From sequence record NC_052659.1: a DNA stretch of 64,000 bases; one strand, written 5' to 3'. Below, piece after piece: positions 1-64,000 of the stretch. How positions within the stretch are numbered: position 1 is the first letter of the stretch; every line of letters starts with the position of its first letter. Origin of the DNA: Escherichia phage nieznany. Made by a program: the position numbers and the translations under genes. The notes under the pieces were generated by a model. It saw only the letters and a list, made by a program, of their open reading frames with translations. It ran no database searches and had not been told where the DNA came from.

Positions 1-28
1 ATTTGAATTTCATCGTGTACAATTTTCA

Positions 29-313
29 TCATGCCTTCTCCCGATCTGCATCCAATTTCAACAAGAAGGTTGCATACTCTTCTGAGCCTTGATGCAAGAA
101 CATACGATAAGAACTTACCAGTTTCTTCGTTGTCGTATAACGTTCCATTTCCCCAACAACACCTCCACCTAGTGTGTAGAGCACAATACCTTCAACTCCA
201 ACATGGGTTACTACTTCAACCAAATCTCTGTTATCCCAATAGTAGTTAGGTGACACAATAAGATCTCCCACTGCCAGTTTAATGTTTGCTACTTCGTCTT
301 GTGAATAGTACAT
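29..313 (-). CDS. hypothetical protein (94 aa)
   Basis: Complete minus-strand ORF; GAGGAG-type SD just upstream of the ATG; no recognisable motif. Confidence 0.5.
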   Translation of the reverse strand: MYYSQDEVANIKLAVGDLIVSPNYYWDNRDLVEVVTHVGVEGIVLYTLGGGVVGEMERYTTTKKLVSSYRMFLHQGSEEYATFLLKLDADREKA

Positions 314-325
314 TTTGTTCTCCTC

Positions 326-619
326 TCACATTAAGACACGTTTTGTATCGATAGGTGCATTATCAAACATGTTAAGAACATTGTCAAGCAGTTTTACTAA
401 TTCATTTGTAATTTGTTCTTTTGAACGGGAGGAAGTGAGCACTTTGCTTTCACCAACGATATGCATAACTTTTATAGGGGCATCTAAAATAATGTTGTGT
501 TGACGATCCTCTTCAAAAGAAGCCAACCATTTCTCATTGTTACCGTGCAAGGCTACAATCACACCAAAACCGTTAATTGTTTCAGAAATATTCTTAGTTG
601 CTAAAGTAATGTTCATCAT
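326..619 (-). CDS. hypothetical protein (97 aa)
   Basis: Complete minus-strand ORF coupled to 29-313; diverges from the rightward block at the 620-733 intergenic region. Confidence 0.5.
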   Translation of the reverse strand: MMNITLATKNISETINGFGVIVALHGNNEKWLASFEEDRQHNIILDAPIKVMHIVGESKVLTSSRSKEQITNELVKLLDNVLNMFDNAPIDTKRVLM

Positions 620-675
620 CTACCTCTCTTGTTAATGTTCATACATGATACCTGAAAATAATTTCAGATCAAGTA

Positions 676-703
676 TTGACATACTTTTTAATCTTGTTAA
701 GAT
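676..703 (+). promoter_or_regulatory. sigma70-like promoter (TTGACA-16-TAAGAT)
   Basis: -35 TTGACA 676-681 and -10 TAAGAT 698-703, about 30 nt upstream of ATG 734. Confidence 0.5.
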
Positions 704-733
704 CAACTCCTACCAAACAAAAGGAGAAAACAA

Positions 734-1177
734 ATGCAAAACATCCAAAACATCAAACTGACTTGGCCCGAAGCTAAAGAAGCAATGAAGGAAGGTAGAC
801 GTGTTGAGCACCGCCATTTTTGTGGTGGCGAATGGTTTGAGATGCGAGATGGTGTTATTCTCGACGAACAAGGTTATAACATGGAAACTTGGTTCAGAGG
901 GGAAGCTTGGCAGGAAGAGGGTTGGTCTGTAATTGAAAAAGAAGACAGTAAGGAAGAAGGCGTGTTGTCTAATGTAGAACGCGAGATGAGGGAAACAAAG
1001 ATACCTGCTTTGGATTTTGTATACCTGGAAGAACTTGTGGCAGCATCTTTTGTAGCAGGAAACCTTTGGAATACACCTGTTAGCCGACTGGAGAACCAAA
1101 ATAACCCGTCTACTCGTAATCACAAGCTTTATAAGGGTAAAGGCCACAACAAATTAAAGAAAGGAAAGAAGAAATGA
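734..1177 (+). CDS. DUF2829-like protein (Tad2-like candidate sponge), Lys-rich C-terminus
   Basis: N-terminal LTWPEAKEAMKEGRRVEHRHF resembles the hallmark F/W-x-EALEALKxGKKVxRxxW opening of DUF2829 proteins; AGGAG SD upstream. Confidence 0.4.
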   Translation: MQNIQNIKLTWPEAKEAMKEGRRVEHRHFCGGEWFEMRDGVILDEQGYNMETWFRGEAWQEEGWSVIEKEDSKEEGVLSNVEREMRETKIPALDFVYLEELVAASFVAGNLWNTPVSRLENQNNPSTRNHKLYKGKGHNKLKKGKKK

Positions 1178-1320
1178 TCTACAAAAACAAGTTCACTGGT
1201 TGTCTTCGTAAATTTATCGATAAGAAAGGGTATGTTTCTCTTGACAACGGGGCTACATGGATAGAGAATGGCGCTTCAGAACAATTGATTAAAGCTTTGC
1301 CTTACTACGAGGAGGTTTAA
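1174..1320 (+). CDS. small hypothetical protein (48 aa)
   Basis: ATG overlaps the upstream stop (ATGA) and its stop TAA abuts the next ATG at 1321; below the ORF-track size cut-off. Confidence 0.35.
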   Translation: MIYKNKFTGCLRKFIDKKGYVSLDNGATWIENGASEQLIKALPYYEEV

Positions 1321-1644
1321 ATGTCAAACAGTCTGTTTAGCGTGTCAATTGCACCACGTGTCAATATCCGTTGTCAGTTTGTTACTTTACCTGGTGTAAC
1401 GCATATCACATTAGAATACGATCCTCGCTCACGAGACAACCCAATCACAGGGAAAATTGATTGTGCTTATGGAGACTTTGTTATGGATCACCAAACCCTC
1501 TTATGCTGTGTGCAACGCTTACAGGCAGGATCTTTATACATCTTTAAGAAAACAGTGTTCCAAGAGATTGCTCAAGCAGTTGAAAGCGGTATGGAGACTC
1601 TTAACGTTATGATTGAAGCAGCCAACCAGAAGGAGGTTTTATGA
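1321..1644 (+). CDS. hypothetical protein (107 aa)
   Basis: ORF preceded by GAGGAGG SD; same-strand packing. Confidence 0.5.
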   Translation: MSNSLFSVSIAPRVNIRCQFVTLPGVTHITLEYDPRSRDNPITGKIDCAYGDFVMDHQTLLCCVQRLQAGSLYIFKKTVFQEIAQAVESGMETLNVMIEAANQKEVL

Positions 1645-1898
1645 CACTTTATCACGTAACCACTGAAGGCGATACCGAAGGTCGTACTACGAAAGATTTA
1701 GGGTATGTTGAAGCAGATTCCCCTGAACACGCAATTAATTATTTGCATTCCATCGGTAAATATGCGACTTATGAATATACTATCTACAAGGTTGAAGTTA
1801 GCCCTATACAAGTGGCAACTCCTATGGTAGAGTTGAAACATCTTAAGGCAAAAGTAAGACCTGGTATAGTGTCCGATTACAAAGGGGAAGTAAAGTGA
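1641..1898 (+). CDS. hypothetical protein (85 aa)
   Basis: AAGGAGG SD 7 nt upstream; start overlaps previous stop. Confidence 0.5.
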   Translation: MTLYHVTTEGDTEGRTTKDLGYVEADSPEHAINYLHSIGKYATYEYTIYKVEVSPIQVATPMVELKHLKAKVRPGIVSDYKGEVK

Positions 1899-2107
1899 GT
1901 GGATGGATTAAAGTATCTGGTACCGAGGATGTTCCTATCGGAGAGTGGCTTGTAATCATGGCAAACGGCAAGAAGGGATTCTGTGAAGTTAACAAAACAC
2001 GCAATGGCACGATAGCTGTTATCAATGGTCATTTTTATTTTGACTTGGCACCTGTGATCGCATACCATGCACTACCAACATATAAAGAGGAGATTAACAA
2101 TGGCTAA
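1895..2107 (+). CDS. hypothetical protein (70 aa)
   Basis: GTG start overlapping the upstream stop; operon context. Confidence 0.4.
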   Translation: MSGWIKVSGTEDVPIGEWLVIMANGKKGFCEVNKTRNGTIAVINGHFYFDLAPVIAYHALPTYKEEINNG

Positions 2108-2423
2108 CAAAGAACCACATGTATACACTGCACTGGTAAAGCACTTGAACAAAGAACGTAACAAGATCATTGCAGATTATCGTAAATTTAAACGTAGTAG
2201 TCTAAATCGTAAATACATGCCACATGCAGCTTTTGACGCTACACGTGCAGTATTTCGTGCAAAGATTGCGGAAATGGATAATCTGCTTAAGCTTGCACGA
2301 TTATCTATTCAGGCATCCAAAGTAACAGGGGTCACTCACTTCTTTGACTTCGATACTAAAGCACTATATGCACCAGAAGCAGGTGAACAATTGATTTCTC
2401 TACTTACCAAAAATAAGTGTTGA
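2100..2423 (+). CDS. hypothetical protein (107 aa)
   Basis: Start moved to the in-frame ATG at 2100, which has an AAGAGGAG SD 7 nt upstream (track ORF begins at 2067). Confidence 0.45.
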   Translation: MANKEPHVYTALVKHLNKERNKIIADYRKFKRSSLNRKYMPHAAFDATRAVFRAKIAEMDNLLKLARLSIQASKVTGVTHFFDFDTKALYAPEAGEQLISLLTKNKC

Positions 2424-2448
2424 CTTTTTTCAAAAAATATGCTACCCT
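2420..2448 (+). promoter_or_regulatory. possible sigma70-like promoter (TTGACT-17-TACCCT)
   Basis: Good -35, weak -10; precedes a 140-nt leader containing direct repeats and a hairpin. Confidence 0.3.
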
Positions 2449-2592
2449 AACCCCGAAGGGTCGAGCGATAGCGAGTATAGATTATGTAATAGATTAATCT
2501 CTATCGTTAGATGTTCGAAGAACAGAGATTTAAGTACTTGTTCTTATCGGTAGATGATCGTAAGATCAAGAACAATAATAGGAGAGTGTGTT

Positions 2593-2790
2593 ATGTTAGT
2601 CAGTGAAATACTACCTGACTCTAATGGTAATCAGATCACTGTTGATTGGTTTCCTGGTACTGGTACACTAGATCTAACTGCTGAATGGTCTGGTGATATT
2701 TATGGAGAAGGTGTATTATCATTATCTACAGAACAAATGATCATCCTTCGTGACTTCTTAATTAGTTTAGATCTAGGAGAAAACAAATGA
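2593..2790 (+). CDS. hypothetical protein (65 aa)
   Basis: Start taken at the internal ATG 2593 preceded by AGGAGAG SD (track ORF begins at 2554). Confidence 0.4.
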   Translation: MLVSEILPDSNGNQITVDWFPGTGTLDLTAEWSGDIYGEGVLSLSTEQMIILRDFLISLDLGENK

Positions 2791-3056
2791 GTAAGACTTC
2801 TATCGAGTTTATCGAGAAATCCCCTGTTCCAAAATTATATCGTTTAGATGAAATTGAACCTATGTCTGTTTTCTACTACTACGATTCAGAAGTAAGTGAA
2901 CAAGAACGGGACTACTACTTAGCTACAGATACAGGTGCAGTGTGCTTAACAGGTTCTCGTGCAGGAGAATACATTGTGACTAGTCGTTTTAATGAAGCAG
3001 ACTACTGTTGGGCTAAGGTTGAAACTAAGATTGTCATCAACATCACTAATCATTAA
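2787..3056 (+). CDS. hypothetical protein (89 aa)
   Basis: Start overlaps previous stop; SD present. Confidence 0.5.
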   Translation: MSKTSIEFIEKSPVPKLYRLDEIEPMSVFYYYDSEVSEQERDYYLATDTGAVCLTGSRAGEYIVTSRFNEADYCWAKVETKIVINITNH

Positions 3057-3078
3057 GACTAATCTGACAAAGAGTTAC

Positions 3079-3108
3079 TTGACATGTGCAAAGCTCTTTG
3101 TGTAGAAT
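3079..3108 (+). promoter_or_regulatory. sigma70-like promoter (TTGACA-18-TAGAAT)
   Basis: -35 TTGACA 3079-3084, -10 TAGAAT 3103-3108; upstream of ATG 3139. Confidence 0.5.
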
Positions 3109-3138
3109 AAAGATTCACTTACTAAGGAGATTTTATAA

Positions 3139-3336
3139 ATGGCTACAAAGAAACAGAAAATGAAATGTCTTACTCTCACTGAACTGGGTCAAGCTTCCAA
3201 CTGCGTTACTGTTGGTAAGATTTATTCTACAGTTCTTGATAAAGACAACAACAGTTTTACTTTCAAAGATGATAACGGAAACCCTCAAGTTGGAATCTAC
3301 CCTTCCTGTGCTTTTGGTACTTGGGAAAAAGTGTAA
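3139..3336 (+). CDS. hypothetical protein (65 aa)
   Basis: TAAGGAG SD upstream. Confidence 0.5.
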   Translation: MATKKQKMKCLTLTELGQASNCVTVGKIYSTVLDKDNNSFTFKDDNGNPQVGIYPSCAFGTWEKV

Positions 3337-3379
3337 CTAATTAGAGGGTATACTTGTAAACAAGATTAAGGAGGCATTT

Positions 3380-3553
3380 ATGGGAGATAAACAAAGTAAC
3401 ATCCGTTACGCGCTTTATGGAAGAATGGGTGCAGATTGTGAATGGATGCTTCTGTCGCAACGTATACCCTCTTACAAAGAGGCTCTTGAAAAAAGAGACT
3501 ACTACAAACAAACATGGCGTTTTGTCATTTGTAAACACTATTTGGAGGCGTGA
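3380..3553 (+). CDS. small hypothetical protein (57 aa)
   Basis: ATG at 3380 follows a strong TAAGGAGG SD; stop 3551-3553 couples to the next start; preferred over the overlapping track ORF 3417-3641. Confidence 0.4.
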   Translation: MGDKQSNIRYALYGRMGADCEWMLLSQRIPSYKEALEKRDYYKQTWRFVICKHYLEA

Positions 3554-3861
3554 TGAGTACATTATCATTAGCAGTTACGGTGCACCAGTATTACGAAGAA
3601 GCTGTAAAAGATTCAGAAAATCCATCTACATTAGTATTTGAAGATCGGACTGGTCTTAAATGGGTAGAATCTTGTGGTGAACTTTACTTTTGGTATCCAC
3701 AAGGTTGCACAAGTAATTCTAATTTGTATAGTTATGAACTGGAGTATCGTGCGCCTGTAGACGAAGATGATAATTACATCATGTATTATGTTAATAATGG
3801 TTGCGGTGAAATGTTTAATGTAGTATTCTCTAAAGCCTTGAAGTCCGACGAGGAGATGTGA
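3553..3861 (+). CDS. hypothetical protein (about 102 aa)
   Basis: GGAGG SD; start ATG 3553 (or GTG 3550). Confidence 0.45.
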   Translation: MSTLSLAVTVHQYYEEAVKDSENPSTLVFEDRTGLKWVESCGELYFWYPQGCTSNSNLYSYELEYRAPVDEDDNYIMYYVNNGCGEMFNVVFSKALKSDEEM

Positions 3862-4220
3862 TGAGAAAAGTGCTGTTTGCCTTGCTGTTATTAGCCTCTG
3901 CTGGTGTTTTTGCTCGTGACGGCTTTAAGGTTGGGGCAGATCGCACTAAATTCTTCACATGGTTCGGAGGTGAAGCACTTTACCAAGACGGTAAAGATAA
4001 AATAAAATGTAAGTATGTAGAAACATTAAAAGGTGTGGATGATTGGGGTGATGCTTATCAAGCAACAGGCTTCTCTTGTAAGAAACACCTTTACATTGTA
4101 GTAAAAGAGTTTCAAGATATAAATAAACAACTTTTTATTTTAGTAGATCCTAGCAAATTTGATGAACGGACAGCTTATGAAGTTGACATGTTCTTAGAAT
4201 ACAAGAAGGAGGAAAAATGA
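3858..4220 (+). CDS. secreted/periplasmic hypothetical protein with signal peptide
   Basis: N-terminus MMRKVLFALLLLASAGVFA is a classic signal peptide; GAGGAG SD. Confidence 0.5.
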   Translation: MMRKVLFALLLLASAGVFARDGFKVGADRTKFFTWFGGEALYQDGKDKIKCKYVETLKGVDDWGDAYQATGFSCKKHLYIVVKEFQDINKQLFILVDPSKFDERTAYEVDMFLEYKKEEK

Positions 4221-4579
4221 GAGAAATGATTGTAGATGTTGTTATTAATGGTCAACGTTATGTGCCTGTTGTAGAGAAAGCTGAACCAGATGCTTTAGAT
4301 GTTGTTTTTGAAGACGATGATCTTGGAACTGTTACTGTGCGTGAATATTTCAGACGACTGCTCTCTACACTTTGGGAAGAAGAAGACAGTTTCAGTGGAA
4401 AACGCCCTTTCGGTAACTCTTGCTGGCAGTTCGATTTGATTATTGGTTTGATCGATGCTGGCTACCTGGAAGGTAAAGTTTATCGTGATGAAGATGGTGG
4501 TATAGAAGATACCGACTATGATCGTGAAGAAGCAGATAAACTCATCCAGGGTCTGATCGCACGTATGTGTTTAGGTTAA
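4217..4579 (+). CDS. hypothetical acidic protein (120 aa)
   Basis: AAGGAGG SD; start overlaps previous stop. Confidence 0.5.
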   Translation: MREMIVDVVINGQRYVPVVEKAEPDALDVVFEDDDLGTVTVREYFRRLLSTLWEEEDSFSGKRPFGNSCWQFDLIIGLIDAGYLEGKVYRDEDGGIEDTDYDREEADKLIQGLIARMCLG

Positions 4580-4580
4580 T

Positions 4581-4949
4581 ATGAAGGTATTAAACTTTTA
4601 CCATTTAGGCAAAACAATCCCAGATGGTGCTGTTTATATTGGTAGAGCAATGCCACATATGGGACTAAAAGCCTCTAAGTTTGCAAACCCTTTTAAGTTA
4701 AAAGATGATGAACCACGAGGATCAACTATACAAAGGTATAAAGAGTGGTTGTGGGAGCAAATTCGTTGTGGTAAGATCACTCTTGAAGATTTATTAGAGT
4801 TAGAAGGGAAAGATTTAGTTTGCTTCTGCTCCCCTCAACCTTGTCATGGAGATGTATTGATAGCAGCCGTGGCCTGGGCTAGAAAAGAGTGGGACAAAAG
4901 GCATCCTACTTATGTAGACAATTATTGGATTTGGGAGGAGAATTTTTGA
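4581..4949 (+). CDS. DUF4326-like protein
   Basis: Motif LVCFCSPQPCHGDVL matches the conserved Cys/HGD signature I associate with DUF4326; N-terminal YIGRAMP. Confidence 0.4.
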   Translation: MKVLNFYHLGKTIPDGAVYIGRAMPHMGLKASKFANPFKLKDDEPRGSTIQRYKEWLWEQIRCGKITLEDLLELEGKDLVCFCSPQPCHGDVLIAAVAWARKEWDKRHPTYVDNYWIWEENF

Positions 4950-5299
4950 AAAATATTATTGATGTAGATGTGTTTGGTATCACAACACTACAAGACAAAC
5001 AAGCAACATTGTATTACCATAAAAAAGAGGACCAAGCTTACATCTACATCGGGGCAGAAAAGTTTGGTGTCGGAGATATGGTTTTAAATGTTGAAGGAGA
5101 TCTCCCTTTAGAACAAAAGTTGAAAGTTTTTCGTTTCACAGGAGATGTTAAACTAGACGGCGTTATCGCAATCCTACAAGAAGACCATTATTATATGGTA
5201 ACTTTCGTTACTCCTGCTTTCTCTGGTCTTAATGGAGAAGAAGCTCTTAATGATGTTATTATCTTAAAGATTGGTAATGCTCTAAACGATGTAAACTAA
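4946..5299 (+). CDS. hypothetical protein (117 aa)
   Basis: TTG start at 4946 preceded by GGGAGGAG SD and overlapping the upstream stop (track ORF begins at 4889). Confidence 0.4.
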   Translation: MKNIIDVDVFGITTLQDKQATLYYHKKEDQAYIYIGAEKFGVGDMVLNVEGDLPLEQKLKVFRFTGDVKLDGVIAILQEDHYYMVTFVTPAFSGLNGEEALNDVIILKIGNALNDVN

Positions 5300-5306
5300 A
5301 GGGGGA

Positions 5307-5822
5307 GTGAGTATGTTCTTTGATGCAAATTCTCTTTTTGTATCTACAGCAGGGCAGTCTGCTGTTAATGCAGAATTTGAGGAAAGAGAAGAATGGATTG
5401 ATAATCACAACTACGATCCAAGTAATTTAAACTGGTGCAGTTTGGATGTTGGTAATCTTAGTAGAGATAATGCACTTAGAGCATACTACTCTGTATATAC
5501 TGTTGACAATCTTTATCAATACTACGTGTTTCGTAGTCTTATTGTTAATCTTAATTTAGCTGGACGTTTAAAGAACAATAAGGCATTCACATTGGGACAT
5601 TATATTCCCTTCCGTAAAGGTGGTGTGCATTTTCCATGTAATTGGATTATTCAAACACGAAAAGAAAACAGTTTAGCAGGAGACACCATGCCAAGATTTA
5701 AAGATAAGTGGACATGGGAAAAACAAATGGGATACATTAATGCACATTTGCCACCTAATCTAAAAGAACCTTACGCCAGCAGAGCTAAGGAAATGATGAG
5801 GATTGTCAAGAGTTTTTATTAA
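5307..5822 (+). CDS. hypothetical protein, possible degenerate HNH-like nuclease
   Basis: GHYIPFRKGGVHFPCNW partly matches the HNH pattern H-x-IP-xxx-GG-xxxx-N but lacks the second Cys/His pair. Confidence 0.3.
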   Translation: MSMFFDANSLFVSTAGQSAVNAEFEEREEWIDNHNYDPSNLNWCSLDVGNLSRDNALRAYYSVYTVDNLYQYYVFRSLIVNLNLAGRLKNNKAFTLGHYIPFRKGGVHFPCNWIIQTRKENSLAGDTMPRFKDKWTWEKQMGYINAHLPPNLKEPYASRAKEMMRIVKSFY

Positions 5823-5836
5823 GAGAGGAGAAATAC

Positions 5837-7429
5837 GTGTCTACACAATTGAGTTTTACACCTACCGACGAACAATACGCTATTGAAAGTGGGTATCAAG
5901 AAAATCGTTTCGTTACAATTCAAGCTAAATCTGGATCAGGTAAAACGTCAACACTGTATATGTTGGCTAATGGCACAAATGATAGTATTCTATACTTGGC
6001 ATTTAACAAAAGTATGGCAGAGGAAGCTCGACGTAAAATGCCACCTAATGTTATGTGCCGAACGCTACATTCTATCTGTTATCAGCGTCTTCCACAAAAC
6101 CTTCGACACAAATTATCTCGTCCAGAAGGTCAATATGTTAACGTAGCTGGAACTGGTAGTGAGATTGCCAAAAAATTCAAGATTCAGAACTTGATTGATA
6201 AGAATGGTAAAGTGCTACTGACTCGTGCAATGATTGGGTTAATGGTAAAACAAACTTTAGCTAAATATGAGTTTTCTGACGATGAACATATTGGACATAA
6301 ACATTTTCCTAAAGTGCATATGTCAGATCTTAAACGTAAAAACATCAACGAACAAAAACTTATTAACGAAGTTGTTAAATATGCGAAGCAACTTTGGCGT
6401 GAGCGTATTGATCCTAAATCAGAAACCATTATGACTCATGACACCTATGTGAAACTCTTTGAATTGAGTAAAGAAGATTTAGGATACGATATTATTTTTG
6501 GAGATGAATTCCAGGATGTTAACCCTGCATTCCTGTCTATCCTTCGCAATGCTAAATCGGCTAAACGTATTGTTGTTGTGGGTGATGAATTTCAGAGTAT
6601 TTATCAGTTCCGTGGAAGCCAGAACATGATGAAGCAAACAGCTACATATGGGGTTGAGTTGCCTCTGACAGCTTGTTTTCGCTTTGGTCCTAAAGTTGCG
6701 GACATTGCTAATGCGATCCTTTCTGATCGCTCACCTCTGAAGCATCCGCTGGTAGGAAAAGGTTATGATACTGTCACTGGAAGTTTTCATTCTGATGTGG
6801 TAGATTATAGTAAACCTTACACCATTATTTTCCGTAAAAATTTGACTCTGTTGCTCGAAGCTATGGACCGAATTGCTAACGGAGAAGAAATTATTATTAA
6901 CGTAGATACCAAAGACTTCATTTCTATGGTTGATAGTGTTAATGCTTTACGTAGAGGTGATTTGGACAAAGTTAAGCATGAGACAGTTCTACCTTACACT
7001 TCTTGGGAAGAATTTGTAGAGTGTGCAGAATCAGATCCTGATGCAAAACGACTTTTAAACATTGTTGTTTCTGGTAAAGCTAATAATATTGCATACACTC
7101 TACGTATGCACCGTAACTCTCCAACGGCTAAAGTTACTTTAACTACAGCCCATAAATCAAAAGGTTTGGAGTGGGATCAGGTTATTGTTGCAAATGACTT
7201 CCCTTCCAATTATGATAAGAAGGGTGAGTGGGTAGGTCTTGAAGAATCAGAACGAAATCTTCTGTATGTTGCACATACACGTTGTATTAAATGTCTGCAA
7301 TGGAACCGGACTGTTCAAGAGATTTTAGACATGCATCGTTTAGGTAAGAGCACGGCTCCTGTATCCGAAGAAGATAAGCTCATAGCTGCCCTTGCTCGTA
7401 AGATTAATCAAATCAGAGAGGATCGTTAA
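5837..7429 (+). CDS. UvrD/Rep/PcrA-like superfamily 1 DNA helicase
   Basis: Walker A AKSGSGKTST, motif II GDEFQD, motif III VVVGDEFQSIYQFRG; GTG start with GAGGAG SD. Confidence 0.8.
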   Translation: MSTQLSFTPTDEQYAIESGYQENRFVTIQAKSGSGKTSTLYMLANGTNDSILYLAFNKSMAEEARRKMPPNVMCRTLHSICYQRLPQNLRHKLSRPEGQYVNVAGTGSEIAKKFKIQNLIDKNGKVLLTRAMIGLMVKQTLAKYEFSDDEHIGHKHFPKVHMSDLKRKNINEQKLINEVVKYAKQLWRERIDPKSETIMTHDTYVKLFELSKEDLGYDIIFGDEFQDVNPAFLSILRNAKSAKRIVVVGDEFQSIYQFRGSQNMMKQTATYGVELPLTACFRFGPKVADIANAILSDRSPLKHPLVGKGYDTVTGSFHSDVVDYSKPYTIIFRKNLTLLLEAMDRIANGEEIIINVDTKDFISMVDSVNALRRGDLDKVKHETVLPYTSWEEFVECAESDPDAKRLLNIVVSGKANNIAYTLRMHRNSPTAKVTLTTAHKSKGLEWDQVIVANDFPSNYDKKGEWVGLEESERNLLYVAHTRCIKCLQWNRTVQEILDMHRLGKSTAPVSEEDKLIAALARKINQIREDR

Positions 7430-7681
7430 ATGGCAGGGTATCACATAACAAATATTAAGAAGCAACCTTATGGCAGTATAGAAAAGATTAAAGAGGAAGT
7501 AGAAGAACTTTTTGATGCTGTTGAACAGGATTGCAAAATAATGCAACTTGTTGAATTGTCAGATATTATAGGTGCTGTCGAGGGAGTTTTAGAACAACAG
7601 TTCCCAGGTACGACTTTACAAGATTTGATCATTATGTCAAACATTACTAAACGTGCGTTTCGCACAGGAGGAAGGTCATGA
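7430..7681 (+). CDS. MazG-like nucleotide pyrophosphohydrolase domain protein
   Basis: EEVEELFDAVEQ followed by ELSDIIGAVEG fits the two acidic helices of the MazG fold; 83 aa. Confidence 0.4.
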   Translation: MAGYHITNIKKQPYGSIEKIKEEVEELFDAVEQDCKIMQLVELSDIIGAVEGVLEQQFPGTTLQDLIIMSNITKRAFRTGGRS

Positions 7682-8235
7682 ACACAGGTGTGATTGCCGA
7701 AGCCATCCAGAGTTATGGACGCTTTGCTGAAATGTTAGATGTTCCTTATTTAGTGGATGCAGATATTTTGGCATTCACACTGCCACCTGGCAAAGAAGAT
7801 GCTCCTTTGGGGCATCCTAATGGGAAGTTTTATGTTGCCAGTGCCGAGCAATCATTCTTGCAAATGGAAAAGGATGGCTACGAGTTTATCGCTGGTCATC
7901 CCTACATGGCCCTGACACCATGTTACCGCACAGAGGAAGTGTTGGATGATTCTCACTTCAACATCTTCTTGAAGCTGGAGTTGATTGAGTTCTATCCCAG
8001 CTTTGGTGAAGTGAAAGAGTATGCCGAAGAAATGCGATACTTCTTCTGGACCTACTACAAAGTCCAAACAAGAATTGTAGAAACAGAAATAGGGCTTGAC
8101 GTGGAAGACATGAATGGTTTAGAATTAGGGTCATTCGGAACAAGATTGTCCCCACAAGGTCATCCATATATTTATGCAACAGCCATAGCCGAACCTCGTG
8201 CATCTATGGCAATTAACAGGAGGAATCATGATTAA
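7678..8235 (+). CDS. hypothetical protein (185 aa)
   Basis: Coupled ORF; no recognisable motif. Confidence 0.5.
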   Translation: MNTGVIAEAIQSYGRFAEMLDVPYLVDADILAFTLPPGKEDAPLGHPNGKFYVASAEQSFLQMEKDGYEFIAGHPYMALTPCYRTEEVLDDSHFNIFLKLELIEFYPSFGEVKEYAEEMRYFFWTYYKVQTRIVETEIGLDVEDMNGLELGSFGTRLSPQGHPYIYATAIAEPRASMAINRRNHD

Positions 8236-9613
8236 TAAATTTGCCCGTAAACAGGAAGTTGCTGAAGCAGCACGTCGCGCTGGTGTGTATGACAAATTGT
8301 GTGAAGGTATTGTGAAGGTGTATGGCTGGGAGGGAGAAGATGATCCAACCTGTTCAGGTGATTTTGCAATGAACGATATGACCTTCCCATATATTTCCTA
8401 CAATGCCTCCACTGGTGAAATAAACGGTGTAACCAGCACCAGTGTTGATCGTTATCCAGATGCAGAACAAACCACAGGAGGTTACATGTTAGATCTGATT
8501 CTTAAGAAATCAGGGTTATTGGGAATCGAAGACGTTTTCGTAGATGCAGATAGTTTATCATTAGGAGATGTTGTTAAACTACTGGTAGACTTTAGATTTG
8601 CAACAGGTAAAAGCTTCTGGAAGCCAGAAGATGCTGAACGTTTGAAGACAATCGATCCAAGTATGTATGAACTGCCACAATATAAAGATAAACAATTCCG
8701 CAAGGTTATCTTCTTTGATCGTCAAGCAGGCTTAGATGCAATGCATATTGAAGTTGGGGATTTACCACGCCCACACTCTGCTGCTACTGGTGATCGCGGC
8801 CTTGTAGAAGTCACGGCTCAAGAATTTAAAAATATGTTTGCTGCGAAATACGATGAAGCTGCGCCTGTGCCAAGTATTGAGGAGCAAGAGGAAGAACAGT
8901 TTGTAGCGGAAGATACTGCATTTGAATATCTGCCGAACACAGGTGTTATGCCTTCAGAAGATTTCGTGCAGGTTCGCTTCAACAATGGTCAAACAGATGT
9001 TGCTAAGGGAACAGTATTCACTTGGAATATCGACAATCTGGAAGAGTGGGCGATTAAAGAATACTTCATTCTCCCGCGCACGGCAAAATACAACTATAAT
9101 AATGGTGGACACCGCCCTTGTGGTGGTCACGTAGAAGTTCTCTTTCGTGACGGAACTACGGATAGTGGATCGGCTACGCATTTCACTTGGGGTCATGTTG
9201 GATATGATCGGGATATTGTTGGTTGGCTTCCAACTAACAACCCTAAACCACGTTACCGTAAGCCTCGTAAGAAGCCTCCGGTAGGTAAGAAGAGTGTCGT
9301 TCGTGTCCTCTACACTACGCAACAGACCTACACATTTAAAAATGTGGTAGACGTGCAAGTAACCGAGGAGCGAGTTTATATCCAATATGATCGTGAAGTT
9401 ACAGAGGGTATCAAAGAATCGGTTACTACCGAAATTGAAAATAAGCTTGTTATGGCAATCATTGTGGAAGAAAGTAAAGTAGAGAACGGTAAAGCCTATA
9501 CTGTTCGTGATAGCTTCTTGCGTAATATCGATGGAACCTGGGATTACAATGGACACGATGGGACCGCTGTGAAGAACGGTAAGATCATGGGAAGACAATT
9601 CCTCTCCAAATGA
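8228..9613 (+). CDS. hypothetical protein (461 aa)
   Basis: Start moved to ATG 8228 (AGGAGG SD, ATGATTAA overlap with upstream stop); no recognisable motif. Confidence 0.5.
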   Translation: MINKFARKQEVAEAARRAGVYDKLCEGIVKVYGWEGEDDPTCSGDFAMNDMTFPYISYNASTGEINGVTSTSVDRYPDAEQTTGGYMLDLILKKSGLLGIEDVFVDADSLSLGDVVKLLVDFRFATGKSFWKPEDAERLKTIDPSMYELPQYKDKQFRKVIFFDRQAGLDAMHIEVGDLPRPHSAATGDRGLVEVTAQEFKNMFAAKYDEAAPVPSIEEQEEEQFVAEDTAFEYLPNTGVMPSEDFVQVRFNNGQTDVAKGTVFTWNIDNLEEWAIKEYFILPRTAKYNYNNGGHRPCGGHVEVLFRDGTTDSGSATHFTWGHVGYDRDIVGWLPTNNPKPRYRKPRKKPPVGKKSVVRVLYTTQQTYTFKNVVDVQVTEERVYIQYDREVTEGIKESVTTEIENKLVMAIIVEESKVENGKAYTVRDSFLRNIDGTWDYNGHDGTAVKNGKIMGRQFLSK

Positions 9614-9623
9614 TAAAACTTAA

Positions 9624-9646
9624 AGGCGCACTTTGCGCCTTTTTTG
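9624..9646 (+). terminator. rho-independent terminator
   Basis: 7-bp stem AGGCGCA/TGCGCCT with 3-nt loop followed by TTTTTT. Confidence 0.6.
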
Positions 9647-9716
9647 ATTTCCCTCAAAGCTTTTTTCGGTTGGAAGAGGTAGAATAATAGTTCTACTCAC
9701 AAAATAAGGATTAATA

Positions 9717-10589
9717 ATGAAAGATTTGTACCAAGATGTTTTTTCTTTTTTAGATCGCACTTCAGAAACATACACTAGAGAGAATGCAAACAAACCTTCC
9801 CACCTCGTTAACACGCATAGGGATCTCTTGGCGGGGATTTTAAGCAAACATATGGCAATGACACAGATACTGCCAAAAAACTTGTCAGAATGGCATACAG
9901 AAGGTTTTGGACATATTCACGACTTGGATTATCTGCTCTCTCCTCTTACAAACTGTTGTCTTGTTAATTATCAAGATATGTTAGAGAATGGTTTTAAGAT
10001 CGGTGCTGCACAGATAGAAAAACCAAAATCTATTGGAGTAGCTACTACCGTGCTAACTCAAATCATCCAAGCTGTTGCCTCCAGTCAGTATGGAGGTCAG
10101 ACGTGTGCGCACATTGATAAAGGTCTTAGTCCTTATGTTGAAGCTAGTTTCCTTAAAAACATGGAGATAACCAAACGTCGCTACGGTTGTTATGCAAGGA
10201 AAGAAGCCCTAGAAATGACCGAACAAGATGTATATGACGCTATGCAAACTCTTTTGTATCAGGTTAACACTTTAATGAGTGTTAATGGACAATCTCCTTT
10301 TATTACAATCAGTATGGGTCTGGATACCTCTGTTTTTGGCAGAATGATCACAGCTAACTATCTTAAAGTGCATAGTAACGGTCTAGGTAAAGATCATGTA
10401 ACGCCTGTATTCCCTAAAGTTATTTTCTTTTTACAAGAAGGTGTTAACATGAAACCTAGTGATCCTAACTACGACCTTAAGCAACAAGCTTTGGCATGTT
10501 GTGCTGATCGTATTTATCCAGATTTTATTTCTGTTCCTTTGAACAAAGAAGTTACGGGGTCAGCAGATGGCACTGTTACGAGTATGGGT
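9717..10589 (+). CDS. nrdD: anaerobic ribonucleoside-triphosphate reductase NrdD, exon 1
   Basis: GFGHIHDLDY and downstream class III RNR-like sequence; reading frame runs into the intron and stops at 10598; exon ends on a U (..ATGGGT). Confidence 0.7.
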
Positions 10590-11360
10590 AAACTATAACT
10601 GCTCATGTAAAATCTGCCTAAACGGGGGAACTCTCAACAGAGACAATCCCGTGCTAAACGTAACAGAACTCCCAACACAGAAGAAGGGGGGTACTGATAT
10701 GAGAAAACAAATTCGTGATTTTGAAGGGTATGAAATTGACGAGCTTGGAAATGTTTATTGTACCAGGTATAAGGATGAAAGAATCCTTCGCTCGTGGGAA
10801 GAAATAAACACAGGATACCAACTTGTCAGAATACGTAAAAACAAGAAAACTGTTTGCTTTCGGGTGCACAGACTTGTAGCTGAAGCGTTTTTACCCAATC
10901 CAGACAATTTACCTTATGTGAAGCATAAAGGTGACAATAGGAAAGACAACAGTGTATACAATCTTGAGTGGGGATCTTGTCCAGACAACACGCAAGAGGG
11001 TTACGATAATAACTGTTATGCTTTCTACACAAGGTGTCACAGTGTAAAAGCTACTCATAAGGCTACTGGTGAAGTTTTTTACTTTAAAAGTCTGAGATGT
11101 TGTGCTGACGCTTTAGGGTTGGACAGAAAAAGAATATCTGCAATCTTAAAGCAAGGAGCACCAAATAATTATGATTATGAGTTCTGTTACGAAATGCCTA
11201 ACGACTAGCTGTGATGAATGTAGCAGCGTAGGGTGTAAGCCTATGACACCCCAAATGGTAGACATGCTTTAAGCATGAAGATATAGTCTGATCTGCATGG
11301 TGACATGCAGCAGCACGTAATGGTGCGGGAGTGGCCTTGCGAGCCACTTTGAACATAATG
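10590..11360 (+). mobile_element. group I self-splicing intron in nrdD with internal HNH endonuclease ORF
   Basis: Conserved core AAATCTGCCTAAACGGGGGAACTCTC...AGACAATCCCGTGCTAAA (10609-10657) closely resembles the T4 td/nrdD intron core; candidate IGS GCCTA pairs with exon end UGGGU; intron ends on G 11360; splicing restores ..TSMG|CRSFLSYY.. Confidence 0.7.
10699..11208 (+). CDS. HNH homing endonuclease (NUMOD4 plus HNH_3 type), intron-encoded
   Basis: FEGYEIDELGNVY (NUMOD4-like), VHRLVAEAFLPNP and KHKGDNRKDNSVYNLEWGS (HNH); ATG 10699 with AAGGGGG SD; lies wholly inside the intron. Confidence 0.8.
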   Translation: MRKQIRDFEGYEIDELGNVYCTRYKDERILRSWEEINTGYQLVRIRKNKKTVCFRVHRLVAEAFLPNPDNLPYVKHKGDNRKDNSVYNLEWGSCPDNTQEGYDNNCYAFYTRCHSVKATHKATGEVFYFKSLRCCADALGLDRKRISAILKQGAPNNYDYEFCYEMPND

Positions 11361-12302
11361 TGTAGAAGTTTCTTGTCATACTATGCAACAGAGCAAGGAG
11401 AAAAATATGATGGACGATTCAACCTTGGAGTAGTTTCTATCAACTTGCCTCTGATTGCTGCGGAAGCGAGAAGTAAAGGAGAATCTTTCACCGATCTTCT
11501 TAATAAACATATGGAGATAGCCTACGATGCTCACATGCTACGTGTAAACCGTATCAGACATACCAAAGCATCTGAAAACCCTATTCTTTTCATGGAAGGG
11601 GCTTTAGCGCGTTTAAATGCCAACGATGAAATTGGTGCTTTGTTTGAAGGTGGTTATGCTTCTATTAGTATTGGTTATGTAGGTCTTGCCGAAGCTTTGG
11701 AAATCCTTTATCCAGAGGAAAAAGATAAAAAGGAACTAGGTAAAAACATTCTGCAACATATGAAAGATGTGTGTGCTGTGTTTAAAGAACGATCTAAGTT
11801 GGCATTTAGTCTTTATGGAACTCCAGCAGAATCCTTGTGCTATAAATTTGCAACAGCTTTAAATGAAAAATATCCAGGTCTGGTAGAAAGAGACTATCTT
11901 ACTAATTCTTTTCATCAACCTGTATGGTTGGTAACAAATCCTTTTGAAAAATGGGATTATGAAGCAGGTTTTGCACAGATTAGCAATGGTGGTAACATAA
12001 GTTATGTCGAAACACCAAACTTAAAGAATAACTTAGAAGCTTTGGAGACTTTAGTAGACTACGCTTATGAACATATTCACTATTTTGGTATTAATCAGCC
12101 CGTGGATCAATGCTTTAAGTGTGGTTTTCATGGAGAATTTAAGGCAACGGCTAAAGGGTTTGAGTGTCCTAATTGTGGCAACCATGAAGAAGAAACTATT
12201 TCTGTAGTTAGACGTGTATCAGGGTATCTTTCTGCCCCTAATTCACGGCCTTATAACAAAGGTAAAATGCAGGAAGTTTTGCAAAGGGAGAAACATCTTT
12301 GA
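11361..12302 (+). CDS. nrdD: anaerobic ribonucleoside-triphosphate reductase NrdD, exon 2
   Basis: C-terminal zinc ribbon CFKCG..CPNCG and glycyl-radical motif RRVSGYL. Confidence 0.8.
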   Translation, partial: CRSFLSYYATEQGEKYDGRFNLGVVSINLPLIAAEARSKGESFTDLLNKHMEIAYDAHMLRVNRIRHTKASENPILFMEGALARLNANDEIGALFEGGYASISIGYVGLAEALEILYPEEKDKKELGKNILQHMKDVCAVFKERSKLAFSLYGTPAESLCYKFATALNEKYPGLVERDYLTNSFHQPVWLVTNPFEKWDYEAGFAQISNGGNISYVETPNLKNNLEALETLVDYAYEHIHYFGINQPVDQCFKCGFHGEFKATAKGFECPNCGNHEEETISVVRRVSGYLSAPNSRPYNKGKMQEVLQREKHL

Positions 12303-12769
12303 ATTTTGCAGGATATGAACCTGTAGATCTTATTAATGGTGAGGGAGTTAGGTGCTCCCTCTGGGTTAGTGGTTGTAGCCACGGTTGTCGTGGCTGTTTT
12401 AACCAAAAAGCCTGGTCTTATTCTTATGGGAAACCGTTTACTGACGAAAATGTAGAGCAAGTTTTAAAAGATTTGTCAAGACCATTTGTAAAAGGTTTAA
12501 CAATTTTAGGAGGAGAACCATTAGATCCGCAGAATATTCACAATGTTAAAAGCCTTATAGAAAAGGTTAGAGACGTTTATGGGTCAAGCAAAGATATAAT
12601 GGTGTATACAGGATATACTTTTGAGGAAGTGCCTTTGTATATTAAAAATCTTGTTGACATTATTGTAGACGGAAAGTACGAAATAAACAATCCAACTACA
12701 AAACCTTTCAGAGGGTCAGATAATCAAAGATTATGGACCAAAACGGCAAGTGGTTGGCAATCAGATTAA
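12299..12769 (+). CDS. nrdG: anaerobic RNR activating protein NrdG (radical SAM)
   Basis: CSHGCRGCFN radical-SAM cysteine motif; directly downstream of nrdD; TTG start. Confidence 0.8.
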   Translation: MNFAGYEPVDLINGEGVRCSLWVSGCSHGCRGCFNQKAWSYSYGKPFTDENVEQVLKDLSRPFVKGLTILGGEPLDPQNIHNVKSLIEKVRDVYGSSKDIMVYTGYTFEEVPLYIKNLVDIIVDGKYEINNPTTKPFRGSDNQRLWTKTASGWQSD

Positions 12770-12782
12770 CTTAGGAGGTTTC

Positions 12783-12974
12783 ATGGTTACATATTTTGCT
12801 GTAGGGGATAGAGTAGGGACGGCAGGAGAACTTTTGAAGAACAGTGATCGGGACGTTAAGGACATTCTTGCAACCCTTGTGGATATTTTACAAAGAAAAG
12901 AGTTGCTTTCTGATCGAGATGTTGCTAAATTACTTGATATCGGAGGAGATGAACTTCAAAGACTTCCATTTTAA
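12783..12974 (+). CDS. hypothetical protein (63 aa)
   Basis: ATG 12783 with TTAGGAGG SD (track ORF begins at 12750). Confidence 0.4.
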   Translation: MVTYFAVGDRVGTAGELLKNSDRDVKDILATLVDILQRKELLSDRDVAKLLDIGGDELQRLPF

Positions 12975-12989
12975 GTGAGGAGATAAGTA

Positions 12990-13595
12990 ATGCAACATAG
13001 TGTAGTAGTCAACATGCCGAATAGTGGGGATAAATCTTTTGGTGTTCCTGCTAAAAAAGTATGGAAAGCCCATTTTCATCTTACTTTATCTAACGTTAGT
13101 TCTGAAGAGTTGATGAAAGCAGCTAAGATTATTGGTGCCAAATGCACAACAATTGATTTACATCGGGATACAAAGTCTCAACGTGATCGTATGTTAACAA
13201 AGTATCAAAGCGATCTCGACACTACTTTAATGTTGCAGTGTGTAGAAAAACTTGAGAATGCAGGTTTCAATGTTGTTCGTTACAAACTGGAACGAATGTT
13301 TAAACATGTTGCCTGTGTTCTTTTCATGGATCTAAGTAAAGAAAATTATGGAGAAGTTCACATTAAGACTTCAGCAAGTGATCCCGAAGTAGAAACAAAC
13401 TTCTTCCGTATTTCTTCTAATGCTGAAGAAATTGATTACCGATTTTATAATGCTCGCTTATATTCCGCAGAAGATAAGTTGCGTTTCAATGAAGCGTATG
13501 ATATGCTCTTGAACAGTGGGATACAGATAAAAGGCTACCACATAGAACAAGTTGTGGTAGATAGTAACTTAAATCTTGATGCGTGGTGGGCCTAG
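12990..13595 (+). CDS. hypothetical protein (201 aa)
   Basis: GAGGAG SD; single HLTL motif only. Confidence 0.5.
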   Translation: MQHSVVVNMPNSGDKSFGVPAKKVWKAHFHLTLSNVSSEELMKAAKIIGAKCTTIDLHRDTKSQRDRMLTKYQSDLDTTLMLQCVEKLENAGFNVVRYKLERMFKHVACVLFMDLSKENYGEVHIKTSASDPEVETNFFRISSNAEEIDYRFYNARLYSAEDKLRFNEAYDMLLNSGIQIKGYHIEQVVVDSNLNLDAWWA

Positions 13596-13596
13596 T

Positions 13597-14253
13597 ATGA
13601 CAATAAAACATATCTCTTTTGATGTATGGAATACTCTTATTTCTGCCAATCAAAACTATGCAGATGCACGTACGCACACTATTGCTACATATGGTAGAAT
13701 GTCTGAACGTGCGGCAAAAGAAGCGTATAAAGATGCCAAAGAAATTATGGATAATGCTGCACTAAATGGGTGTGCAGAAGGTGTAGCATATGCATGGAAT
13801 ATGTTGGGAAGAAAGATAGGTTTAACCCCTGTAGAATCTGCACAAATGCGTTTTGAATGTGAGCAATGGTTTCTTAAATTTCCTCCACATATCGCTTTAG
13901 ATTTGCCAGTTTGTTTGCTATACTTGTCTGGTAAATATGATCTTAGTATTAAAAGCAATACTAATTTTATATCTGGGGATATTTTGCGTCGTGCTTGTAT
14001 GTTCGACAGTTGGAATTGTTTTGAATTTATGCATTTTTCAGACGAACATCTGTTATGTAAACCAGATCCTAGATTCTTTGTTAGGACCGCCACATATTCA
14101 AGCATTCCTTTGAAGGCTGAAGAGATTTTACATGTTGGGGACAGCGAAGAATTTGATGGTAAATGTGTTGACATAGGGATTAACTTCTGTCATATTAAGA
14201 ACCCTAACGACTTACTAGAGAAACTTAAAAGAGGAGAAATTGTAAATGCGTAA
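13597..14253 (+). CDS. HAD-superfamily hydrolase-like protein
   Basis: Motif I ISFDVWNTLIS and motif IV ILHVGDSEEFDGKCVDIG in the expected order; start at ATG 13597. Confidence 0.55.
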   Translation: MTIKHISFDVWNTLISANQNYADARTHTIATYGRMSERAAKEAYKDAKEIMDNAALNGCAEGVAYAWNMLGRKIGLTPVESAQMRFECEQWFLKFPPHIALDLPVCLLYLSGKYDLSIKSNTNFISGDILRRACMFDSWNCFEFMHFSDEHLLCKPDPRFFVRTATYSSIPLKAEEILHVGDSEEFDGKCVDIGINFCHIKNPNDLLEKLKRGEIVNA

Positions 14254-15073
14254 TCAAACTCAAATTTTTGCAAATAAATTTGATGACCTGGAAACTGCTA
14301 CTTTTGATATCAAAGATTATTCAAAATTGAAATTTGGTAGTAACCAAGCTGCGCGTCGTATGGGTAAAGAATTGGCACTTCAGTTTTTTGCTCAAGTGGC
14401 AATGAAACATATTGGGGAACAATTTGTTATCATTCCTTCTCCTTATAACCATGTGCATAATGCTGCAACAATGATGACAGATCATTTTATTAATTACTTT
14501 AATATGTTGCAAGCACAATATGATCAAGGTTGTTCAGCAGAACTGGATATTATTCATCGTAAAGTTAGCTATATCAACGATTATGGTTTCTTGGATAAAG
14601 CTAGTCGTAAGAAACTTATTGATGGGGATACATTCTACTGCAACAAAGAATTCTGGGGTGATAAGAAGCTTGTGTTCATTGATGATGTAAATATCACTGG
14701 AACTCATGAAGACAAACTGATTGAGATTCTTGATGAAAATCAAGTTAAAAATGATGTTTACTTCTTGTATTTTGCAAAATATGAAGGTAATCAAGCAGAT
14801 ACTGAAGCTAAACTGAATTTTAACTACATCAATACACCAGAAGCGTTTGTTAAAATGATTAATGAAGAACGTGATGCACAGTGTCTTGTTCGTCCTATTA
14901 AGTATCTTATGGGCCAAAATCACGAAGACTTCAAAATCATTCTTAGCCAATTGCCACACTACTATGTAGAGCAACTTTTCTTCGGATGTTTGGGAGAAGG
15001 TTACAACCGAATTTCAAAGTATGCTGAAAACTTTGAATTCTTGGATCGTTACACAAAACAACACATTCTGTAA
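14246..15073 (+). CDS. type I phosphoribosyltransferase (PRTase) domain protein
   Basis: PRPP-binding signature KKLVFIDDVNITGTH; AAGAGGAG SD. Confidence 0.6.
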   Translation: MRNQTQIFANKFDDLETATFDIKDYSKLKFGSNQAARRMGKELALQFFAQVAMKHIGEQFVIIPSPYNHVHNAATMMTDHFINYFNMLQAQYDQGCSAELDIIHRKVSYINDYGFLDKASRKKLIDGDTFYCNKEFWGDKKLVFIDDVNITGTHEDKLIEILDENQVKNDVYFLYFAKYEGNQADTEAKLNFNYINTPEAFVKMINEERDAQCLVRPIKYLMGQNHEDFKIILSQLPHYYVEQLFFGCLGEGYNRISKYAENFEFLDRYTKQHIL

Positions 15074-15086
15074 TAAGGAGCTAAAA

Positions 15087-15560
15087 ATGCTTAAAATGAA
15101 AACAGGTAATCTTATTGATGCCGCTAAAGCAGGTGAAGTAACTGTTATTGCTCATTGTTGCAATTGTATGTGTAATATGGGGGCAGGAATTGCTCCGCAA
15201 ATTAAACGAGCATTCCCTTATGCATATGCGGCAGATTTAGACACAACGGCTGGTGATCAAAGTAAGTTAGGTTCTTTTAGTTTAGGGGTGCCAGACGAAC
15301 AATCAGACCCTTTGGTATATAATCTATACGGGCAATACCGTTACGGATACAATGCTAAAGGTCGTCAGTTGGACTATGATGCACTTTACGATGCACTAAT
15401 AGCTATGGCTAATGATTTGCTTCTCCGTGACCAAAAATGTAAGATCGGCTTACCTATGATTGGCGCTGGATATGCTGGAGGTAATTGGGCTATCATCCAA
15501 GTGATGATTGAAGAAACTTTAGTAAAAACAGGTCACGATGTGACTATTTATAAACTTTAA
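15087..15560 (+). CDS. macro domain protein (ADP-ribose-binding/processing)
   Basis: VTVIAHCCNCMCNMGAGIAPQIKRAFP and later IGLPMIGAGYAGGNW match the macro-domain Gly-rich loops; ATG 15087 with TAAGGAG SD. Confidence 0.65.
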   Translation: MLKMKTGNLIDAAKAGEVTVIAHCCNCMCNMGAGIAPQIKRAFPYAYAADLDTTAGDQSKLGSFSLGVPDEQSDPLVYNLYGQYRYGYNAKGRQLDYDALYDALIAMANDLLLRDQKCKIGLPMIGAGYAGGNWAIIQVMIEETLVKTGHDVTIYKL

Positions 15561-15572
15561 GAGGAGATTAGT

Positions 15573-15794
15573 ATGGGTGTTTTTGCAGGTATTGTTGCAG
15601 TGGTAAGCTTTTTTGTTATTGCTTTTATGCTTAGTTTGATTCCAGCTTGGTTACTGTTGCTGGCTTACAACTATGTTGCTGAAGTTATGGGTCATGCAGA
15701 TATCACTGTCCCAGTAACCTTCTGGACCGTGGTTTGTGTTTCGTTTATTCTGGCAGTATTACGAGGAATCTTTTCCTCTCATTCAACAAAATAA
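15573..15794 (+). CDS. small membrane protein (73 aa, two predicted TM helices)
   Basis: Hydrophobic composition; AAGAGGAG SD. Confidence 0.5.
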   Translation: MGVFAGIVAVVSFFVIAFMLSLIPAWLLLLAYNYVAEVMGHADITVPVTFWTVVCVSFILAVLRGIFSSHSTK

Positions 15795-15797
15795 GTG

Positions 15798-15825
15798 TTG
15801 ACATAGTTCTTAAAAAGAGTAAGAT
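15798..15825 (+). promoter_or_regulatory. sigma70-like promoter (TTGACA-16-TAAGAT)
   Basis: -35 15798-15803, -10 15820-15825; followed by a GC hairpin in the leader and the terC-like gene. Confidence 0.55.
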
Positions 15826-15873
15826 ATATCACATGAAGCGGGGAATAGTTCCCCGCAAAGAGAGGAGAAAAGA

Positions 15874-16848
15874 ATGCAACTCGGTTTCCCAGTTATTGAT
15901 GTAGTTGTTTTAGTTGGTATTTTGGCATTGTCTATTGGTATCGATTTCTTTGGTCATAAAGAGAATAAAGAAATTGGAATTAAATCTGCTTTGCTTTGGT
16001 CTGTTTTTTGGATTGCTTTAGCTTTAGGATATTACGCATTCATTTGGGTAGAACATGGTAAAGAGTTTGCCGCGCTTTTCCTAAGTGGCTATGTGTTGGA
16101 AAAGAGTCTTTCTGTAGATAACCTGATGGTGTTCATGGCAATTTTTGCAAGCTTTGGAATTAAGAGCACACATCTCCAACATAAGATTTTACTTTGGGGG
16201 ATTGCAGGAGCCATTGTCTTCCGAGGTATTTTTGTTGCAGCAGGGACCGCTTTGTTTAACCTTCATTGGTCGGTCCAAGTGTTGTTCGGTTTGATTGTAG
16301 CTTGGTCTGCCGTGGCTATCATCAAAGGTGGTGACGAAGAAGAGGATATTGATTACTCTAAGCATTGGGCTGTTCGTTTAGTAGGTAAAGTTCTGCCTGT
16401 GCACAATGCACTAGATGGTGAAAAGTTCATTACCATTAAGAATGGTATTAAATATGCAACTCCTGCTCTTCTTTGTGTGTTTGTTATTGAGCTTACAGAT
16501 ATTGTCTTCTCTTTTGATTCAGTTCCGGCTGTGATCGGTGTGACACAAGAACCTCTGCTAGTTTATTCTGCAATGCTGATGGCTGTTCTTGGTTTACGTG
16601 CACTTTTCTTTGTGTTAAGTGTAGCTGTGAAATATCTGGTTCACTTAGAGAAAGCTGTTGCTGTGGTTCTGGTGTTTGTTGGTGCTAAACTTATGTATCA
16701 CCCGTTCGGTGAAACACTTCATGCCAAGTGGTCATTCCTCCCGCATGATATTTCCCCTAACGTAAGTCTGATGATTGTTCTAGGCACATTATCTCTTGGT
16801 GTTATTGCAAGCTTTATCTTCCCTGAAAAAGAAGAAGCTACTGTTTAA
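15874..16848 (+). CDS. terC: TerC-family integral membrane protein
   Basis: Multi-pass membrane protein with TerC signatures EKSLSVDNLMVF and DIVFSFDSVPAVIGVT. Confidence 0.8.
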   Translation: MQLGFPVIDVVVLVGILALSIGIDFFGHKENKEIGIKSALLWSVFWIALALGYYAFIWVEHGKEFAALFLSGYVLEKSLSVDNLMVFMAIFASFGIKSTHLQHKILLWGIAGAIVFRGIFVAAGTALFNLHWSVQVLFGLIVAWSAVAIIKGGDEEEDIDYSKHWAVRLVGKVLPVHNALDGEKFITIKNGIKYATPALLCVFVIELTDIVFSFDSVPAVIGVTQEPLLVYSAMLMAVLGLRALFFVLSVAVKYLVHLEKAVAVVLVFVGAKLMYHPFGETLHAKWSFLPHDISPNVSLMIVLGTLSLGVIASFIFPEKEEATV

Positions 16849-16854
16849 TAAATG

Positions 16855-16879
16855 AGCCTCCTTCGGGAGGCTATTTTAT
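16855..16879 (+). terminator. rho-independent terminator
   Basis: AGCCTCC-TTCG-GGAGGCT stem-loop followed by ATTTTAT. Confidence 0.5.
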
Positions 16880-16890
16880 AGGAGAGACTT

Positions 16891-17241
16891 ATGAGTAATT
16901 TTGATGAAATTCAAGAACTTGTTTGGGATTTATCTGGTGATGTGGATTACGTTTTAGATTATCTTTCAAAAGTTTACCCTGGGGTAAGCGTTATGATCGT
17001 GACCAAAGATCCAATTAATTTGCCTCCTAATGTGGTAGCTTGTTGTGGGAGTGGTTCAGGGGAAGTGGAGCCTGTATCCCGTTGGGAATTAACTAAAGCT
17101 GTTTCAAAACGAAACGGTGAAGTTTTGAATATTGATATCGAGCAAATATGGACTTCTCCAGCAGCTAAATGGAATGATCCGAATGGTTGGGACTTGTTCT
17201 TCTGGGATAATGAAACTGATGATGAGGTATTTTTAAAATGA
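16891..17241 (+). CDS. hypothetical protein (116 aa)
   Basis: ORF with AGGAGAG SD. Confidence 0.5.
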   Translation: MSNFDEIQELVWDLSGDVDYVLDYLSKVYPGVSVMIVTKDPINLPPNVVACCGSGSGEVEPVSRWELTKAVSKRNGEVLNIDIEQIWTSPAAKWNDPNGWDLFFWDNETDDEVFLK

Positions 17242-17483
17242 AATACTTGTTGGTTGTGTTTGAAAATATTTGTTTTGCAATAGGGTTGTTTGTTGTAATT
17301 TTTGTATTGACAAGCGTAATCAACGGCAGTAAAGTGAGTTTATACCGAGATGGAGAGCAACTTTATTGCTTCTCTGGAGATTTCAAACACAGATGTATTA
17401 ATAGCCAAAACGAGGAAAGCAAATATGAAAAAACTAGCCCTGATTTTAATTGGTTGTATCTTTTTAACAGCTTGCGAGGATGA
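17238..17483 (+). CDS. possible small membrane protein (81 aa)
   Basis: Hydrophobic N-terminus; weak SD; overlaps the lipoprotein gene in another frame, so uncertain. Confidence 0.25.
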   Translation: MKYLLVVFENICFAIGLFVVIFVLTSVINGSKVSLYRDGEQLYCFSGDFKHRCINSQNEESKYEKTSPDFNWLYLFNSLRG

Positions 17484-17862
17484 GACAAATCCTGCACAAT
17501 ACCAACAACCTCCTCAACAATACGCTCAACAAGGATCTGACGGAGATACAACTATTATCAACAATGGTGGCGGTTCTAGTAGTAGCGGTGTTGGTGAGTT
17601 TGCTACAGGTATGTTGTTAGGGCATATGATGAGTGGCGGTAGTAATCGTAGCAGTGGGGATTATAACGATAACAGAACGATTATTAATAAGCATTATAAT
17701 ACACCTAAACCGAAAACTAATTTTTATGGTAAGCCTAAACAAGAGATAAAAACTTATGAAAAGCCGAGACAAACTTTTAAAACAAATAGTAGCTATACAA
17801 CTCGTAAATCTTACAATAGCCCTTTAAGTAAAAAGAGTTCATCTCGTAGCAAGCGACGTTAA
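17425..17862 (+). CDS. lipoprotein (signal peptide with lipobox LTAC), G/S/N-rich, basic C-terminus
   Basis: MKKLALILIGCIFLTAC at the in-frame ATG 17425; track ORF begins upstream at 17350. Confidence 0.55.
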   Translation: MKKLALILIGCIFLTACEDETNPAQYQQPPQQYAQQGSDGDTTIINNGGGSSSSGVGEFATGMLLGHMMSGGSNRSSGDYNDNRTIINKHYNTPKPKTNFYGKPKQEIKTYEKPRQTFKTNSSYTTRKSYNSPLSKKSSSRSKRR

Positions 17863-17876
17863 TAAGGAGAAAAACA

Positions 17877-18470
17877 ATGACAATTTCTATTCGTACTTCC
17901 ATTACAGGTGTTAAAAGTTTGCCTAATGCTTTGCAAATCACACGTGCTTTGAGGGATACGTTCTCTGCTGTGGATGAGCATAAGATGCTCGATAATCTCT
18001 CAAATTGGCCCTATTTTCATTATTTTAAAAATGAAGACGACGAGTTTATAGACGCTGTTTCTTACGGTTATGATTTCGGTAAGGAGGTTTCTCCTGAAGA
18101 ATTTGTAGTTATGGTGTTCCCAAACGGTTTGCCTACTCGCAGTAAACGTAAAAAAGGACCAAAAAACAAGAAACGTGCTACTAATAAAGCTACCATTTTC
18201 TTTACTGATGGCACACAATATACGATTAAAGATTTTGAAGAGGTATCTTATACAGCAGGTGGGAATCTTTCTTTCTACACCATCAAAAAACAAAACTCTA
18301 CGTTCAGCCATGTTTCTAACATGATTGAAATGTTAGTAGAAGATATTGAAAGCGTAGCTGTGTTAGGTATGCATAAAAGCTTTTTAATTACAAATATTTC
18401 AGATTTCAGTGCACGTTTATCTGGTCCTGATTTTGAAACCACGACCACGCATTTCACTTTTAAGGTGTAA
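17877..18470 (+). CDS. hypothetical protein (197 aa)
   Basis: TAAGGAG SD; no recognisable motif. Confidence 0.5.
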   Translation: MTISIRTSITGVKSLPNALQITRALRDTFSAVDEHKMLDNLSNWPYFHYFKNEDDEFIDAVSYGYDFGKEVSPEEFVVMVFPNGLPTRSKRKKGPKNKKRATNKATIFFTDGTQYTIKDFEEVSYTAGGNLSFYTIKKQNSTFSHVSNMIEMLVEDIESVAVLGMHKSFLITNISDFSARLSGPDFETTTTHFTFKV

Positions 18471-18473
18471 GTT

Positions 18474-19064
18474 ATGTATACCGAGAGAGACTTGCAACTC
18501 TTGTGGTGGGAAGTGATGCAGGAAATAAAAGAAGATTTTCCTGTTTACTACAACATGTTACGTGAAGCAGGATATAAAGCTTGTGTTAGAAACAAAGTGA
18601 ATAACTCTTTCGGTTGGTGCAACTACCGAGATAAAATTGTTGTTGTAAATTGGCACTTGCATAAGAACTCTACAAGAGATATGATCGTGGATACAATGAA
18701 GCACGAAATTGCTCATGCTATTGATGGTTGTATGGGTAAGTTTAGTAGACACGGTGCTCATTGGCAAAAACTGGCAGCAGAGTTAGGGGCTAATCCTAAA
18801 GCCACTTCCAAAGAGCCGTTGAACCACGAATATAAATATGTTCTTGTTCTGGTAGATAGGTTTGCGACAAGATGTGTTAGAGGTTATAATCGTAAACCTA
18901 ATCGCATGTACCCAGGTAAGCAACCTAATATGTGGTTGAAATCAGATAAAGAAGGGACCGAAGGAAAATTATGGTTGTATAAATGGGACGATTGGGTTAA
19001 AGTAGCTAAAGAGTACGGTGTTTCACCATATATAAGAGATGCAGAAGAGGAGAATGAAGAATGA
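18474..19064 (+). CDS. SprT-like zinc metalloprotease domain protein
   Basis: HExxH motif in MKHEIAHAIDG with downstream HGAHWQKLAAELGA, typical of SprT-like domains. Confidence 0.65.
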   Translation: MYTERDLQLLWWEVMQEIKEDFPVYYNMLREAGYKACVRNKVNNSFGWCNYRDKIVVVNWHLHKNSTRDMIVDTMKHEIAHAIDGCMGKFSRHGAHWQKLAAELGANPKATSKEPLNHEYKYVLVLVDRFATRCVRGYNRKPNRMYPGKQPNMWLKSDKEGTEGKLWLYKWDDWVKVAKEYGVSPYIRDAEEENEE

Positions 19065-20173
19065 CAAGTCCATTTTTAAAAGCAGCTACTGGCGGTCAGA
19101 AGAAGCCTGAAATGAGCGTATTTGCTGCAACAACAGATGCAAGTAAATCTGTATTCGCTCCAAGCGTGTTAGATGCCAGTCCTGTTTATGCACCAGCGGC
19201 ACCGCAAGAAGTTCCAGTTTTGCCTTCTATGACCCGACAAGAGATCGAAGAGATTGGGGCAGAGGCAGGAACAACCTTGCGTTCCTTGAATGCCGAGGTA
19301 TTAAAACATCAACGTAGTAATCAAGGCGATCAGATGAGTGAACGACTCACAGCTTTGATTAAACAGGCAAAACAACTTGATCCAAACTCTATTAAACAAA
19401 GCAAGGGTATTACTAAACTCATTAAAAAAGTTATGGGTATGAAAGAAGATCTGTTTGGGGAGTTTGATAATGTTAATAACCGTATTGAAGAGTTGGTAAA
19501 AAACCTTCAAATGGATATTCGCAAAGAAGAAGATTCCTTGGTATATCTTGAAAAGCTACATCAAGCTATTGGACAATATGCTGCAAGTTTGAACCGAGAT
19601 ATGCAGCTTCTAACAGCAACCTATGAAAAAGAAGAACAAGCTTTGGCTGCTCTTCCAGAAGATGCAGTAGAACAGCGACAAGTGATCCGAGATACTTTGG
19701 ATCTTCTGGAGATTCGTATTGCAGATTTAAAAGCATTGCGCCTACTGTGTGTCCAAATGGGACCGCGTGTACAAGGTATGCAAAAAGTTTCTGCAAGCTT
19801 AATGCGATCTGCGCGTAACATAGTAAATAATGTTATTCCTGCTTACTCTGCTAACTTCTCAATGTATATCGAGAGCTTACGTCAAATGAAAGCAGCAGAG
19901 ACGCAGAATAACGTTCTTGATGAATTTAACCTGGCAATTAAACTGGGTAGCGATCTTGCCACACAGAATCAGATCGAAGCAGCAGCACTGGCTAACCGTC
20001 AAGTGTTGGATATTGAAACTCTGCGTCACGATCAGGAAAACTTGGTTAAGATGTTGGAAGAAACTAACCGCATCAATACGGAAGCCCGTGCTGCTCGTGT
20101 TGATTATATTAATGAAGTTCAATCTTTGGAAGACGGGATGGTAGCTGCTGTGAAACGAGGGCTTGGTAAATGA
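19061..20173 (+). CDS. all-helical coiled-coil protein, possible TelA-like
   Basis: 370 aa of heptad-rich helices; size and position between terC-like and terD-like genes fit TelA, but no diagnostic motif could be confirmed by eye. Confidence 0.35.
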   Translation: MTSPFLKAATGGQKKPEMSVFAATTDASKSVFAPSVLDASPVYAPAAPQEVPVLPSMTRQEIEEIGAEAGTTLRSLNAEVLKHQRSNQGDQMSERLTALIKQAKQLDPNSIKQSKGITKLIKKVMGMKEDLFGEFDNVNNRIEELVKNLQMDIRKEEDSLVYLEKLHQAIGQYAASLNRDMQLLTATYEKEEQALAALPEDAVEQRQVIRDTLDLLEIRIADLKALRLLCVQMGPRVQGMQKVSASLMRSARNIVNNVIPAYSANFSMYIESLRQMKAAETQNNVLDEFNLAIKLGSDLATQNQIEAAALANRQVLDIETLRHDQENLVKMLEETNRINTEARAARVDYINEVQSLEDGMVAAVKRGLGK

Positions 20174-20370
20174 GAATCCGTATCTATATAATTGATGAGG
20201 ACATTGGTGTCCGTTATGATGACGAAAAACGATTCGCGCCGATGGGAGGCATATATCCCCCAAGTGTTCTAGCAGTTTGTCGTGATTGTTATATTTATGA
20301 AGGTTGTCGTAACTTCCGTAAATTCGAACTCCTTGCAGATATTGACTTCAATGAGGAGGAGGAGGAGTAA
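20170..20370 (+). CDS. hypothetical protein (66 aa, acidic C-terminus)
   Basis: Coupled ORF. Confidence 0.4.
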   Translation: MRIRIYIIDEDIGVRYDDEKRFAPMGGIYPPSVLAVCRDCYIYEGCRNFRKFELLADIDFNEEEEE

Positions 20371-20543
20371 TGAAAATATTACGAGTGAATATTGAAACTG
20401 CTTGGTGTGGATGCAATGAGGTTGTGGATATCGAAATTGAAGATGATATGTCTCAAGAGGATATAGAAGATCTTGCACACGAAACCTTTCAGGACTATTG
20501 TAATTACGGGTTCCATATTTTAGAGGAGGAAGAGGATGTTTAA
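20370..20543 (+). CDS. small acidic hypothetical protein (57 aa)
   Basis: ATG overlaps upstream stop (TAATG) after GGAGGAGGAGG; below ORF-track cut-off. Confidence 0.35.
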   Translation: MKILRVNIETAWCGCNEVVDIEIEDDMSQEDIEDLAHETFQDYCNYGFHILEEEEDV

Positions 20544-20739
20544 CTACGATAACGACCCTAATATTATCCAGTTAACCCGACAAGAACTGATCACAATCAT
20601 TGAAGATGCTTTTATTGATGGCTGGAATACACAAGACAATGATTGGGGTGGACCCGAAGCTTTTCTGGAACATCATAAAGCTTATGGAGAATTTTGTGAA
20701 ACCACTGTAGCTCTTGATAATCTGAAGGAGGGTTTGTAA
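20536..20739 (+). CDS. hypothetical protein (67 aa)
   Basis: GAGGAGG SD. Confidence 0.4.
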   Translation: MFNYDNDPNIIQLTRQELITIIEDAFIDGWNTQDNDWGGPEAFLEHHKAYGEFCETTVALDNLKEGL

Positions 20740-21302
20740 TGGGTTGTTTTAGCTTTTTGTGCAAAGAATCGGGCAAAGCTGCCCTTTCTACTTCTTTCGA
20801 CGGATCACCTTGTTATCTCTTTCTTTTGAAGGACGGTGTTGTTATTGAAGAGATGTATGGCAACTATGATAGTTATGGTTGTGTTTTCTCTGGAAAGGAG
20901 GATGAAAATGGCGTTCGTGAACGGTTCGAATGGGCTATGGATTGGGGTAAGGTTTGTGATTTAATGCATTCCTCGAATCCAAGGGATGGTATCGCTATGG
21001 TGCTGGAAGAGTATTTTACAGGTGAAATCCCTACAGAACAATCTGACGGAGATCCTAACCAAGGTTGGGGTGATGGCGAAGAAGATCCAGATTGTTTTTT
21101 CAGCACAGAAAAGAATAAGTTTAAACGTGTTGACAACCCTTATCACAAAGTGCATAATACTCTCATTGAAACAGAAGATGACAAGATGGAAATTGAAGAA
21201 GATGATCCTCTTGTAACACTTCCTATAAGTGAGTTACAAAAGATCACTAAGGAAGCTTACGATTTGGGCTTCAAAATTGGTAGAGGAGGTATGCGTGTTT
21301 AG
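20739..21302 (+). CDS. hypothetical acidic protein (187 aa)
   Basis: Coupled ORF; no recognisable motif. Confidence 0.5.
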   Translation: MGCFSFLCKESGKAALSTSFDGSPCYLFLLKDGVVIEEMYGNYDSYGCVFSGKEDENGVRERFEWAMDWGKVCDLMHSSNPRDGIAMVLEEYFTGEIPTEQSDGDPNQGWGDGEEDPDCFFSTEKNKFKRVDNPYHKVHNTLIETEDDKMEIEEDDPLVTLPISELQKITKEAYDLGFKIGRGGMRV

Positions 21303-21573
21303 ATTCAATATTCAAGAAGAAAAAAGTCAGGATTTACCTATTGCTTTCGAAGATCTTGACGTAGGGGCCACATTCATGTATTATGATGCCTATGAAGACG
21401 CAGGGTTGGATACCTACCGTAACTTGGTGTTCATTAAAAATTCCACAAACAGTGCGATTTGTATTAATGGATCACTAGCACAACGAGGCTATACTCATTG
21501 CATCCCACCAGATACAAATATGGTGGAAGTAGATTTAGAAGTTACCAATATTACACTTAAGAAGGAGAAATAA
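21295..21573 (+). CDS. small protein, paralog A of a duplicated pair (precedes the vWA gene)
   Basis: GTG start after GAGGAGG, parallel to the GTG start of paralog B; shares FxFxIxEEK..DLDVGxTF.Y..A.DE.GLD and C-terminal ..ITLK with 22595-22864. Confidence 0.45.
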   Translation: MFRFNIQEEKSQDLPIAFEDLDVGATFMYYDAYEDAGLDTYRNLVFIKNSTNSAICINGSLAQRGYTHCIPPDTNMVEVDLEVTNITLKKEK

Positions 21574-21574
21574 T

Positions 21575-22369
21575 ATGTCCGAGAAAATCAGCCTGAAAAA
21601 ACGTCAAGAAAACCTTGCTTTCTCTCTGAAAAAGAATAAGAACCTGAATGAAGGTAAGATTGTTCTTCGTGTAGCATGTGCTCTAGATATTTCTGGTAGT
21701 ATGCATGGTCTATATTCTAGTGGGGTAGTGAGTGATTTTGTAGGTAAACTGCTTCCTTTTGGTATGCTGTTCGACGATAATCAACAAATTGATATGTGGG
21801 CCTTCAATACGAGTTCCCAAGAGCTTACTCCAGCAACAGCAGACGTTTACGATGACTATGTTGGTAAATGTATGCGTAATGTTCGTATCGGAGGTGGAAC
21901 AAATTACGCCCCTGTAATGGCAGATATCTACGATGAGTATTTTGGCACTGTTACCAAATATATTACCACTAAACAAGTGGTACAAGAGGAGGCTCCAAAG
22001 AAAGGCTTCTTTAATCGTCTGCTTGGTAAAACTGAAACAGTGTCTGTAGAGCGTGAAAAAGTTGTAGCTGTATCTGAACCAGGTGCTGACGTTACCCCTG
22101 GTGTTGTATTCTTCCAGACGGATGGTGAGAATGGTGATCCTAGTGCTGTTCGTCGTCTTATTGAAGAGAATAAGAATAAACCTATTTATTGGTTCATGGT
22201 TGGCGTTGGTAATGAGAAGTTTGGCTTCCTGAAAGAACTGGCAAATGCTTATGATAATGTTGGTTTTATTGGCATTAAAGATTTAGACTTGACAGATTCA
22301 GAGCTTTATGACAAACTCTTATCTGAAGAGTTCGGAGAGTGGGTTGTTAAAGTAGGTGCTAAAAAATGA
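21575..22369 (+). CDS. von Willebrand factor A (vWA) domain protein, TerY-like
   Basis: MIDAS motif DISGS (DxSxS) near the N-terminus; N-terminal MSEKISLKK echoes the TerD N-terminus. Confidence 0.7.
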   Translation: MSEKISLKKRQENLAFSLKKNKNLNEGKIVLRVACALDISGSMHGLYSSGVVSDFVGKLLPFGMLFDDNQQIDMWAFNTSSQELTPATADVYDDYVGKCMRNVRIGGGTNYAPVMADIYDEYFGTVTKYITTKQVVQEEAPKKGFFNRLLGKTETVSVEREKVVAVSEPGADVTPGVVFFQTDGENGDPSAVRRLIEENKNKPIYWFMVGVGNEKFGFLKELANAYDNVGFIGIKDLDLTDSELYDKLLSEEFGEWVVKVGAKK

Positions 22370-22614
22370 TCGACGAGCTTGCCTCTCAAGTCGTAGAAAA
22401 TTATTGGCGCGAGAGAGAAGCTTTCATTATGCGCAGTCTCAAAGAGTATTTCATTGGGACTGTGCGAATGGAAGATATTGTAAGTAGAGTAGAGATTCAT
22501 GTATGGCCCGATTATGAAGAATGGGTTGACAAAGAAAATGAAAATGCTATAATTCTTCGTATATACAAACCGGAGATAACATTAGGAGGAAGAAGTGTTA
22601 AACTTCGAAATTGA
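22366..22614 (+). CDS. hypothetical protein (82 aa)
   Basis: Coupled ORF. Confidence 0.45.
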   Translation: MIDELASQVVENYWREREAFIMRSLKEYFIGTVRMEDIVSRVEIHVWPDYEEWVDKENENAIILRIYKPEITLGGRSVKLRN

Positions 22615-22864
22615 TGAGCAAAAAGTAAATAAACGATGCCTTACCATTAAAGATTTGGATGTAGGAGATACTTTCGTCTATGAAAATGCATTTGACGAAA
22701 ATGGTTTAGACCTTAGTGAAATCATTGTTTATTTAAAAGTAGATGATGGGGAAAATGATTATTCTGCTGTAGAACTAAACCATCATGCACAATTAGTATC
22801 AATCCAAAACACATCTAAGCTTTTGGAAGTAGAATTGACTGTAACTGGTATTACACTTAAATAA
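22595..22864 (+). CDS. small protein, paralog B of a duplicated pair (precedes terD)
   Basis: GTG start after AGGAGGA; sequence parallels 21295-21573. Confidence 0.45.
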   Translation: MLNFEIDEQKVNKRCLTIKDLDVGDTFVYENAFDENGLDLSEIIVYLKVDDGENDYSAVELNHHAQLVSIQNTSKLLEVELTVTGITLK

Positions 22865-22879
22865 TAGAGGAGACAAAAG

Positions 22880-23482
22880 ATGACTGATAAAATTTCCCTG
22901 AAAAAAGGCTCTAGCGAAAAAATTTCCCTGAAGAAAGTTGCTCCGGCTCTGAAAGAACTGCGCCTGGAATTCTCTTGGAAATCTGATTCTAAACTGGATC
23001 TGGATGTAAGTGCACTGGTTTGTCGTCACAATGCCGCTGGCAATCCTGAAATGCTGTCTGCACGTCATCTGGTTTGCTATGCTAACAAGTTTGATCCTGA
23101 ACGTTCTACCTTCGCTGGTGACGATGTTCGTGATGGGACTGGCAGCATGGAGCAGATTGATATTACTCTGGCTAAAATCTCTCCTGATGCACAAGAGATT
23201 GCCTTTGTTCTGACCATTGATGATGATACAGGTCTGAAACGTTTTGGTCATGCTTCTGAAGGTATGCTTAAAATCTTCGACTCCGAGCGTAATGTGGAAA
23301 TTCTGGATTTTGACTTCCTGGCTCCTGAAGTAGCTGGCAACACAATCTGCCACGTGGCTTCCCTGGTTCGTGAAGATGGAGAATGGAAGCTGAAAGCATA
23401 TGGTGTAGGTAAAGCTGGTCTGGATATTTGCGATGTGGTGATGGCCTTCGGTGGTAAAAAAGAATGGTATGAATGTCCATAA
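22880..23482 (+). CDS. terD: TerD-family protein
   Basis: N-terminal KISLKKGSSEKISLKK..LDLDVSALV and C-terminal GEWKLKAYGVGKAG match the TerD domain along its length; about 200 aa as in bacterial TerD. Confidence 0.85.
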   Translation: MTDKISLKKGSSEKISLKKVAPALKELRLEFSWKSDSKLDLDVSALVCRHNAAGNPEMLSARHLVCYANKFDPERSTFAGDDVRDGTGSMEQIDITLAKISPDAQEIAFVLTIDDDTGLKRFGHASEGMLKIFDSERNVEILDFDFLAPEVAGNTICHVASLVREDGEWKLKAYGVGKAGLDICDVVMAFGGKKEWYECP

Positions 23483-23500
23483 TAATTAACAAATGATTTT

Positions 23501-23521
23501 GAGGGGGAGAAGTCCCCCCTC
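23501..23521 (+). terminator. GC-rich hairpin, possible terminator
   Basis: GAGGGGGA-GAAG-TCCCCCCTC immediately after terD; weak T-tract. Confidence 0.35.
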
Positions 23522-23550
23522 TTGCAATAAAGCCTCTATCGTGTTATACT
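23522..23550 (+). promoter_or_regulatory. sigma70-like promoter with extended -10 (TTGCAA-17-TGTTATACT)
   Basis: -35 23522-23527, TGn plus -10 TATACT 23545-23550; upstream of TTG start 23583. Confidence 0.5.
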
Positions 23551-23582
23551 AGAAGTTCGTTAACTTAAAAAGGAGGCAAAAT

Positions 23583-24104
23583 TTGCTGATAAAAAACTTT
23601 GTAACAGTTGCGTTACTATCCTTAACTGCTTTTACATTTACACCTGTTGTGGCGAAAGCCGAAGCTGCAAACGTAAAAACCGCTAAAGTAGTTCACAAAT
23701 GTACAAAGCAATATAATGATAAAATTCTATTAGCTTGTGCAATTTACGCAGAAGGTCGCGGTCTGGGTAAAAAAGGAATGAATGCCGTTGGGAATGTGGT
23801 AATCAACAGAAGAAATGATGCCTACTTCCCTAACACAGTCAAGGGAGTCTTGTTCCAGAAAGGGCAATTCTCATATGCGAAAACTTTTAACGTGACAGAG
23901 AAAGATAAGTGGCAGGAAGCAAAAGCAATAGCGGAGCGTTTACTTTATTTAGAGAAACATTTTCCTGAATTGCGGTCTGTTTTAGATGTTACTAAAGGTG
24001 CTCTATACTTCAAGAAACGGAATATAAGGACACACTGGGAGCGTGATATGCGTCTTGTTTATCGAGATAAAGTGCATGGTTTCTATCTACCAAAGGGGAG
24101 TTAA
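23583..24104 (+). CDS. secreted SleB-like cell wall hydrolase
   Basis: Signal peptide MLIKNFVTVALLSLTAFTFTPVVAKA; AIYAEGRG, GNVVINRR and QFSY motifs typical of the SleB/Hydrolase_2 family; TTG start after AAGGAGG. Confidence 0.6.
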   Translation: MLIKNFVTVALLSLTAFTFTPVVAKAEAANVKTAKVVHKCTKQYNDKILLACAIYAEGRGLGKKGMNAVGNVVINRRNDAYFPNTVKGVLFQKGQFSYAKTFNVTEKDKWQEAKAIAERLLYLEKHFPELRSVLDVTKGALYFKKRNIRTHWERDMRLVYRDKVHGFYLPKGS

Positions 24105-24105
24105 A

Positions 24106-24390
24106 ATGCAAGAAGATAATACTGTTGTTGTAGCAAGTTACCTGGTTGTCGGTCTTACCGAAGAGGACGTATACTACACCCGTAAACATTTGGAAGCATA
24201 CGCTACTTTGTTTATGGAAGATGAAAAGGATGTAGATAAATATAGCATTGATATGATCAACGACAGTATTTATCCTTGTATGGTTCTTAAAGTAGATGCT
24301 GTGCTGTGGGAGCGTTTTGCAAGGACTCATGATGCTGTAGAATGCTCCGCAGTAATGTCTCAAAACAACATTTTAGGGGAGATTCACTGA
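24106..24390 (+). CDS. hypothetical protein (94 aa)
   Basis: ATG 24106 with AGGGGAG SD (track ORF begins at 24043). Confidence 0.45.
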   Translation: MQEDNTVVVASYLVVGLTEEDVYYTRKHLEAYATLFMEDEKDVDKYSIDMINDSIYPCMVLKVDAVLWERFARTHDAVECSAVMSQNNILGEIH

Positions 24391-24620
24391 TGGGAGAAGT
24401 CATTGAAGTAAATTTTCGCACTAAACAAAAAGTGCAAAAATATGTTGTTATTAAAAACATTTGCGTTGTCTGCTTCAATACTGTAATATACGATTCACGA
24501 CGCGGAGAAAACGAAAATGAACCTTACATTGAAATTTCTAAGAACAAAGGTCAATGTATTTGTAAGAACTGTGCAGTAGCTATTAAGGAGGTTGTAAATG
24601 AAAACGCTTGGGACCAATGA
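24390..24620 (+). CDS. small zinc-ribbon protein (76 aa)
   Basis: CVVCFN..CICKNC two CxxC pairs; TGATG start-stop overlap. Confidence 0.4.
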   Translation: MGEVIEVNFRTKQKVQKYVVIKNICVVCFNTVIYDSRRGENENEPYIEISKNKGQCICKNCAVAIKEVVNENAWDQ

Positions 24621-24789
24621 AACTGGCGAGATCTCTCTTCAAGAAGTGACAAACGACAAGCTGATTAAACTACGGGATGTAGCTCGTGACCATCTCCAAG
24701 AATCTTTTAAAGAATATATGGAAGCACGAGATCGTGTCATCCAAATCCAACAAGAAATGATTAAACGTGGGATTGTAGCTGACAGTTAA
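24598..24789 (+). CDS. hypothetical protein (63 aa)
   Basis: AAGGAGG SD. Confidence 0.35.
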   Translation: MKTLGTNETGEISLQEVTNDKLIKLRDVARDHLQESFKEYMEARDRVIQIQQEMIKRGIVADS

Positions 24790-24805
24790 TATAACGGAGG
24801 GGAGA

Positions 24806-25369
24806 ATGATTTATTATATTACTCCCTATCTGACAGGAAATATCGGCAAGGCTATCAATGAAGCTATTGCCGTTCTTCCAGATGATAGTTGGGTGTGCTT
24901 AAGAGATACCGATACAATGTTCCTCCTGCCTGATCAACCATCTATGCTTGAAGAGCTTATTATGTCAAACCCGCCTTTTGATGTAATAGGTGCAACTTGT
25001 AACAGGTTAGGTAGTGGTTATCAGCTTTTCTCTAACCAAATTAACGATGATCCAAATATTCTAAACCATATAGAATATGCTAAGATTGCAAGAGAATATC
25101 ATAAAGTGAGTGTTGAAGAAGTTCCTTTCGGAACACCTCTGGCAGGTTTCTTTTTGCTTTTTAGAAAATCATTGTGGAATGAAATTCCTTTCGAAGAAAA
25201 ATCTATCCAATTCGACCTAATTTTCTCTCGCACTTTACATGAAAAAGGAAAAAGGTTAGGATTGATGCGGGGAATGTATCTGTTTCACATTTACAGATTA
25301 GGTCAAACAAATCCTCAACGGTCTATACATCATTTATTACACTGTCACGATCACAGTAAAACTATCTAG
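24806..25369 (+). CDS. possible GT-A fold glycosyltransferase
   Basis: WVCLRDTDTMFL candidate DxD motif; weak assignment. Confidence 0.3.
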   Translation: MIYYITPYLTGNIGKAINEAIAVLPDDSWVCLRDTDTMFLLPDQPSMLEELIMSNPPFDVIGATCNRLGSGYQLFSNQINDDPNILNHIEYAKIAREYHKVSVEEVPFGTPLAGFFLLFRKSLWNEIPFEEKSIQFDLIFSRTLHEKGKRLGLMRGMYLFHIYRLGQTNPQRSIHHLLHCHDHSKTI

Positions 25370-25377
25370 GAGAGAAA

Positions 25378-26061
25378 ATGGAAAATATTAAAATCGGAGT
25401 GGGTGTTATCACTGTAGGTGTCCGTCCACTTAAAGACTATCTTGTAACAGATCCACATGCAGATTTTCGAGTATTCAACGATCCAGATCGTAAAGGTGTA
25501 GCTTACGCCAGGAATGAACTTATGCACCAGTTTTATGAAGAAGGTTATGATTATTGGTTTATTTTTGACGACGATTGCTACCCAATCATGGAGGGATGGG
25601 AAACATATTTTGTAGATCAAGCTGTCTCTGGAGGATGGGATTTCTTTGGTATGCCGGAGTATTTCAAAGATAAAGTTGTTGGGAGTAAAGGAGAAGTTAT
25701 TCTCTGGGAACTTGCAATGTGTCAATTTGCAATGTATTCTCGTGCCGTTGTTGAGAAGATGGGTTATTTCCGCCCTTACACTCACGGCTATGGTTTTGAA
25801 GATGCTGAATGGGTACACCGTTTGAAAGCTGCTGGTTTGAATCAGGGCATTCAGGCAATACCTTGTCCACTTCATATCATGGCTTATATCCACCCAGACG
25901 ATGTTTTTGGAAACAATCCTATGCCTTTTGCTAATCTGACAAAAGAAGAGAAAGAAGCTGCTATTGGCATTAACTGGGAAGAATATAAAGCGTCTTTAGA
26001 AGATATTAAAAATGGGAAAATCCGAATTTCTTATGAGGAGGCACTGGCACATGTCAAATAA
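25378..26061 (+). CDS. glycosyltransferase family 2-like protein
   Basis: GVAYARNELM and YWFIFDDDCYP (DxD) in the arrangement of GT2 enzymes. Confidence 0.45.
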   Translation: MENIKIGVGVITVGVRPLKDYLVTDPHADFRVFNDPDRKGVAYARNELMHQFYEEGYDYWFIFDDDCYPIMEGWETYFVDQAVSGGWDFFGMPEYFKDKVVGSKGEVILWELAMCQFAMYSRAVVEKMGYFRPYTHGYGFEDAEWVHRLKAAGLNQGIQAIPCPLHIMAYIHPDDVFGNNPMPFANLTKEEKEAAIGINWEEYKASLEDIKNGKIRISYEEALAHVK

Positions 26062-26998
26062 AAAATGGACTAAACTGAAAATTGATGCAAAACCTCACAG
26101 TGGTTGTGATTATCATCGTATTGTTATACCATTTAACAACAATAATCTTCAACCTAAGAAAGATGTTGTTGTGTTTAACCGTATTCACTCTAAAGGTGCA
26201 GAATATGTTTTGTCCCTGAAACGTCAAGGTGTTAAGATTGTTGTAGATTTAGATGATTTCTACCAACTTAATCCAGAACATTATTTAGCAAGTCTATACG
26301 AGTCAAACACCCATTCTATTGTAGCTATGGTTAAGCTTGCTGATGTGGTCATTGTGACTACGGAATACTTGGCATATAAGATCCGTCACTTAAATAGGAA
26401 TGTTGTTGTGATCCGAAATGCACTTCCTTTTGATAGCGGACAATTCACTTTGTCAAATGATCGTTCATCCGGTACCCCTGTCGTATGGGCTGGCGGTGCT
26501 AGTCACGAACCCGACTTACGACTAGTCTCTAATACTTTCGACGATGACCTTCTTACTATTGCGGGATATGAGGCATCACAGAGCATCACGGGACAAGAGT
26601 GGATTAAGATTCGCAGAAATTTACCAAATGCCAAATATAAAGCCGCTGTAAAAGATTTAGATAATTACATGAGTGTTTACGAGGGTCATGCTATTGCTAT
26701 AGCTCCTCTGGTAGATAACGATTTTAATAATTGTAAAAGTAATCTCAAAATCTTGGAAGCTGGGGCAAAAGGTATTCCAATTGTTTGTTCTAAGGTATTA
26801 CCTTATTTTAACCCTGTAGATGCTCGCGCTGTTGCTTACGCAGAGAATAAAGCAGAATGGCATTACGAAATTGTTAAGCTTCTTCGCAATCCGAACTATC
26901 GGGAAGATCGTGGCTTGTTCTTAGCGGAACATGTTCGAACACATTATAATCTGGCAGATGCAAACGAATTGCGACGCCAGGTTATTGAAAGTTTGTAG
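26051..26998 (+). CDS. glycosyltransferase-like protein, paralog 1
   Basis: Shares about 35-40% identity by eye with 27006-27950 (HRIVIPF/HRVVLPY, TPVVWAGG/TPLVWAGS, SNLKILEAGAKGIPIVCS/SNLKILEAGAKGLPLICS); C-terminal motif resembles the GT-B E..G.P motif; ATG 26051 with GAGGAGG SD. Confidence 0.4.
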   Translation: MSNKKWTKLKIDAKPHSGCDYHRIVIPFNNNNLQPKKDVVVFNRIHSKGAEYVLSLKRQGVKIVVDLDDFYQLNPEHYLASLYESNTHSIVAMVKLADVVIVTTEYLAYKIRHLNRNVVVIRNALPFDSGQFTLSNDRSSGTPVVWAGGASHEPDLRLVSNTFDDDLLTIAGYEASQSITGQEWIKIRRNLPNAKYKAAVKDLDNYMSVYEGHAIAIAPLVDNDFNNCKSNLKILEAGAKGIPIVCSKVLPYFNPVDARAVAYAENKAEWHYEIVKLLRNPNYREDRGLFLAEHVRTHYNLADANELRRQVIESL

Positions 26999-27005
26999 GT
27001 GAAGT

Positions 27006-27950
27006 ATGGGACAAATAATTCTTGACAATCGTAACGGAATCAATTATAGTGTCTGCGATTTCCATAGGGTAGTGCTGCCTTACTCAAGGCAGTTCTCTTC
27101 ACAACCTAAATACAACGTTTTCGTTTTTAACGGAGTGCCAACAAAAGGTAAAGAGGGCTTTTTAGCCCTTAAAAACCTGGGCTTTAAAATGGTTATGGAT
27201 TTGGATGACTCTTTAGTTATTCCAAAAGGACACATGTTAGAAGGTATTTTTGAATCAGGTATTCGTGAACATTTAAAATGGTTTTTAGAGCACAGTGATC
27301 TTGTTACAACTACGACACCTGCCTTGCAAGTTGAACTTTCACAATACAATGATAATGTGCACATAATCCCTAATGGACTTCCTTACGATGAAGGTCAATT
27401 TGTGTTGACCCGTGATCGCTACTCCAAAACTCCATTAGTCTGGGCTGGAAGTGAAACACATAAACAAGATTTGGCTATCTTGCCCGATTTTGGTAAAGAT
27501 CTTACAATATGTGGTTTTCGTAGGGATTCTGAAGTTTTAAGTAGTCGTGAATGGTCTTTAATCAGGGAAAATGTAGCACCAACTTGTGTTTATGAAGGTG
27601 TAAGACCATATGCCAACTACATGGAATCTTACGATGGTCATCAAATCAGTCTTGCACCATTGATCGATAACGTGTTTAATAATGCAAAAAGCAATCTTAA
27701 AATTCTTGAGGCAGGTGCTAAGGGTTTACCTTTAATCTGCTCTCCTCGTGAGAATTATCATACACAAGAGTTTAAAGATTTGTTATTCTTTGCTGAAACA
27801 CCTTCCGAGTGGAAAGATATTACGGAATACTTATTAAGTGCTCCCGATGTTTGCATGGAGAAAGGATTAGCATTAGCTAAGTATGTCAGGACTCATTATC
27901 ACATTGATGTGTTGAATGAGCGTCGTAGACTTTTATTTGAGGAGCTATAA
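27006..27950 (+). CDS. glycosyltransferase-like protein, paralog 2
   Basis: Tandem paralog of 26051-26998. Confidence 0.4.
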   Translation: MGQIILDNRNGINYSVCDFHRVVLPYSRQFSSQPKYNVFVFNGVPTKGKEGFLALKNLGFKMVMDLDDSLVIPKGHMLEGIFESGIREHLKWFLEHSDLVTTTTPALQVELSQYNDNVHIIPNGLPYDEGQFVLTRDRYSKTPLVWAGSETHKQDLAILPDFGKDLTICGFRRDSEVLSSREWSLIRENVAPTCVYEGVRPYANYMESYDGHQISLAPLIDNVFNNAKSNLKILEAGAKGLPLICSPRENYHTQEFKDLLFFAETPSEWKDITEYLLSAPDVCMEKGLALAKYVRTHYHIDVLNERRRLLFEEL

Positions 27951-28228
27951 TGATTAACACTTTTGATTTTGAATACACCACTCGTAACGGGAAAGCCTTG
28001 GTTGTGGAGGTGGATTACTATTATGAAGAACCTAATCCACTTTCTCGTGAAAGCGATTGGGATTACCACGGAGGGCTTTTAATTGACGGTATTCGTTTTT
28101 ATGAAGGATCTACAGAAGTTTTTGAAAAAGATTTAAATGTAACTGTAGCAGAAATTGCTTTCCAATTTAGAAAGCACATGGAAGAACTAGAAGCAGAATA
28201 TATGATGGAGACTAACGAACCATTTTAA
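27950..28228 (+). CDS. hypothetical acidic protein (92 aa)
   Basis: Coupled ORF. Confidence 0.45.
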   Translation: MINTFDFEYTTRNGKALVVEVDYYYEEPNPLSRESDWDYHGGLLIDGIRFYEGSTEVFEKDLNVTVAEIAFQFRKHMEELEAEYMMETNEPF

Positions 28229-28240
28229 CAGGAGAACAAA

Positions 28241-30019
28241 GTGTCGCACATTATAACTAAATATGGATTTGATGTTGATCTTAGCAAGGAAGGGCATACA
28301 GGTTGTCCGCGCTGCATGAAAAATGGCAAGGATCGCTCTCGTAATAACCTGATGGTTTATGGATTAGATTCTAATGGAGAGCATAAAGGTGCTAAGTGCT
28401 TTGCGTGTGAATACACTATTCCTAGCGTAGAATGGTTACGAGAAAATGGTGAAGTTTTAGAAGAAGAGGAGGAGATTGTGGGTTCGGAATTTAATAAACA
28501 GATTCATCGTAAAATTGTTCAAGAAACATCAACCAACCCACGTGGTTATCGAGGCATTAAAGAAAAAGTTTCATCTTTCTATGGTGTTCGTTATGAATAC
28601 CGTCAGGAAGGGGATCAGATGGTAGTAGAAAGTTGTTTATATCCAACTACTATCGGTAAAGAATTGGTTGGTTTTAAGCGTCGTATTCATCCTAAAGATT
28701 TCAGTAAACCTATTGGTCAAGTAGGTAAAGATGTAGATCTTTTTGGACAAATTCGTTTTGCAGACCGTTCTCATACTGTGGTAATTACAGGTGGTGAACA
28801 CGATGCTCTGGCAGCTTATCAAATGCTGTCTGAAAACTTGGACAACAAATATGAACTTCCAGCAGTAGTTAGTGGCACAACTGGTGAAACCAGTATGTAT
28901 AAACAAGTTCAGGCACAATACCCTTTCTTTGAAAAATTTAAGAAGATTATTGTTTGCATGGATAATGACAAAGCAGGTAATGAGGCATTTGAAAATATTG
29001 TTAAGGTGCTGCCTCGTAACAAAGTCTACCGTATGCAGATGGATCTTAAGGATGCCAATCAGTATCTGGAAGAAGGTCGTGCAAAAGATTTCGTAAAAGC
29101 TTTTTGGAGTGCTCGTCTATACACCCCAGCAGGTGTTTATGCTTCTAATGTCTTGTATGAAGCTGCATTAGAATGCTTGGAATCCAAGATGATTACCTTG
29201 CCTCCTTTTATGCGTGTTGCTGCAAATATGCTGGGTGGTGGTTTAGTAGAGGAAGAGATTACAGTCATCCTGGCAAAGACCAGTATCGGTAAAACTTTGA
29301 TGGTGAACGAGATCACCAAACATATTATTGTTGCGCACCCAGAACATACCCTAGGTATTCTGTCCTTGGAAGCAACTTATAAGAAATATTCTCGTAACCT
29401 GTTGTCCTCGTTCCTGCATATTCCTCTACACAGGAAAACACCGGAAGAGAAATTTCAAATCTTGGAAGAGAATAAAGAAAAAATCCTAGATTTTTACGAA
29501 AGAGAAGATGGATCACCACGTTTTTATGTGTGTGATGATCGTGGAGCAGATGTGGAGTCTATCAAAGAAAAAGTTTTGGAGATGATCATCTATTTTGGAG
29601 TAACAATTCTTGTTATCGACCCTTATTCTGATTTGCTTTCTGGTATGGATGTTCAAGCCCAGGAAGAGTTAGCAACATGGTTGAAGCGCATCATGAAAGA
29701 GTATGCTATAACTATTATCGTCATCTCACACGTTAAGAAATCGGCTAATGGTGGCAATGAACACTTAACAGAGGACGATGCAATGGGTAGTAGTTTCTTG
29801 GCTAAAGGTGCTGGTATTACCTTGGCTTTGGAACGAGATAAAGCCGCTGAAGACCCTGTAGAACGCAATACGACTCATTGCTTTATCCTAAAAAACCGTG
29901 AGTTCTCGGAAACTGGTCCGGCAGGGCAGTTTTACTATGACATTAGAACTGCAACTCTGCATGACAAAGAGCAGTATTTCAACAATCCTGCTAATTTGCC
30001 TACGGATAGCAACTACTAA
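28241..30019 (+). CDS. T7 gp4-like bifunctional DNA primase-helicase
   Basis: N-terminal Cys4 zinc ribbon (CPRC..CFAC), TOPRIM acidic motifs (VITGGEHD, CMDNDKAG), DnaB-like Walker A AKTSIGKT and Walker B LVIDPYSD; GTG start. Confidence 0.85.
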   Translation: MSHIITKYGFDVDLSKEGHTGCPRCMKNGKDRSRNNLMVYGLDSNGEHKGAKCFACEYTIPSVEWLRENGEVLEEEEEIVGSEFNKQIHRKIVQETSTNPRGYRGIKEKVSSFYGVRYEYRQEGDQMVVESCLYPTTIGKELVGFKRRIHPKDFSKPIGQVGKDVDLFGQIRFADRSHTVVITGGEHDALAAYQMLSENLDNKYELPAVVSGTTGETSMYKQVQAQYPFFEKFKKIIVCMDNDKAGNEAFENIVKVLPRNKVYRMQMDLKDANQYLEEGRAKDFVKAFWSARLYTPAGVYASNVLYEAALECLESKMITLPPFMRVAANMLGGGLVEEEITVILAKTSIGKTLMVNEITKHIIVAHPEHTLGILSLEATYKKYSRNLLSSFLHIPLHRKTPEEKFQILEENKEKILDFYEREDGSPRFYVCDDRGADVESIKEKVLEMIIYFGVTILVIDPYSDLLSGMDVQAQEELATWLKRIMKEYAITIIVISHVKKSANGGNEHLTEDDAMGSSFLAKGAGITLALERDKAAEDPVERNTTHCFILKNREFSETGPAGQFYYDIRTATLHDKEQYFNNPANLPTDSNY

Positions 30020-30038
30020 GGGCTTCGGCCCTTTTATT
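30018..30038 (+). terminator. rho-independent terminator
   Basis: AAGGGC-TTCG-GCCCTT stem-loop followed by TTTATT. Confidence 0.6.
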
Positions 30039-30049
30039 AAAAATACCTG

Positions 30050-30078
30050 TTGACAACTTTGCGGAAGGGACTTATACT
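30050..30078 (+). promoter_or_regulatory. sigma70-like promoter (TTGACA-17-TATACT)
   Basis: -35 30050-30055, -10 30073-30078; upstream of ATG 30112. Confidence 0.55.
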
Positions 30079-30111
30079 TGTCTCATCAACCAAACAAGAG
30101 GAGAAGTAAAA

Positions 30112-30543
30112 ATGCGTATGACAATCGATCTGAATGCAAAAGTTAAAGCTGCTGGTGCTCTGGGTGCTGGTGTTATTAAACACAAACAAGCGTTGGCATT
30201 TGCCATCCCACATATGATTGTTGAGGATCATCCTGAAGAGTTTGCTGTAAAAGTTGTTGAGAACAATGTCTCTGTTATTGAACATCTTCCAACTGGACGT
30301 TCTTACCGTGTTGTTTCTTCTAAAGGTTTCCGTTTCGATGTAAGCCCTTCTTTCACAAAAGGTGCTGGTCGTAGTAAAGTGGGTATTCTTTCTTACAAAT
30401 ATTATATCGATAAAGTTGCAGATGGTGTTGCATTCTGTCGTGTAAGTGAAGGTAAAGTAGATATCATCTTTAAAAATACCAAAAACATGGTTATTTCTGA
30501 CGATGGTAAAGTTGACCTCACTATTGAGTTCGCTAACAACTAA
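30112..30543 (+). CDS. hypothetical protein (143 aa), first gene of the polymerase operon
   Basis: Good SD; bracketed by terminator and strong promoter upstream. Confidence 0.5.
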   Translation: MRMTIDLNAKVKAAGALGAGVIKHKQALAFAIPHMIVEDHPEEFAVKVVENNVSVIEHLPTGRSYRVVSSKGFRFDVSPSFTKGAGRSKVGILSYKYYIDKVADGVAFCRVSEGKVDIIFKNTKNMVISDDGKVDLTIEFANN

Positions 30544-30552
30544 GGAGGACTA

Positions 30553-31347
30553 TTGAGCAAGTTGAACACACTTGATCAATATTACACTAACCCCGCTTAT
30601 GCGGGGTTCTTATGTGATAAGATCAAAGAAATTTTTGGAGAGGAAGCTAACTACGTAGAACCATCTGCGGGAGAAGGAGCTTTCTCTTCTTGTTTTAAAA
30701 ACATAACTTCTTTTGATATTGATCCTAAGTTTGAAGATTGTATTGAGGCAGATTTTTTAGCTCAATCTGTAGAGTCTGTTGGTAGTGTAACTGCTTTTGT
30801 CGGTAATCCTCCGTTTGGAAAAAATGCTAGTCTTGCCATTAAGTTCTTTAACCATTGTGCTGAAATGTTGGATAACGAAGGTGGTATTTGTTTTATCTTG
30901 CCTCGCACATTTCAAAAAATCTTTTTTGCACACAAACTAAATCCCCACATGCATCTTCTTTACGAAGAAGAATGTCCAAAAGGATCTTTTATTCTTCATG
31001 GAGAACCTTGGGATGTTCCTTGTGTATTCCAGATATGGACTAAACGCAACGAGAAGCGTTCTCCCGTTGTTTTAGGAGAAAATCGACTATTCGTATTAGG
31101 CAACAGTAAAGACTACGACATAGCCGTTAGGAGAGCGGGAGCAAGTGCAGGTAAAGTGTTATCAGAAGAAGATTCTTTATCTGAAGCATCTACCTATTTT
31201 TTAAAAGCCTTGACTTCTGATCTTAAAACGCGTATCATTGAGGCTTACCCGTTACTTAAAGCTGAAGCTAGTAAAACTGCGGGAGTAAGAAGTTTAAGTT
31301 TAAAAGAACTTCAGTGGGTTCTGGAGAACATTAGAAAGGAGGAATAG
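30553..31347 (+). CDS. DNA methyltransferase (amino-MTase, probably N6-adenine)
   Basis: DQYYTNPAYA (motif X-like), EPSAGEGAF (AdoMet motif I) and GNPPFG (catalytic motif IV); TTG start after AAGGAGGA. Confidence 0.65.
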   Translation: MSKLNTLDQYYTNPAYAGFLCDKIKEIFGEEANYVEPSAGEGAFSSCFKNITSFDIDPKFEDCIEADFLAQSVESVGSVTAFVGNPPFGKNASLAIKFFNHCAEMLDNEGGICFILPRTFQKIFFAHKLNPHMHLLYEEECPKGSFILHGEPWDVPCVFQIWTKRNEKRSPVVLGENRLFVLGNSKDYDIAVRRAGASAGKVLSEEDSLSEASTYFLKALTSDLKTRIIEAYPLLKAEASKTAGVRSLSLKELQWVLENIRKEE

Positions 31348-34300
31348 TGAGTAAGTTTACATGGGATATTGAAGCAAACGGATTGTTGAATAATGACACT
31401 ATTGATTATTTAGCTAGTCCTTATCGTCTCAAAGACACATTTCAAATGCACTGTATTGTCTTAGAGAACCATGAAACAGGAGAAATAGTAGCTTTCCACG
31501 ATGGCCCTAAATACATTTTTGATGGTCGTCCTTATGAAGAGTCAGATGATAAATATACATATGTTCTTAAAGAATATGTGGCGCAAGATTACACACATTT
31601 TCAACTAAAAGATTTCCCAGATTTTATTAATCATGAAGGTTATTTTAAAGACAAGCCTGAATATTTGGTTGAAATGGCTGTGGCACACAACGGTATCAAC
31701 TATGACTGGTTGGCTACAAAACTGTTTTATGGATTAGATTACAGTGTTAAATATAACACGTGGGGTAAAAGCAAGGTAAAACTTATTGACTCCTTAATTT
31801 TGAGTAAAGTGTTAAACCCAGATCGAAAGATTGAGGGCAAATCAGGACATAGTTTGGCAGCACTTTCTCGAAAGGCAGGTGGGGATGTAAAAATAGATTT
31901 CCGTAAAGAGATTCCAGAAGAAGATCGATTTAAGACTTTTGCTGCGGATATGCTTTATTACTGTATCTATGACAACAAAGCCAATACGAGCGTATATAAT
32001 TACCTTATGGAAGAGTGGGGTGATTATGATAAATGGGAAGGTCCATTTGAACTTGAACAACGTGTAGCAGACATTATTACACGCCAGGAACACCGTGGGT
32101 TTGCTTTTAACATGAAGCAAGCAGAAGAGAACCTTGCTTTTTTAGATGCAGAAATGGAGCGTCTTCGTTTACTCGTTGAGCCTATTTTGCCACCTAAACC
32201 AGCAACAAAAGGTTATCTTAAGGCTTTTATTCCACCTAAGTTGCAAATTAAAAAGAACTTAGAGCCAACTAACCATATGATCAATTTTGCTAAGAAACAT
32301 GATGGTCATTTGGAAGAGAGGGATGGAGATTGGTGGTTAGTGATGTTGGGGAAAGAGTGGAAACTGCCAGTTGCAGCAGATGAGCCTTTGTGTGATCCTA
32401 ATATCCCTGCAACATTGAACGATACAACCCATATTAAAAACTGGCTTGTAGGATTAGGTTGGGTACCATCGGAATATAAAGATAAAGATTTGACTCTTAA
32501 ATCTGGCACCAAGATTAAAAAGAGTGAGGAAGAACTTCAGAAAGGTATTCGAGCTTACGTTGAGCAAACTCTATCTTCTAATTTTTGTCAAGACCGTTGT
32601 GATCATCTGGAGTGCACACCGGAAACCTTGGAAAGGAAGATTCAAGAGCGTATAGCAAAAGGTAAAGGTCGAGGTCTTAAAGTATTGACTAACCCATGTT
32701 TTACCAAAGGTCAGGAAAAAGAAATCTGTCCTAACCTGCAAGCTTTGGGTGAGAAATTTCCTTATGCTACACAGATTGTAGAATACTTAACGTATAAACA
32801 CCGTAGGAACTCTATTTTAGGTGGTGGTGCCGATTGGGAAGAAGACGAAGAAGATCAAGAATACAACAAAGGTTTCTTGGCAGCAGTTCGTGCAGATGGA
32901 CGTATACCTACGCCAGCGGCTACATGCGATGCAGCAACCTCTCGTATGAAGCATAGGTCTGTAGCCAATATTCCTCGTGTTACCTCTTTGTTTGGATGGC
33001 AGATGCGTAACCTGTTTGGTGTAGAGGTTCCTAAATACTTCCAGATTGGTTATGACTTTGATTCATTAGAGGCGAAGATTGAGTCGCATTATACGTGGAG
33101 ATATGATAATCCTGATCATGCTTACTGTAATGCACTTCTGTTAGAAAAACCAAACGATGTGCATACTATGATGGCAAAACATATTACTGATATTATTGGA
33201 CGTAAGTTTGAACGTGGTCCTGCTAAGAGCGTTAAATACGGTTGTGTACCTGTAGATAATACGGAAGTGTTAACAAGAACGGGTTGGAAGAAACGTAAAG
33301 ATCTTTTTGTAGGGGATGAAGTTTTATCTTATAATACTCACACCGCTCTTTACGAATATACCCCTATTCTTAAGCTGTGGGACTATAACGATGCAGAAGT
33401 TGTCTCTCTCGGTAACAAGTGGTTCAAAGTAGAAGTTACTAACGATCATATGTGGATTAACGCACAGAGAAAAACTATGCGATCAGATGGTAACAATGTT
33501 AAGTATATGCAAGTGGAGCGTAGATCTACAGAGGATTTAAACTCGGAGTCAAACATAATTGCAGCAGGGCGATCTGGTGTGGTGTCTACTCTAACAGTGG
33601 AAGAAGGTCGTTTCTTAGGCTGGCTTCTTTCGGATGGCTACTATAAGTGGTCTGGCAAAGCCAGAAATAAAGTAATGGGTATTACAGTCACGGTAGATCA
33701 AGATGAGAAAAAATTCTTAGAAGAAGCACGTGAGGCTGTGGGAGATATCTTCACATTTGACGAGTATGTATCTGGAACGATGCATTCATTACGTCCTAAT
33801 AAGAGTCAGTTTAGGGAATTTTTGACTAAATGTGGCGTTGAAGTGGGTCAAAATAAGCACGAAGTGGACTGGTCTACATTAATTGCTAATCAAGGTCAAG
33901 CTGTGTTGGAAGCATTCTTAGAGGCATTCTGGATGGCAGATGGTCATAAGCGTCCAAACGGCAGTCTTGTTATCCGTCAAAAGAAAGGTAAGATTAGCGA
34001 CGCTGTTTCTTTGGCTATCAATATGACAGGTAATATTGCGTATGGTTCTGTTCAAAAAGATGGCATGTTAACGTTGGCAATCAATAACGGACAAACTATT
34101 TCAGGACAGAGGTTGACAAAAGCTTTTTCACGAGTAACAGATGTATTCTGTATCTCAACCAAGAATGAATCTTTTGTTATGCGTCAGAATGGTTTTATCA
34201 CGTTGACAGGTAACTGCACGTACGGCGCTCAAGCAGACAAGGTTGCTAAAACAATTGGTAGCGATAAATACACAGGGCAACTGGTGTTCGATGCTTTCTG

Positions 34301-34916
34301 GGAAGCTGCATTCCCACTGGCGCGTCTTAAAGAACGTTTAAACGATTTCTGGGTTAAGACTGGTAAACAGTATGTTTTGGGTATTGACGGTCGTAAGGTT
34401 CCTACTCGTTCTGCTCACGCGATTCTTAACTCTCTGTTCCAAAGTGGTGGGGTTATCTGTGCTAAACGTGCAATGGTTATTTATGACGACATGATCGAAG
34501 AAGAAGGGCTAAGTGTTGACTTCTTTAAAGATGACTGGAAGAATAAAGACTTCGTGCAACAAATGATTGCATATCACGATGAAGCCCAGCTTGAAGTTTC
34601 TCGTAACCTTGTAGAATTTAAATGGTTTTCACCTGAATCATTAGGTTGGAAGAAAGTAGACGATCCTGAAGAACAAAAGAAAATTGATAAAGAATGCCTT
34701 GCTAAAGTTGAAGAATGGAAGCATAATAAGGAAAAAGAGACAGGGCAAATTTGGGCTAACATTCATGAATCTCCCAAAGGTGGATGGTTTACAGCCTATA
34801 GTCGGGCAGGTGAACTTGCTGCTTTAGCTGTTACTAAGGCTGGAGAATTTTACAATCTTAATGTTCAGCTTACTGCCGGATATGATGTGGGTAACTCCTG
34901 GGCGAGCTGCCATTAG
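31347..34916 (+). CDS. family A DNA polymerase, T7 gp5-like, containing an intein
   Basis: N-terminal exo motif WDIEANGLL (T7 gp5: SDIEANALL), C-terminal ..GNSWASCH (T7: GPNWAICH), polymerase motifs throughout; 1189 aa because of a 324-aa insertion; GTG start. Confidence 0.9.
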   Translation: MSKFTWDIEANGLLNNDTIDYLASPYRLKDTFQMHCIVLENHETGEIVAFHDGPKYIFDGRPYEESDDKYTYVLKEYVAQDYTHFQLKDFPDFINHEGYFKDKPEYLVEMAVAHNGINYDWLATKLFYGLDYSVKYNTWGKSKVKLIDSLILSKVLNPDRKIEGKSGHSLAALSRKAGGDVKIDFRKEIPEEDRFKTFAADMLYYCIYDNKANTSVYNYLMEEWGDYDKWEGPFELEQRVADIITRQEHRGFAFNMKQAEENLAFLDAEMERLRLLVEPILPPKPATKGYLKAFIPPKLQIKKNLEPTNHMINFAKKHDGHLEERDGDWWLVMLGKEWKLPVAADEPLCDPNIPATLNDTTHIKNWLVGLGWVPSEYKDKDLTLKSGTKIKKSEEELQKGIRAYVEQTLSSNFCQDRCDHLECTPETLERKIQERIAKGKGRGLKVLTNPCFTKGQEKEICPNLQALGEKFPYATQIVEYLTYKHRRNSILGGGADWEEDEEDQEYNKGFLAAVRADGRIPTPAATCDAATSRMKHRSVANIPRVTSLFGWQMRNLFGVEVPKYFQIGYDFDSLEAKIESHYTWRYDNPDHAYCNALLLEKPNDVHTMMAKHITDIIGRKFERGPAKSVKYGCVPVDNTEVLTRTGWKKRKDLFVGDEVLSYNTHTALYEYTPILKLWDYNDAEVVSLGNKWFKVEVTNDHMWINAQRKTMRSDGNNVKYMQVERRSTEDLNSESNIIAAGRSGVVSTLTVEEGRFLGWLLSDGYYKWSGKARNKVMGITVTVDQDEKKFLEEAREAVGDIFTFDEYVSGTMHSLRPNKSQFREFLTKCGVEVGQNKHEVDWSTLIANQGQAVLEAFLEAFWMADGHKRPNGSLVIRQKKGKISDAVSLAINMTGNIAYGSVQKDGMLTLAINNGQTISGQRLTKAFSRVTDVFCISTKNESFVMRQNGFITLTGNCTYGAQADKVAKTIGSDKYTGQLVFDAFWEAAFPLARLKERLNDFWVKTGKQYVLGIDGRKVPTRSAHAILNSLFQSGGVICAKRAMVIYDDMIEEEGLSVDFFKDDWKNKDFVQQMIAYHDEAQLEVSRNLVEFKWFSPESLGWKKVDDPEEQKKIDKECLAKVEEWKHNKEKETGQIWANIHESPKGGWFTAYSRAGELAALAVTKAGEFYNLNVQLTAGYDVGNSWASCH
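33243..34214 (+). mobile_element. intein with LAGLIDADG homing endonuclease domain inside the DNA polymerase
   Basis: Insertion begins with Cys after ..KSVKYG, has block B TNDH, two LAGLIDADG-like motifs (FLGWLLSDGY, FLEAFWMADGHK), ends ..ITLTGN followed by Cys; removal restores a T7-like ..KYG|CTYGAQADK.. Confidence 0.75.
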
Positions 34917-34945
34917 TCTAACATGTTGTTTATTAAGGAGGTTTT

Positions 34946-35524
34946 ATGGTTTATGATCATGGTGTTTTTGATGGAGATATTACCGTAAGATCTCCTGAAG
35001 GAGTTATGCATCCTGCTTATATGAAATGGATGGCTATGTTGGGGAGGTGTTACTCCCCTTGCCAGCAGGTAAGAGATGTTGCCTACCACGGTGTTACGGT
35101 TTGTGATGATTGGAAGTTATTCTCTAACTTCTATTCTTGGTTACAAACTTGGGACAACTGGGAAAAATTAGAACTTGACAAGGATCTTATAGGAGGGGGC
35201 GTTTACTCCCCTGCTTCTTGCTTGATGATTTCTGGAAACCTTAATAAGTTCTTAGCTTATAGGAAGAAGACGGGGCAAATGGTAGGTTGTAATTACGAAA
35301 AGGATCGCAAGAAATATAAGGCCCATATAAAAGTAGACGGTCGTATTATAACACTCGGACGTTTTGATACTGAACTTGAGGCACATCTTTGTTGGTTGAA
35401 AGCTAAAGCAGAACAACTCACAAAGTTTTTTGAAATAGAAGACAAGAGAGTTGTTCCTTATCTTAAAGCATTGTATAATGAAATGCTTGAGCACGTAGAA
35501 CAACACAAAGAGTGGACACGATAG
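34946..35524 (+). CDS. free-standing homing endonuclease-like protein with AP2-type DNA-binding domain
   Basis: C-terminal YKAHIKVDGRIITLGRFDTELEAHLCW resembles AP2 domains; N-terminal W..M..RC..Y.GVTVC..W pattern recurs in phage homing endonuclease families. Confidence 0.4.
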   Translation: MVYDHGVFDGDITVRSPEGVMHPAYMKWMAMLGRCYSPCQQVRDVAYHGVTVCDDWKLFSNFYSWLQTWDNWEKLELDKDLIGGGVYSPASCLMISGNLNKFLAYRKKTGQMVGCNYEKDRKKYKAHIKVDGRIITLGRFDTELEAHLCWLKAKAEQLTKFFEIEDKRVVPYLKALYNEMLEHVEQHKEWTR

Positions 35525-35727
35525 GAGGAGATATGAGTTACGATTTAGATTACTTTGGACAGCCTTACCTGCCAGACGAATTCGCAGATGAGGCGGAGGG
35601 TCGTGAATGGGATGATGGGGATATCCGTTGTTGGTCTTGTGGTAAAGATATGTCCTATGAACAACATATGCACAATGATGGTTTCTGCATACATTGTTAT
35701 AATGAAATTGATCTGGAGGAAGATTAA
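35512..35727 (+). CDS. small zinc-ribbon protein (71 aa)
   Basis: CWSCG..CIHCY; AGGAGGAG SD. Confidence 0.4.
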   Translation: MDTIGGDMSYDLDYFGQPYLPDEFADEAEGREWDDGDIRCWSCGKDMSYEQHMHNDGFCIHCYNEIDLEED

Positions 35728-35894
35728 TGGGAAATGGTATCATGATTTGCTATAAAATTGTGCGTATTGTCGGAGACGAAGTTACCACTCGGTATTTTAT
35801 GATAGAGTCTCAAGCCGATGAGGTTTACAATGACTGGCTTGAAAAAGGTGGATACGATTTTGTATCTAAAGAAACTTTCCGTTTAGAAGTATAA
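35727..35894 (+). CDS. small hypothetical protein (55 aa)
   Basis: ATG overlaps upstream stop (TAATG); stop precedes the SD of the next gene; below ORF-track cut-off. Confidence 0.35.
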   Translation: MGNGIMICYKIVRIVGDEVTTRYFMIESQADEVYNDWLEKGGYDFVSKETFRLEV

Positions 35895-35904
35895 GGAGAA
35901 AACA

Positions 35905-36123
35905 ATGCGTAAATTAGTGAGCTTTAATGTTTCAATTCTTGTTGATGAACAAAATGAAGATGTTATTAAAGGTCTTGCAAATAAGATTGCAGGTGGAATG
36001 ACGGAAGCTGAAGTGTGGGAAGAATGTGCTCGACTTTATGAGGAAGGTGTTATTGAGGTCTTGGGGGATGAGATTAATATGGACGATGTTGTAAAAGTAA
36101 CTGTGGAGCGTATCAATGACTAA
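35905..36123 (+). CDS. hypothetical acidic protein (72 aa)
   Basis: TAAGGAG SD. Confidence 0.45.
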   Translation: MRKLVSFNVSILVDEQNEDVIKGLANKIAGGMTEAEVWEECARLYEEGVIEVLGDEINMDDVVKVTVERIND

Positions 36124-36709
36124 ATCAAAACAAATCAATATTGCCAAAGAAATTCTTACCGTATTAAAGATCGCTGATCCTAATTCTGTCTTGGCTGGCG
36201 GTGCTGTTCGTGATTGGCGTATTCTTGATATTGCTGGACGTGATCTGGATTTCTATACATCCCTTCCTGCACATCGGACTGAAGAACAAATACAAGGATT
36301 AATTGCATCTGCTTTAATGGGAACCAATATTCGTAAACTAGGAAACAAAGAGGCTTCTGACAATTATGAAGGTGTTACTGGTCTTAAACACGTTTTTGAG
36401 TTTGAACGTGATGGTCAGCTTTGCAACCTTATGATTATGGAACCAAGCGTAATGACAACCTTTCTAAATGAGTTCGATCTGTCCATCTGCCAGGCTGCAT
36501 TTGATGGGAAGGACTGTTATTATTCTAAAGATTTTGAAACAACCTTGGAAACAGGGATCTGCTTCTTGCACAAAGATGTTAGAGAAGATGCCAAACATGT
36601 TATTAAAATTGCTACACGTTTCCCATATCTTCGTTTTGTGAAAGAGGTTAAGGTTCCACGTCCACCTCAAGTAGATACCAGATTGGAAGAAGATGATATT
36701 CCTTGGTAA
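36116..36709 (+). CDS. minimal Pol-beta-superfamily nucleotidyltransferase (CCA-adding-enzyme-like head domain)
   Basis: LAGGAVRDWRILDIAGRDLDFY carries the GGxVRD...DxD signature of class II tRNA nucleotidyltransferase/poly(A) polymerase heads; C-terminus EEDDIPW. Confidence 0.55.
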   Translation: MTKSKQINIAKEILTVLKIADPNSVLAGGAVRDWRILDIAGRDLDFYTSLPAHRTEEQIQGLIASALMGTNIRKLGNKEASDNYEGVTGLKHVFEFERDGQLCNLMIMEPSVMTTFLNEFDLSICQAAFDGKDCYYSKDFETTLETGICFLHKDVREDAKHVIKIATRFPYLRFVKEVKVPRPPQVDTRLEEDDIPW

Positions 36710-36716
36710 TTAAAGC

Positions 36717-36746
36717 TTGACAATATTAAACATTTTATGATAGGAT
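36717..36746 (+). promoter_or_regulatory. possible sigma70-like promoter (TTGACA-18-TAGGAT)
   Basis: -35 36717-36722, -10 36741-36746; the -10 lies only 8 nt before ATG 36755, implying a leaderless transcript if correct. Confidence 0.3.
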
Positions 36747-36754
36747 AGCATTCA

Positions 36755-37147
36755 ATGACTGAACGTTCTAAGATAGCTGTTGAAACTGTTTATGGAAACT
36801 ATACCAGTTTGACACTAGTTGAGAAAAATGTTGTAGGTCTTGACAACTCTTTTTATTTTCAAATTTTGGTTATTCAAGGTGGAAACAAGAAGCTAACTGC
36901 TCGTGTCGAAACATCTGAAATAATTGAAACCACTGTTACAAACAAAGAATTCATTTCACTGCAAGATACAATCCGAAACGTTATAGACGAAGAAGGCAAA
37001 GCTGCCACAATTAAACTCGGAGGTTTCCCAGTGCAAATAGTTCATTTTCCTAATGGTGAAATTGGAGTTGGAATAGGTAAAGGTAAATACCTGTTAGAGC
37101 AAGATGATATGGAAAGACTCCGCTCTTTCTGTGCAAAATTAATGTAA
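36755..37147 (+). CDS. hypothetical protein (130 aa)
   Basis: ORF without an obvious SD, possibly leaderless. Confidence 0.4.
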   Translation: MTERSKIAVETVYGNYTSLTLVEKNVVGLDNSFYFQILVIQGGNKKLTARVETSEIIETTVTNKEFISLQDTIRNVIDEEGKAATIKLGGFPVQIVHFPNGEIGVGIGKGKYLLEQDDMERLRSFCAKLM

Positions 37148-37163
37148 TGTAGAGGAGATAATA

Positions 37164-38096
37164 ATGTCCGTAATTAATACTGAAACTGATCGTAAAGGCA
37201 AAACCGTAACTTATGCAACTGGTATCGTAGACTACGTCAAACTGGATAAATTCGCTGAACCTAAAACTTTTCATTGGGAAGGAAAAACGATTGTTTCAAC
37301 TCACCGAGCCTCTCTTGTTCTGAAAGAGAAAGGTGCTAAACCAGATGAGAAAGGTGTTTGGATTTCTCTTGGTGACATTGAACTGAAAGAAGGTTATGAA
37401 AACCTGCAAGTCAAAGAAGGTGATAATTGGATCACTATTGAAAAAGGTGTAGAAGTAAGTATTGATATTGATCGCGTTGATAATAAAGGCGGTAAAACTT
37501 ACTACAATACTAAAAAATCTCGTATTACAGTATTGTCTACCGATGGTGTTCAGAAGTCTAACAAATCTTCTGGCAATAAAGGTTCCAACGATGCTGCTCC
37601 TAAGCAGTCCTATAAAAAACGTGATACTGTAGGTCTGGAAACTGGTCACGCAGTAAATGGTGCACTGGAACTGATTCGTAATGGTGTTAAAGGCGATGCT
37701 TTCGATATCGCTGGGGTTGTTCAATCTGCAACTGTCACGCTGAAATCTGAAATTGCTGAATCTCGTGGCGTTGATATTAATGATTATGATCTTGGGGCAT
37801 CTGTTGGTCACGCTATTCTCAATGCTTGTAAAGACCATACCATTAAGACTGTCTCTGTAGAAGATCTGATTGATTCTGCTCGTAAAGTTCTGGCTCTGTC
37901 TGATAAAGTTGCTGCTGCCATTCGTGGTTCCGCAGAACAGCCTAAGAAAGAAGAGAAGAAAGAAGTTAAGAAACCTGAACCACAACCAGAACCAACTCCA
38001 AGTAATCAAGAAGAACCTCCAATGGACTTCGACGATGATATTCCATTTGCCCCTATTGGACTGCAATATGGTCGAAACTTCCTGCATTGCTTCTAA
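37164..38096 (+). CDS. single-stranded DNA-binding protein (T7 gp2.5-like) with SSB-type acidic tail
   Basis: gp2.5-like N-terminus, Gly/Lys-rich linker, acidic tail ..EEPPMDFDDDIPF identical in style to the bacterial SSB C-terminus, followed by a 15-aa extension; GAGGAG SD. Confidence 0.6.
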   Translation: MSVINTETDRKGKTVTYATGIVDYVKLDKFAEPKTFHWEGKTIVSTHRASLVLKEKGAKPDEKGVWISLGDIELKEGYENLQVKEGDNWITIEKGVEVSIDIDRVDNKGGKTYYNTKKSRITVLSTDGVQKSNKSSGNKGSNDAAPKQSYKKRDTVGLETGHAVNGALELIRNGVKGDAFDIAGVVQSATVTLKSEIAESRGVDINDYDLGASVGHAILNACKDHTIKTVSVEDLIDSARKVLALSDKVAAAIRGSAEQPKKEEKKEVKKPEPQPEPTPSNQEEPPMDFDDDIPFAPIGLQYGRNFLHCF

Positions 38097-38562
38097 GGTT
38101 TGTTTCAAGTGTGGGGTGTTAAAGCCCCTCACTGAATTTTACAAACATAAAGCTATGGCTGACGGTCACGTCAATAAATGCAAGGAATGTAATAAGAAAG
38201 ATGTTAAACAGAATCGTAAAGATAAATCTGAATATTACAAAGAGTATGATAAAAACAGAGATCAGACCCCAGAGCGCAAAGCTTTGAAAGAGGCTTACGC
38301 AAAAGGGAAAGGTAAAAATAAGGCCAATGAAGCTAAGAAACGTTACATCGAAAAGAATCCGAAAAAACGTTCTGCTCATATAGCTGTAGGTAACGCACTC
38401 CGAGATGGAAAGTTAGTAAAACAACCTTGCCAAGTGTGTGGGTCTGTTGATGTTCATGCTCATCATTGTGATTATGATAAACCGTTAGATGTTCTATGGC
38501 TGTGTCCTCTACACCATGAGGCTTGGCATCAAGAACATGGTGAAGGATTGAACGCTGAATAA
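38068..38562 (+). CDS. HNH endonuclease (free-standing homing-endonuclease type)
   Basis: CQVCGSVDVHAHHCDYDKPLDVLWLCPLHHEAWH is a canonical HNH/zinc-finger core; likely start ATG 38068 overlapping the 3' end of the SSB ORF. Confidence 0.7.
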   Translation: MVETSCIASKVCFKCGVLKPLTEFYKHKAMADGHVNKCKECNKKDVKQNRKDKSEYYKEYDKNRDQTPERKALKEAYAKGKGKNKANEAKKRYIEKNPKKRSAHIAVGNALRDGKLVKQPCQVCGSVDVHAHHCDYDKPLDVLWLCPLHHEAWHQEHGEGLNAE

Positions 38563-38569
38563 AAGAAAA

Positions 38570-38595
38570 GGGAACCTTTACGGGTTCCCTTTTTT
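38570..38595. terminator. bidirectional rho-independent terminator at the convergence point
   Basis: GGGAACC-TTTACG-GGTTCCC hairpin flanked by an A-tract upstream and TTTTTT downstream; sits between the last rightward gene and the last leftward gene. Confidence 0.65.
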
Positions 38596-38596
38596 A

Positions 38597-41272
38597 TTAG
38601 TCGTAATATTTCAAACCTGTAATGAACTTCGATCCCCAATCCGCACTTGCGGCGGTGAACGTCAACATCCAAGTTGTAGCTGTACCAGTGAAGACCTCTC
38701 GTTGCACAGTACCATCAGTGTGGTAAATGTCCACGCCAGTATGTCCATTCTTAGGAATAGTGAAGGTAACAGCACTGGTAGTGTCTCGTGCATAAGAACA
38801 AACAAATGGTGTCCCCGCCCAAACTGGATTTGTCATATCACCCATCTCAAGCTGTGGAACCCAAGCAATAAGACCTGCCGTACCATCTCCTGCGAAAGTG
38901 TCTGATCCACTTGCATTCAAAGCTATAATCTCATAGGTTATAGATGCTTGTTTGGCAACTGTCACTTTGTGTAGAATTACACGATACCAACCATTCCCCA
39001 TATCGATTATGTTTGCATCTGCACCTGTAAATGTTCCAGCTACAAGATCATAAGTCCCTTCGTTAATCTCATCTCCTGAAGTCAATTTGAGTTTCACTTT
39101 AGTGATCCCGTCTGGCTTCAAGAATACGGATGCCGCCCAGTGCTTACCTGCTGTAATATCAGAAGCTGTATTCACTGCTGATAAAATATGTTGTCCTGAA
39201 GTTGTAGAAGGTGTTAACTTGTAAGTGTTAGCCGTAGTTCCAACCGGAGAGTTGATTGTTGATGCTGTGACTGTCAAGTTCGTCTTCAACCACGGGGAAG
39301 CTGTTGTCAAGTTATTGTTGATAAAGATATGTGTACGGTTGGCTGCTACAACACGTCTACCTTGTGGAGTTGTACCAACATATTCTAAAGGTGCTACGGG
39401 AGCAGAACTCTCTGTAGGTACAAGGATATCTCCAGAAGCCCTGGCATAACGGTTACTCCTGTTGACCTTTACATCCGTTGGAATAGTTTCTTGCGTCAAA
39501 TCATAGTCCATCACAATCACCACAGCATTCACTGCGAGATAAGAACTATCTTCGGCAGTTACCACACCTTGATAAGTTGCTCTACAACCGATACGACAAT
39601 CCCCATCAGCAACCGCTGTAATAACGCCTGTAACGGGGTCAACTGTTGCTACCGTAGGGTCATTAGAGAAATACTCAACAACCATACCAGGTAAGCTTGC
39701 TGCTCCTGTTGGCGTTATTTCTGCTACCATTGTTTGTGTTGTTCCTACATCCATCGCAGATAAGCTAGGGGTGTAAACGCTCAATGTTGAAGCATATCCT
39801 CCAGAGGTATCTGATAAAGTTGTTCCTTCAGCGTTTAAGGCTGTCATACCTGCATCAAAACCACCTTCTGCATGGAAAGTCATTAAACCAGTAGATGATA
39901 TTGTCATGTTTGCAGGGGCAGAAGAAGTGTATTTAATATTGAAAAGTTTACCTCCTTCTGGGCTAACAGAATGTGTCAACTGTTTAGTTCCACCTACAAT
40001 ACAAATTCCTAAAGAATCTGTAGTTAAGTCAGTTGCCAGAATATCACCCGTAATCACGGAGCTTGCTATTGGTGTGAATTTATTATAGTTTAGACCGCTA
40101 TTGAACAGATACGAGGCTTTCCCATCTTTCCAAATACCGGAATAATACATATCTCCATTATAAACGAAAAAGGTTCCTTGATAACCTAATTGGTTAGTAA
40201 CATCCATATTCAGCGTATGAACGCTTGTGAGCTTGTTTATATCCCAGGAACCCACTCCTTCAGGTTTAACTGGTTTTCCCACTTGAAGTGGATCTCCGCT
40301 CGCAGAATCATACCCCAAACCTAAGTTTGCAGTGTAGTTCTTACCAATAGCCCACAAGGAATTATTGATCCCAACGAAAAAAGAGTGGCGGCTTGGTGGA
40401 AATTTCCATGTTGAGAAACCTGCTGCAAAGGTATTCAGTTTAGTATAGGTTGTTTCTGTATTAGATCTAACATATAAGTAGTTTACTGCACCCGTGCCAC
40501 CGGAGGTATCTCCTACAACTATTGTCTGGGAAACTGTATTGATGTAATCTTTGACATACACTGTTTCAGTAGCGGATATCTTGGCATTGACAAAAGCTGT
40601 TGTTGTGTTATTATTACCTGCTAAACCTTTACTAGCTCCACAAACACGCAAGGTTCCCACATTGTTGACATAAGAGCATTGGTTGTAACCTGCATCAAAA
40701 GCAACTGCTGCACTTGTTATCTGACGAGGAGTAGAAACTTCGTTAGTAGTACTTGCACCTAAACTGCCTACTGTGTTTTGACCAGATCCGTAAAGAACAC
40801 CACTATTCATTAACCAGAGAGTGTTGTTATATCCTCCCTTAACCTCTTTAAGATTGGCTAAAGAGATAGTCCCTGTTATTACAGATGGAAAGCTGGTCCA
40901 AGTAGTTACACATGCGTCCGTACCACCTGCTGCTATAGATCCTACCAATCCTGCTGTCAATCCTGAATATTGCCATCCCCCACTGTTAGTTTTAATAACA
41001 AAACAACGATCTGCGGTAAACACATCCGCTACTACAGTAGAAGCTAAGTGGAAATTATTGAATCGTGCACTACGAGTTCCATCTGCAATCTCACCAAAAA
41101 GGTTTGCGCCTTGAGTAAACAATCTACCATCATTAAGCAAAATTGCTAAACTGCTGTTAGAATTACCAGCATTATCTGGGTAATCTAAAGTGATTACTTT
41201 TTTAACAATACCTGCTGGCAGAGGAACGACACCAGTGCTGGTCATAATAGTAAATATTGGAATTGGAAACAT
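38597..41272 (-). CDS. tail fibre protein (891 aa) with Ig-like segment
   Basis: G/T/S/N-rich beta composition, internal BIG2-like stretch (VATVDPVTGVITAVADGDCRI), last gene of the structural operon. Confidence 0.5.
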   Translation of the reverse strand: MFPIPIFTIMTSTGVVPLPAGIVKKVITLDYPDNAGNSNSSLAILLNDGRLFTQGANLFGEIADGTRSARFNNFHLASTVVADVFTADRCFVIKTNSGGWQYSGLTAGLVGSIAAGGTDACVTTWTSFPSVITGTISLANLKEVKGGYNNTLWLMNSGVLYGSGQNTVGSLGASTTNEVSTPRQITSAAVAFDAGYNQCSYVNNVGTLRVCGASKGLAGNNNTTTAFVNAKISATETVYVKDYINTVSQTIVVGDTSGGTGAVNYLYVRSNTETTYTKLNTFAAGFSTWKFPPSRHSFFVGINNSLWAIGKNYTANLGLGYDSASGDPLQVGKPVKPEGVGSWDINKLTSVHTLNMDVTNQLGYQGTFFVYNGDMYYSGIWKDGKASYLFNSGLNYNKFTPIASSVITGDILATDLTTDSLGICIVGGTKQLTHSVSPEGGKLFNIKYTSSAPANMTISSTGLMTFHAEGGFDAGMTALNAEGTTLSDTSGGYASTLSVYTPSLSAMDVGTTQTMVAEITPTGAASLPGMVVEYFSNDPTVATVDPVTGVITAVADGDCRIGCRATYQGVVTAEDSSYLAVNAVVIVMDYDLTQETIPTDVKVNRSNRYARASGDILVPTESSAPVAPLEYVGTTPQGRRVVAANRTHIFINNNLTTASPWLKTNLTVTASTINSPVGTTANTYKLTPSTTSGQHILSAVNTASDITAGKHWAASVFLKPDGITKVKLKLTSGDEINEGTYDLVAGTFTGADANIIDMGNGWYRVILHKVTVAKQASITYEIIALNASGSDTFAGDGTAGLIAWVPQLEMGDMTNPVWAGTPFVCSYARDTTSAVTFTIPKNGHTGVDIYHTDGTVQREVFTGTATTWMLTFTAASADWGSKFITGLKYYD

Positions 41273-41283
41273 TTAAACCCTCC

Positions 41284-41310
41284 ATAAAAAGAAAGCCCCT
41301 TTCGGGGCTT
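41284..41310 (-). terminator. rho-independent terminator (minus strand)
   Basis: GAAGCCCC-GAAA-GGGGCTTTC hairpin then CUUUUUAU on the minus-strand transcript. Confidence 0.5.
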
Positions 41311-41313
41311 CTG

Positions 41314-43338
41314 TTATCGTGTTACAACAACCATGTCCACGATATCACCCACACCAGGATACGTTAATTGCAAAATTGTTACTGCGTTAGCAGTAGTTGC
41401 TATTTCTGTATCATTTAGTGCTCCATAAGACGCATCTAGTGTAACCGTGTGTCCCGTTGTATCTTGAATCAAATAAATCATTGCTGAAAACGCTTTAGGT
41501 TTTGTAGAGCCAGTGACACCAGGCCATGCTCCAACTGTCAGAGCGTCAGTTACTGTAACAACATACATATTGGAAGTTCCAGAAGGAGTCCAAGATGCTC
41601 CAGAGTTGGCAGTAGTTGTTTCAAGTTCCATGAAACCTGCTGTAACTTTAGTTGGTGTTATAGCTTCCGTAGGATCTGATCCTGATATTTCGATCCAGTT
41701 TCCATCAGAACGACCATACGTCAAGCCGTCTTGAGGGGCTTCTGGTATACTAGGAAGAGTTCCTATAAGTGTCCACGTAGAAGAATCTGTTTTCTTAAAC
41801 ACTGCTCCAGTGGTAGTATTGAAGGCGTAATCATTGATAACACCGTCTCCTGCGACTGGATTAGTTGTTGCTACAAACCATTGTGCGCCGTCCTTACCGT
41901 TGGTCCCATTAGTACCATTGGTTCCGTTTGCTCCTGGATCACCTTTCTCACCTTTATCTCCCTTCTCGCCTTTGTCACCTTTAATACTCCCCATGTCAAC
42001 AAAAGATGCGGAATTGGTGTCTTGATCATAAGTATAGATGTAAAGATTACTGGTGTCTTCAGTTAAATAAGCATCGCCATAGTTATTATAAACGGGGAGA
42101 GCTTCTCCATTTGCAACATGACCTTTAGCTGTAATAGATCTACCACCCAAACTACCCACATTGAGCCACGTTTGATTGTCGTCGATCCACACGTAAAGGT
42201 CATTTTTTACAATGTAGGCATCACCAACCTCCGCTACAGACGGTAGTTCTGAAACATCTGACAATTCGCCATTTACAGAAAGACCTGCACCAACCGGACC
42301 TTGGATACCTTGAACACCCTGTTCACCTTGTGGACCAGGATCTCCCTTATCTCCTTTGTCCCCCTTCTCTCCTTTTAAGGAAGCAACAAAATCTACTTCT
42401 GTCCCTTCATTACCAGCATCCAGCCAACTTTGATATGCAGATTTCCCTTCGTCTCCATCTGTTCCATCTAGACCGTCTTTACCTGCCTCACCTTGTGGAC
42501 CTTGAGGACCAACAATATTACCCATGTTGACCCAAGCTGTCCCATTAGAGACATAAAGATTGCCATTGATAGAATAAGCTTGGCTTACGTTTTCAGAGTT
42601 AGGTTGTGGTAAGTTACTTGTAGAAGGCAAATCCCCACGATAATCAAAACCGTTGGCGTTAACACCAGGTGCTCCCTGTGGCCCTGTAGGACCAACATCG
42701 CCTTTATCGCCTTTTATAGAGGTAAGAAAATCATAAACAGACCCTGTATTACCATCTGCCAACCATACCTCGTAAGCTGATTTACCTTCTGGCCCAAGAG
42801 AAGAAATAAGTTTCCAAACAGAACCATCCCAAGCGTAAATCACATCACCTACAATATAACCATCCCCTGCAACGTTACCTGTAGATGGTAGTTCACTAGT
42901 GCTTGCTAATGATCCTTTAATATTAAGTTGAGCACCAGTATCCCCTTTCAAAGAGGCAAGCCATTGTGCTTCTGTTCCAACAAAACCATTATCAAGTGCG
43001 ATCTGATAAGCCGATTTACCAGCTTCAGGTATTGTTTCCGACAGATCATCAATCTGTTGCTGCACTGCCGTAAACTTGGCATTGATAATTGCTATATCAT
43101 CAGCGGTCCCAACACTTTGCCATGCAAGGGAAGAAATACCACCTGTGGTGGCTGGCGTAGAGTTTGCTGGAACTACTTTAGGAAAAGTTCCTTTCCATTG
43201 GTAATAATTCCCTTCTGCTGCTAACAGCAAAACTTCACGGGAATTACGTAATGTAAAACCTGCCTCAAAGCTGCGACGTTTTCGATAAGTAGCTTCTACC
43301 AGATCGGCTATCGCACTATTAGGTCTTGTTAAATTCAT
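41314..43338 (-). CDS. tail fibre protein with collagen-like Gly-X-Y tracts and triplicated fibre repeats
   Basis: Four Gly-X-Y tracts (e.g. GDKGEKGDKGEKGDPGANGTNGTNGTNGKDG) and three copies of GKSAY..WL..G..G.E..F..SLKG, the lambda-Stf-type phage tail fibre repeat. Confidence 0.65.
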   Translation of the reverse strand: MNLTRPNSAIADLVEATYRKRRSFEAGFTLRNSREVLLLAAEGNYYQWKGTFPKVVPANSTPATTGGISSLAWQSVGTADDIAIINAKFTAVQQQIDDLSETIPEAGKSAYQIALDNGFVGTEAQWLASLKGDTGAQLNIKGSLASTSELPSTGNVAGDGYIVGDVIYAWDGSVWKLISSLGPEGKSAYEVWLADGNTGSVYDFLTSIKGDKGDVGPTGPQGAPGVNANGFDYRGDLPSTSNLPQPNSENVSQAYSINGNLYVSNGTAWVNMGNIVGPQGPQGEAGKDGLDGTDGDEGKSAYQSWLDAGNEGTEVDFVASLKGEKGDKGDKGDPGPQGEQGVQGIQGPVGAGLSVNGELSDVSELPSVAEVGDAYIVKNDLYVWIDDNQTWLNVGSLGGRSITAKGHVANGEALPVYNNYGDAYLTEDTSNLYIYTYDQDTNSASFVDMGSIKGDKGEKGDKGEKGDPGANGTNGTNGTNGKDGAQWFVATTNPVAGDGVINDYAFNTTTGAVFKKTDSSTWTLIGTLPSIPEAPQDGLTYGRSDGNWIEISGSDPTEAITPTKVTAGFMELETTTANSGASWTPSGTSNMYVVTVTDALTVGAWPGVTGSTKPKAFSAMIYLIQDTTGHTVTLDASYGALNDTEIATTANAVTILQLTYPGVGDIVDMVVVTR
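41891..41979 (-). repeat. triplet-periodic (GGN-NNN-NNN) collagen-like coding repeat
   Basis: Visible on the plus strand as CACCTTTCTCACCTTTATCTCCCTTCTCGCCTTTGTCACC; similar tracts near 42297-42372, 42455-42510 and 42670-42725. Confidence 0.6.
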
Positions 43339-43400
43339 TTATCTCTCCTATCATTAGACCATTCTATTGGAAGAAGAGGGGGGAATCCCCCTCTATTCCA

Positions 43401-46400
43401 TTAGGTTGTTGGCACATCTACTACTGGCGTTGGGCGAATAACCGCAGTATTACCTACAGAAACATTACTGGAATCATTAGGTATGGTTTTAATTCTAACT
43501 CCAGCACTTGTAGGCGTTACAATTGGATCTGCAATGTCTATTTTAACTGGGTTAGTCCACGTATCATTATCTTGATAAGGTGCACGAGTAATAACTGTGT
43601 CCAAATCTGCTCCACCTACGCCAGCACCAGGAATACGGATACGTGTCCCTGCTGATAGAGGGTAATGATACAACCAAGAAGCATTTGTTGCTGTCCCGTT
43701 AGGAGTCAAGTTCTGTGTCAGGAAGGTATCTCCTGCCTGTGTAGCTCGAATACCGAAAGCTGGGATATCTGGAATATATGCCCCACTTGTTGTTACAAGG
43801 AAGAACGTATTATCCGCCTTGACTATCATATCACCTTTGTCAAACTCTTTCCCTGTTGGGAAATGCATTCCATCAATGTTTCGACTAGGATTAGGCTCTA
43901 AGTAATAAACTTTGCCCGTTGTCCCTACAATAGCTCCAATACCACCTGCGATATTGGTATACATATTAGCTTCAACATTACAGTTGACACGATGAATATC
44001 CGAGTAACGGCAACGGCTCCACTGTGGACGACCAGTAACCATCGTCTTGCCATCTGGGTAACAGTTTACGTTAACCATTTCAAGAACAGATTTTTCTCTA
44101 CGGAAGAATCCATCATAAAATGTCCCTGGACCAGATTCAGGTTGACCAACACAATCGAAGATATTACAGGTGATGTTAGACATTGAAAGCCAAGAAGCTA
44201 TACCGAACAACTGCAATGCAGCGCAACGAATATTTTCAAAGCTAACTCTGTTTTCATAACCTGGCCCAGCGGAAACTCCTGCAAAAACACGCCCAGTTTT
44301 GGTGTGAATGTTACGAACAGAATAGTTAAAGCATGGGTTTGAAGGTCTACCCTGTGCCGGAACTACCGGATTACCCTCTTCGTCCAGAACTGCGTTAGTT
44401 CCCCACTCCAAATAAATCATACGGATATTACTTGCAAGTGTGCTACCGTCTGTTTTAGGTTCTCCATAAACACCGTCAATCGTAAAATCTTTACTTCCAT
44501 ACATTACAACTGCGCCAGTTGCCAAACCTGTTCCAACAGATACGGTTTGATCTGGATCGCCATGAATGTTTTCGATAGAAATATTACGACCAACTTCTAC
44601 GTGGACAATCTGACGGCAACGTTTTGCAAAAACGTTACGAATTGTAATATTCTTGCAATATTGATCATCAGAGATTCCGTAACCATATGGTCCTTTACCA
44701 GCTACACCGATACCGATACCCCAGTTGGACAGAGGAATAGGAGCGTTAGTCCCATCGATATTAGACAGGTAAATATTCTCAATCACACAACCATCGTCAT
44801 AATGTTTATTGATGACGTTCAGTTCTATTGCATCACCTTGCATGTCCATGAAGGTAAGGTTACGGAAGACACCGCGTGTTACTGGCTCCCCTGTCCCTTG
44901 TTGAAGGATGCCATATAACCCGTTTTTAAAAGTACAATTATCAATTTCAAAAGTACCTGATATTGGGTTGCCTTGGAATACCAAGCTACCAACTTGACCT
45001 GCGCGAGGAGCACCGTCCCACAAACAATCGAACATGCGCACAGCACCACCCCAATACATAACACGAGAGTTACGGAAAGTTGTGCCTTCTACTGTAGCAT
45101 TCTGCACACGATAGTCGCGTTGACCACGGAACACACCCCCACGCAAAGTGATACCTTGAATATCAAAAGAGCTTGTCGTGAAAGTCATATCGCAACCGTA
45201 AGCATCGAGAATCTTACTTTTCGAAGCTTTTGCTGCTAACAGTGCCGCCTGGAAAGCTGCTTCTGGTGTGGTATAGGTGGTTGTATTGTTAGCAAATTCT
45301 GACAAGTAGACAACATCGAATAAATCATTGTATGTTCCACCGCGAGGGGTTAACAGTCCTTCTGTATTAGTTAGAACCCATGCGTTTGGACCTAATCCAC
45401 CGCTTGTCTCCAATGTGTCAGAGGCCAAAATACTTTTTGGTAAACTCCCCGCCCAACGATAACGACCAGCACCACGTCCAATCGTCTGATTTTTAGCTGT
45501 CAGAGTTACATTATTACCAAAGCTTGTAGGCAAATGAACAAACTGTCCACGTTCAACAGCCAGTGCAGAAAGATCTACAGATCCCCCAGAGTAAGTCATT
45601 ACTCCAGAAACAGACAGGGATGTTAAAGTTCCTGTAATGTTAGGAGGTAGTGTGTAGGAAGACTGTGCTACCGGATCATATAGGGCTTTAATACCTGTTA
45701 AAGACTGTCCTGCTGTAGCATAAGCTACCTCATCATCTAACAAACCATACTTACGAGCAATGGTTTGCAGCGGAACTTTATCCATGCTTTCTGTCAGTTC
45801 TTCAGTTTTTGTTTCTAAACTGACAAGACGGTTCTCTAAGTTAGGATCTGTATCTGCGGAAGCTACAATTTTACCAATGTAAGCAAAAAGCTTGTTTGGT
45901 AATCCTGTTGCAGGATCATGCCCCAAAGGTTCAGATAAAATGATTTTACTATCTTCTATGCGGAAAGCTTCTCCCAAAACCTGAATAACACCATTGATCG
46001 TAACAATAGCACTATCAAAGATGTAGGGTGGACTGATTACTGTTTCATAACCAGTTGCACCAGAATATACCCAAGGGGTGACTTCTGTTGCCAATTGTTC
46101 TGTCTTCAGTCCCCACAATACCCAGTTGTTATCTCCTACTGGAGTCCCTTGCATAGGGATTGGGTTAACCAATGTAGCGTTAGGAGCATAGTAATAACCG
46201 CTCAATACCCCATTCTGGAAATAACGAAGTTGGTTAAAAACTGTTTCGTTTGTGCCTTGCGCCCAATCTAATGGGCTTTTAAAGAAAAAGTTGTCAACAA
46301 GGGCTTTTCTCAGGGTTGGTATCAACCCTGATTCTGTTTCAATACTCTCTGTAGCACTTCCATTAATAACATCATGGAGTTGGTTAGATGAGAAAATAAC

Positions 46401-46454
46401 CAGGTCTACGCCCTGTTCGAGAGACGTTGCTGGATATGTTGGGAATGTTGCCAT
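43401..46454 (-). CDS. tailspike protein with right-handed beta-helix (pectate-lyase-like), putative polysaccharide depolymerase
   Basis: 1017 aa; central region with repeated N.T..N / I.N beta-helix rungs (NCTFKNGLYGILQQG, NITIRNVFAKRC, NISIENIHGD); distinct N-terminal anchoring domain. Confidence 0.5.
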   Translation of the reverse strand: MATFPTYPATSLEQGVDLVIFSSNQLHDVINGSATESIETESGLIPTLRKALVDNFFFKSPLDWAQGTNETVFNQLRYFQNGVLSGYYYAPNATLVNPIPMQGTPVGDNNWVLWGLKTEQLATEVTPWVYSGATGYETVISPPYIFDSAIVTINGVIQVLGEAFRIEDSKIILSEPLGHDPATGLPNKLFAYIGKIVASADTDPNLENRLVSLETKTEELTESMDKVPLQTIARKYGLLDDEVAYATAGQSLTGIKALYDPVAQSSYTLPPNITGTLTSLSVSGVMTYSGGSVDLSALAVERGQFVHLPTSFGNNVTLTAKNQTIGRGAGRYRWAGSLPKSILASDTLETSGGLGPNAWVLTNTEGLLTPRGGTYNDLFDVVYLSEFANNTTTYTTPEAAFQAALLAAKASKSKILDAYGCDMTFTTSSFDIQGITLRGGVFRGQRDYRVQNATVEGTTFRNSRVMYWGGAVRMFDCLWDGAPRAGQVGSLVFQGNPISGTFEIDNCTFKNGLYGILQQGTGEPVTRGVFRNLTFMDMQGDAIELNVINKHYDDGCVIENIYLSNIDGTNAPIPLSNWGIGIGVAGKGPYGYGISDDQYCKNITIRNVFAKRCRQIVHVEVGRNISIENIHGDPDQTVSVGTGLATGAVVMYGSKDFTIDGVYGEPKTDGSTLASNIRMIYLEWGTNAVLDEEGNPVVPAQGRPSNPCFNYSVRNIHTKTGRVFAGVSAGPGYENRVSFENIRCAALQLFGIASWLSMSNITCNIFDCVGQPESGPGTFYDGFFRREKSVLEMVNVNCYPDGKTMVTGRPQWSRCRYSDIHRVNCNVEANMYTNIAGGIGAIVGTTGKVYYLEPNPSRNIDGMHFPTGKEFDKGDMIVKADNTFFLVTTSGAYIPDIPAFGIRATQAGDTFLTQNLTPNGTATNASWLYHYPLSAGTRIRIPGAGVGGADLDTVITRAPYQDNDTWTNPVKIDIADPIVTPTSAGVRIKTIPNDSSNVSVGNTAVIRPTPVVDVPTT

Positions 46455-46457
46455 TAA

Positions 46458-46793
46458 TTACCCCTTATTCTGTGTACGTTTAACTATGTCATCTAGCATC
46501 ATTTGGATAGTCGCATTCTTGAGATCCATAATCTTTTCAATTTTTTGCTCAAGGGTGTTGTTATTTGCCATTAATGTAGAGTTAATTTGATTTAGCATCT
46601 GGGTAAGTTCGGCTTTAGTTGCGTAAGTTGATTCAACAAAGACCAACTTCTTCTCTAGCTCTCGACTTTTCTCCTCCATTTCCTCAAGATCAGAGCCGAA
46701 TTTATCCATTTTTTGTTTGAAAAAGAACCAGATGACTCCGATTAAAGGGATAATTGCATCCTTGGCAAGTCCCCATGCTTCTTGAAATTCCAT
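46458..46793 (-). CDS. hypothetical protein with N-terminal TM helix and coiled coil (111 aa)
   Basis: Hydrophobic IIPLIGVIWFFF then E/K-rich heptads. Confidence 0.4.
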   Translation of the reverse strand: MEFQEAWGLAKDAIIPLIGVIWFFFKQKMDKFGSDLEEMEEKSRELEKKLVFVESTYATKAELTQMLNQINSTLMANNNTLEQKIEKIMDLKNATIQMMLDDIVKRTQNKG

Positions 46794-46803
46794 ACTGTAT
46801 CCC

Positions 46804-47343
46804 TTACTGAGTAGGTCTATCAGGCCACTGAATGTTGTTCAAGTCTTTCAGATCTAATAGAACTAAAGATGCTCGGTATAACTTAACAGCTTTTAACCAT
46901 TTTTCTTGTTCCTCTGACAAACCTTGCAACTCCTGCAAATCTGTCAAAGCACCTATTTGGTTTCCAGCCCACGTCAATTCTGTCTCTAGTGTAGTATCCA
47001 CGTCTTCTTGTGTCCAAGTATTGTGTTTTTCAAAAGTTGTTCCGTTATATCTCCATTGTCTTGGATATTCGGTCATACCTTTTGGAACACTATCTGTAAC
47101 AACAACACGCATATTGTGGGGGAATAATCCTACCGCATCTTCCCCTACACCTAAAACTAAATTATCAGTATTCAAACTAACAAAATATGCATCAGGATAC
47201 TTAGCATCCAACTCTTTCGACAAATCGTACCAATCCCTGCCAGACGAATCTCTTAAAAATCCTACCCCTAAACCAATTAAAAAGAGCGTATCTTCATTAG
47301 GTTCTGGAGTATATAGTTCAAAACCATCGTAAACAATGTTCAT
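46804..47343 (-). CDS. possible tail fibre assembly chaperone
   Basis: 179 aa immediately downstream of a fibre gene, as for Tfa/gpG-type chaperones; context only. Confidence 0.3.
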   Translation of the reverse strand: MNIVYDGFELYTPEPNEDTLFLIGLGVGFLRDSSGRDWYDLSKELDAKYPDAYFVSLNTDNLVLGVGEDAVGLFPHNMRVVVTDSVPKGMTEYPRQWRYNGTTFEKHNTWTQEDVDTTLETELTWAGNQIGALTDLQELQGLSEEQEKWLKAVKLYRASLVLLDLKDLNNIQWPDRPTQ

Positions 47344-47358
47344 TATTTATTCTCCTAC

Positions 47359-48390
47359 TTAGTAGCTTACTGTTACCCATCCACCATTTACATAGTACTG
47401 CAATGGCCCAGACCAATAAGAAGCACCACGAAGTTCTTTCTTATTACCGAAAGCCCAACCAGTCATAACGTGACCAGCATAGTAAGGGGATTCTGATACA
47501 CCTAACTGAATACGTCCATTAATACGAACTGCCGTTACACGTGCATTCACTTGACTTTGAAGGGAGTTTATTTGATTTTGTAAGCTGTTTTGCAAATTAT
47601 CAATACGAGAATTTAAATTGCTATTAACATTATTCAAATTGTTTTGAACACTGTTAATGTTTGTTTGTAATGTATTTTGAAGAGAGCTTAAACGAGAGTT
47701 CAAATAATCTAAGCGGACCAAAGCATTTCCATTTGAAGTGTCTTGTCCATTGTTTGATCTTGGATTATCGATTAGAACATAACCCGCATCATATAAACGA
47801 ACGCCAGCAGCTACACTACCTGTGCTAGGATTTCTACGATAAATGTAAAGCTGACCACCGCTTTGATACTCAGCAGAAATCTCACCATTTGTTTGTCCTG
47901 CAAAGTTTTTGAAGAATAGAGTTGCAGGATCTGTTGTGGAAGTGCCATTAACATAGATATCTCCGCCGTAAATAGCACCACCTGCGTCACGTTTTACCAA
48001 TACATTTGGTGTTACTATGGAACTAGTAGCATCTGTAATATTTGCCGACAAGTGATTATGACTGTTATCTAGAACTTGAATAGATAAAGTAACTTCTTTA
48101 TCACCATTCCAAGTAGCCTCACCAGTAGCATCACCTGCCATTGTAATCTTAGTTCCAACTAAAGGTAAGTAAGTATTAGGTAAAGTTGGAAGAAAGTCAT
48201 CTACCAAATAGCGAATCCATAAACCGATATTATTAAGAATCCAGTTCATTTCTTCGCAAGTCATGATTTGACCATAATCCATACCAACTGTGCGGATGGT
48301 TTCTTTAGGTCTAATTTTGTTTGTGTTTAAAGTTCCTGGGAGCGTTACAGTTTGTGTAGCCCAGTCAGGATAATATATTGGCTTCGCCAT
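47359..48390 (-). CDS. tail fibre protein (343 aa)
   Basis: N/Q/S/L-rich coiled coil (NNLNNVNSNLNSRIDNLQNSLQNQINSLQSQVN) with a Gly/Tyr-rich C-terminal knob; follows J/I-like baseplate genes. Confidence 0.5.
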   Translation of the reverse strand: MAKPIYYPDWATQTVTLPGTLNTNKIRPKETIRTVGMDYGQIMTCEEMNWILNNIGLWIRYLVDDFLPTLPNTYLPLVGTKITMAGDATGEATWNGDKEVTLSIQVLDNSHNHLSANITDATSSIVTPNVLVKRDAGGAIYGGDIYVNGTSTTDPATLFFKNFAGQTNGEISAEYQSGGQLYIYRRNPSTGSVAAGVRLYDAGYVLIDNPRSNNGQDTSNGNALVRLDYLNSRLSSLQNTLQTNINSVQNNLNNVNSNLNSRIDNLQNSLQNQINSLQSQVNARVTAVRINGRIQLGVSESPYYAGHVMTGWAFGNKKELRGASYWSGPLQYYVNGGWVTVSY

Positions 48391-48399
48391 TTAAACTCC

Positions 48400-49029
48400 T
48401 TAATCTATTTGCTTGAGAAGCGTACACATGCGTCCTGTTTCATCCCCAGTAGATTCCATATACAGGGAACCTAAACCACCAATACCATGAGGCGGTTTGG
48501 TAGCATAATAAGAACTAAAACCAAAAGCTGATCCTGCTTTTGCTCCAAGACGGTAGCTACTAATGATAGGGAAAACACTTAGCAACTGTTCTAAAGCTTG
48601 ATCAGATTGAAGACACAGGTTGTAGAAAAACACATCAAAGGTTTTATTCAAACCTACGTAAGTATTAAGCGTTTCACGCTCTGTTCCTGTGAAACGGGCG
48701 AAGATATCAATTATGTCACCACGAGTCCCCGATGAGGCTACGCGGTAAGCCCTGATTTTTAATATTGTTCTATACTCTTCATCATCAGAGCCATTACGTT
48801 CGATCCCCATTTCTTCTCCTAAGATATCTAGGTATTTGCCTGTGGCTGTGGAGATCAAGCGGTGTTTAGCAAGATAGATCATTGCCTGATCTATCTTTTG
48901 CTTTTCACTGGATACGATGTAGAGGAGCTTGACAATGTTAGGAGAAGATTTAAAATCTTCAATCAGAAGGTTTTTAACGTCTTCATTGATACTGGCCCAA
49001 GTTGTTACATGGTCAACACTCACTGCCAT
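48400..49029 (-). CDS. baseplate protein (gpI-like by position)
   Basis: 209 aa directly downstream of the J-like gene; context only. Confidence 0.35.
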   Translation of the reverse strand: MAVSVDHVTTWASINEDVKNLLIEDFKSSPNIVKLLYIVSSEKQKIDQAMIYLAKHRLISTATGKYLDILGEEMGIERNGSDDEEYRTILKIRAYRVASSGTRGDIIDIFARFTGTERETLNTYVGLNKTFDVFFYNLCLQSDQALEQLLSVFPIISSYRLGAKAGSAFGFSSYYATKPPHGIGGLGSLYMESTGDETGRMCTLLKQID

Positions 49030-49031
49030 TT

Positions 49032-50519
49032 TTACACTCCATACTCGTAAGAAATGTTATCAAGGTCAAAAGAAGGGACAACATTATAAGCAGGAACTAT
49101 ATTATTCTCTGTATATTTACTGTCATCCTCAGTATTAAGTTTAACATAAACACGAAGAGAAGTCAAGCGTCCAAAAGCAAGTGCTGCATAAATAACACCT
49201 TTGATTTGATCGTTCGTTACTGAAGAACCTAATTCAAAGTAAGCTTGCAGGTTTTGTAAAGCTTCTACGATGTTTTGTTTTTCTGTTCCACTTAAAGTTG
49301 TTCCGTTGACAGTTTGATAAACAAGTTTTACAGAATACATAGCAGAAGCACCAGGGGAGAAGCGAATAATTTCTTGTCCTCCATCTTCTGTTGTAACTGT
49401 TATGTTAGTTGTTCCGTGTGTCAAAGTGTTGATTGGTTTGGTTTTATAGATAACATTTGCAATTTCTTCAGCACTCCCTCCATAAACTATAGTCTGGAAA
49501 GTCATAGCTGGAGCATGTTCTTGATCATGTAACGTAGGGTTATCATAAATCTTCACCTTAGTAACACCATCTGTAAGTAACAGAGCTTTCACAATAGCTG
49601 CTCGTGTCCCTGCGTTAGCTTCGTCAACGTTGTCATTGAAACGAGAGCGGAATTCTGCGTCTGTCTCAACATCTCGACCAGGGGAAAATGAATAGAAGTT
49701 ACCACTATCAAGATAACCTGTAAAGGTAGAAGATATCCCTGTAATAGACTCCACACCAACAGGATTGTATCCTTTCTCTGCTGCAACTACCGGAATCTCA
49801 CTCCACTTGGTTCCAACCGGAACACTAGCATAAAATTTAATAGGAGTTACCAGCCCCACTGGAGTATCACTGGTTAAAGAAGTAAAACCAATTGATAAGT
49901 TACCTGAATCAGAAAATACAAGACTACGATCAGCTTCTGTTAAATTCGCCTTGATAAAAGTTTCAAGATCGGTTATAAATGTAGAAGAACCAGGTGCAAG
50001 TGTTTTACTGTTTAGTCCTCCATCCACCGCACTTTGTGCATAAAAAGTAATATTTGGAACACCTGTAGCAGTTGCATTAGCACGAGAGATTTGATAAGCT
50101 GCAATCTTAGCATTCAACATAGTTGGTGTGCTAACATAGTAGTTCATATCACTATCAGAGTTGAAGTAAATATCCGTGCCTAACTCATAAGTCCAAGCTG
50201 CTTTGTTATTACTCTTAACATAGGCATAACCTGTACTTGCTGCTGCCCCTGCTCGATAGAAACCGCGTTTAGAAAAGATTTCGTCAAGATAAATACCTTC
50301 TGCACCATCCAGTGTTTGAGTATTATAAACACCTTGCATACCTTCCCACAATGTGTAATCTGTGTACGCAATTATTCTAAACAGTTGTCCGATCACAGTA
50401 TCTTCCGAAGTGGCTGCATCTGCACCAAATGTGTTTTTTACTGCTGTCATATAATTGTTTAGAACATCGTCAAAAGTCGGGATTACAAATCCCGCATCTG
50501 TCAAACCATATTCGTCCAT
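49032..50519 (-). CDS. baseplate J-like protein
   Basis: N-terminal region (..TVIGQLFRIIAYTDYTLWEGMQ..DGAEGIYLDEIFSKRGFYRAGAAASTGYAYV) fits the baseplate J family pattern; 495 aa. Confidence 0.5.
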   Translation of the reverse strand: MDEYGLTDAGFVIPTFDDVLNNYMTAVKNTFGADAATSEDTVIGQLFRIIAYTDYTLWEGMQGVYNTQTLDGAEGIYLDEIFSKRGFYRAGAAASTGYAYVKSNNKAAWTYELGTDIYFNSDSDMNYYVSTPTMLNAKIAAYQISRANATATGVPNITFYAQSAVDGGLNSKTLAPGSSTFITDLETFIKANLTEADRSLVFSDSGNLSIGFTSLTSDTPVGLVTPIKFYASVPVGTKWSEIPVVAAEKGYNPVGVESITGISSTFTGYLDSGNFYSFSPGRDVETDAEFRSRFNDNVDEANAGTRAAIVKALLLTDGVTKVKIYDNPTLHDQEHAPAMTFQTIVYGGSAEEIANVIYKTKPINTLTHGTTNITVTTEDGGQEIIRFSPGASAMYSVKLVYQTVNGTTLSGTEKQNIVEALQNLQAYFELGSSVTNDQIKGVIYAALAFGRLTSLRVYVKLNTEDDSKYTENNIVPAYNVVPSFDLDNISYEYGV

Positions 50520-50761
50520 TAGTCATCCTCTTTGGTAGATTGTGATCTGCCCCAACGTAAATCAATAAGATTTTTCATGAGGCGAGAAGGGGTTATCATG
50601 AAAACAAAAGCCCAACCCATCCATTCAGGAATTTCTTTTTCTATTCCTAAAAAGATAAACATGCCTGTCATAACCGACATGCCTACAGCGTTCCAGACTT
50701 TAGTAGAACTGACTTTATTATCAGGATATGTACAGAACATACCTATTAAAAATTTTCTCAT
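50519..50761 (-). CDS. small membrane protein (80 aa, two TM helices, charged C-terminus)
   Basis: Hydrophobicity pattern; coupled ORF. Confidence 0.4.
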   Translation of the reverse strand: MRKFLIGMFCTYPDNKVSSTKVWNAVGMSVMTGMFIFLGIEKEIPEWMGWAFVFMITPSRLMKNLIDLRWGRSQSTKEDD

Positions 50762-51066
50762 AGTGCGTTCTCATTACTTTTTAAATCACGAGATACAACT
50801 AATTCCCCAAGGTCTACAGAACCCGCTGAATGCACAAATACAGCAGCACTAAGACTAATGGCAGTAGTACCTGGGGCAATATCAGCAGGTAGGGAATACG
50901 CCCTTTGCGTCTCCTTATCATAGATAACCTTATACCCACCCAAATCCACACCAACTGAGAAGTAAACAACCTCAGATTGTTTAACTCCAAAGTGACGGGC
51001 TACTGCTTGTTTATTGGTTAAGATTCCGGTTGAACCTTTACCACCTTGTGAGAACATTTCGTTCAT
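50758..51066 (-). CDS. hypothetical protein (102 aa)
   Basis: Coupled ORF. Confidence 0.45.
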   Translation of the reverse strand: MNEMFSQGGKGSTGILTNKQAVARHFGVKQSEVVYFSVGVDLGGYKVIYDKETQRAYSLPADIAPGTTAISLSAAVFVHSAGSVDLGELVVSRDLKSNENAL

Positions 51067-51084
51067 AACGACCTCTTTGTTTTT

Positions 51085-51110
51085 CTAAAAAACCCCTCCG
51101 AAGAGGGGTG
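51085..51110 (-). terminator. rho-independent terminator (minus strand)
   Basis: ACCCCTC-TTCG-GAGGGGT hairpin followed by UUUUUUAG on the minus-strand transcript. Confidence 0.55.
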
Positions 51111-51139
51111 CTTATTAATACTAACAATAGTCGATGTTT

Positions 51140-51421
51140 TCAACAGTCAATACTAGTTGCTGCGTAAGGAGGCGCTAATTTTGTGGGAACGTGACGCTGT
51201 TCGAAAGCAACGCACGCAGCGGCATACAGTGCATCTATTGCAGGCAACGGAAACATCGACAGTGCACAGGCGTCACGAAACTCGTTCAGATCAGGCTTAT
51301 TCCCATAGACTTTAACGGCAATATTTGGTTTAAGGTAAAAACCAGCACTCCACCCATCACCCCGTACTTCAAGAATGGCAACGCCAACCGCTGTAAATTT
51401 TTCAAATTTCATCTTAAACAT
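51140..51421 (-). CDS. hypothetical protein (93 aa)
   Basis: ORF upstream of the internal terminator. Confidence 0.45.
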   Translation of the reverse strand: MFKMKFEKFTAVGVAILEVRGDGWSAGFYLKPNIAVKVYGNKPDLNEFRDACALSMFPLPAIDALYAAACVAFEQRHVPTKLAPPYAATSIDC

Positions 51422-51572
51422 TCTCCATAGATTCGTTGTTATGAGCAGAATTTTCTCGGTCTAACTCTGCCTGTAATGCATTCATCGCTACAGTAAAGGC
51501 AGGAACTTCCTGCCCAGTTAAATTAACTCTCAGCATAAACTGCATGATATTTTGAATAGTTTGCTTATCCAT
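51414..51572 (-). CDS. small hypothetical protein (52 aa)
   Basis: Minus-strand ATG with AGGA SD; stop overlaps the next start (ATGTTTAA); below ORF-track cut-off. Confidence 0.3.
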   Translation of the reverse strand: MDKQTIQNIMQFMLRVNLTGQEVPAFTVAMNALQAELDRENSAHNNESMENV

Positions 51573-51612
51573 GATTATTCCTATTAAGTTGGGCCAATAA
51601 GACCGTGTGTGA

Positions 51613-52971
51613 TTAGAGCATCAGATAATTTTTTACATATCTGGCCAATTCTACCAGCGTCATTGTTTCGGTATTTTTGACCGTGCCATCCGCTGTTCCA
51701 CCTAGCTGGAAAATTCCAGTTTGTCTGACTGAAAGAACTTTAGTGCTGTTTATAGATATGTTCATATTTCTGAAGTTAAATGCACCTGTCGCATCTTCGT
51801 AACCAATCCACTTCGTTACTCCGGCGACCGGACCCCAGTAAATCCTATGGTCTATATCTAAGTTTATTGCATTACTTTCTTGAAATCTCGCACCAAGAGT
51901 GTTCAGACCATATGTGAAGTTGATTCCAGTTCCGTCAGCCCGTGGACCAAGTTTTATTCCTCCATAACGATGAAGGTTAGACACTGACCCTTCGATTTTC
52001 AGCTGTTGAGTATCTTCCAAATAAGCATTTTTCCAATCTCCGGAAGGGAGCACACCACCCCTTCTAAGCCTCATGCCTATCCACCAGCCAGACTCTCCTA
52101 CTGGACGGTTTGAGCCATCTCCAACGTCAATTCCAATACCACAAGCTGAACCACCGTCCGCAGTAGTAACGATAAGACCTCGATAAGGCCCCTCCCCTGT
52201 GGGAAGGTTTTCCGGATGAGGCTGAGATGAGAATGAATTCACCAGATTTAATTCACATCCGACTAACTGAGAAGAGCGCACTCCAGAGCCATCATTACCA
52301 TTCCCTGCCTGACCCCAAAGACCCCAAACCCTCCCGTTTCGTCCTATAGCTTTACCAGAACCATGTACGCCTATAGCGTCAACTGATTTTCCAGAGGTTA
52401 ATACATCACCAGCCGAAGATCTTACATAGCCCGAGACACCAATCCCAAAGGCTGACGCCTCCGGTTCAAGGGTTATCGTTCCCTGCATAGCAACATCAAA
52501 CCATTTTGTGCCCCCCTCTTCCCTTTTCATCTTGGAGGTTTTTTCTGCCCAGATTAATGGGTAAGGGTTTTCGGCTCCGGCTCCGGGTAAACCGCGCTTT
52601 AATTTGAACCCACCAGAATAGTTCCTAAACGAAGGATATATATTAAACGTTGCATCAACAGTATTGGGCCAATACCCTTCTGGGACAAGGTAGGTAAGGC
52701 CCGTGTTGTTCGCGGCAGTAATAGCTACCGTATTGGATTCGGAATCCCCTTTGGCTCCGCCAGCGAACCCACCCCACGTAATTGGTTTTGGAATATCACC
52801 AATAAGACCAGCCCCACCTGAATCTTTCAACTGGGTGGCTAAAACCACCCCAGTGTCAGTAAGAAAGTTGGAAACTGTGCTTTTAACAGTCTTATCAGGT
52901 TGATCTAAAACCAGGTAATCTGAACCATTAACTTTTGATGTTTCGGGTAAATTAGTAATTGTAGTTGACAT
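51613..52971 (-). CDS. tail/baseplate structural protein (452 aa)
   Basis: G/S/T-rich beta composition; within structural operon. Confidence 0.4.
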   Translation of the reverse strand: MSTTITNLPETSKVNGSDYLVLDQPDKTVKSTVSNFLTDTGVVLATQLKDSGGAGLIGDIPKPITWGGFAGGAKGDSESNTVAITAANNTGLTYLVPEGYWPNTVDATFNIYPSFRNYSGGFKLKRGLPGAGAENPYPLIWAEKTSKMKREEGGTKWFDVAMQGTITLEPEASAFGIGVSGYVRSSAGDVLTSGKSVDAIGVHGSGKAIGRNGRVWGLWGQAGNGNDGSGVRSSQLVGCELNLVNSFSSQPHPENLPTGEGPYRGLIVTTADGGSACGIGIDVGDGSNRPVGESGWWIGMRLRRGGVLPSGDWKNAYLEDTQQLKIEGSVSNLHRYGGIKLGPRADGTGINFTYGLNTLGARFQESNAINLDIDHRIYWGPVAGVTKWIGYEDATGAFNFRNMNISINSTKVLSVRQTGIFQLGGTADGTVKNTETMTLVELARYVKNYLML

Positions 52972-52979
52972 TTTTACTC

Positions 52980-55133
52980 CTATATATAAAATTTTTGTGT
53001 TGTTACTAAATCTTCTCCAGATTTAGTGGCTAATGTAATTCCACTTATGGTGGCAATCTCAACATTTACCTGTTTAAGAGTGATATCCTGTAAATAAACG
53101 TTCAAAGGCACGTTACCCATATAGAAAACTTGGGATTGAGAATTAACTACTGTGATAGAATCATGCATTATTTGAGGATAGGCCCATATATATTGTGTAA
53201 GTCCGTCAAACTTATTGGCGTTCAACACTATGTTACCTATAATCATCTTCCAAAGATATGTGCGGTAGTTTGATTTAGGATCAAAGCCATACAAAGGTGC
53301 AAGAGTAGCATCTGGAACAAAACCTGAAAGGTAGTGAATATCAGAATATTCAAAACCTAATTTTTCATGTGGTATAGTAATTGCATCAAATGCTTTCATC
53401 ATCTTACCTTCCAGAAGCCAGTCATAACACTCTGAACAGTAAAAATCAAAAGCTTCAGGAATGTAGTAATCAGACGGGAAGTTAACTTTCTCCATCAAAC
53501 CGTTGCCGATAATTGATGGCAAGAACGGAAGCAATGTTACCTTGGCTCCTGGGTAAGTTGCTCTAGTATCTGTTGCAAACTTTGTAACTCTTAATCCTAG
53601 TTTACGAGACAAAAATGCATAGTATTCGTCAAACGGCGTTCCTGTTTTATAATTATCTATTGTTCCTGCATCTTGTGCAAATAAACCTGTTTCTGTGTTG
53701 AATGCCAGTTTGGTAGTGTAATCATATATGCAAGGCATTTTACTTGCTGTATTATACCACCACCAAGGCTCACCAATTTGAATGACAACTGGAATATTAT
53801 TAGCTTGCGAAATAGATGCTATTTTATTAATAACATTTTGCAAATATTCCATACCTTCGTCAATAGTTGGAGACAACACATAACTAGGAGGTTTATACCC
53901 TGTTGCTGCAAGAGCATCGTTCCAATCATGCTGAACCCATTCTACAGGACAAACTGTGCTCATCAATTCAAAACTTAAAGAGTTCATTATTGTGTAGCCC
54001 TTCTCGTTTGCTATAGAATGGAAGCTGTTAAGCCAAGCTTCTGTAGCCGGATTCAGGAAAACAGATTTATTTAAAGCCCAAGATGTTCCATTCCATGAGA
54101 ACTCATAATAGTGAGACATTCCGTTATAATGGTTAATCATCCCACGATAACCTAGTGCATATGTATTATAAATAACTCTCTCTGGAGTCAGGTTATACAT
54201 ATCATCATAAGATGTGCACATGCGAATATCATGTTCAGGCTGGACAAGGTTGCTGACTTTCATCATACTGTAACCAGAGGTAGGTTCAAGAAGAGTGAAA
54301 GTAAACCAAGCCTCTTGACTGTCAATAGGTACAACCTCTTCTATTTCTTCGTACCTTGCTGTAATCAAAGAGAAGAAAATATTATCTACAGCACTCATAT
54401 CCAAAGGAATATCATTATTAGGGCCAGAAAAGATATTACCAAAATCTAACTTGATTGTAGCTGTTTTACCATCTTCTGAAATATCTAAAGCGTAGAATCC
54501 TAAACTGACATAATGAACACTTTTATCCAGGAGAGTTACAGTCAAAGTCGGCACCAAAGGTTCTTCTTTAAAACCTGGCATGTTTTGACTAATTTCCATT
54601 TTAAACCAAAGTTTCTCTGAACTTAAATCTGTGTGGGGTAAATACCCAACACCTTTATGGTCATATTTGTCAACTGTGCTCCAGATAACCCCTGCCAAAC
54701 CTGCTGTTGTTCTGTTTACAAATCTTGCAGTAAAAGAGTCTCCATGAGATACAATAGAACAACTTTCCGTTGCTTGAGAATCTATTGTCCAATACATAGG
54801 AGAGAACATTTTAACGTCTTTTGTAGTCCAAGTTATTGGAGTAGTATTTTCTTGGATAGTAGTTATAATACAATTGATGGTTGTTTCAACCATCATATTA
54901 TTTTGACTAATCCCTGAAACTTGGAGGGAGAAGTTAAGATCTATTGAGTTCTTTGGTCGTTCAAATACTTCAACCACAATAGTAGCAGAATCAGCATCAT
55001 CAGGGAACACAAGTGTTCCCGATTTTGCAATATAATCTCTACCAGCGACTGCTGTTCCGTCAACAGTCGTGTAGTTAAATGAACTCGCATTTACTCTCTT
55101 GTCTCGCGTGACAGTAAATATAGCTTGTTTCAT
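52980..55133 (-). CDS. large tail-associated protein (717 aa), possible enzymatic domain
   Basis: Aromatic-rich globular C-terminal half (IGEPWWWYNT); no motif assignable by eye. Confidence 0.4.
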   Translation of the reverse strand: MKQAIFTVTRDKRVNASSFNYTTVDGTAVAGRDYIAKSGTLVFPDDADSATIVVEVFERPKNSIDLNFSLQVSGISQNNMMVETTINCIITTIQENTTPITWTTKDVKMFSPMYWTIDSQATESCSIVSHGDSFTARFVNRTTAGLAGVIWSTVDKYDHKGVGYLPHTDLSSEKLWFKMEISQNMPGFKEEPLVPTLTVTLLDKSVHYVSLGFYALDISEDGKTATIKLDFGNIFSGPNNDIPLDMSAVDNIFFSLITARYEEIEEVVPIDSQEAWFTFTLLEPTSGYSMMKVSNLVQPEHDIRMCTSYDDMYNLTPERVIYNTYALGYRGMINHYNGMSHYYEFSWNGTSWALNKSVFLNPATEAWLNSFHSIANEKGYTIMNSLSFELMSTVCPVEWVQHDWNDALAATGYKPPSYVLSPTIDEGMEYLQNVINKIASISQANNIPVVIQIGEPWWWYNTASKMPCIYDYTTKLAFNTETGLFAQDAGTIDNYKTGTPFDEYYAFLSRKLGLRVTKFATDTRATYPGAKVTLLPFLPSIIGNGLMEKVNFPSDYYIPEAFDFYCSECYDWLLEGKMMKAFDAITIPHEKLGFEYSDIHYLSGFVPDATLAPLYGFDPKSNYRTYLWKMIIGNIVLNANKFDGLTQYIWAYPQIMHDSITVVNSQSQVFYMGNVPLNVYLQDITLKQVNVEIATISGITLATKSGEDLVTTQKFYI

Positions 55134-55141
55134 TTTACCCC

Positions 55142-58018
55142 TTACTCGGTAACGTCCACACTAATGTTTGCCATTGTCAAAACAGTAAGTGCAGGAATAT
55201 TGCTCGAATCCAAAACAGGTAATGCATTTTGGGGATTAAGTTTTTTGTATAAAGCATACAACCCAAAACCACGTAACAACTCTCCAGCGTGGAAGCCAAA
55301 GAAGACTCCGTTATCACTGTCTGGTCTAGGAGCAGCACTCCAACAACCATTCATAACGTGATTAGGACCAAGAACAATATAGTTTTCCTGAATAAGTTCA
55401 AAACAGCGGTCTGCTACTATTTTAATGTTAGGAATTTCTGAATCATATCCAGCCATCCCCATTATAGCACATCCCGCCATAAAGAGCGCAGACATGTGAC
55501 TTGTAAAGTCATCTACAGGCGCAGCCACTTCTCCGTTGGGATAAAATATTGTTGGTGTTCTTCCTTCGTTGTTATCTTGGAACCACTTCAGGTAGTTGAT
55601 CCAGTTTTTACAAACTGTTAAAAGTTTTTCAGGAACTTCGGCTCCTCGTCGCTTTAGTTCGTATACCGTATGACACGCACAGAAGAATGCTCGTGCTTCA
55701 TAACCATCCCAAGCTTTATCGTTCCAATGATACATTGTGAACTCATTTTTGTTTCCATATTTATGAGCATCCCAACGATCCCAAACATAAGCTTGTGCCA
55801 TTGGCCCAGGCATTACAGGGGCAAACTTATTATAAAACCACATTTGTGAATCATATAAAAAGTCTATACTGTTGTTCATACGAACCCAGTCAATATCTCT
55901 CCCTTTAAAACAATATAAGGATGGGTATTGATAACCTGGGTAAGGAATACCACGCCAACCGTCATATAATGCTGTGTTAGGATCACTAATATTGGAAAAT
56001 GGAATGATTCCTGGAGTATAATTCAAACTGTCAAGTTTGTAGTCCAGTATTGTACAATCTCCAAGTTTTGCTGTATAAGGATTTTCAGATGAAACTGTAA
56101 CCCTGAAATACATTGTGTAATCATCGCCAGCGGCTGAAGAATACAAAGATGGGATATCGTTAACGCAATAAAAGTCGATTGCCCCTGTCAAGCCATTTGC
56201 AGGTTCAGAATCCAATGCAATATTGATCTGATCAACAGCAGTCAGGTTTATTGACGAAGGTTTTGCCTCTGTGTCTTCGTGATTAGGTTGCCAAGTACTT
56301 AATTTGAAATCGGCAGGACTTAAAGCTTTAGTAACCCATGCAGAATTTGTTTTTTCTAACATGGCCCACCATCTCCAACCTGCGGAATCCGTAATAGTGA
56401 TGTTAAAATCATCTGCGTATGAACGATACGTAATAGATTTTAAATTGGCTGTTTTAGTTGGTGTTAACCAAAACCCAACAGTAAAACCACCATCTGAATC
56501 CATATTAGCAGAAACTATCTGATCACTATTTGTCCCAGCAATACCAGTTGCATATTTATATTGTATCACAGTATTGCTTCCCCAGTCAACAATAATTCTG
56601 GGTTCAGCAATAATATATACACCACCTCCAGGAGGTTCGGTGCGCATAAAACTAGATAAAGGTATATCCATCTTAGTCATATTAGCTGCACCAAGAGGTA
56701 AGCCACAACGATATGTCACTGTGTCTGTTTCACTCTTAGTCTTGCTTAATTCTAACTCTGGACGGAAAAGAACACCTTCCCCTGCATCATCTACACCTTG
56801 AAACTCAATACGCAGTTTTGAATTCTGATCCACTCTGAACCAAACTGCCTGTTGTTCTAGAGTTGTTTGTGCTGAAACATCTTGGCGAATTACTGTGTAT
56901 CCTAATTCGTCACGAGAATATTTAGGTATTGCTGTAGATGGGTATGAGTAATCATACGAGATACCATCTGTAAAAGGAATTATTGCTGTCGTAGATCTAC
57001 GGAAGAATTTATCAAACATATCGATGTTTGAGTAGTCTTGACACAACAATAAAGAAGATTGCCAGCAAAGCCAGTATTTTCTCTCTCCTGTGATCTGATA
57101 CATCAAGTAGTTTGCATCACACCACCACGTTTCAGCATCGGAAGCATTATCTTGATAGCCTAACTCTACCGGAACGTTCACAGGACGGTTATGCCACATC
57201 TCATTACGCTTAAGCAGATATCCACCGTGTTCTACAGGATTGCATGTAGCGTAGTTGAATTTATAGTCCCCGTTCACAGAAGCATTTTTAAGTTGCACTG
57301 TTCCATATTCTGCGAAGCTGTGACCTGTAGATAAAATGTTACCATCCCAATCAACTTTACGTCCTAGACGATCTATAATCCATTCAACGTCCCACTGATC
57401 TCCATATTCTTTCCAGTTGGTTGAACCATCTGGGTTAGTTGCATACACTGTTGCGTTAACAGAGTTCCAACCAAGATTACCATTGAAAGCAAACCAAGCT
57501 TTATCTAAGTATTCTCCCCAGTGTGGCGCACCTTTAGGAATAATAGTCCTTCCGTTAATCCAAGTCATCATGCTACCTTTGAACCCACCGTGCGTAGGAT
57601 ACCCATCATCTGTGAGAGGGTAATGTGCTAAACGTGGTTCTTTACCATTGATGATCCAGTTGGGACGATATTTAGCCGGAGGATCAGGAATAGGTTGGCC
57701 CCCGAAGAAGTGATCTATATAGGCTTGCCAATACTTCTCGGCAGATTCAAGATATTTTTTATCCCCTGTAGCCAAATATGCATAAGCAAAACCAGTGATA
57801 AGCACAGATTGACCTTCGGTAGTAGCGTCACCGTTTGGTTGCCCTTCCTGCGCTGTCCAGTTAATAAAGTGTCTGTTGTTCGCCAATACGTTTTGTGGGT
57901 TGATAATGTAATGCTGAACCGTAGGATCTATGGTAAGCCCAGTATTTCTTTCCAAAAACTGAACCAACCCTTCAATCAACTGAAACGTGTTGTCAATATT
58001 GTGCTTAACTCTTGACAT
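55142..58018 (-). CDS. large Trp-rich tail-associated protein (958 aa), possible carbohydrate-active domain
   Basis: High Trp/Tyr content typical of glycan-binding or glycan-degrading folds; context in the tail module. Confidence 0.35.
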   Translation of the reverse strand: MSRVKHNIDNTFQLIEGLVQFLERNTGLTIDPTVQHYIINPQNVLANNRHFINWTAQEGQPNGDATTEGQSVLITGFAYAYLATGDKKYLESAEKYWQAYIDHFFGGQPIPDPPAKYRPNWIINGKEPRLAHYPLTDDGYPTHGGFKGSMMTWINGRTIIPKGAPHWGEYLDKAWFAFNGNLGWNSVNATVYATNPDGSTNWKEYGDQWDVEWIIDRLGRKVDWDGNILSTGHSFAEYGTVQLKNASVNGDYKFNYATCNPVEHGGYLLKRNEMWHNRPVNVPVELGYQDNASDAETWWCDANYLMYQITGERKYWLCWQSSLLLCQDYSNIDMFDKFFRRSTTAIIPFTDGISYDYSYPSTAIPKYSRDELGYTVIRQDVSAQTTLEQQAVWFRVDQNSKLRIEFQGVDDAGEGVLFRPELELSKTKSETDTVTYRCGLPLGAANMTKMDIPLSSFMRTEPPGGGVYIIAEPRIIVDWGSNTVIQYKYATGIAGTNSDQIVSANMDSDGGFTVGFWLTPTKTANLKSITYRSYADDFNITITDSAGWRWWAMLEKTNSAWVTKALSPADFKLSTWQPNHEDTEAKPSSINLTAVDQINIALDSEPANGLTGAIDFYCVNDIPSLYSSAAGDDYTMYFRVTVSSENPYTAKLGDCTILDYKLDSLNYTPGIIPFSNISDPNTALYDGWRGIPYPGYQYPSLYCFKGRDIDWVRMNNSIDFLYDSQMWFYNKFAPVMPGPMAQAYVWDRWDAHKYGNKNEFTMYHWNDKAWDGYEARAFFCACHTVYELKRRGAEVPEKLLTVCKNWINYLKWFQDNNEGRTPTIFYPNGEVAAPVDDFTSHMSALFMAGCAIMGMAGYDSEIPNIKIVADRCFELIQENYIVLGPNHVMNGCWSAAPRPDSDNGVFFGFHAGELLRGFGLYALYKKLNPQNALPVLDSSNIPALTVLTMANISVDVTE

Positions 58019-58491
58019 TAAATAACTCCTGCTAAAACTAAGCTACCTGTCCAAGTTGCACCATTATCATAACTGATAAACTCAAAAGTGTCTGTTGCAC
58101 CTTGACGATAACTCAAAACTGGGGGACGACCAAAACTCCATTTTACAGAAGAAGGCCATACGACTTTATTTGCACCACTTCCTTGACGCAAAGCTAAAGT
58201 AAAGTTTAAAACTGCATTTGTTGCTACTGGAATATTAGTAAAACTAATTGTGCACGTTGCAGAAGATAAAGTTGCAGAAAAATATTCTGCTGAACTAATA
58301 TCTAATGCCAAGGTGCTGGTTACTGTTCCCCGTGCATTCAGACGGTTTCTAGTTACCCCTGCACCACTCAACAGCACTTTCAAAGAAGTTTTCTTTGTTA
58401 TTCCAGCCTGATCTGTTACAAAGAAATCTGTATCAGACACAGAGGTTGTTTGTGTAAGATCAGAAATTTTGATCGTAGTTAAATCTGCCAT
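58018..58491 (-). CDS. hypothetical structural protein (157 aa)
   Basis: Coupled ORF in the baseplate region. Confidence 0.45.
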   Translation of the reverse strand: MADLTTIKISDLTQTTSVSDTDFFVTDQAGITKKTSLKVLLSGAGVTRNRLNARGTVTSTLALDISSAEYFSATLSSATCTISFTNIPVATNAVLNFTLALRQGSGANKVVWPSSVKWSFGRPPVLSYRQGATDTFEFISYDNGATWTGSLVLAGVI

Positions 58492-59117
58492 TACTCTTCT
58501 ACTCCTGTCATAGCTGTTATACCGAAATTATTGTTTGTAGTTAATGCATCACCTTTTTCGTTAACCATGATTCTTTCCACTGCTGACTCTGTAGACCATT
58601 CATTCCACCAAGTAGAGTAGGTATCACGTGGCAAACCAACAAAGTTGATAAAGCGATAAAGTCTATTCGAATTCTCAACAATACTGTAAGCTTCACAAAT
58701 GATCGCTGCATTGTCTTCACCAGCTTCAGGGTAAATAAACTCTTCAGAAGGTTGAGTATTGAATATAGATGTTACTGTATCTGCTCCTACTGTGACCATA
58801 ACTGTCATTGAGTAATAACGTTGATCCATGTCATAAGCAGATTTATAACTGTTTATTGTATCTATGTAAACGTTTTTGGCAATCTCTGCTAAAAATATTC
58901 TGTCTACAATATCTTTCTTTCTAGCAACACCAATAATCTCTTGTAAGTAAGGAACACCGAAGTTAGTATTTAAAAACCACTCCCCACGATACGTGTTCAG
59001 AGTTATCCCAAGAGTTTGTGCTGCAATTTCTGTTCTGGTTGTAGTGAGGACCAAATCCCCATCATCCATGATGAGGTCGTTGTTTGGTCCAAGTTTTAAG
59101 TCAAAAGGGATTCCCAT
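58491..59117 (-). CDS. baseplate wedge protein, gp25/GpW-like
   Basis: TRTEIAAQTLGITLNTYRGEWFLNTNFGVPY fits the GPW/gp25 family pattern; follows the spike-like gene. Confidence 0.45.
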   Translation of the reverse strand: MGIPFDLKLGPNNDLIMDDGDLVLTTTRTEIAAQTLGITLNTYRGEWFLNTNFGVPYLQEIIGVARKKDIVDRIFLAEIAKNVYIDTINSYKSAYDMDQRYYSMTVMVTVGADTVTSIFNTQPSEEFIYPEAGEDNAAIICEAYSIVENSNRLYRFINFVGLPRDTYSTWWNEWSTESAVERIMVNEKGDALTTNNNFGITAMTGVEE

Positions 59118-59118
59118 G

Positions 59119-59853
59119 TTAGGCTCCTGTTGGTTTTAAGGACTCGGCACTTGAGCTACCGCTCTGAATGTTACGAACCGTGTGCGTGTGAGTATGGAAT
59201 CCGATGCCATTACCATCTGTCATCAAACCGTTCTGATCTATTTTAAGACCATTGATATCTGCCACGCCGCCTTTGAAAGTTAAATTACCACCTTTTAGAT
59301 CCAAAGTCCCTGTGCCATCTGTAATAGTAATACCGGAGGTAGTAATATCTATTTTCATCCCTTGACTATTCCATATTGAAATATTACCTGTAGGGTCGAA
59401 AGAAGCGTACGTGTTTTTGTTATTAGAAATAACTACCTTTTCAGAATCTACAGCTTCTGTTGAATCTGTTCCTGTAGCTATTTTGGGAATAAAACAAATA
59501 GGGTATAATCCACAAGGCTGCATAAAAGTGGATGATGAAGAGGTTTCTCCACTAGTTTGCAGTGCATTAGAAGGATCTCTTTCAGAAAATATAACAGTTC
59601 CTAAATCGCCAGCTTTAATAGGGAATGAGATTCTTCCTGTCCCACCCCCATTAACCATAAAAGGAACATCTTCAAAAGTAGGGTAATCTATTTCATCTTC
59701 ACTAGATCGTGTGTTTTTAACAATAGATTCTAAAGTGACAGTTTTAGCACCATAATTAACGCCAGTCACACGGACTGGCAGGGCTGTATGGACTTCTGCT
59801 AATTGTTCTGTCATTAAGCCACGCATTGCTGTGACAAAATTTAATGCATCCAT
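59119..59853 (-). CDS. baseplate central spike-like protein with His-rich apex motif
   Basis: N-terminal OB-like region, Gly/Thr-rich beta-helix-like middle, then GFHTHTHTV near the C-terminus. Confidence 0.4.
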   Translation of the reverse strand: MDALNFVTAMRGLMTEQLAEVHTALPVRVTGVNYGAKTVTLESIVKNTRSSEDEIDYPTFEDVPFMVNGGGTGRISFPIKAGDLGTVIFSERDPSNALQTSGETSSSSTFMQPCGLYPICFIPKIATGTDSTEAVDSEKVVISNNKNTYASFDPTGNISIWNSQGMKIDITTSGITITDGTGTLDLKGGNLTFKGGVADINGLKIDQNGLMTDGNGIGFHTHTHTVRNIQSGSSSAESLKPTGA

Positions 59854-60863
59854 TATTTCTCCTTAGTCATTATTTCAGACACGGATACACACTCCACTTC
59901 AGTAACCCACTCTTTACCCTCTTTATCACCATTGTGAGAAACAGAAACAACTTTAAATGGACCATCATAATCTCGGCTTTTTAACCAGATTGTTTTTTCT
60001 GGTAATATTGCACCATTCATTTGGCATTTGAATTTAACACCATCTGTAGGTTTCTTTGCCTTCTTAGATGACTTGGTAACTTTTTTAGTAGGTTTTATAT
60101 CGTTGTGGAATGGTTCTGGACTTCCTATCAGACCAGTTTCAGGGCTAATGTAGGCGCTACGTGCACTAGACATTTGTGAACGAGGAGTGACATAAACAGA
60201 TCCATCTTGTATTGACACATTGTGATCAATACTTTTACAAATATGTTCTAGGTAATGTGAAGTGTTTCCACACATAGCTGTTGCTGAGGATAAGGTTTGA
60301 TCATTATCTACGTGTATATTACCTTCTGTAGTTCCTAAATCCTTTACCAAATCTGTCACAACACGTTTGATTTTAGTTCCTTTTGGATAACTGCGGCTTG
60401 TTCTTGCTTCTGCAATGTTAATACCGCCATCCAAACAGTGTAAAGTGGTTTTCCTGTCTACCGAGTCAAAAGTATCACTAACCCACTGGATAGTTCCTTT
60501 GAAGACCATAACCAACTCTTCACCTTCGTATCCTACCGCTAAAGCAACAGCCAAGTTATTTCGGATACCACGGTTTATATAGTTAACAGTATCATCCGAA
60601 AGGTTATAAACTACAATCTCTGCTTGGTTAGGATCTTTGTTATTATCTTTCTTAATACTGAAGGTTATTTGATGGTCTTGCAACAAATACAAATTAGAAG
60701 AGGATTTTTCTGTTGTTCCTAACTTGGTATCCAAATCTACTGTAGATTTAAATGCCGAGTTCTTAGTTCTCTTCTGTATTGTGTTTGTGGCAGAACCAAT
60801 TAATAGTTTGTATGCCCTGTTTAAATTAGGGGCAGGAGCTTTTGTATACTCTCTTTCTGCCAT
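59853..60863 (-). CDS. baseplate hub-like protein
   Basis: 336 aa immediately upstream of the spike gene (gpD/gp44 position); context only. Confidence 0.3.
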   Translation of the reverse strand: MAEREYTKAPAPNLNRAYKLLIGSATNTIQKRTKNSAFKSTVDLDTKLGTTEKSSSNLYLLQDHQITFSIKKDNNKDPNQAEIVVYNLSDDTVNYINRGIRNNLAVALAVGYEGEELVMVFKGTIQWVSDTFDSVDRKTTLHCLDGGINIAEARTSRSYPKGTKIKRVVTDLVKDLGTTEGNIHVDNDQTLSSATAMCGNTSHYLEHICKSIDHNVSIQDGSVYVTPRSQMSSARSAYISPETGLIGSPEPFHNDIKPTKKVTKSSKKAKKPTDGVKFKCQMNGAILPEKTIWLKSRDYDGPFKVVSVSHNGDKEGKEWVTEVECVSVSEIMTKEK

Positions 60864-60872
60864 ATTATCTCC

Positions 60873-61286
60873 TTACGCCTGATTAGGTTTGTTATCAATA
60901 TAAACCAATACAAAACGTTTATCTCGACCTGTAGTTGTATACCCAGGACGACCATTAATCTTAACTGTATCTACTATATACAATTGACCATCTGGCACAC
61001 TTTCAAGATATTTATAAGGTTTAAGAAGATCTAAACCATTTGTAACTTTGAAACTTATACTTGGATCATCTCCAGATAATCCAATCTGACATTGCCAAGA
61101 CTCGTCCCTAGTGTTCCACCTTAAACGAATGTCATAATCAACCCCATCCAATGTAACTGTATATGTTTGATCAGGATACTCTTCAGTTTTCAGATACCAT
61201 GCAAAATAAGTAGAATGGTCCTCTAGATAAACTGCACTGTAGCCTGTATTACTTGTAGACCTTGTTGTTTTAGAATAAGTTGTCAC
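60873..61286 (-). CDS. hypothetical structural protein (137 aa)
   Basis: Coupled ORF. Confidence 0.45.
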   Translation of the reverse strand: MTTYSKTTRSTSNTGYSAVYLEDHSTYFAWYLKTEEYPDQTYTVTLDGVDYDIRLRWNTRDESWQCQIGLSGDDPSISFKVTNGLDLLKPYKYLESVPDGQLYIVDTVKINGRPGYTTTGRDKRFVLVYIDNKPNQA

Positions 61287-61288
61287 TA

Positions 61289-61990
61289 TTAACCTCCGTT
61301 GTTTGTTGGGGTATTAGTAGCTTCAGCAGTTCTTACTGTAATATCTGACTTAGGACCATTCGAAGCAACTTGACCTTTCACATCACCACCAGTCGATTTA
61401 TTTGGTGCTGTTTTTACAGCAATAGCATTAGTAGTGGCCTTAGAAACGAGACGGATTTGTTCAAACTCTAAATCAAATTGCATAGCAAATTCAGATTTAT
61501 AATCATAAGAGTAGCCTTTGAGAATAACATTTTCAAAAGTCCTATGTTCTGTCAAAAGAACTATTGGTTGTCTTGACTCAAATATTTGATCTAAATATTC
61601 TATTGCTTGAGAAATCCTTGCCCCATTTACACCTGCACTGTATAATTGATCTCGCATAAGCCGAATTGGTGTTTCGGTAATTATACCTGAAAGTTTAAAT
61701 CTGTTGTTTTTTATTTGAACGTGGTCACTTACATCCGATCCTGATTCTACTGGAAAACTTGTAACATCTGCCTCACGAGTTACACCTACTTCAGGGACCG
61801 AATCGAAAGTAATTGCTTTAAAGTTTTGAATGTATTGATCACTTGAACTATTATAAACACTTGCTAAAATGCAGAAACCATTATCACCCTTTACAGTAGA
61901 TGCCGAGGTATTTTTATTCTCGGTAGAGTTGATTTCCTGTTCTGCCTTATAGACGGCTCTCACCGACTGTTGTGGAGTCATTGCTGCCAT
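61289..61990 (-). CDS. hypothetical structural protein (233 aa)
   Basis: First gene after the internal promoter at 62050-62079. Confidence 0.45.
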   Translation of the reverse strand: MAAMTPQQSVRAVYKAEQEINSTENKNTSASTVKGDNGFCILASVYNSSSDQYIQNFKAITFDSVPEVGVTREADVTSFPVESGSDVSDHVQIKNNRFKLSGIITETPIRLMRDQLYSAGVNGARISQAIEYLDQIFESRQPIVLLTEHRTFENVILKGYSYDYKSEFAMQFDLEFEQIRLVSKATTNAIAVKTAPNKSTGGDVKGQVASNGPKSDITVRTAEATNTPTNNGG

Positions 61991-62049
61991 GATAACCTCG
62001 TAGTAATGATAATGCCAAAAGGAAGATGCAAGATCTTCCCATATTGATT

Positions 62050-62079
62050 ATTGTAACACATATAGAAACTTCGTGTCAA
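62050..62079 (-). promoter_or_regulatory. sigma70-like promoter with extended -10 (minus strand: TTGACA-18-TGTTACAAT)
   Basis: Reverse complement of 62050-62079; lies between the tape-measure-like gene and the baseplate genes. Confidence 0.45.
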
Positions 62080-62086
62080 GGGAAAC

Positions 62087-62110
62087 GAAAAAACCCCGCC
62101 GAAGCGAGGT
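62087..62110 (-). terminator. rho-independent terminator with UUCG tetraloop (minus strand)
   Basis: Minus-strand RNA CCUCGC-UUCG-GCGGGG followed by UUUUUU, just after the stop of the 624-aa gene. Confidence 0.55.
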
Positions 62111-62116
62111 ATTTTA

Positions 62117-63991
62117 TTAACCACCAGTGTTAGATTGTCCACTTAGAGTTGAAAGAGACAAACGTTGGAAAATGCTATTTCCGCTATTTTGAATTCTTGC
62201 ATCAAGAATATTTCCAAACTCTGAAGAAGGGCTGATCGTAACTTTGATAAGATCACTTGGTATTGCTACCGTATTCTCAACAACAGGTTGATTACGAGCC
62301 AAACTTACGTTAGGTGTATAAGCTGATTCACGTAAATCTTCAAGAGGATTACCAAATCCAAAAGCACGTGTCCTTGTTTGTTCTCCTCTCCACATACGAC
62401 CAATATCTTGTGTATCAATACCTGTTAAATTGTACAACCAATCTGCTACAGGATTGCTGTCTCCACTTTGCGTTGCCTCGTATGCTTTTTGTGCTATAGG
62501 TTTATTAGGATCTGTGTTGTCTCCGAATGTATCTGGGAATGTTTCTTTAAGCCAATTGGTAAAAGATCCGAAACCATCTCCCAATTCTTTAGCAAAACCT
62601 CCTAATTGAACTGTTGTCTTACCGAGTTCTTCACCTAAATCTTTGGCAAACTGGTCTAGCACTTTAACGTTATCCAACCAAGAATCATCTTTAGGTAAGG
62701 CTTTCACAAAACCCTCTAAGAAGTGGTTCTGCATACCTTGACCTACAAGCTGAACTGTTGCAGCAAAACGAGTAAACTCTTTAGAAGCATCTATTTGTTC
62801 TTGAGTTAATGTTGCACCTGTTCTTTGAAGCATTTTCAATACTTCATTATACCCTTCGCCGTTTTTACTAAACATACGTTGGTAGTGCATAAGGTCATCA
62901 CCAAGGTTTTCAAGAAGTCGCCCGATTTGAGCAGAGTTCATACCTCGACGCTCACCTTCATTAACAGTAGCCTGAATAAAAGCTAAAGGATCGTTCTGTA
63001 AAGGTTTAAGCTGTTCTGGATTCCATCCAAACAAGTTCATAATGTCATTTATGCCATTATCACCGCCTTTCCACTTCCCTTCTTTCTCATTCCATTTTGA
63101 GGCTAAAACTGTATTACCAAGACGTTCACGAACGTCTTTAATATTATCTATTGACTTAATAATATTTGCAGAGTCTACACCGTTCTGTTCACCCCAAGCT
63201 GTCATTGCCAAAATAGCGTTGGCGTTTGTCTGAACGTTTTCAGCACCACGACTTACAAGTTTAATTCTTTCGTTAGTATTCATCAACGTGTTACCAACTA
63301 CAGAACCACCTGCAAACAGCCCAGCACCTATTAAAGAGGATGCAATCATGCGTGGATTAAGACCTGCTGCACCTTCTTTTAATTGTCCATATCGACGATC
63401 ACGATCACGTTTTTGTTGAGCTAATTCACGCTTACGGTTGCGTTCTATATCTCTAAGTTCACGATTTCGCATACGTATACGCATTTTAGCTTCTGCTTCT
63501 AGCTCTCTACGAATACGGCGACGACCGCGAACCTCGTCTTCTATTTCGGCATTCTTTTCACGATGAGATCTGCGTAAGGCATCTAACTGGTGAGCAAGAG
63601 CTTGGTTCATACGTTGAAGAGTTATTTCACCCTTTTTGTATTGCTCTACAGCTTTACCCATAACGTCCCTAGCTTCTTGCATAGCACCAGGACTGGCTTT
63701 ACTAAATGCTCTTGCTCTGTAGTTAAAGTTCTGCAAACGAAGATTACCTAAATCTTCCCTACGTGCTGCTGCTTTAGCTTCGCGTTCAGCAGCTTTACGA
63801 GCTTTTTCTTCTTCTCTTCCTTGCGGGGTTTTAGGAGTTCTAGGTCTACCAGATCCTCCTACAGGAGCACCCGCTCCAGCGTGAGTAGGTGCTCGCATAG
63901 GTTTTTGACTTTGAGTTTGAGCTTTCTTAAGTTCACGCTCAATCTCTTTCATTTGTTGTCTAAACTTGGTCATGTTCATAGTGGGTTGCAT
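62117..63991 (-). CDS. tape-measure-like protein (624 aa)
   Basis: Arg/Glu/Lys-rich coiled-coil N-terminal third, Gly-rich hydrophobic segment LIGAGLFAGGSVVG, long helical remainder; sits directly upstream of hub/spike/wedge genes. Confidence 0.45.
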   Translation of the reverse strand: MQPTMNMTKFRQQMKEIERELKKAQTQSQKPMRAPTHAGAGAPVGGSGRPRTPKTPQGREEEKARKAAEREAKAAARREDLGNLRLQNFNYRARAFSKASPGAMQEARDVMGKAVEQYKKGEITLQRMNQALAHQLDALRRSHREKNAEIEDEVRGRRRIRRELEAEAKMRIRMRNRELRDIERNRKRELAQQKRDRDRRYGQLKEGAAGLNPRMIASSLIGAGLFAGGSVVGNTLMNTNERIKLVSRGAENVQTNANAILAMTAWGEQNGVDSANIIKSIDNIKDVRERLGNTVLASKWNEKEGKWKGGDNGINDIMNLFGWNPEQLKPLQNDPLAFIQATVNEGERRGMNSAQIGRLLENLGDDLMHYQRMFSKNGEGYNEVLKMLQRTGATLTQEQIDASKEFTRFAATVQLVGQGMQNHFLEGFVKALPKDDSWLDNVKVLDQFAKDLGEELGKTTVQLGGFAKELGDGFGSFTNWLKETFPDTFGDNTDPNKPIAQKAYEATQSGDSNPVADWLYNLTGIDTQDIGRMWRGEQTRTRAFGFGNPLEDLRESAYTPNVSLARNQPVVENTVAIPSDLIKVTISPSSEFGNILDARIQNSGNSIFQRLSLSTLSGQSNTGG

Positions 63992-64000
63992 TTTATTTGC

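Follow-up and report, generated by a model that had tools for sequence, protein, structure and literature searches.

A mosaic beta-helix tailspike of a Phapecoctavirus, likely directed at colanic acid

Which polysaccharide, if any, does the beta-helix of a 1017-residue phage tail protein degrade? This question is raised by the gene at 43401-46454 of the window, by which we mean the whole 64,000-nucleotide stretch of phage DNA analysed here. The reading frame runs on the minus strand from ATG to TAA and encodes 1017 amino acids, and its coordinates are exact. The gene is real and already known, its sequence and its interpretation both being present in databases and papers: Escherichia phage tuntematon (MN850618, Phapecoctavirus) is 100% identical to the window, and tuntematon_130 is already on record as "putative colanic acid-degrading protein". 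In total, 68 phage records carry the gene, with nucleotide identity of ~97% for most and 100% in tuntematon. Since it has been annotated and described, we count the gene as ordinary.

43401..46454, minus strand: whole gene, 1017 codons plus TAA, the same as tuntematon_130 / QHR71986.1
46461..46466, minus strand: ribosome-binding site AAGGGG, 6 nt 5' of the ATG
43375..43394, minus strand: G+C-rich hairpin, AGAGGGGG-ATT-CCCCCCTCT, directly 3' of the stop codon

ORF 46458-46793, upstream and lipoprotein-like, has its stop codon between AAGGGG and the ATG of the tailspike gene, indicating that both genes are tightly coupled. The hairpin is terminator-like with a weak T tract, and similar hairpins are found 3' of the next two genes as well. 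A promoter scan gave hits no more numerous than in shuffles, and a tandem repeat search gave three trivial arrays only, of ~2 copies each; the rung periodicity described below is a feature of the protein, not of the DNA. The plus-strand ORFs within the gene (43326-43655, 44547-44918, 44973-45239 and 46252-46590) had no PHROG match and were regarded as chance.

Regarding the fold, the initial annotation had read a repeated beta-rung pattern in the central 400-500 residues and proposed structure prediction as a check. The AlphaFold2 model of the monomer contains a run of short strands at aa ~415-800 (pLDDT mostly 75-94), giving a predicted beta-helix of ~385 residues that is indeed present but is displaced from the centre towards the C-terminus; over its first 226 residues the model had pLDDT <50, and this part was left uninterpreted as unreliable. 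The top match of this model in the PDB by Foldseek was 6E0V, "colanidase tailspike protein gp150" (E=2e-36, target-normalised TM 0.64), followed by the beta-helix tailspikes of CBA120, Sf6 and HK620, and PL6 alginate lyases appeared as weak fold matches (E~3e-4). The suggested likeness to pectate lyases is confined to the general beta-helix fold, and the characterised relative is reported as a hydrolase, not a lyase of the pectate-lyase type (PMC13450770, citing Xu et al. 2025). The rung pattern itself is real: besides the model, the motif [hydrophobic]-x-[hydrophobic]-x-[N/D/G]-[hydrophobic] (for instance, FEIDNC, ITIRNV, ISIENI, VSFENI and LSMSNI) was found in 15 copies in aa 420-800 compared to 4.8 +/- 2.0 in segment shuffles, none of 2000 reaching 15, a count that is illustrative because the motif was picked after reading the sequence. 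The Pfam Beta_helix profile PF13229 scored 15.8 bits, under its gathering score of 25.9, so that the predicted fold is backed by the model and not by this profile.

The protein is a mosaic tailspike, in which six parts were distinguished:

45855..46454, minus strand: N-terminal anchor module, aa 1-200, by homology to N-termini of the phi92-gp150 type
45771..45854, minus strand: linker, aa 201-228, with a predicted helix at aa 205-223
45360..45770, minus strand: internal double module of CBA120/G7C type, aa 229-365, by profile and structure-database matches
45213..45359, minus strand: neck, aa 366-414, with predicted helices at 384-388 and 397-410, leading into the beta-helix
44055..45212, minus strand: right-handed parallel beta-helix, aa 415-800, the presumed catalytic and substrate-binding body
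43404..44054, minus strand: C-terminal domain, aa 801-1017, which as far as aa ~1000 has a homologous counterpart in the C-terminal part of phi92 gp150

The separate N-terminal anchor that had been proposed is borne out by aa 1-200, which are ~77% identical to the N-terminus of the ~800-aa proteins of the phi92-gp150 type and form a module common to dozens of proteins with other C-terminal domains; aa 11-127 match the N-terminus (residues 14-132) of a tail fibre chain of phiTE in 9CUY, a baseplate structure. From aa 201 onward, the protein departs from phi92-type gp150 by an extra stretch of ~225 aa (aa 201-425) composed of the helix, the two CBA120/G7C-type modules and the neck, its length being 1017 aa against ~804 aa of phi92 gp150. 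Within this stretch, aa 229-365 reproduce, at an internal position, the pair of N-terminal modules seen in tailspikes of the CBA120 TSP1/3/4 and G7C gp63.1 type, Pfam PF18668 Tail_spike_N passing its gathering score at aa 302-361 (37.6 bits against a cut-off of 25). The first ~150-190 residues of CBA120 TSP1, TSP3 and TSP4 and of G7C gp63.1 align with aa 226-400 (E about 1e-26 to 1e-30). Those chains have the Tail_spike_N modules at the N-terminus, whereas in the present protein the modules occupy an internal position after a 200-aa anchor of a different type, and the CBA120/G7C beta-helices are not specifically related to the one studied here. The final ~20 residues of the protein are variable and of low confidence.

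The beta-helix and the C-terminal domain belong to a known enzyme family. PHROG 6117 "colanic acid degradation" matched aa 186-997 (E=4e-282), and by sequence 6E0V, the apo structure of gp150 of the Justusliebigvirus phi92 (solved also with a colanic acid repeat unit as 6E0W), matched aa 426-1000 (E=2e-78). Together with the fold match, these results uphold the initial view of a polysaccharide-degrading beta-helix tailspike. Three motifs are common to this protein and phi92 gp150, whose homology with it runs the full length of the beta-helix and the C-terminal domain:

44817..44837, minus strand: GDAIELN motif, aa 540-546, from the alignment with phage relatives and WcaM-like proteins
44706..44723, minus strand: WGIGIG motif, aa 578-583, kept in phage colanidase relatives and WcaM-like proteins
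44595..44615, minus strand: RQxxHxE motif, aa 614-620, from the same alignment of 39 proteins

D541, E544 and N546 were conserved in 96-100% of 28 phage relatives and in 91-100% of 11 WcaM-like proteins, and H618 and E620 were invariant (39/39 aligned proteins); these five positions are candidate active-site residues. Considering the 28 relatives only, D541, E544, N546, W578, G579, R614, Q615, H618 and E620 were each conserved in at least 93%. The NCBIfam model of WcaM, a colanic acid cluster protein, matched aa 502-662 (E~1e-24), and E. coli WcaM (TIGR04004) has the core beta-helix rungs in common with the tailspike, including the invariant D, E, N, H and E positions; it is, however, a 464-aa bacterial protein that has neither the anchor nor the C-terminal domain. 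Identity as WcaM itself was rejected, the equivalog models TIGR04004 / NF007517 giving 85-87 bits against cut-offs of 795-808 and covering profile positions ~153-310 only. As judged from sequence, the protein is a relative of WcaM, not WcaM.

Among phages, the "putative colanic acid-degrading protein" of Phapecoctaviruses (phAPEC8, ESCO13, ABPW7 gp174 and others) is the same gene, with full-length nucleotide identity of 97-100% in about 60 records; tuntematon is a member of this set and shows no substantial difference. The catalytic part is at least 99% identical across 59 phage records, and among relatives with overall identities of 78-86% no other part is as well conserved (89-94%, compared to 57-74% for the linker modules), a pattern in line with a target that, like colanic acid, does not vary. 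The tailspike colanidase of Bonnellvirus (J8-65-like podophages) and its Enterobacter phage homologues have catalytic domains 47-52% identical to that of the present protein and nearer to it than phi92-type gp150, which is only ~33-37% identical in the catalytic part; these homologues differ in being shorter, in having other N-terminal adaptors (podovirus tail) and in coming from much smaller genomes (~41-76 kb). The specificity of tailspikes can shift at ~33-37% identity. Of the phi92-type and Phapecoctavirus proteins, enzymatic activity has been reported for phi92 gp150 only.

The tailspike also occupies the same position in the tail cluster as phi92 gp150. The gene order of baseplate wedge, baseplate protein, gpH-like fibre, fibre assembly protein, lipoprotein, colanidase, collagen fibre and large tail protein is identical in the phi92-like phage alia (Stephanstirmvirinae tail fibre cluster). 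As initially described, three very large tail proteins (1017, 674 and 891 aa) adjoin here, and two more, of 717 and 958 aa, are encoded upstream.

41314..43338, minus strand: 674-aa tail fibre with collagen repeats, whose N-terminus is a Tail_spike_N module and in which no enzyme domain was recognised
38597..41272, minus strand: 891-aa tail protein with an RCC1-like propeller and Big_2 Ig-like domains, its C-terminal region resembling the RcGTA head spike fibre

Sequence searches of the 674-aa and 891-aa neighbours gave no recognisable depolymerase domain in either and so lend no support to the initial suggestion that the three proteins carry several receptor-degrading specificities; going by sequence, the 1017-aa protein is the only detectable beta-helix enzyme among them. 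The phage nevertheless probably has several receptor-binding proteins. An anchor comparison had also been proposed, and for the 674-aa fibre it gave a short Tail_spike_N stretch in common with the colanidase (aa 332-359, E=7e-4) but not the aa 1-200 anchor.

We consider it quite likely that the gene encodes a Phapecoctavirus colanidase tailspike, the positional counterpart of phi92 gp150. Because its family is that of the phi92 gp150 colanidase, colanic acid, a slime exopolysaccharide also called M-antigen, is the expected and likely substrate; the initial annotation was right in proposing a depolymerase, although the family points to colanic acid and not to a K capsule or O-antigen. For phi92 gp150, colanic acid is reported to be hydrolysed at its beta-1,4 Glc-Fuc bond (PMC13450770, citing Xu et al. 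2025). The ABPW7 gene, ~97.5% identical to the present one, was assigned to 6E0V by HHpred, and colanic acid was proposed as the receptor (PMC11126041). We infer the trimer state, the virion location and the hydrolytic chemistry of the tailspike: the N-terminal ~200 residues would anchor the spike, presumably a trimer, at the edge of the baseplate, the helix and the two CBA120/G7C-type modules would serve as a spacer, and the beta-helix (aa ~415-800) with the C-terminal domain would bind colanic acid and cut it endolytically, so that the virion could tunnel through the Rcs-stress slime layer of E. coli to LPS-core or ECA receptors. ECA and LPS outer core, not colanic acid, are the proposed receptors of these phages (PMC12753057, PMC10844046), so colanic acid would then be a barrier to be removed rather than an essential receptor.

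The same fold and family could act in the Phapecoctavirus/Bonnellvirus clade on a different surface glycan of enterobacteria, such as ECA, a capsule, an O-antigen or some further exopolysaccharide, or on another bond of colanic acid, which we regard as unlikely. Such a shift would be in keeping with the distance from the characterised phi92-type enzyme (~33-37% identity), with the origin of the nearest non-Phapecoctavirus relatives in Enterobacter, Kosakonia and Cronobacter phages, and with the proposal of ECA as a receptor of these phages (PMC12753057). However, homology spans the entire catalytic and C-terminal region, the motifs recur in WcaM of the colanic acid gene cluster, and the related podophage proteins are annotated as tailspike colanidases; moreover, the domain is nearly invariant in phages isolated on many E. 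coli serotypes, which argues against serotype-specific targets.

It is also rather improbable that the modules at aa 229-365 are a docking platform for another receptor-binding protein, or that the specificity of the clade for substrate or bond differs from that of phi92 gp150. A 102-aa single-module protein encoded at 50758-51066 is a candidate docking partner. Docking of the downstream collagen-like fibre was considered and rejected: the fibre of alia shares this N-terminus (the two fibres are 60% identical overall), yet the alia colanidase carries no insert, and comparative data give such docking no support, a result that concerns this fibre and not other partners.

A spike that binds polysaccharide through its beta-helix but has lost the ability to cut it is very unlikely; the sub-threshold Beta_helix match would allow it, whereas every acidic and His residue that phage relatives have in common with WcaM-like proteins is retained, and conservation of the catalytic part is strong. 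A soluble enzyme set free at lysis and not attached to the virion is most unlikely of all, as the N-terminal module is common to many tail proteins of the subfamily and homologous to the phiTE tail fibre N-terminus in a baseplate structure, and the gene lies inside a baseplate and fibre operon, even though gp150 was not located within the fibre II density by a 2026 cryo-EM study of phi92 (PMC13450770), so that virion attachment is putative for this reference protein as well.

As a discovery, the colanidase tailspike carries little weight, since its sequence is deposited and annotated, the structure of a relative is solved and near-identical Phapecoctavirus proteins have already been assigned to the colanidase family. 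The clade is nonetheless of practical interest, being only ~35% identical to the characterised enzyme, and colanidases are used in the production of colanic acid oligosaccharides. [quoted passage not shown] If the internal modules were a docking platform, the spike complex of Phapecoctaviruses would be branched, like those of Ackermannviridae and G7C. The gene illustrates module shuffling, in which a resident anchor is combined with a cassette of tailspike type, the catalytic part of which most resembles the enzymes of podophages.

The 1017-aa ORF proposed in the initial annotation is a real gene running from ATG to TAA (43401–46454, minus strand), and the following features were located on it or next to it.

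45855–46454, minus strand: anchor (aa 1–200)
6 nt upstream of the ATG, minus strand: ribosome-binding site AAGGGG
43375–43394, minus strand: G+C-rich hairpin after the stop codon

The stop codon of an upstream 111-aa lipoprotein-like ORF lies between AAGGGG and the ATG. Opposite-strand ORFs within the gene matched no phage protein family, and no DNA-level tandem repeats of note were found in it. A G+C-rich hairpin also follows each of the next two large tail genes (41292–41311 and 38566–38593, minus strand), so that every one of three consecutive large tail genes ends in one, the last two with clear T tracts; such hairpins between fibre genes suggest graded termination or mRNA stabilisation. 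Near 38 kb the sign of the GC skew flips, in keeping with the run of minus-strand genes that follows.

In an AlphaFold2 model based on a 16-sequence alignment, successive short strands were predicted at aa ~415–800 (pLDDT mostly 75–94), and the best solved-structure match of the model was 6E0V, ‘colanidase tailspike protein gp150 of phage Phi92’ (E = 2e-36), followed by other beta-helix tailspikes. The protein matched PHROG 6117, ‘colanic acid degradation’ (E = 4e-282), and phi92 gp150 (PDB 6E0V/6E0W, E = 2e-78 across aa 426–1000), with the C-terminal domain at aa ~800–1000 homologous to that of gp150. A rung-like motif, picked after reading the sequence, occurred 15 times compared to 4.8 ± 2.0 in shuffles. 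These matches indicate that the initial annotation was correct in calling the protein a beta-helix depolymerase tailspike; the capsule or O-antigen that it named as substrate was not borne out, the specific assignment being colanidase, an activity predicted for this clade, which is ~35% identical to the characterised enzyme. The family is small: of 1.84 billion representative proteins searched, 72 match at E ≤ 1e-3, and 27 of these still do so at E ≤ 1e-30. The shorter matches (~400–470 aa) are WcaM or WcaM-like proteins, encoded in the colanic acid gene cluster of bacteria; the WcaM models hit aa 502–662 with E ~1e-24, a match that falls far short of the equivalog cut-off. When the protein was aligned with 28 phage-type proteins and with 11 WcaM-like ones, the following residues proved to be conserved in both groups: D541, E544 and N546 (GDAIELN), W578–G583 (WGIGIG), R614, Q615, H618 and E620. 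They are taken here as a candidate active-site cluster.

The tailspike is already known from an annotated database entry and from discussion in the literature. The gene is 100% identical in Escherichia phage tuntematon (MN850618; Phapecoctavirus, Stephanstirmvirinae; record position minus 21622 equals window position), where it is tuntematon_130, ‘putative colanic acid-degrading protein’, and all surrounding ORFs that were compared with the MN850618 annotation match as well. Tuntematon was isolated from Danish wastewater on E. coli K-12 MG1655 (PMC7552041). The gene was present in 68 phage records, mostly at ~97% nucleotide identity. Near-identical Phapecoctavirus genomes appear in the databases under the names ‘Acinetobacter phage vB_AbaM_ABPW7’ and ‘Campylobacter phage B15’, with further ones named as Klebsiella or Shigella phages; that Acinetobacter is the host has already been doubted in a review (PMC11126041). 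ABPW7 gp174, from a ~97.5% identical gene, was previously matched to 6E0V, and colanic acid was proposed as the receptor (PMC11126041).

The anchor (aa 1–200) shares ~77% identity with the N-terminal part of phi92-gp150-type proteins of ~800 aa, and in a search of 5.8 billion proteins it was common to dozens of proteins with different C-terminal domains (precomputed Pfam: PF12708, PF13229, PF05048, PF13472 and PF27114), so that, as judged from these sequences, its boundary looks like a cassette-exchange point. Residues 11–127 resemble a stretch (residues 14–132; E = 2.6e-19) of one chain in 9CUY, the baseplate structure of phiTE. This 793-aa chain, labelled ‘putative tail fiber protein’, is probably the long tail fibre of phiTE, whose N-terminal residues were modelled at the baseplate (PMC11972413). 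The same chain (chain g) matches two adjacent genes, its N-terminus resembling the colanidase anchor (45855–46454, minus strand) and its C-terminus that of a 674-aa collagen-like fibre (41314–43338, minus strand), indicating that in this phage anchor and fibre tip sit on separate proteins. Compared to phi92-type gp150, aa 201–425 are extra: a helix is predicted at aa 205–223, aa 226–400 align with the first ~150–190 residues of CBA120 TSP1, TSP3 and TSP4 and of G7C gp63.1 (E about 1e-26 to 1e-30), and Pfam Tail_spike_N matches aa 302–361 (37.6 bits, cut-off 25). A 102-aa ORF directly upstream of the baseplate wedge genes (50758–51066, minus strand; PHROG 7992, E = 9e-61) consists of only the first ~94 residues, the first N-terminal module, of Ackermannviridae/G7C-type tailspikes and is 42% identical to colanidase aa 230–302; possibly it is a small adaptor or what remains of a lost tailspike. 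The corresponding position in phage alia is occupied by a 49-aa gene that carries the annotation of a tail-fibre fragment.

The tail genes are ordered baseplate wedge, baseplate protein, gpH-like fibre, fibre assembly protein, lipoprotein-like protein, colanidase, collagen-like fibre and large tail protein, identically to phi92-like phage alia, making the colanidase gene the positional counterpart of phi92 gp150. The 674-aa neighbour has an N-terminal Tail_spike_N module plus collagen repeats, and the 891-aa neighbour (38597–41272, minus strand) has an RCC1-like beta-propeller (aa ~40–330), Big_2 Ig-like domains (aa ~500–590) and a C-terminal region (aa 580–831) resembling the Rhodobacter gene transfer agent (RcGTA) head spike fibre Rcc01080 (6TB9, E = 4e-14). 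Regarding the several receptor-degrading specificities that had been envisaged, multiple receptor-binding proteins are likely, but no depolymerase was detectable in these two adjacent large proteins. An upstream 717-aa protein (52980–55133, minus strand) carries a Calx-beta domain, NCTSP_N and a ‘non-contractile tail sheath protein’ TIM barrel (PF23845, E = 4e-79), possibly a second carbohydrate-active module of the tail cluster.

We propose that the spike, presumably trimeric and anchored at the baseplate, would bind colanic acid along the beta-helix and cleave the polymer endolytically, clearing the slime layer and bringing LPS core or ECA within reach of the other fibres. According to PMC13450770, which cites Xu et al. 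2025, phi92 gp150 cuts colanic acid by hydrolysis at the beta-1,4 Glc-Fuc linkage; within the cryo-EM density of phi92, however, even gp150 could not be assigned a position (PMC13450770). Stephanstirmvirinae have been described with conserved fibres of glycosidase and colanidase activity (PMC10844046), and a screen targeting phage-resistant E. coli ST410 strains, including one colanic-acid-overproducing mutant, yielded Phapecoctaviruses (PMC12753057).

On sequence comparison, the colanidase is a mosaic. Its catalytic part (43404–45179, minus strand) is 49–52% identical to Enterobacter phage proteins and 47–49% to those of Bonnellvirus podophages (J8-65, ~48%), some of which are annotated ‘tailspike colanidase’, but only ~33% to the phi92-like sister genus, whereas the anchor is closest to the phi92 type and follows the phage’s own subfamily, indicating horizontal exchange of the enzymatic cassette. 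Among relatives at 78–86% overall identity, the catalytic part was the most conserved (89–94%) and the linker modules the least (57–74%), and the catalytic part was at least 99% identical in 59 phage records. In depolymerases with serotype specificity the pattern is usually the reverse; the conservation seen here would fit a target whose chemistry does not vary, such as colanic acid.

What the first reader, a model, noticed from the sequence alone, without database searches (positions are those of the whole stretch)
50519..51572. Small membrane and small soluble proteins between two structural sub-operons, separated by an internal terminator
An 80-aa two-TM protein with a charged C-terminus (50519-50761), a 102-aa protein, a 93-aa protein and a 52-aa protein lie between the large tail proteins and the J-like gene, with a terminator at 51085-51110. 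The two-TM protein has holin-like topology, so part of the lysis machinery may be embedded in the tail module, though this is speculative.
Basis: inference. Interest (0 to 1): 0.2.

Follow-up and report, generated by a model that had tools for sequence, protein, structure and literature searches.

The report
Tailspike cassette junction with relic stub
This stretch of a phi92-like E. coli phage is the downstream end of a swappable tailspike gene cassette: two small genes that travel with the spike, a conserved RNA hairpin, the leftover first domain of a lost second tailspike, and a small conserved membrane protein that may or may not be the phage's unidentified holin. It is ordinary phage mosaicism, but a clear example.

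Summary
Four small minus-strand ORFs and a canonical hairpin terminator lie between the tail-fibre genes and the baseplate J gene of a Phapecoctavirus, which is about 100% identical to Escherichia phage tuntematon in this region.

They are not one functional group.
- The 52-aa and 93-aa genes are a mobile pair under purifying selection. They follow one tailspike receptor-binding-domain family in P22-like and lambda-like prophages, a Kagunavirus, G7C-like podophages and this myophage. They are probably spike-specific helpers.
- The hairpin, Shine-Dalgarno sequence and 102-aa ORF form one portable junction, the same as upstream of Kuttervirus tsp1 and G7C gp63.1.
- The 102-aa ORF is only the TD1 anchor domain, 93% identical to CBA120 TSP1 residues 1-94, with no receptor-binding part. 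An 826-nt block (52-aa, 93-aa, hairpin, TD1) is 86% identical to a G7C-like contig where TD1 heads a complete tailspike. The stub is absent from phi92 and phAPEC8, so it is a dispensable relic.
- The 80-aa protein (phi92 gp144 / rV5 gp29 family, more than 350 phages) has one clear membrane helix and one short one. It matches no known holin and lies far from the endolysin and spanins. One GenBank record already labels it "membrane protein-holin" from topology alone.

The holin idea is plausible but unproven. Interest is low to moderate.

The parts
51613..52971 (-). Variable tailspike (452 aa). This is context: the cassette whose downstream end is the finding. Residues 1 to about 54 are the conserved Phapecoctavirus anchor. 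The rest is a receptor-binding domain of a family also found on P22-like, lambda-like, Kagunavirus and G7C-like spikes.
   Evidence: Only residues 1-57 are conserved in other Stephanstirmvirinae. It is 75% identical to an Enterobacter prophage fibre and 27-31% identical to P22-like, Kagunavirus and G7C-like spikes. Left homology with relatives ends at about codon 54. There is no PDB sequence match.
51414..51572 (-). 52-aa soluble helical protein, the first gene of a mobile accessory pair that follows this receptor-binding-domain family.
   Evidence: Homologues lie immediately downstream of the related spike in E. coli P22-like prophages, Enterobacter and E. coli lambda-like prophages, Kagunavirus LM02P1, Aeromonas phage AsC4_1 and G7C-like contigs. 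dN/dS is 0.12-0.26. No Pfam, PHROG or PDB hit.
51140..51412 (-). 90-aa protein (93 aa if started at 51421), the second gene of the accessory pair. It is a small alpha/beta protein with no recognisable fold relatives.
   Evidence: Homologues follow the 52-aa gene in P22-like prophages, AsC4_1 and G7C-like contigs. dN/dS is 0.24-0.33. The AlphaFold2 model has pLDDT 75, with three strands and two helices. No Foldseek match in PDB or BFVD.
51086..51109 (-). Intrinsic-terminator-type hairpin (CCCCTC-TTCG-GAGGGG, then T6). It is part of a portable hairpin, Shine-Dalgarno and TD1 junction.
   Evidence: Terminator scan. The same element lies upstream of Kuttervirus BSP101 tsp1 and Gamaleyavirus pSb-1 gp20. 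Covariation across 19 phages is 97% paired, with 5 of 6 pairs compensatory.
51067..51085 (-). Conserved spacer and Shine-Dalgarno sequence (TAGAAAAACAAAGAGGTCGTT) of TD1-type tailspike genes.
   Evidence: Nearly invariant in the 19-sequence alignment A11 and.
50758..51066 (-). 102-aa ORF: a stand-alone TD1 (N-terminal anchor) domain of a gp63.1/TSP1-type tailspike plus an 8-residue tail. It is a truncated stub with no TD2 or receptor-binding domain.
   Evidence: Residues 1-94 match CBA120 TSP1 (4oj5, E 7e-49), G7C gp63.1 (4qnl) and 9d84, and the N-termini of PHROG tailspike families. It is collinear at 86% nucleotide identity with a G7C-like contig in which TD1 continues into a 560-aa spike; homology stops at codon 94. 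It is absent from phi92 and phAPEC8 and internally deleted in ECGD1.
50519..50761 (-). 80-aa conserved small membrane protein (phrog_1322; phi92 gp144, rV5 gp29, PVP-SE1 gp42 family). It is a candidate holin, unproven.
   Evidence: PHROG E 2e-27. 370 phage records and at least 145 protein clusters contain it. Invariant residues are S18 K21 W23 W47 R69 G71. dN/dS is 0-0.09. AlphaFold2 helices are at 2-9, 19-41, 46-56 and 59-70. It is not in the phi92 cryo-EM model and has no MS or TMD flag in rV5. BME3's record labels it "membrane protein-holin".
45921..46091 (-). T4 gp10-like branching domain (aa 122-178) inside the 1017-aa colanidase tailspike. It is a possible former docking site for a TD1-headed spike.
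   Evidence: Weak but consistent matches to branching/adaptor domains: 7y22_e E 3.7e-4, 9k4a, 23sh_r, CBA120 TSP2 6w4q residues 18-71. TD1-TD2 follows at aa 226-372.

Best explanation
The region is the downstream end of a horizontally exchanged tailspike cassette and its junction with the conserved baseplate operon. The phage is a phi92-like myovirus, a Phapecoctavirus whose tail module is essentially identical to that of phage tuntematon.

Read in the direction of transcription (minus strand):

1. **52-aa and 90/93-aa genes.** These are translationally coupled accessory genes that travel with one family of tailspike receptor-binding domain, whatever virion the spike is mounted on. I infer that they help that spike fold, trimerise or mature.
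2. **Hairpin and Shine-Dalgarno sequence.** A GC-rich hairpin with a U-tract and a fixed Shine-Dalgarno sequence form the standard inter-cistronic junction of TD1-type tailspike arrays. I infer that the hairpin acts as a leaky terminator or 3'-end stabiliser for the spike mRNA. The essential baseplate genes downstream have no room for a promoter of their own, so transcription must read through.
3. **102-aa ORF.** This is the 5' stub (TD1 anchor domain only) of a second, gp63.1/TSP1-type tailspike that once followed. In donors such as G7C-like podophages the same block continues into a full spike. Here it ends after domain 1 and is fused by an ATGA overlap to the next gene. It is probably still translated. 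I infer that this mainly delivers ribosomes to the 80-aa gene, and that the stub also serves as a homology arm for further cassette swaps. It is dispensable as a virion part.
4. **80-aa protein.** This is a conserved late small membrane protein of the rV5/phi92 supergroup. Its function is unknown. Holin is the leading single guess, at about one in three.
For: **Identity and context.**
- The window is 100% identical to tuntematon over 49000-53000.
- The gene order matches RefSeq.

**Cassette boundaries.**
- Relatives share the first 54 or so spike codons.
- Homology then resumes at the hairpin (Ro121c4YLVW, PD06-like) or at codon 18 of the stub (anhysbys).
- In phAPEC8 and phi92 it resumes only at the 80-aa gene.

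**Accessory pair.**
- The spike, 52-aa gene and 93-aa gene appear in the same order in P22-like prophages. There an opposite-strand GT2 glycosyltransferase and an integrase follow.
- They also appear in this order in lambda-like prophages, AsC4_1 and G7C-like contigs. LM02P1 has only the 52-aa gene.
- Selection is purifying, with dN/dS 0.12-0.33.

**TD1 stub.**
- It is 93% identical to CBA120 TSP1 residues 1-94, with crystal-structure homologues.
- TD1 is the domain that docks on XD3/gp10-like domains (PMC11414711).
- An 826-nt block (52-aa, 93-aa, hairpin, Shine-Dalgarno, TD1) is 86% identical to contig L063, where TD1 heads a 560-aa spike. Homology ends at codon 94.
- The stub is intact in at most 27 of about 132 Stephanstirmvirinae records.
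- It is absent from phi92 and phAPEC8 and reduced to 49 aa by an internal deletion in ECGD1.
- Among near-identical copies it shows 3-4 non-synonymous against 1 synonymous change. The flanking 80-aa and J genes show 0 non-synonymous against 3 and 23 synonymous.

**Hairpin.**
- The same element precedes Kuttervirus tsp1 and pSb-1 gp20.
- It shows covariation.

**80-aa protein.**
- Its position inside the tail-fibre module is conserved, but its neighbours differ between subfamilies.
Against: - **The stub ORF stays open.** Every copy seen is open, the ECGD1 deletion is in frame, and the stub occurs in both genera, including BME3.
- **One comparison suggests constraint.** The ECML-183-2 copy differs by 23 synonymous and 7 non-synonymous changes (dN/dS 0.07), which could mean the protein itself is under constraint. 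I attribute this to patchy allele conversion from functional TD1 genes. The differences cluster in the 5' two-thirds, and the neighbouring 80-aa gene shows a similar patch. That explanation is an inference.
- **The relaxed-selection signal is weak.** The dN/dS near 1 rests on very few substitutions.
- **A docking partner may still exist.** The colanidase carries a possible gp10-like docking domain, so the stub could still bind the virion.
- **The helper role is indirect.** For the 52/93-aa pair it rests only on gene linkage. There is no homology to any chaperone and no structural match.
- **No expression data.** None exist for the hairpin or for any of the four genes.
Confidence: 0.7

Rival explanations
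1. The 80-aa protein is the phage's holin, so part of the lysis system is embedded in the tail module, as gene t follows the tail-fibre genes in T4. It would accumulate in the inner membrane late in infection and trigger, releasing the soluble lysozyme.
For: - It is small, with a hydrophobic helix of TM length, a second hydrophobic segment and a charged C-terminus.
- It sits in the late operon and is conserved across the whole rV5/phi92 supergroup, as the spanins and endolysin are.
- No holin is annotated in tuntematon, and no TM protein lies next to the lysozyme or spanins.
- BME3's authors list an 81-residue protein with class II holin topology, and the GenBank record labels the homologue "membrane protein-holin".
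- The T4 precedent comes from my own knowledge.
Against: - It has no similarity to any holin family in Pfam or PHROGs. PHROG files it as a membrane protein/moron.
- The second hydrophobic segment is only about 11-15 residues. In most homologues it reads YAPTVVAP, which is barely hydrophobic.
- The rV5 authors' TMHMM and Phobius runs found no TMD in gp29, and they proposed gp129 instead.
- Its strictly conserved polar and aromatic residues (S18 K21 W23 W47 R69 G71) look more like a specific binding interface than a generic holin.
- Other small two-TM ORFs exist, including one also annotated as holin in BME3.
Confidence: 0.33
2. The 102-aa TD1-only protein is a functional virion component. As a trimeric cap, it would occupy the gp10-like docking domain of the colanidase spike or another branch point, stabilising the branch or blocking mis-assembly.
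For: - It has an intact ORF with a strong Shine-Dalgarno sequence in at least 27 genomes of two genera.
- dN/dS is low against ECML-183-2.
- The colanidase has a gp10-like domain followed by TD1-TD2, a TSP4/gp66-like layout.
- TD1 is known to dock on such domains.
- Another phage, pSb-1, also carries a TD1-only ORF of 119 aa.
Against: - It is absent from phi92, phAPEC8 and most Stephanstirmvirinae, which keep the colanidase.
- In ECGD1 it is reduced to a 49-aa fragment lacking the domain core.
- Non-synonymous changes are in excess among close copies.
- The cryo-EM paper on phi92, a phage that lacks this ORF, reports no comparable small baseplate or fibre protein.
Confidence: 0.17
3. The 52-aa and 93-aa proteins are not spike helpers. 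They would be morons carried along with the spike, for example superinfection-exclusion, receptor-modification or anti-defence factors that act in the host.
For: - In prophages the pair lies between the tailspike and a lysogenic-conversion-like region. That region holds an opposite-strand GT2 glycosyltransferase, two more small ORFs and an integrase.
- There is no similarity to any chaperone.
- Between tuntematon and ECML-183-2 the pair has diverged much more (dS about 0.3) than the spike itself (dS 0.02). The pair can therefore be exchanged independently.
Against: - The pair is kept, co-oriented and translationally coupled behind the spike in strictly lytic phages that lack the glycosyltransferase: tuntematon, ECML-183-2, G7C-like contigs, and LM02P1 for the 52-aa gene.
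- Neither protein has a signal peptide or a convincing TM segment, so they are unlikely to act on a surface receptor.
- Selection is purifying in the lytic context.
Confidence: 0.3
4. The hairpin is an efficient terminator that splits the tail genes into two independent transcription units, with a separate late promoter driving the 102-aa, 80-aa and baseplate genes.
For: - It has the canonical form: a 7-bp GC-rich stem, a TTCG loop and T6.
- It is the only strong terminator-like site on the coding strand in 43-59 kb.
- phi92 has a different hairpin at the equivalent place after its spike gene.
Against: - Only about 20 nt, all occupied by the conserved Shine-Dalgarno spacer, separate the hairpin from the next start codon.
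- No sigma-70-like site lies between them.
- In relatives the U-tract is often broken (CTTACTT, TCTTTAC), although the same essential genes follow.
- In Kuttervirus and G7C-like phages the same element sits between consecutive tailspike genes that must all be expressed.
Confidence: 0.2

Closest known systems
TD1 (N-terminal tandem-repeat domain 1) of Ackermannviridae TSP1/TSP3 and G7C gp63.1 (PDB 4oj5, 5w6f, 4qnl, 9d84)
   Same: Residues 1-94 of the 102-aa ORF are 80-93% identical to these domains. The upstream hairpin and Shine-Dalgarno sequence are also shared. In those phages TD1 docks the spike onto a gp10-like XD3 domain of another spike.
   Different: Here the domain stands alone. There is no TD2, no beta-helix and no receptor-binding part. 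The ORF ends 8 codons after TD1 and overlaps the next gene. It is missing from many sister phages.
Modular tailspike exchange in tsp arrays (Kuttervirus/Agtrevirus tsp1-4; G7C gp63.1/gp66)
   Same: There are conserved 5' modules and variable 3' receptor-binding modules, with recombination at the module borders. An engineered Kuttervirus S117 recombinant that acquired a synthetic tsp5 gene lost tsp3 and retained only a truncated tsp4 (PMC11414711). The 826-nt collinear block shared with a G7C-like contig shows the same traffic.
   Different: The exchange crosses family borders, between an N4-like podovirus type and a phi92-like myovirus. It leaves a stub of the neighbouring gene and carries two small accessory genes with it.
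phi92 gp144 / rV5 gp29 / PVP-SE1 gp42 (phrog_1322 'membrane protein')
   Same: The 80-aa protein is a clear member: E 2e-27 and 81% identity to phi92 gp144.
   Different: Nothing differs. The family itself has no demonstrated function.
Class II holins (e.g. phage 21 S68), and T4 holin gene t lying after the tail-fibre genes
   Same: Small size, hydrophobic helices, a charged C-terminus and late expression. The location among tail-fibre genes has the T4 precedent (own knowledge).
   Different: There is no sequence relationship and only one helix of membrane-spanning length. It is not adjacent to the endolysin or spanins, and no functional data exist.
Tail-fibre assembly chaperones encoded just downstream of the fibre gene (lambda Tfa, Mu U, P2 G, T4 gp38/gp57A)
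   Same: The 52/93-aa pair lies immediately downstream of the spike gene, is co-transcribed with it, and is co-inherited with the receptor-binding domain across unrelated virion types.
   Different: There is no homology to Caudo_TAP or any chaperone family. The proteins are much smaller, and tailspikes usually need no separate chaperone. The role is an inference.

Membership tests
TD1-headed tailspikes (CBA120 TSP1 / G7C gp63.1 type) | N-terminal TD1 domain homologous to the solved structures | tested here: met
   phmmer E 7e-49 to 4oj5 residues 1-95. Also matches 4qnl, 9d84, 6nw9 and 5w6f.
TD1-headed tailspikes (CBA120 TSP1 / G7C gp63.1 type) | TD2 and a C-terminal receptor-binding or enzymatic domain following TD1 | tested here: not met
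   The ORF stops at residue 102. Homology to full-length spikes ends at residue 94. The next gene is the 80-aa membrane protein.
TD1-headed tailspikes (CBA120 TSP1 / G7C gp63.1 type) | A partner protein with a gp10-like (XD3) docking domain in the same genome | tested here: inconclusive
   Colanidase aa 122-178 gives weak hits to branching domains (7y22_e E 3.7e-4; 6w4q XD2 E 0.06). Binding was not tested.
Holins (class II) | Two transmembrane helices with N-in/C-in topology | tested here: inconclusive
   There is one hydrophobic helix at residues 19-41 (KD19 1.65). The second segment, residues 44-58, is short and forms an 11-residue helix in AlphaFold2. No TMD was called in rV5 gp29. DeepTMHMM reportedly gave class II topology for the BME3 homologue.
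Holins (class II) | Sequence membership of a described holin family | tested here: not met
   No Pfam hit at E up to 10. The only PHROG match is phrog_1322, 'membrane protein'.
Holins (class II) | Genomic linkage to endolysin or spanin genes | tested here: not met
   The spanins lie upstream of terL and the lysozyme lies in the early/middle region, each tens of kb away.
Holins (class II) | Lethal membrane permeabilisation and release of endolysin | not testable with these tools
   This needs expression and complementation experiments.
Intrinsic (rho-independent) terminators | GC-rich stem-loop followed by a U-tract on the transcribed strand | tested here: met
   A 7-bp stem, a TTCG loop and T6 at 51109-51086 on the minus strand.
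Intrinsic (rho-independent) terminators | Structure conserved by compensatory change in relatives | tested here: met
   97.4% of cells paired, 5 of 6 pairs with changes on both sides, and 0 of 500 shuffles reaching this.
Intrinsic (rho-independent) terminators | Measured termination in vivo | not testable with these tools
   No transcriptome data are available.
Tail-fibre/tailspike assembly chaperones | Homology to a known chaperone family (Caudo_TAP, gp38, gp57A) | tested here: not met
   No Pfam, PHROG or PDB hits for the 52-aa and 93-aa proteins. No fold match.
Tail-fibre/tailspike assembly chaperones | Encoded directly downstream of, and co-inherited with, the receptor-binding domain | tested here: met
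   The arrangement is the same in six unrelated phage or prophage backgrounds.
phrog_1322 / phi92 gp144 family | Full-length profile match and conserved motif | tested here: met
   E 1.8e-27 over residues 1-80. Invariant residues S18 K21 W23 W47 R69 G71 are present.

The most novel reading that the evidence does not exclude
The unit of hairpin, Shine-Dalgarno sequence and TD1 may be a universal "landing pad" that lets phi92-like myoviruses capture tailspike cassettes, together with their private helper genes, from N4-like podoviruses and Ackermannviridae. On this reading the TD1 stub is kept for three reasons. It supplies the downstream homology arm. It drives translation of the 80-aa gene. 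It may also cap the gp10-like branch site on the colanidase. In parallel, the 52/93-aa pair would be a new class of tailspike-specific maturation factors shared by podo-, sipho- and myoviruses.
Probability: 0.3. Interest if true: 0.5.

Novelty: new member of a known kind. Interest (0 to 1): 0.3.

Why it matters
Host range in phi92-like "Swiss-army-knife" phages is set by swappable spikes. Three results bear on engineering or predicting it.
- **Cassette limits.** The cassette runs from spike codon 54 or so, through two accessory genes and a hairpin, to a TD1 stub. This tells engineers which pieces to move together when retargeting these therapeutic phages.
- **Donor types.** G7C-like podophages and Ackermannviridae emerge as likely donors.
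- **Accessory genes.** If the 52/93-aa pair is needed for this spike family to fold, leaving it out would explain failed transplants.

Separately, the holin of the whole rV5/phi92 supergroup (hundreds of phages) has not been identified experimentally. The 80-aa protein is a concrete candidate that is cheap to test.

Tried and rejected
- **Family and structure searches on the 52-aa and 93-aa proteins.** Pfam, PHROG and PDB sequence searches found nothing. An AlphaFold2 model of the 93-aa protein searched with Foldseek against PDB and BFVD gave no match below E 0.09.
- **DUF2644.** Precomputed tags on some 80-aa homologues were re-scanned. The best E was 0.04, below threshold, so the lead was dropped.
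- **Lipoprotein reading of the 80-aa N-terminus (MRKFLIGMFC).** Rejected, because there is no canonical lipobox and the hydrophobic region is too short (sequence inspection).
- **gpW/gp25-like role for the 80-aa gene, suggested by its position before J.** Considered but not established. No Pfam hit supports it. In Vequintavirinae the gene sits between fibre genes, not before J.
- **Holin next to the spanins or lysozyme.** None of gp164-168 or gp235 has a TM segment apart from the spanins themselves.
- **vB_EcoM_01 as a truncated stub.** This turned out to be an assembly gap of Ns and was discarded.
- **The low dN/dS of the stub against ECML-183-2.** At first this looked like proof of function. 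The alignment shows patchy allele replacement, so it was down-weighted.
- **A second 52/93-like pair after TSP-B of the G7C-like contigs.** They are not homologous.
- **Papers not held.** The phi92 (2012) and PVP-SE1 (2011) proteomics papers could not be read. Virion MS status of gp144 and gp42 could therefore not be checked.
- **Genome-wide TM scan.** It was run on a composite of the window and tuntematon record pieces, so it is only qualitative.

Full report
**What the window is.** The stretch 49000-53000 is 100% identical to Escherichia phage tuntematon (Phapecoctavirus, Stephanstirmvirinae, the phi92/phAPEC8 group). The RefSeq annotation gives the same genes. Outside the tail module the window is only 91-98% identical to that record and has indels, so it comes from a mosaic relative.

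All genes in the region are on the minus strand. In the order of transcription they are:

| Gene | Window coordinates |
|---|---|
| 958-aa tail protein | 55142-58018 |
| 717-aa Calx-beta / non-contractile-tail-sheath-like protein | 52980-55133 |
| 452-aa tailspike | 51613-52971 |
| 52-aa ORF | 51414-51572 |
| 90/93-aa ORF | 51140-51412 or 51421 |
| hairpin | 51109-51086 |
| 102-aa ORF | 50758-51066 |
| 80-aa ORF | 50519-50761 |
| Baseplate_J | 49032-50519 |

A gpI-like baseplate protein, a short fibre, its chaperone, a 111-aa membrane protein and the colanidase follow downstream.

**Check of the observation.**
- The genes are tightly packed, with ATGA and TAATG overlaps.
- The terminator is a textbook one on the coding strand.
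- The "two-TM" description of the 80-aa protein is only half supported. Residues 19-41 form a hydrophobic helix of membrane length. The second segment is short. The rV5 authors' predictors called no TMD in the homologue.

**The 102-aa ORF is a tailspike stub.**
- Residues 1-94 match the N-terminus of CBA120 TSP1 (4oj5, E 7e-49, about 93% identity), G7C gp63.1 (4qnl) and other solved spikes. They also match the first 95 or so positions of many PHROG tailspike families.
- In Ackermannviridae nomenclature this is TD1, the domain that docks TSP1 and TSP3 onto the gp10-like XD3 domain of TSP4 and TSP2 (PMC11414711).
- Nothing follows it here. Eight more codons lead to a stop that overlaps the start of the 80-aa gene.
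- In two G7C-like (Gamaleyavirus-type) contigs the order is spike A, 52-aa gene, 90-aa gene, hairpin, full-length TD1-headed spike B. In one of them an 826-nt block from the end of spike A to codon 94 of TD1 is 86% identical to the window. Homology stops exactly where the stub ends.
- The stub is therefore the 5' end of a neighbouring tailspike gene that came with, or was left beside, the cassette.

**The stub is dispensable.**
- Relatives keep the first 54 or so codons of the variable spike. Homology then resumes at the hairpin (Ro121c4YLVW, a PD06-like genome) or at codon 18 of the stub (anhysbys, whose 5' end is a TSP3-like allele). In phAPEC8 and phi92, where the stub is absent, homology resumes only at the 80-aa gene.
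- ECGD1 keeps a 49-aa in-frame remnant that lacks residues 10-62.
- At most 27 records cover the 80-aa gene, stub and hairpin together. About 132 Stephanstirmvirinae records carry the 80-aa gene.
- Among nearly identical copies the stub shows 3-4 non-synonymous against 1 synonymous change. The flanking 80-aa and J genes show none against 3 and 23.
- The ECML-183-2 copy looks constrained (dN/dS 0.07). However, its differences lie in a patch covering the 5' two-thirds of the ORF, and a second patch lies in the 5' part of the 80-aa gene. This is the signature of allele replacement rather than slow divergence.
- The ORF is open in every copy, and the ECGD1 deletion is in frame. I read this as selection for translational coupling into the 80-aa gene, which has only a weak Shine-Dalgarno sequence of its own when the stub is present. 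In phages without the stub, the 80-aa gene has its own Shine-Dalgarno sequence and a 7-8 residue N-terminal extension. This reading is an inference.

**A possible former partner.** The 1017-aa colanidase (phi92 gp150 homologue) has a TSP4/gp66-like layout: an anchor, a weak gp10-like branching domain (aa 122-178), TD1-TD2 (aa 226-372), then the catalytic part. A TD1-headed spike could once have been mounted there. Whether the stub still binds is untested.

**The hairpin is part of the same portable unit.**
- The motif is CCCCTC-TTCG-GAGGGG, a T-rich run, TAGAAAAACAAAGAGG and then ATGAACGAAATG. It recurs upstream of Kuttervirus tsp1 and Gamaleyavirus gp20.
- It also recurs upstream of TD1-type spikes in many IMG/VR phages, with at least six different stem sequences.
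- On a 19-sequence alignment 97% of cells pair. Five of six pairs show changes on both sides, and no shuffle reaches this.
- The essential baseplate genes start about 20 nt after the hairpin, with no promoter-like site between, and relatives often have a broken U-tract. It therefore most likely acts as a leaky terminator or 3'-end stabiliser rather than a hard operon boundary.

**The 52-aa and 90/93-aa genes are a mobile pair tied to one spike type.**
- Among deposited phages both occur only in tuntematon, ECML-183-2 and Aeromonas phage AsC4_1. The 52-aa gene also occurs in Kagunavirus LM02P1, each time directly after a related tail protein.
- In the large protein collection they occur in E. 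coli and Enterobacter prophages. One context is a P22-like spike with a Head_binding domain. The other is a lambda-like fibre after gpJ that is 75% identical to the tuntematon spike from residue 40 or so.
- In both prophage contexts the pair is followed by an opposite-strand GT2 glycosyltransferase and then further small ORFs. An integrase follows in the P22-like loci.
- The spikes share one receptor-binding-domain family behind quite different N-terminal adaptors.
- Both small genes are under purifying selection (dN/dS 0.12-0.33). They have no family, PDB or fold match.
- Strictly lytic phages keep them without the glycosyltransferase. This favours a role in making the spike over a lysogenic-conversion role, but it is inference from linkage.

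**The 80-aa protein.**
- It belongs to phrog_1322 (phi92 gp144, rV5 gp29, PVP-SE1 gp42). It is present in 370 phage records of Stephanstirmvirinae, Vequintavirinae, Mydovirus, Certrevirus, Plateaulakevirus and others.
- It always lies within the tail-fibre module, but next to different genes.
- It is strongly conserved (dN/dS up to 0.09) and has six invariant residues.
- It is not among the proteins modelled in phi92 virions and is not flagged by MS in rV5.
- The phage's spanins lie upstream of terL and its lysozyme among early/middle genes, neither with a membrane-protein neighbour. No holin is annotated.
- The BME3 paper mentions an 81-residue protein with class II holin topology, and its GenBank record calls the homologue "membrane protein-holin".
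- Against it: there is no holin-family similarity. The second helix is weak. There are rival candidates, including the 73-aa two-TM ORF that BME3 also labels holin.
- I put the holin reading at about one in three.

**Verdict.** The feature is real, but it is a composite. It consists of the tail end of a horizontally exchanged tailspike cassette, a relic of a second spike with its portable junction, and a conserved membrane protein of unknown role. This is a clear example of known phage modularity rather than a new kind of system. The accessory pair and the holin question are the parts worth an experiment.

Noticed in passing
window 1-40400 versus 41200-64000: The window is not tuntematon throughout. 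The right 23 kb (tail module) has a single mismatch to the GenBank record, at 51470 in the 52-aa gene. The left 40 kb is only 91-98% identical, with several stretches that do not align (for example 10590-11368, 33243-34217, 38048-39521). The source is a mosaic relative that shares tuntematon's tail module.
   Followed up: partly
window 46458-46793 (-): A 111-aa protein annotated 'lipoprotein' (rV5 gp31 homologue) is really an N-terminal TM helix plus a long coiled coil. It has a weak PHROG hit to Rz-like spanins (E 1e-3). It is a second small membrane protein inside the tail-fibre module and could work with the 80-aa protein, for example as a holin/antiholin pair.
   Followed up: no
window 43401-46454 (-): The colanidase tailspike has a TSP4/gp66-like layout. 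A gp10-like branching domain lies at aa 122-178. TD1-TD2 lies at aa 226-372, ahead of the phi92 gp150-like catalytic part. The next fibre gene (674 aa; tuntematon record NC_052660.1 62936-64960, just below window 43400) begins with a TD2-like segment.
   Followed up: partly
window 15573-15794 (+): A 73-aa ORF has two strongly hydrophobic helices (phi92 gp184 homologue). It sits among phosphatase and TerC genes and is annotated 'holin' in phage BME3's GenBank record. It is a rival holin candidate, conserved only within Stephanstirmvirinae and a few Klebsiella and Citrobacter phages.
   Followed up: partly
L020 6001-7541 (Shigella phage pSb-1): This Gamaleyavirus also has a TD1-only short ORF (gp20, 119 aa), followed by a separate 344-aa ORF (gp19). 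It looks like a split or truncated gp63.1-type spike. Its TD1 sequence clusters next to the Phapecoctavirus stubs.
   Followed up: no
L063 5003-5069 versus window about 52754-52820: A 67-nt stretch at the start of the tuntematon spike's receptor-binding part (codons 51-73 or so, GGAGLIGDIPKPITW) is 97% identical to a stretch after TD2 in spike B of the G7C-like contig. It looks like a conserved linker that could serve as the upstream recombination site of the cassette.
   Followed up: no
L013-L016, L017, L065-L067 (E. coli and Enterobacter prophages): Downstream of the spike, 52-aa and 93-aa genes, the prophages carry an opposite-strand 393-aa GT2 glycosyltransferase and a conserved 79-aa plus 105/110-aa gene pair. 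An integrase follows in the P22-like loci (L013-L015). This is probably a receptor-modifying lysogenic-conversion module linked to this spike type.
   Followed up: no
tuntematon record NC_052660.1 47240-47761 (gp109): A SleB-like cell-wall hydrolase annotated 'endolysin' in RefSeq. The homologous ORF in my composite scan begins with a hydrophobic, signal-peptide-like N-terminus. It is a second, possibly secreted, lysin besides the T4-type lysozyme, which bears on whether a canonical holin is needed.
   Followed up: no

Follow-up and report, generated by a model that had tools for sequence, protein, structure and literature searches.

What do two very large proteins do among the baseplate genes of a phage whose contractile tail has a sheath of its own? 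In the 64,000-nt stretch of Escherichia phage nieznany DNA analysed here (NC_052659.1; hereafter the window), genes for proteins of 717 and 958 aa lie between a gp25/W-like gene and a J-like baseplate gene, an arrangement that an earlier sequence-only reading had pointed out and that our analysis confirmed. We favour, with a probability of roughly 0.6, an explanation in which both are conserved parts of the virion that form no fibres, sit at the baseplate periphery, have glycoside-hydrolase folds and bind, and probably cleave, a conserved glycan. The location at the wedge periphery, the glycan binding, the catalysis, the docking through an adaptor and the substrate in this putative role are what we infer.

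A baseplate locus shared with phage phi92

Both ORFs are intact and start with ATG (Table 1). The stop codon of the 157-aa gene overlaps the start of the 958-aa gene (TAATG), and spacers of 8 nt separate the 958-aa from the 717-aa gene and the latter from the gene of the 452-aa spike. The gp25-like gene matches PHROG 120, baseplate wedge subunit (5.8e-20), the J-like and I-like genes match Pfam Baseplate_J and PHROG 6, and a Pfam search located a separately encoded central spike. Two plus-strand ORFs (54657-54917 and 57695-58015) were regarded as chance ORFs inside long coding genes. The 5-kb region holding the 958-aa and 717-aa genes matches Escherichia phage tuntematon (NC_052660.1) at 100% identity and phAPEC8 at 98%.

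Table 1. Positions in the window of the genes, domains and motifs discussed in the text
Feature	Position	Strand	Remark
gp25/W-like sheath-initiator/wedge protein	58491..59117	-	in the place of phi92 gp139; bounds the module upstream
157-aa adaptor	58018..58491	-	phi92 gp140 orthologue (BLASTP, 83% identity)
Adaptor N-terminal anchor motif (~45 aa)	58357-58491	-	
Adaptor conserved C-terminal domain (~100 aa)	58021-58329	-	inherited along with the 958-aa family
958-aa Trp-rich tail protein	55142..58018	-	phi92 gp141 orthologue; tuntematon JR325_gp142
958-aa motif T66-T67-E68-G69-Q70-S71	57806..57823	-	N-terminus of barrel helix 2
958-aa motif N291-A-S-D294-A-E296-T-W298	57125..57148	-	N-terminus of barrel helix 4
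958-aa motif R748-W-D750-A-H-K-Y754	55757..55777	-	
717-aa tail protein	52980..55133	-	phi92 gp142 orthologue; tuntematon JR325_gp141
717-aa Calx-beta domain	54888-55124		
717-aa NCTSP_N domain	54258-54815		
717-aa (beta/alpha)8 barrel	53160-54239		
717-aa D310/D311	54201-54206		conserved carboxylates
717-aa E389	53967-53969		conserved carboxylate
717-aa core Q452-I-G-E455-P-W-W-W459	53757..53780	-	end of barrel strand beta4
717-aa E568	53430-53432		conserved carboxylate
452-aa tailspike	51613..52971	-	slot of endosialidase gp143 in phi92
452-aa tailspike N-terminal anchor	52714-52971	-	
J-like and I-like wedge proteins	48400..50519	-	J-like 49032-50519, I-like 48400-49029; downstream boundary

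The position of such large proteins had been considered unusual, a view that did not survive comparison with phage phi92 (Justusliebigvirus): between the tape measure and colanidase genes the two phages agree in the order of every gene, so the position is normal for the lineage. By BLASTP, the 958-aa protein is 83% identical to phi92 gp141 over 958 aa and the 717-aa protein 77% identical to gp142 over 719 aa, and the shared flanks comprise gp139 and gp140 upstream, the spike slot, and then gp145 and gp146, which puts the pair in the gp141/gp142 orthologous groups of the Stephanstirmvirinae tail module. Within that slot nieznany carries the 452-aa spike where phi92 has its endosialidase, the anchor alone being common to both: a BLASTP match of 62% identity to the N-terminus of phi92 gp143 covers residues 1-86, with none beyond. 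The cryo-EM structure of phi92 identified gp139 as the sheath initiator and gp145/gp146 as the wedge bearing the fibres, and the corresponding J-like/I-like wedge is the likely docking site. A structurally novel baseplate expansion, as the sequence-only reading had also considered, is not supported, given these phi92 orthologues and the placement of the 717-aa protein in a curated Pfam family. The locus otherwise belongs to a known phage, is unremarkable and had been annotated before, and a glycosidase reading has been suggested earlier for its phi92 counterparts: a 2017 review citing Schwarzer 2012 lists gp141 and gp142 as a predicted 'glycosidase' beside the endosialidase, and Schwarzer et al. 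2012 is cited on these two proteins in PMC5380687 and PMC10269720.

Predicted fold and conserved residues of the 958-aa protein

Tryptophan makes up 3.5% of the 958-aa protein, the highest proportion among 40 ORF-length stretches of the window (median 1.37%), which bears out its earlier description as strikingly Trp-rich. Its confident AlphaFold2 model is a globular single chain combining an (alpha/alpha)6 barrel of glycoside-hydrolase type with CBM-like beta-sandwiches. In the model, helices from the N-terminal part (aa 1-120 and 291-345) and from the C-terminal part (aa 701-930) make up the barrel, which, unlike those of clan GH-M glycosidases, is broken by two large beta-rich inserts, one of about 170 aa (aa 121-290) and one of about 355 aa (aa 346-700). 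GH8 (BcsZ, CelA), GH48 (Cel48F) and GH126 (CPF_2247, PDB 3ren) have the same (alpha/alpha)6 fold without significant sequence or profile similarity; GH76, GH105, GH88 and epimerases score structurally nearly as high as clan GH-M. In our proposal, the protein would be a single-chain barrel of clan GH-M type (GH8/GH48/GH126) carrying CBM-like beta-sandwich inserts.

Active-site positions, both here and in the 717-aa protein, were assigned from the secondary-structure registers of the models. Of 69 homologues, 68 keep E68 and 68 keep Q70, and neither residue changes in the eight members of the family that diverge most. The surrounding TTEGQS has the same form as 'TSEGQS' of the GH8 enzyme BcsZ, the Glu of which is mutated in PDB 3qxq, and the helix carrying E68 starts at residue 67 in the model. 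E68 is the candidate catalytic acid. N291, D294, E296 and W298 are invariant in the 69 sequences, D294 and E296 in distant members too, and their ASDAE motif resembles 'ASDGD.W' of BcsZ. Both motifs, TEGQS (E68) and ASDAE (D294, E296), are thus near-invariant and follow the order and helix register of GH8, the second acid being Glu and not Asp; this succession arose once in 200,000 composition-matched shuffles (5e-6), a frequency to be read with the patterns having been defined post hoc. The remainder of the PROSITE-type GH8 signature is unmatched in the protein. R748, D750 and Y754 are also invariant in the 69 sequences, D750 not being conserved in the rV5-like homologue LL12, and RWDAHKY bears a weak likeness to 'YDAIR' of BcsZ; D750 is a possible catalytic base.

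No Pfam GH family matched the protein or its excised barrel up to E=10, hhalign comparisons of the full-length and excised-core profiles with BcsZ gave probabilities below 1%, and searches of NCBIfam, of the PDB with phmmer and of the PDB with a profile (hmmsearch) yielded no clear GH family placement, the sole marginal sequence match being GH76 (E=0.055). Because these sequence-level placements failed or were marginal, membership of GH8 is not claimed. Members of the family share 43-55% identity although their phages infect hosts as different as Escherichia, Enterobacter, Pseudomonas, Stenotrophomonas and marine bacteria.

The 717-aa protein and its relatives in phage N4

The aromatic core singled out by the sequence-only reading, IGEPWWWYNT, occupies residues 452-462 of the 717-aa protein when the preceding glutamine is included (QIGEPWWWYNT), and all 43 homologues keep Q452, G454, E455, P456 and W457-W459. 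D310/D311 and E389 are invariant columns of the same alignment, and E568 is at least 90% conserved; in the model these carboxylates, like E455 with the WWW behind it, fall at strand ends. The AlphaFold2 model is again a confident, globular single chain, here with a (beta/alpha)8 barrel, whose closest folds are N4 gp64 and the GH153 hydrolase domain of PgaB. Active sites of TIM-barrel glycosidases lie at the C-terminal ends of the barrel strands, and GEPWWW sits at the C-terminal end of such a strand, as assigned by DSSP on the model. In line with the glycan-binding or hydrolase/lyase domains suggested by the earlier reading, the predicted models of both large proteins show carbohydrate-enzyme folds, (alpha/alpha)6 and (beta/alpha)8, and neither protein was assigned to structural baseplate folds only.

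Two Pfam families recognise the 717-aa protein, PF23844 (NCTSP_N, 58.6 bits) and PF23845 (TIM-barrel_NCTSP, 266.5 bits), both with cut-offs of 27, and these are the families found in the gp65-gp64 heterodimer of the N4 non-contractile tail sheath (PDB 9lc0, 9yf4). The model and the solved N4 protein have the same three-dimensional fold; E389, E455 and E568 are retained in gp64 and the DD motif in gp65. N4 divides the barrel between two proteins, gp65 contributing NCTSP_N and strand/helix 1-2 and gp64 the remainder, whereas the 717-aa protein is one chain, and its alignment to gp65 ends at gp65 residue 415. The ~960 further residues of gp65 bind the tail plug, and the 717-aa protein has no counterpart of the plug-binding D9-D10. 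It differs further in its added Calx-beta domain and in belonging to a contractile-tail baseplate instead of a six-fold sheath around a non-contractile podovirus tube. We read it as an unsplit form of the N4 module (gp65 N-terminus plus gp64) with a Calx-beta domain added. The C-terminal ~960 aa of gp65 were also considered as a module like the 958-aa protein, and no similarity was found.

The C-terminal domain of PgaB/BpsB (GH153, a poly-beta-1,6-GlcNAc hydrolase; PDB 6au1) has a similar (beta/alpha)8 fold at 8% identity. Although this fold matches, sequence membership of GH153 was rejected: the 717-aa family profile, compared with E. coli PgaB by hhalign, gave a probability of 0.2%, with no signal.

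Glycosidase folds in an operon shared with genuine tailspikes, together with the listing of gp141/gp142 beside the endosialidase, might suggest that the two proteins are classical depolymerases specific for capsule or O-antigen, widening the host range as the endosialidase or colanidase does. Such additional depolymerases, also foreseen by the sequence-only reading, are variable spikes built as trimers with a beta-helix or beta-propeller, an architecture missing from both modelled single chains. Sequence variation argues in the same direction: the two proteins are 98-99% identical among Phapecoctavirus isolates from different hosts, the 958-aa family retains its 43-55% across genera, and no allelic variability tracks host surface type. 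The BASEL authors likewise described most of the locus as highly conserved, in contrast to three variable fibre genes, and the variable slot is the adjoining spike gene. We consider this explanation unlikely. The preferred alternative is that the two proteins would work with the adjoining, swappable trimeric tailspikes, binding and probably cleaving a conserved rather than serotype-specific surface polysaccharide.

Attachment to the virion and the putative glycan target

An ORF with the adaptor domain lies directly upstream of the 958-like gene in 71 of 85 loci. The C-terminal domain of the adaptor is kept in that position in five unrelated phages and, as judged from gene pairing only, may dock the 958-aa module; its N-terminal domains vary (the podovirus ISAO8 has that of the T7 tail fibre, LL12 has Tail_spike_N) and fit the virion type of the phage carrying them. 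The C-terminal domain had no Pfam match, searching the PDB with a profile of the adaptor family returned none, and the N-terminal anchor motif showed no similarity to N4 gp66. The 958-like module is elsewhere fused to P2 gpI (in P2-like prophages), to a lambda-type minor tail protein and to a gpJ-like tail protein. Because of the baseplate operon, the upstream adaptor, its virion-matched N-termini and these tail-protein fusions, the module is placed at the tail tip. The adaptor would hold the 958-aa protein on the particle, its variable N-terminus plugging into the virion and its C-terminal domain docking the cargo.

Podovirus adaptor systems (K1-5/K1E/SP6 gp37-type, G7C gp66/gp63.1 and the branched TSP complex of CBA120) likewise use a small adaptor, with a virion-specific N-terminal domain, to carry an enzymatic host-recognition module. 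Their cargo is a trimeric beta-helix spike, whereas here it is a globular (alpha/alpha)6 protein, and the C-terminal domain, unlike those of podovirus adaptors, is particular to the 958-aa family.

The two large proteins are linked to each other by two independent fusion proteins in which a 958-like part is followed by NCTSP_N and the TIM barrel. A 717-like gene or domain occurs near only 4 of the 85 958-like genes, so that the two need not act together in every phage. Presence in virions is indicated by the rV5 orthologues: gp34 (717-aa) was seen by mass spectrometry, and the text of the rV5 paper names gp42 (958-aa) among the detected proteins.

Strong conservation across Gammaproteobacteria would suit a universal substrate, and the two proteins could then be enzymes degrading peptidoglycan or other envelope material for tail penetration, not adsorption. 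The fusions and adaptors point instead to peripheral parts (gpI, tail-fibre N-domains) and not to the parts that enter the periplasm, the central spike or tape measure, the central spike of this phage is a separate protein, and the (alpha/alpha)6 structural matches are polysaccharide hydrolases, not muramidases; of the explanations considered, we regard this one as the least probable.

A larger, though still minor, share of probability goes to pseudo-enzyme scaffolds, in which the glycosidase folds were kept and cleavage was lost, the proteins forming a thick, non-fibrous arm (the proximal part of fibre I and/or fibre II) and serving the tailspikes as docking platforms, at most as lectins. Descriptions of the nearest solved relatives, N4 gp64/gp65, are of a structural sheath that also binds NfrA, a protein receptor; they do not present an enzyme. 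In phi92, fibre II ('short, thick, rigid') and the arm of the L-shaped fibre I have no assigned protein; the 2026 cryo-EM model does not place gp141/gp142, and only fibre-like candidates, gp141/gp142 not among them, were screened for fibre II. Moreover, the anchor motif common to the adaptor and the 452-aa spike requires docking sites, and the Pfam and hhalign searches recognised no GH family. Against this account, a scaffold should conserve its interfaces, and what is kept in 30%-identical homologues are carboxylates and aromatics at the positions of glycosidase catalytic centres; in addition, one T7-like podovirus has the 958-like protein and its adaptor as the only genes in the tail-fibre position, which argues for a role in host recognition.

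Under the favoured explanation of glycan-binding and probably glycan-cleaving proteins, the literature offers a candidate substrate for the 717-aa protein. All phages with an N4-gp64-like protein depend on wecB and nfrB, and the WecB/NfrB-dependent NGR glycan is needed by N4, Vequintavirinae and phi92-like phages; this dependence was measured in Vequintavirus and phi92-like phages and not in a Phapecoctavirus, for which our literature search found no direct data on receptor use. The 717-aa protein is the candidate in that literature for targeting the NGR glycan, and binding or cleavage of the glycan would let the baseplate reach the terminal receptor in the LPS core.

More tentatively, and with rather less than even chances for the whole, adaptor, 958-aa and 717-aa proteins might build fibre II and/or the fibre I arm of phi92-like virions, and the 958-aa family might be a new active GH family of clan GH-M type that acts on a surface glycan conserved across Gammaproteobacteria and spreads, together with its adaptor, as a portable cassette among myo-, podo- and siphoviruses. 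Phages of the phi92, phAPEC8 and rV5 groups, which are widely isolated, show unusually broad host recognition and serve in therapy cocktails, and two proteins of globular glycosidase fold with a dedicated adaptor are obvious candidates for the fibre II maps of phi92. Should they prove active, the 958-aa family, which has no entry in Pfam, NCBIfam or the PDB, would count as an uncharacterised family of enzymes, N4 and these myoviruses would share in the 717-aa protein an enzyme for the NGR glycan, and both would be useful as anti-biofilm or receptor-engineering parts.

Existing labels deserve a comment. The rV5 orthologue carries 'EPS depolymerase activity' in GenBank, and our literature search found nothing relevant to the basis of that label. 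The N4-gp64-like phage protein has been called a 'glycan deacetylase' in publications, which on the structural comparison appears to be a misnomer in need of correction, the matched domain being the PgaB hydrolase and not the CE4 deacetylase; the label probably derives from PgaB's name.

Provenance and layout of the tail operon

The sequence is already known as a deposited phage genome, and its 5-kb region coding for the two large tail proteins, of 958 and 717 aa, does not differ from that of Escherichia phage tuntematon, a member of Phapecoctavirus (Stephanstirmvirinae) with K-12 MG1655 as isolation host (100% identity); phAPEC8 and many further isolates are ~98% identical. Both open reading frames (ORFs) were recovered with exactly the coordinates and lengths claimed from the sequence alone, within a densely packed minus-strand tail operon in which the 157-aa stop codon overlaps the 958-aa start codon and gaps of 8 nt occur at both following junctions. 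The sequence-only reading had regarded the interval between the W-like and J-like genes as an unusual position for such proteins; since the gene order in the phi92 record matches gene for gene, this interval is the lineage norm and no anomaly. The idea of a structurally novel baseplate expansion, which that reading had also considered, is likewise not supported, since phi92 orthologues are known and, for the 717-aa protein, both a curated Pfam family and a solved N4 relative exist.

Tail operon in gene order, with phi92 counterparts (BLASTP identity), and two further ORFs of the window
Feature	Coordinates	Strand	Length (aa)	Remarks	phi92 counterpart
Tape measure	62117-63991 and beyond	-		before 233-aa and 137-aa proteins	
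Two proteins		-	233 and 137	between tape measure and hub	
Hub, E217_GP41-like		-	336	after 137-aa protein	
Central spike		-	244	after hub	
gp25-like wedge/sheath initiator		-	208	after central spike	
'Tail fibre' protein (adaptor)		-	157	after gp25-like gene	gp140, 83%
958-aa protein	55142-58018	-	958	ATG start	gp141, 83%
717-aa protein	52980-55133	-	717	ATG start	gp142, 77%
Tailspike	51613-52971 (anchor 52714-52971)	-	452	after 717-aa gene	gp143 (endosialidase), 62%, first 86 residues only
Several small ORFs		-		between tailspike and Baseplate_J	
Baseplate_J		-	495	after small ORFs	
I-like protein		-	209	after Baseplate_J	
Short fibre and chaperone		-		after I-like protein	
Colanidase-type spike and two more fibres		-		after short fibre and chaperone	
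Tail-fibre protein	41314-43338	-	674		
HNH-like ORF	37870-38562	+	230		

Judging from its sequence, the 452-aa tailspike looks like a conserved anchor with exchangeable catalytic cargo. Its N-terminal motif of ~40 aa recurs in the 157-aa adaptor as well as LL12 gp43 (Pfam Tail_spike_N). Elsewhere in the window, the 674-aa tail-fibre protein contains multiple collagen-like G-x-y runs, e.g. GDKGDVGPTGPQGAPG and GEKGDKGDKGDPGPQGEQGVQGIQGPVG, and the 230-aa ORF, with an HNH-like Cys/His C-terminus (…HHCDYDKP…LCPLHHEAWH), is located at ~38 kb, where GC skew and coding strand flip sign.

Predicted folds and conserved residues

The 958-aa protein is, as had been noticed, exceptionally rich in Trp (3.5%, the window maximum, against a median of 1.37%). 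It had no sequence match in Pfam, NCBIfam or the PDB, and matched PHROG 2871, labelled 'tail protein'. Among 1.84 billion representatives, no more than 384 clusters (50% identity) belong to the family, which is 43-55% identical among phages and prophages of Escherichia, Enterobacter, Salmonella, Pseudomonas, Stenotrophomonas and marine Gammaproteobacteria, and was found by tblastn in 532 phage records, among them rV5-like, FelixO1-like and Rosemountvirus-size myoviruses, jumbo phages, Vibrio phages and T7-like podoviruses. This conservation argues for a glycan common to Gammaproteobacteria as the substrate.

The AF2 model of the 958-aa protein (pLDDT 87.8, pTM 0.83) displays an (alpha/alpha)6 barrel formed by helices at residues 7-104, 293-330 and 711-927; two segments rich in beta structure, approximately residues 121-290 and 346-700, are inserted into it and interrupt it. 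No full-length structural relative was found in the PDB by fold search; Foldseek retrieved the GH48 enzyme Cel48F (probability 1.0) and the carbohydrate-binding modules CBM11 and CBM22. Helix 2 begins with the motif T66-T-E68-G-Q70-S and helix 4 with N291-A-S-D294-A-E296-x-W298; 69 homologues, and also outliers of 30% identity, preserve both motifs with essentially no variation. They resemble, in the same order, 'TSEGQS' and 'ASDGD.W' of E. coli BcsZ (GH8), the Glu of the former being the residue mutated in PDB 3qxq; ordered co-occurrence of both patterns, which were picked post hoc, arose in 1 of 200,000 composition-matched shuffles (5e-6). Membership of GH8 was not assigned, as hhalign gave a probability below 1% against BcsZ with either the full or the excised-core profile, and no Pfam GH family was recovered even at E = 10. 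Because the (alpha/alpha)6 fold and the GH8-like motifs are accompanied by no profile signal, we describe the protein as GH-M-like, i.e. predicted to work like a clan GH-M type glycosidase; this putative assignment, with its CBM-like inserts and GH8-like motifs, is new.

The aromatic core singled out in the 717-aa protein corresponds to residues 452-462 (QIGEPWWWYNT). Pfam identified Calx-beta (residues 4-82), NCTSP_N (107-292) and TIM-barrel_NCTSP (299-658, E = 4e-79), the latter two known from the non-contractile tail sheath of phage N4, and a PDB sequence search matched N4 gp64 to residues 361-606 (E = 3.5e-30) and gp65 to residues 270-344. AF2 modelled the chain with confidence (pLDDT 92.0, pTM 0.89), and GH42, Cwp19, GH29, GH14, GH164 and GH5 appeared further down among its fold matches. 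D310/D311, E389, E455, E568 and W457-W459 are invariant or nearly so; in the DSSP register of the model they map to the C-terminal tips of barrel strands, the place of the active site in TIM-barrel glycosidases, and the IGEPWWW segment forms the end of strand beta4. The rV5 orthologue gp34 (690 aa, Calx-beta) was found in virions by mass spectrometry.

The enzymatic interpretation of the sequence-only reading is therefore upheld in part: the models show glycosidase-type folds, with CBM-like inserts in the 958-aa protein, whereas a serotype-specific depolymerase role is unlikely. A muralytic role is likewise unlikely. Most likely, both proteins are conserved, non-fibrous modules at the baseplate periphery, which may bind and probably cleave glycan and complement the exchangeable trimeric spikes. 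The main rival, suggested by the published description of the N4 sheath, is that both are pseudo-enzymes used as scaffold or lectin. As to the glycosidase reading, orthologues had been predicted as glycosidase-type tail proteins in 2012 (as cited in PMC5380687 and PMC10269720).

A split barrel in N4-like phages and the NGR glycan

In the N4-like phage vB_Eco_AL25 (locus L002; 2484-6632 and 6665-7918) the sheath TIM barrel is divided over two polypeptides, gp65 carrying NCTSP_N and only positions 4-46 of the barrel profile, and gp64 positions 60-347. Residues 51-415 of gp65 aligned with residues 102-343 of the 717-aa protein (hhalign, probability 99.7%). Whereas N4 builds its barrel from two chains, the 717-aa myovirus protein is its unsplit, single-chain form, a relationship newly described here; earlier publications had already noted that N4 gp64 is homologous to a 'lateral tail fibre' conserved among Vequintavirinae and their relatives. 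The N4-gp64-like protein has been published, from Phyre2, as a poly-GlcNAc or glycan 'deacetylase'. In our fold search the portion of PgaB matched by the 717-aa protein was the hydrolase domain, so that this label is probably a naming artefact, a likely misnaming pointed out here as new. Phages with an N4-gp64-like protein (N4, Vequintavirus and phi92-like) all need wecB and nfrB, i.e. the NGR glycan, and the 717-aa protein is both the literature's and our best candidate for engaging it.

Adaptor pairing, gene fusions and placement on the virion

Immediately upstream of 958-like genes lies a gene whose product ends in a conserved domain of ~100 aa. This arrangement was identified in tuntematon, the T7-like podovirus ISAO8, a Vibrio Grimontviridae phage, the rV5-like LL12 and a SU10-like podovirus, while the N-terminus of the product follows the virion type (Phage_T7_tail in ISAO8, Tail_spike_N in LL12). 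Such an adaptor-type ORF lies directly upstream on the same strand in 71 of the 85 loci with a 958-like gene. The 14 exceptions comprise 3 contig edges, 6 gpI fusions and 5 'other' loci, most of which look like ORF-calling artefacts (ISAO8, for instance, has a known adaptor). Direct fusions of the 958-like module were also found. Its partner is P2 gpI (Tail_P2_I) in a P2-like prophage, where the fusion gene comes right behind V, W and J; in other proteins the partner is a lambda-type minor tail protein or a Phage-tail_3/gpJ-like protein, and in two cases a 717-like NCTSP_N plus TIM barrel (P0097, from an SU10-like podovirus, L003 6691-11364; and P0264). The other fusion proteins are P0087 (L004 8001-11294), P0305 and P0327.

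This pairing and these fusions would put the 958-like module, whatever the morphotype, on distal, peripheral parts of the tail, presumably docked through the adaptor, in an adaptor-plus-enzyme cassette that, with its fusions, is newly described here. The two fusions with a 717-like barrel give Rosetta-stone support for a physical link between both proteins. Not every locus shows this link: in only 4 of the 85 was a 717-like gene or domain located within 10 kb, and rV5-like phages carry the 717-like gene behind the I-like wedge gene instead.

In an IMG/VR prophage-like contig (L050 8304-12814) a 560-aa protein with the adaptor C-domain at its end and a 940-aa 958-like protein are encoded between capsid/head-completion genes and the tail tube gene, outside the baseplate region, a pattern repeated in about 35 similar contigs of ~30-kb siphovirus-like elements; this location suggests attachment at another site, possibly as neck or side fibres. 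In Yersinia phage ISAO8 (Autographiviridae; L007 5139-8733) a 269-aa protein with a T7 tail-fibre N-domain and a 930-aa 958-like protein are the sole such genes ahead of the holin and terminase genes. Since this pair alone fills the tail-fibre position, a globular glycosidase-fold protein seems to replace the conventional fibre.

The 2026 cryo-EM structure of phi92 assigns gp134-139, gp145/146, gp143 (inferred) and gp147, and describes a 'short, thick, rigid' 'fibre II' and, in the L-shaped fibre I, an arm, both without protein identity; its screen was restricted to fibre-like predicted structures, and gp141 and gp142 are never named (PMC13450770). We suggest, as a new proposal, that the two globular proteins (~108 and ~81 kDa), together with the adaptor, are natural candidates for this density. 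In the same paper, the baseplate section and the Fig 3 legend disagree on whether gp145 or gp146 is the two-conformer wedge protein of each heterotrimer.
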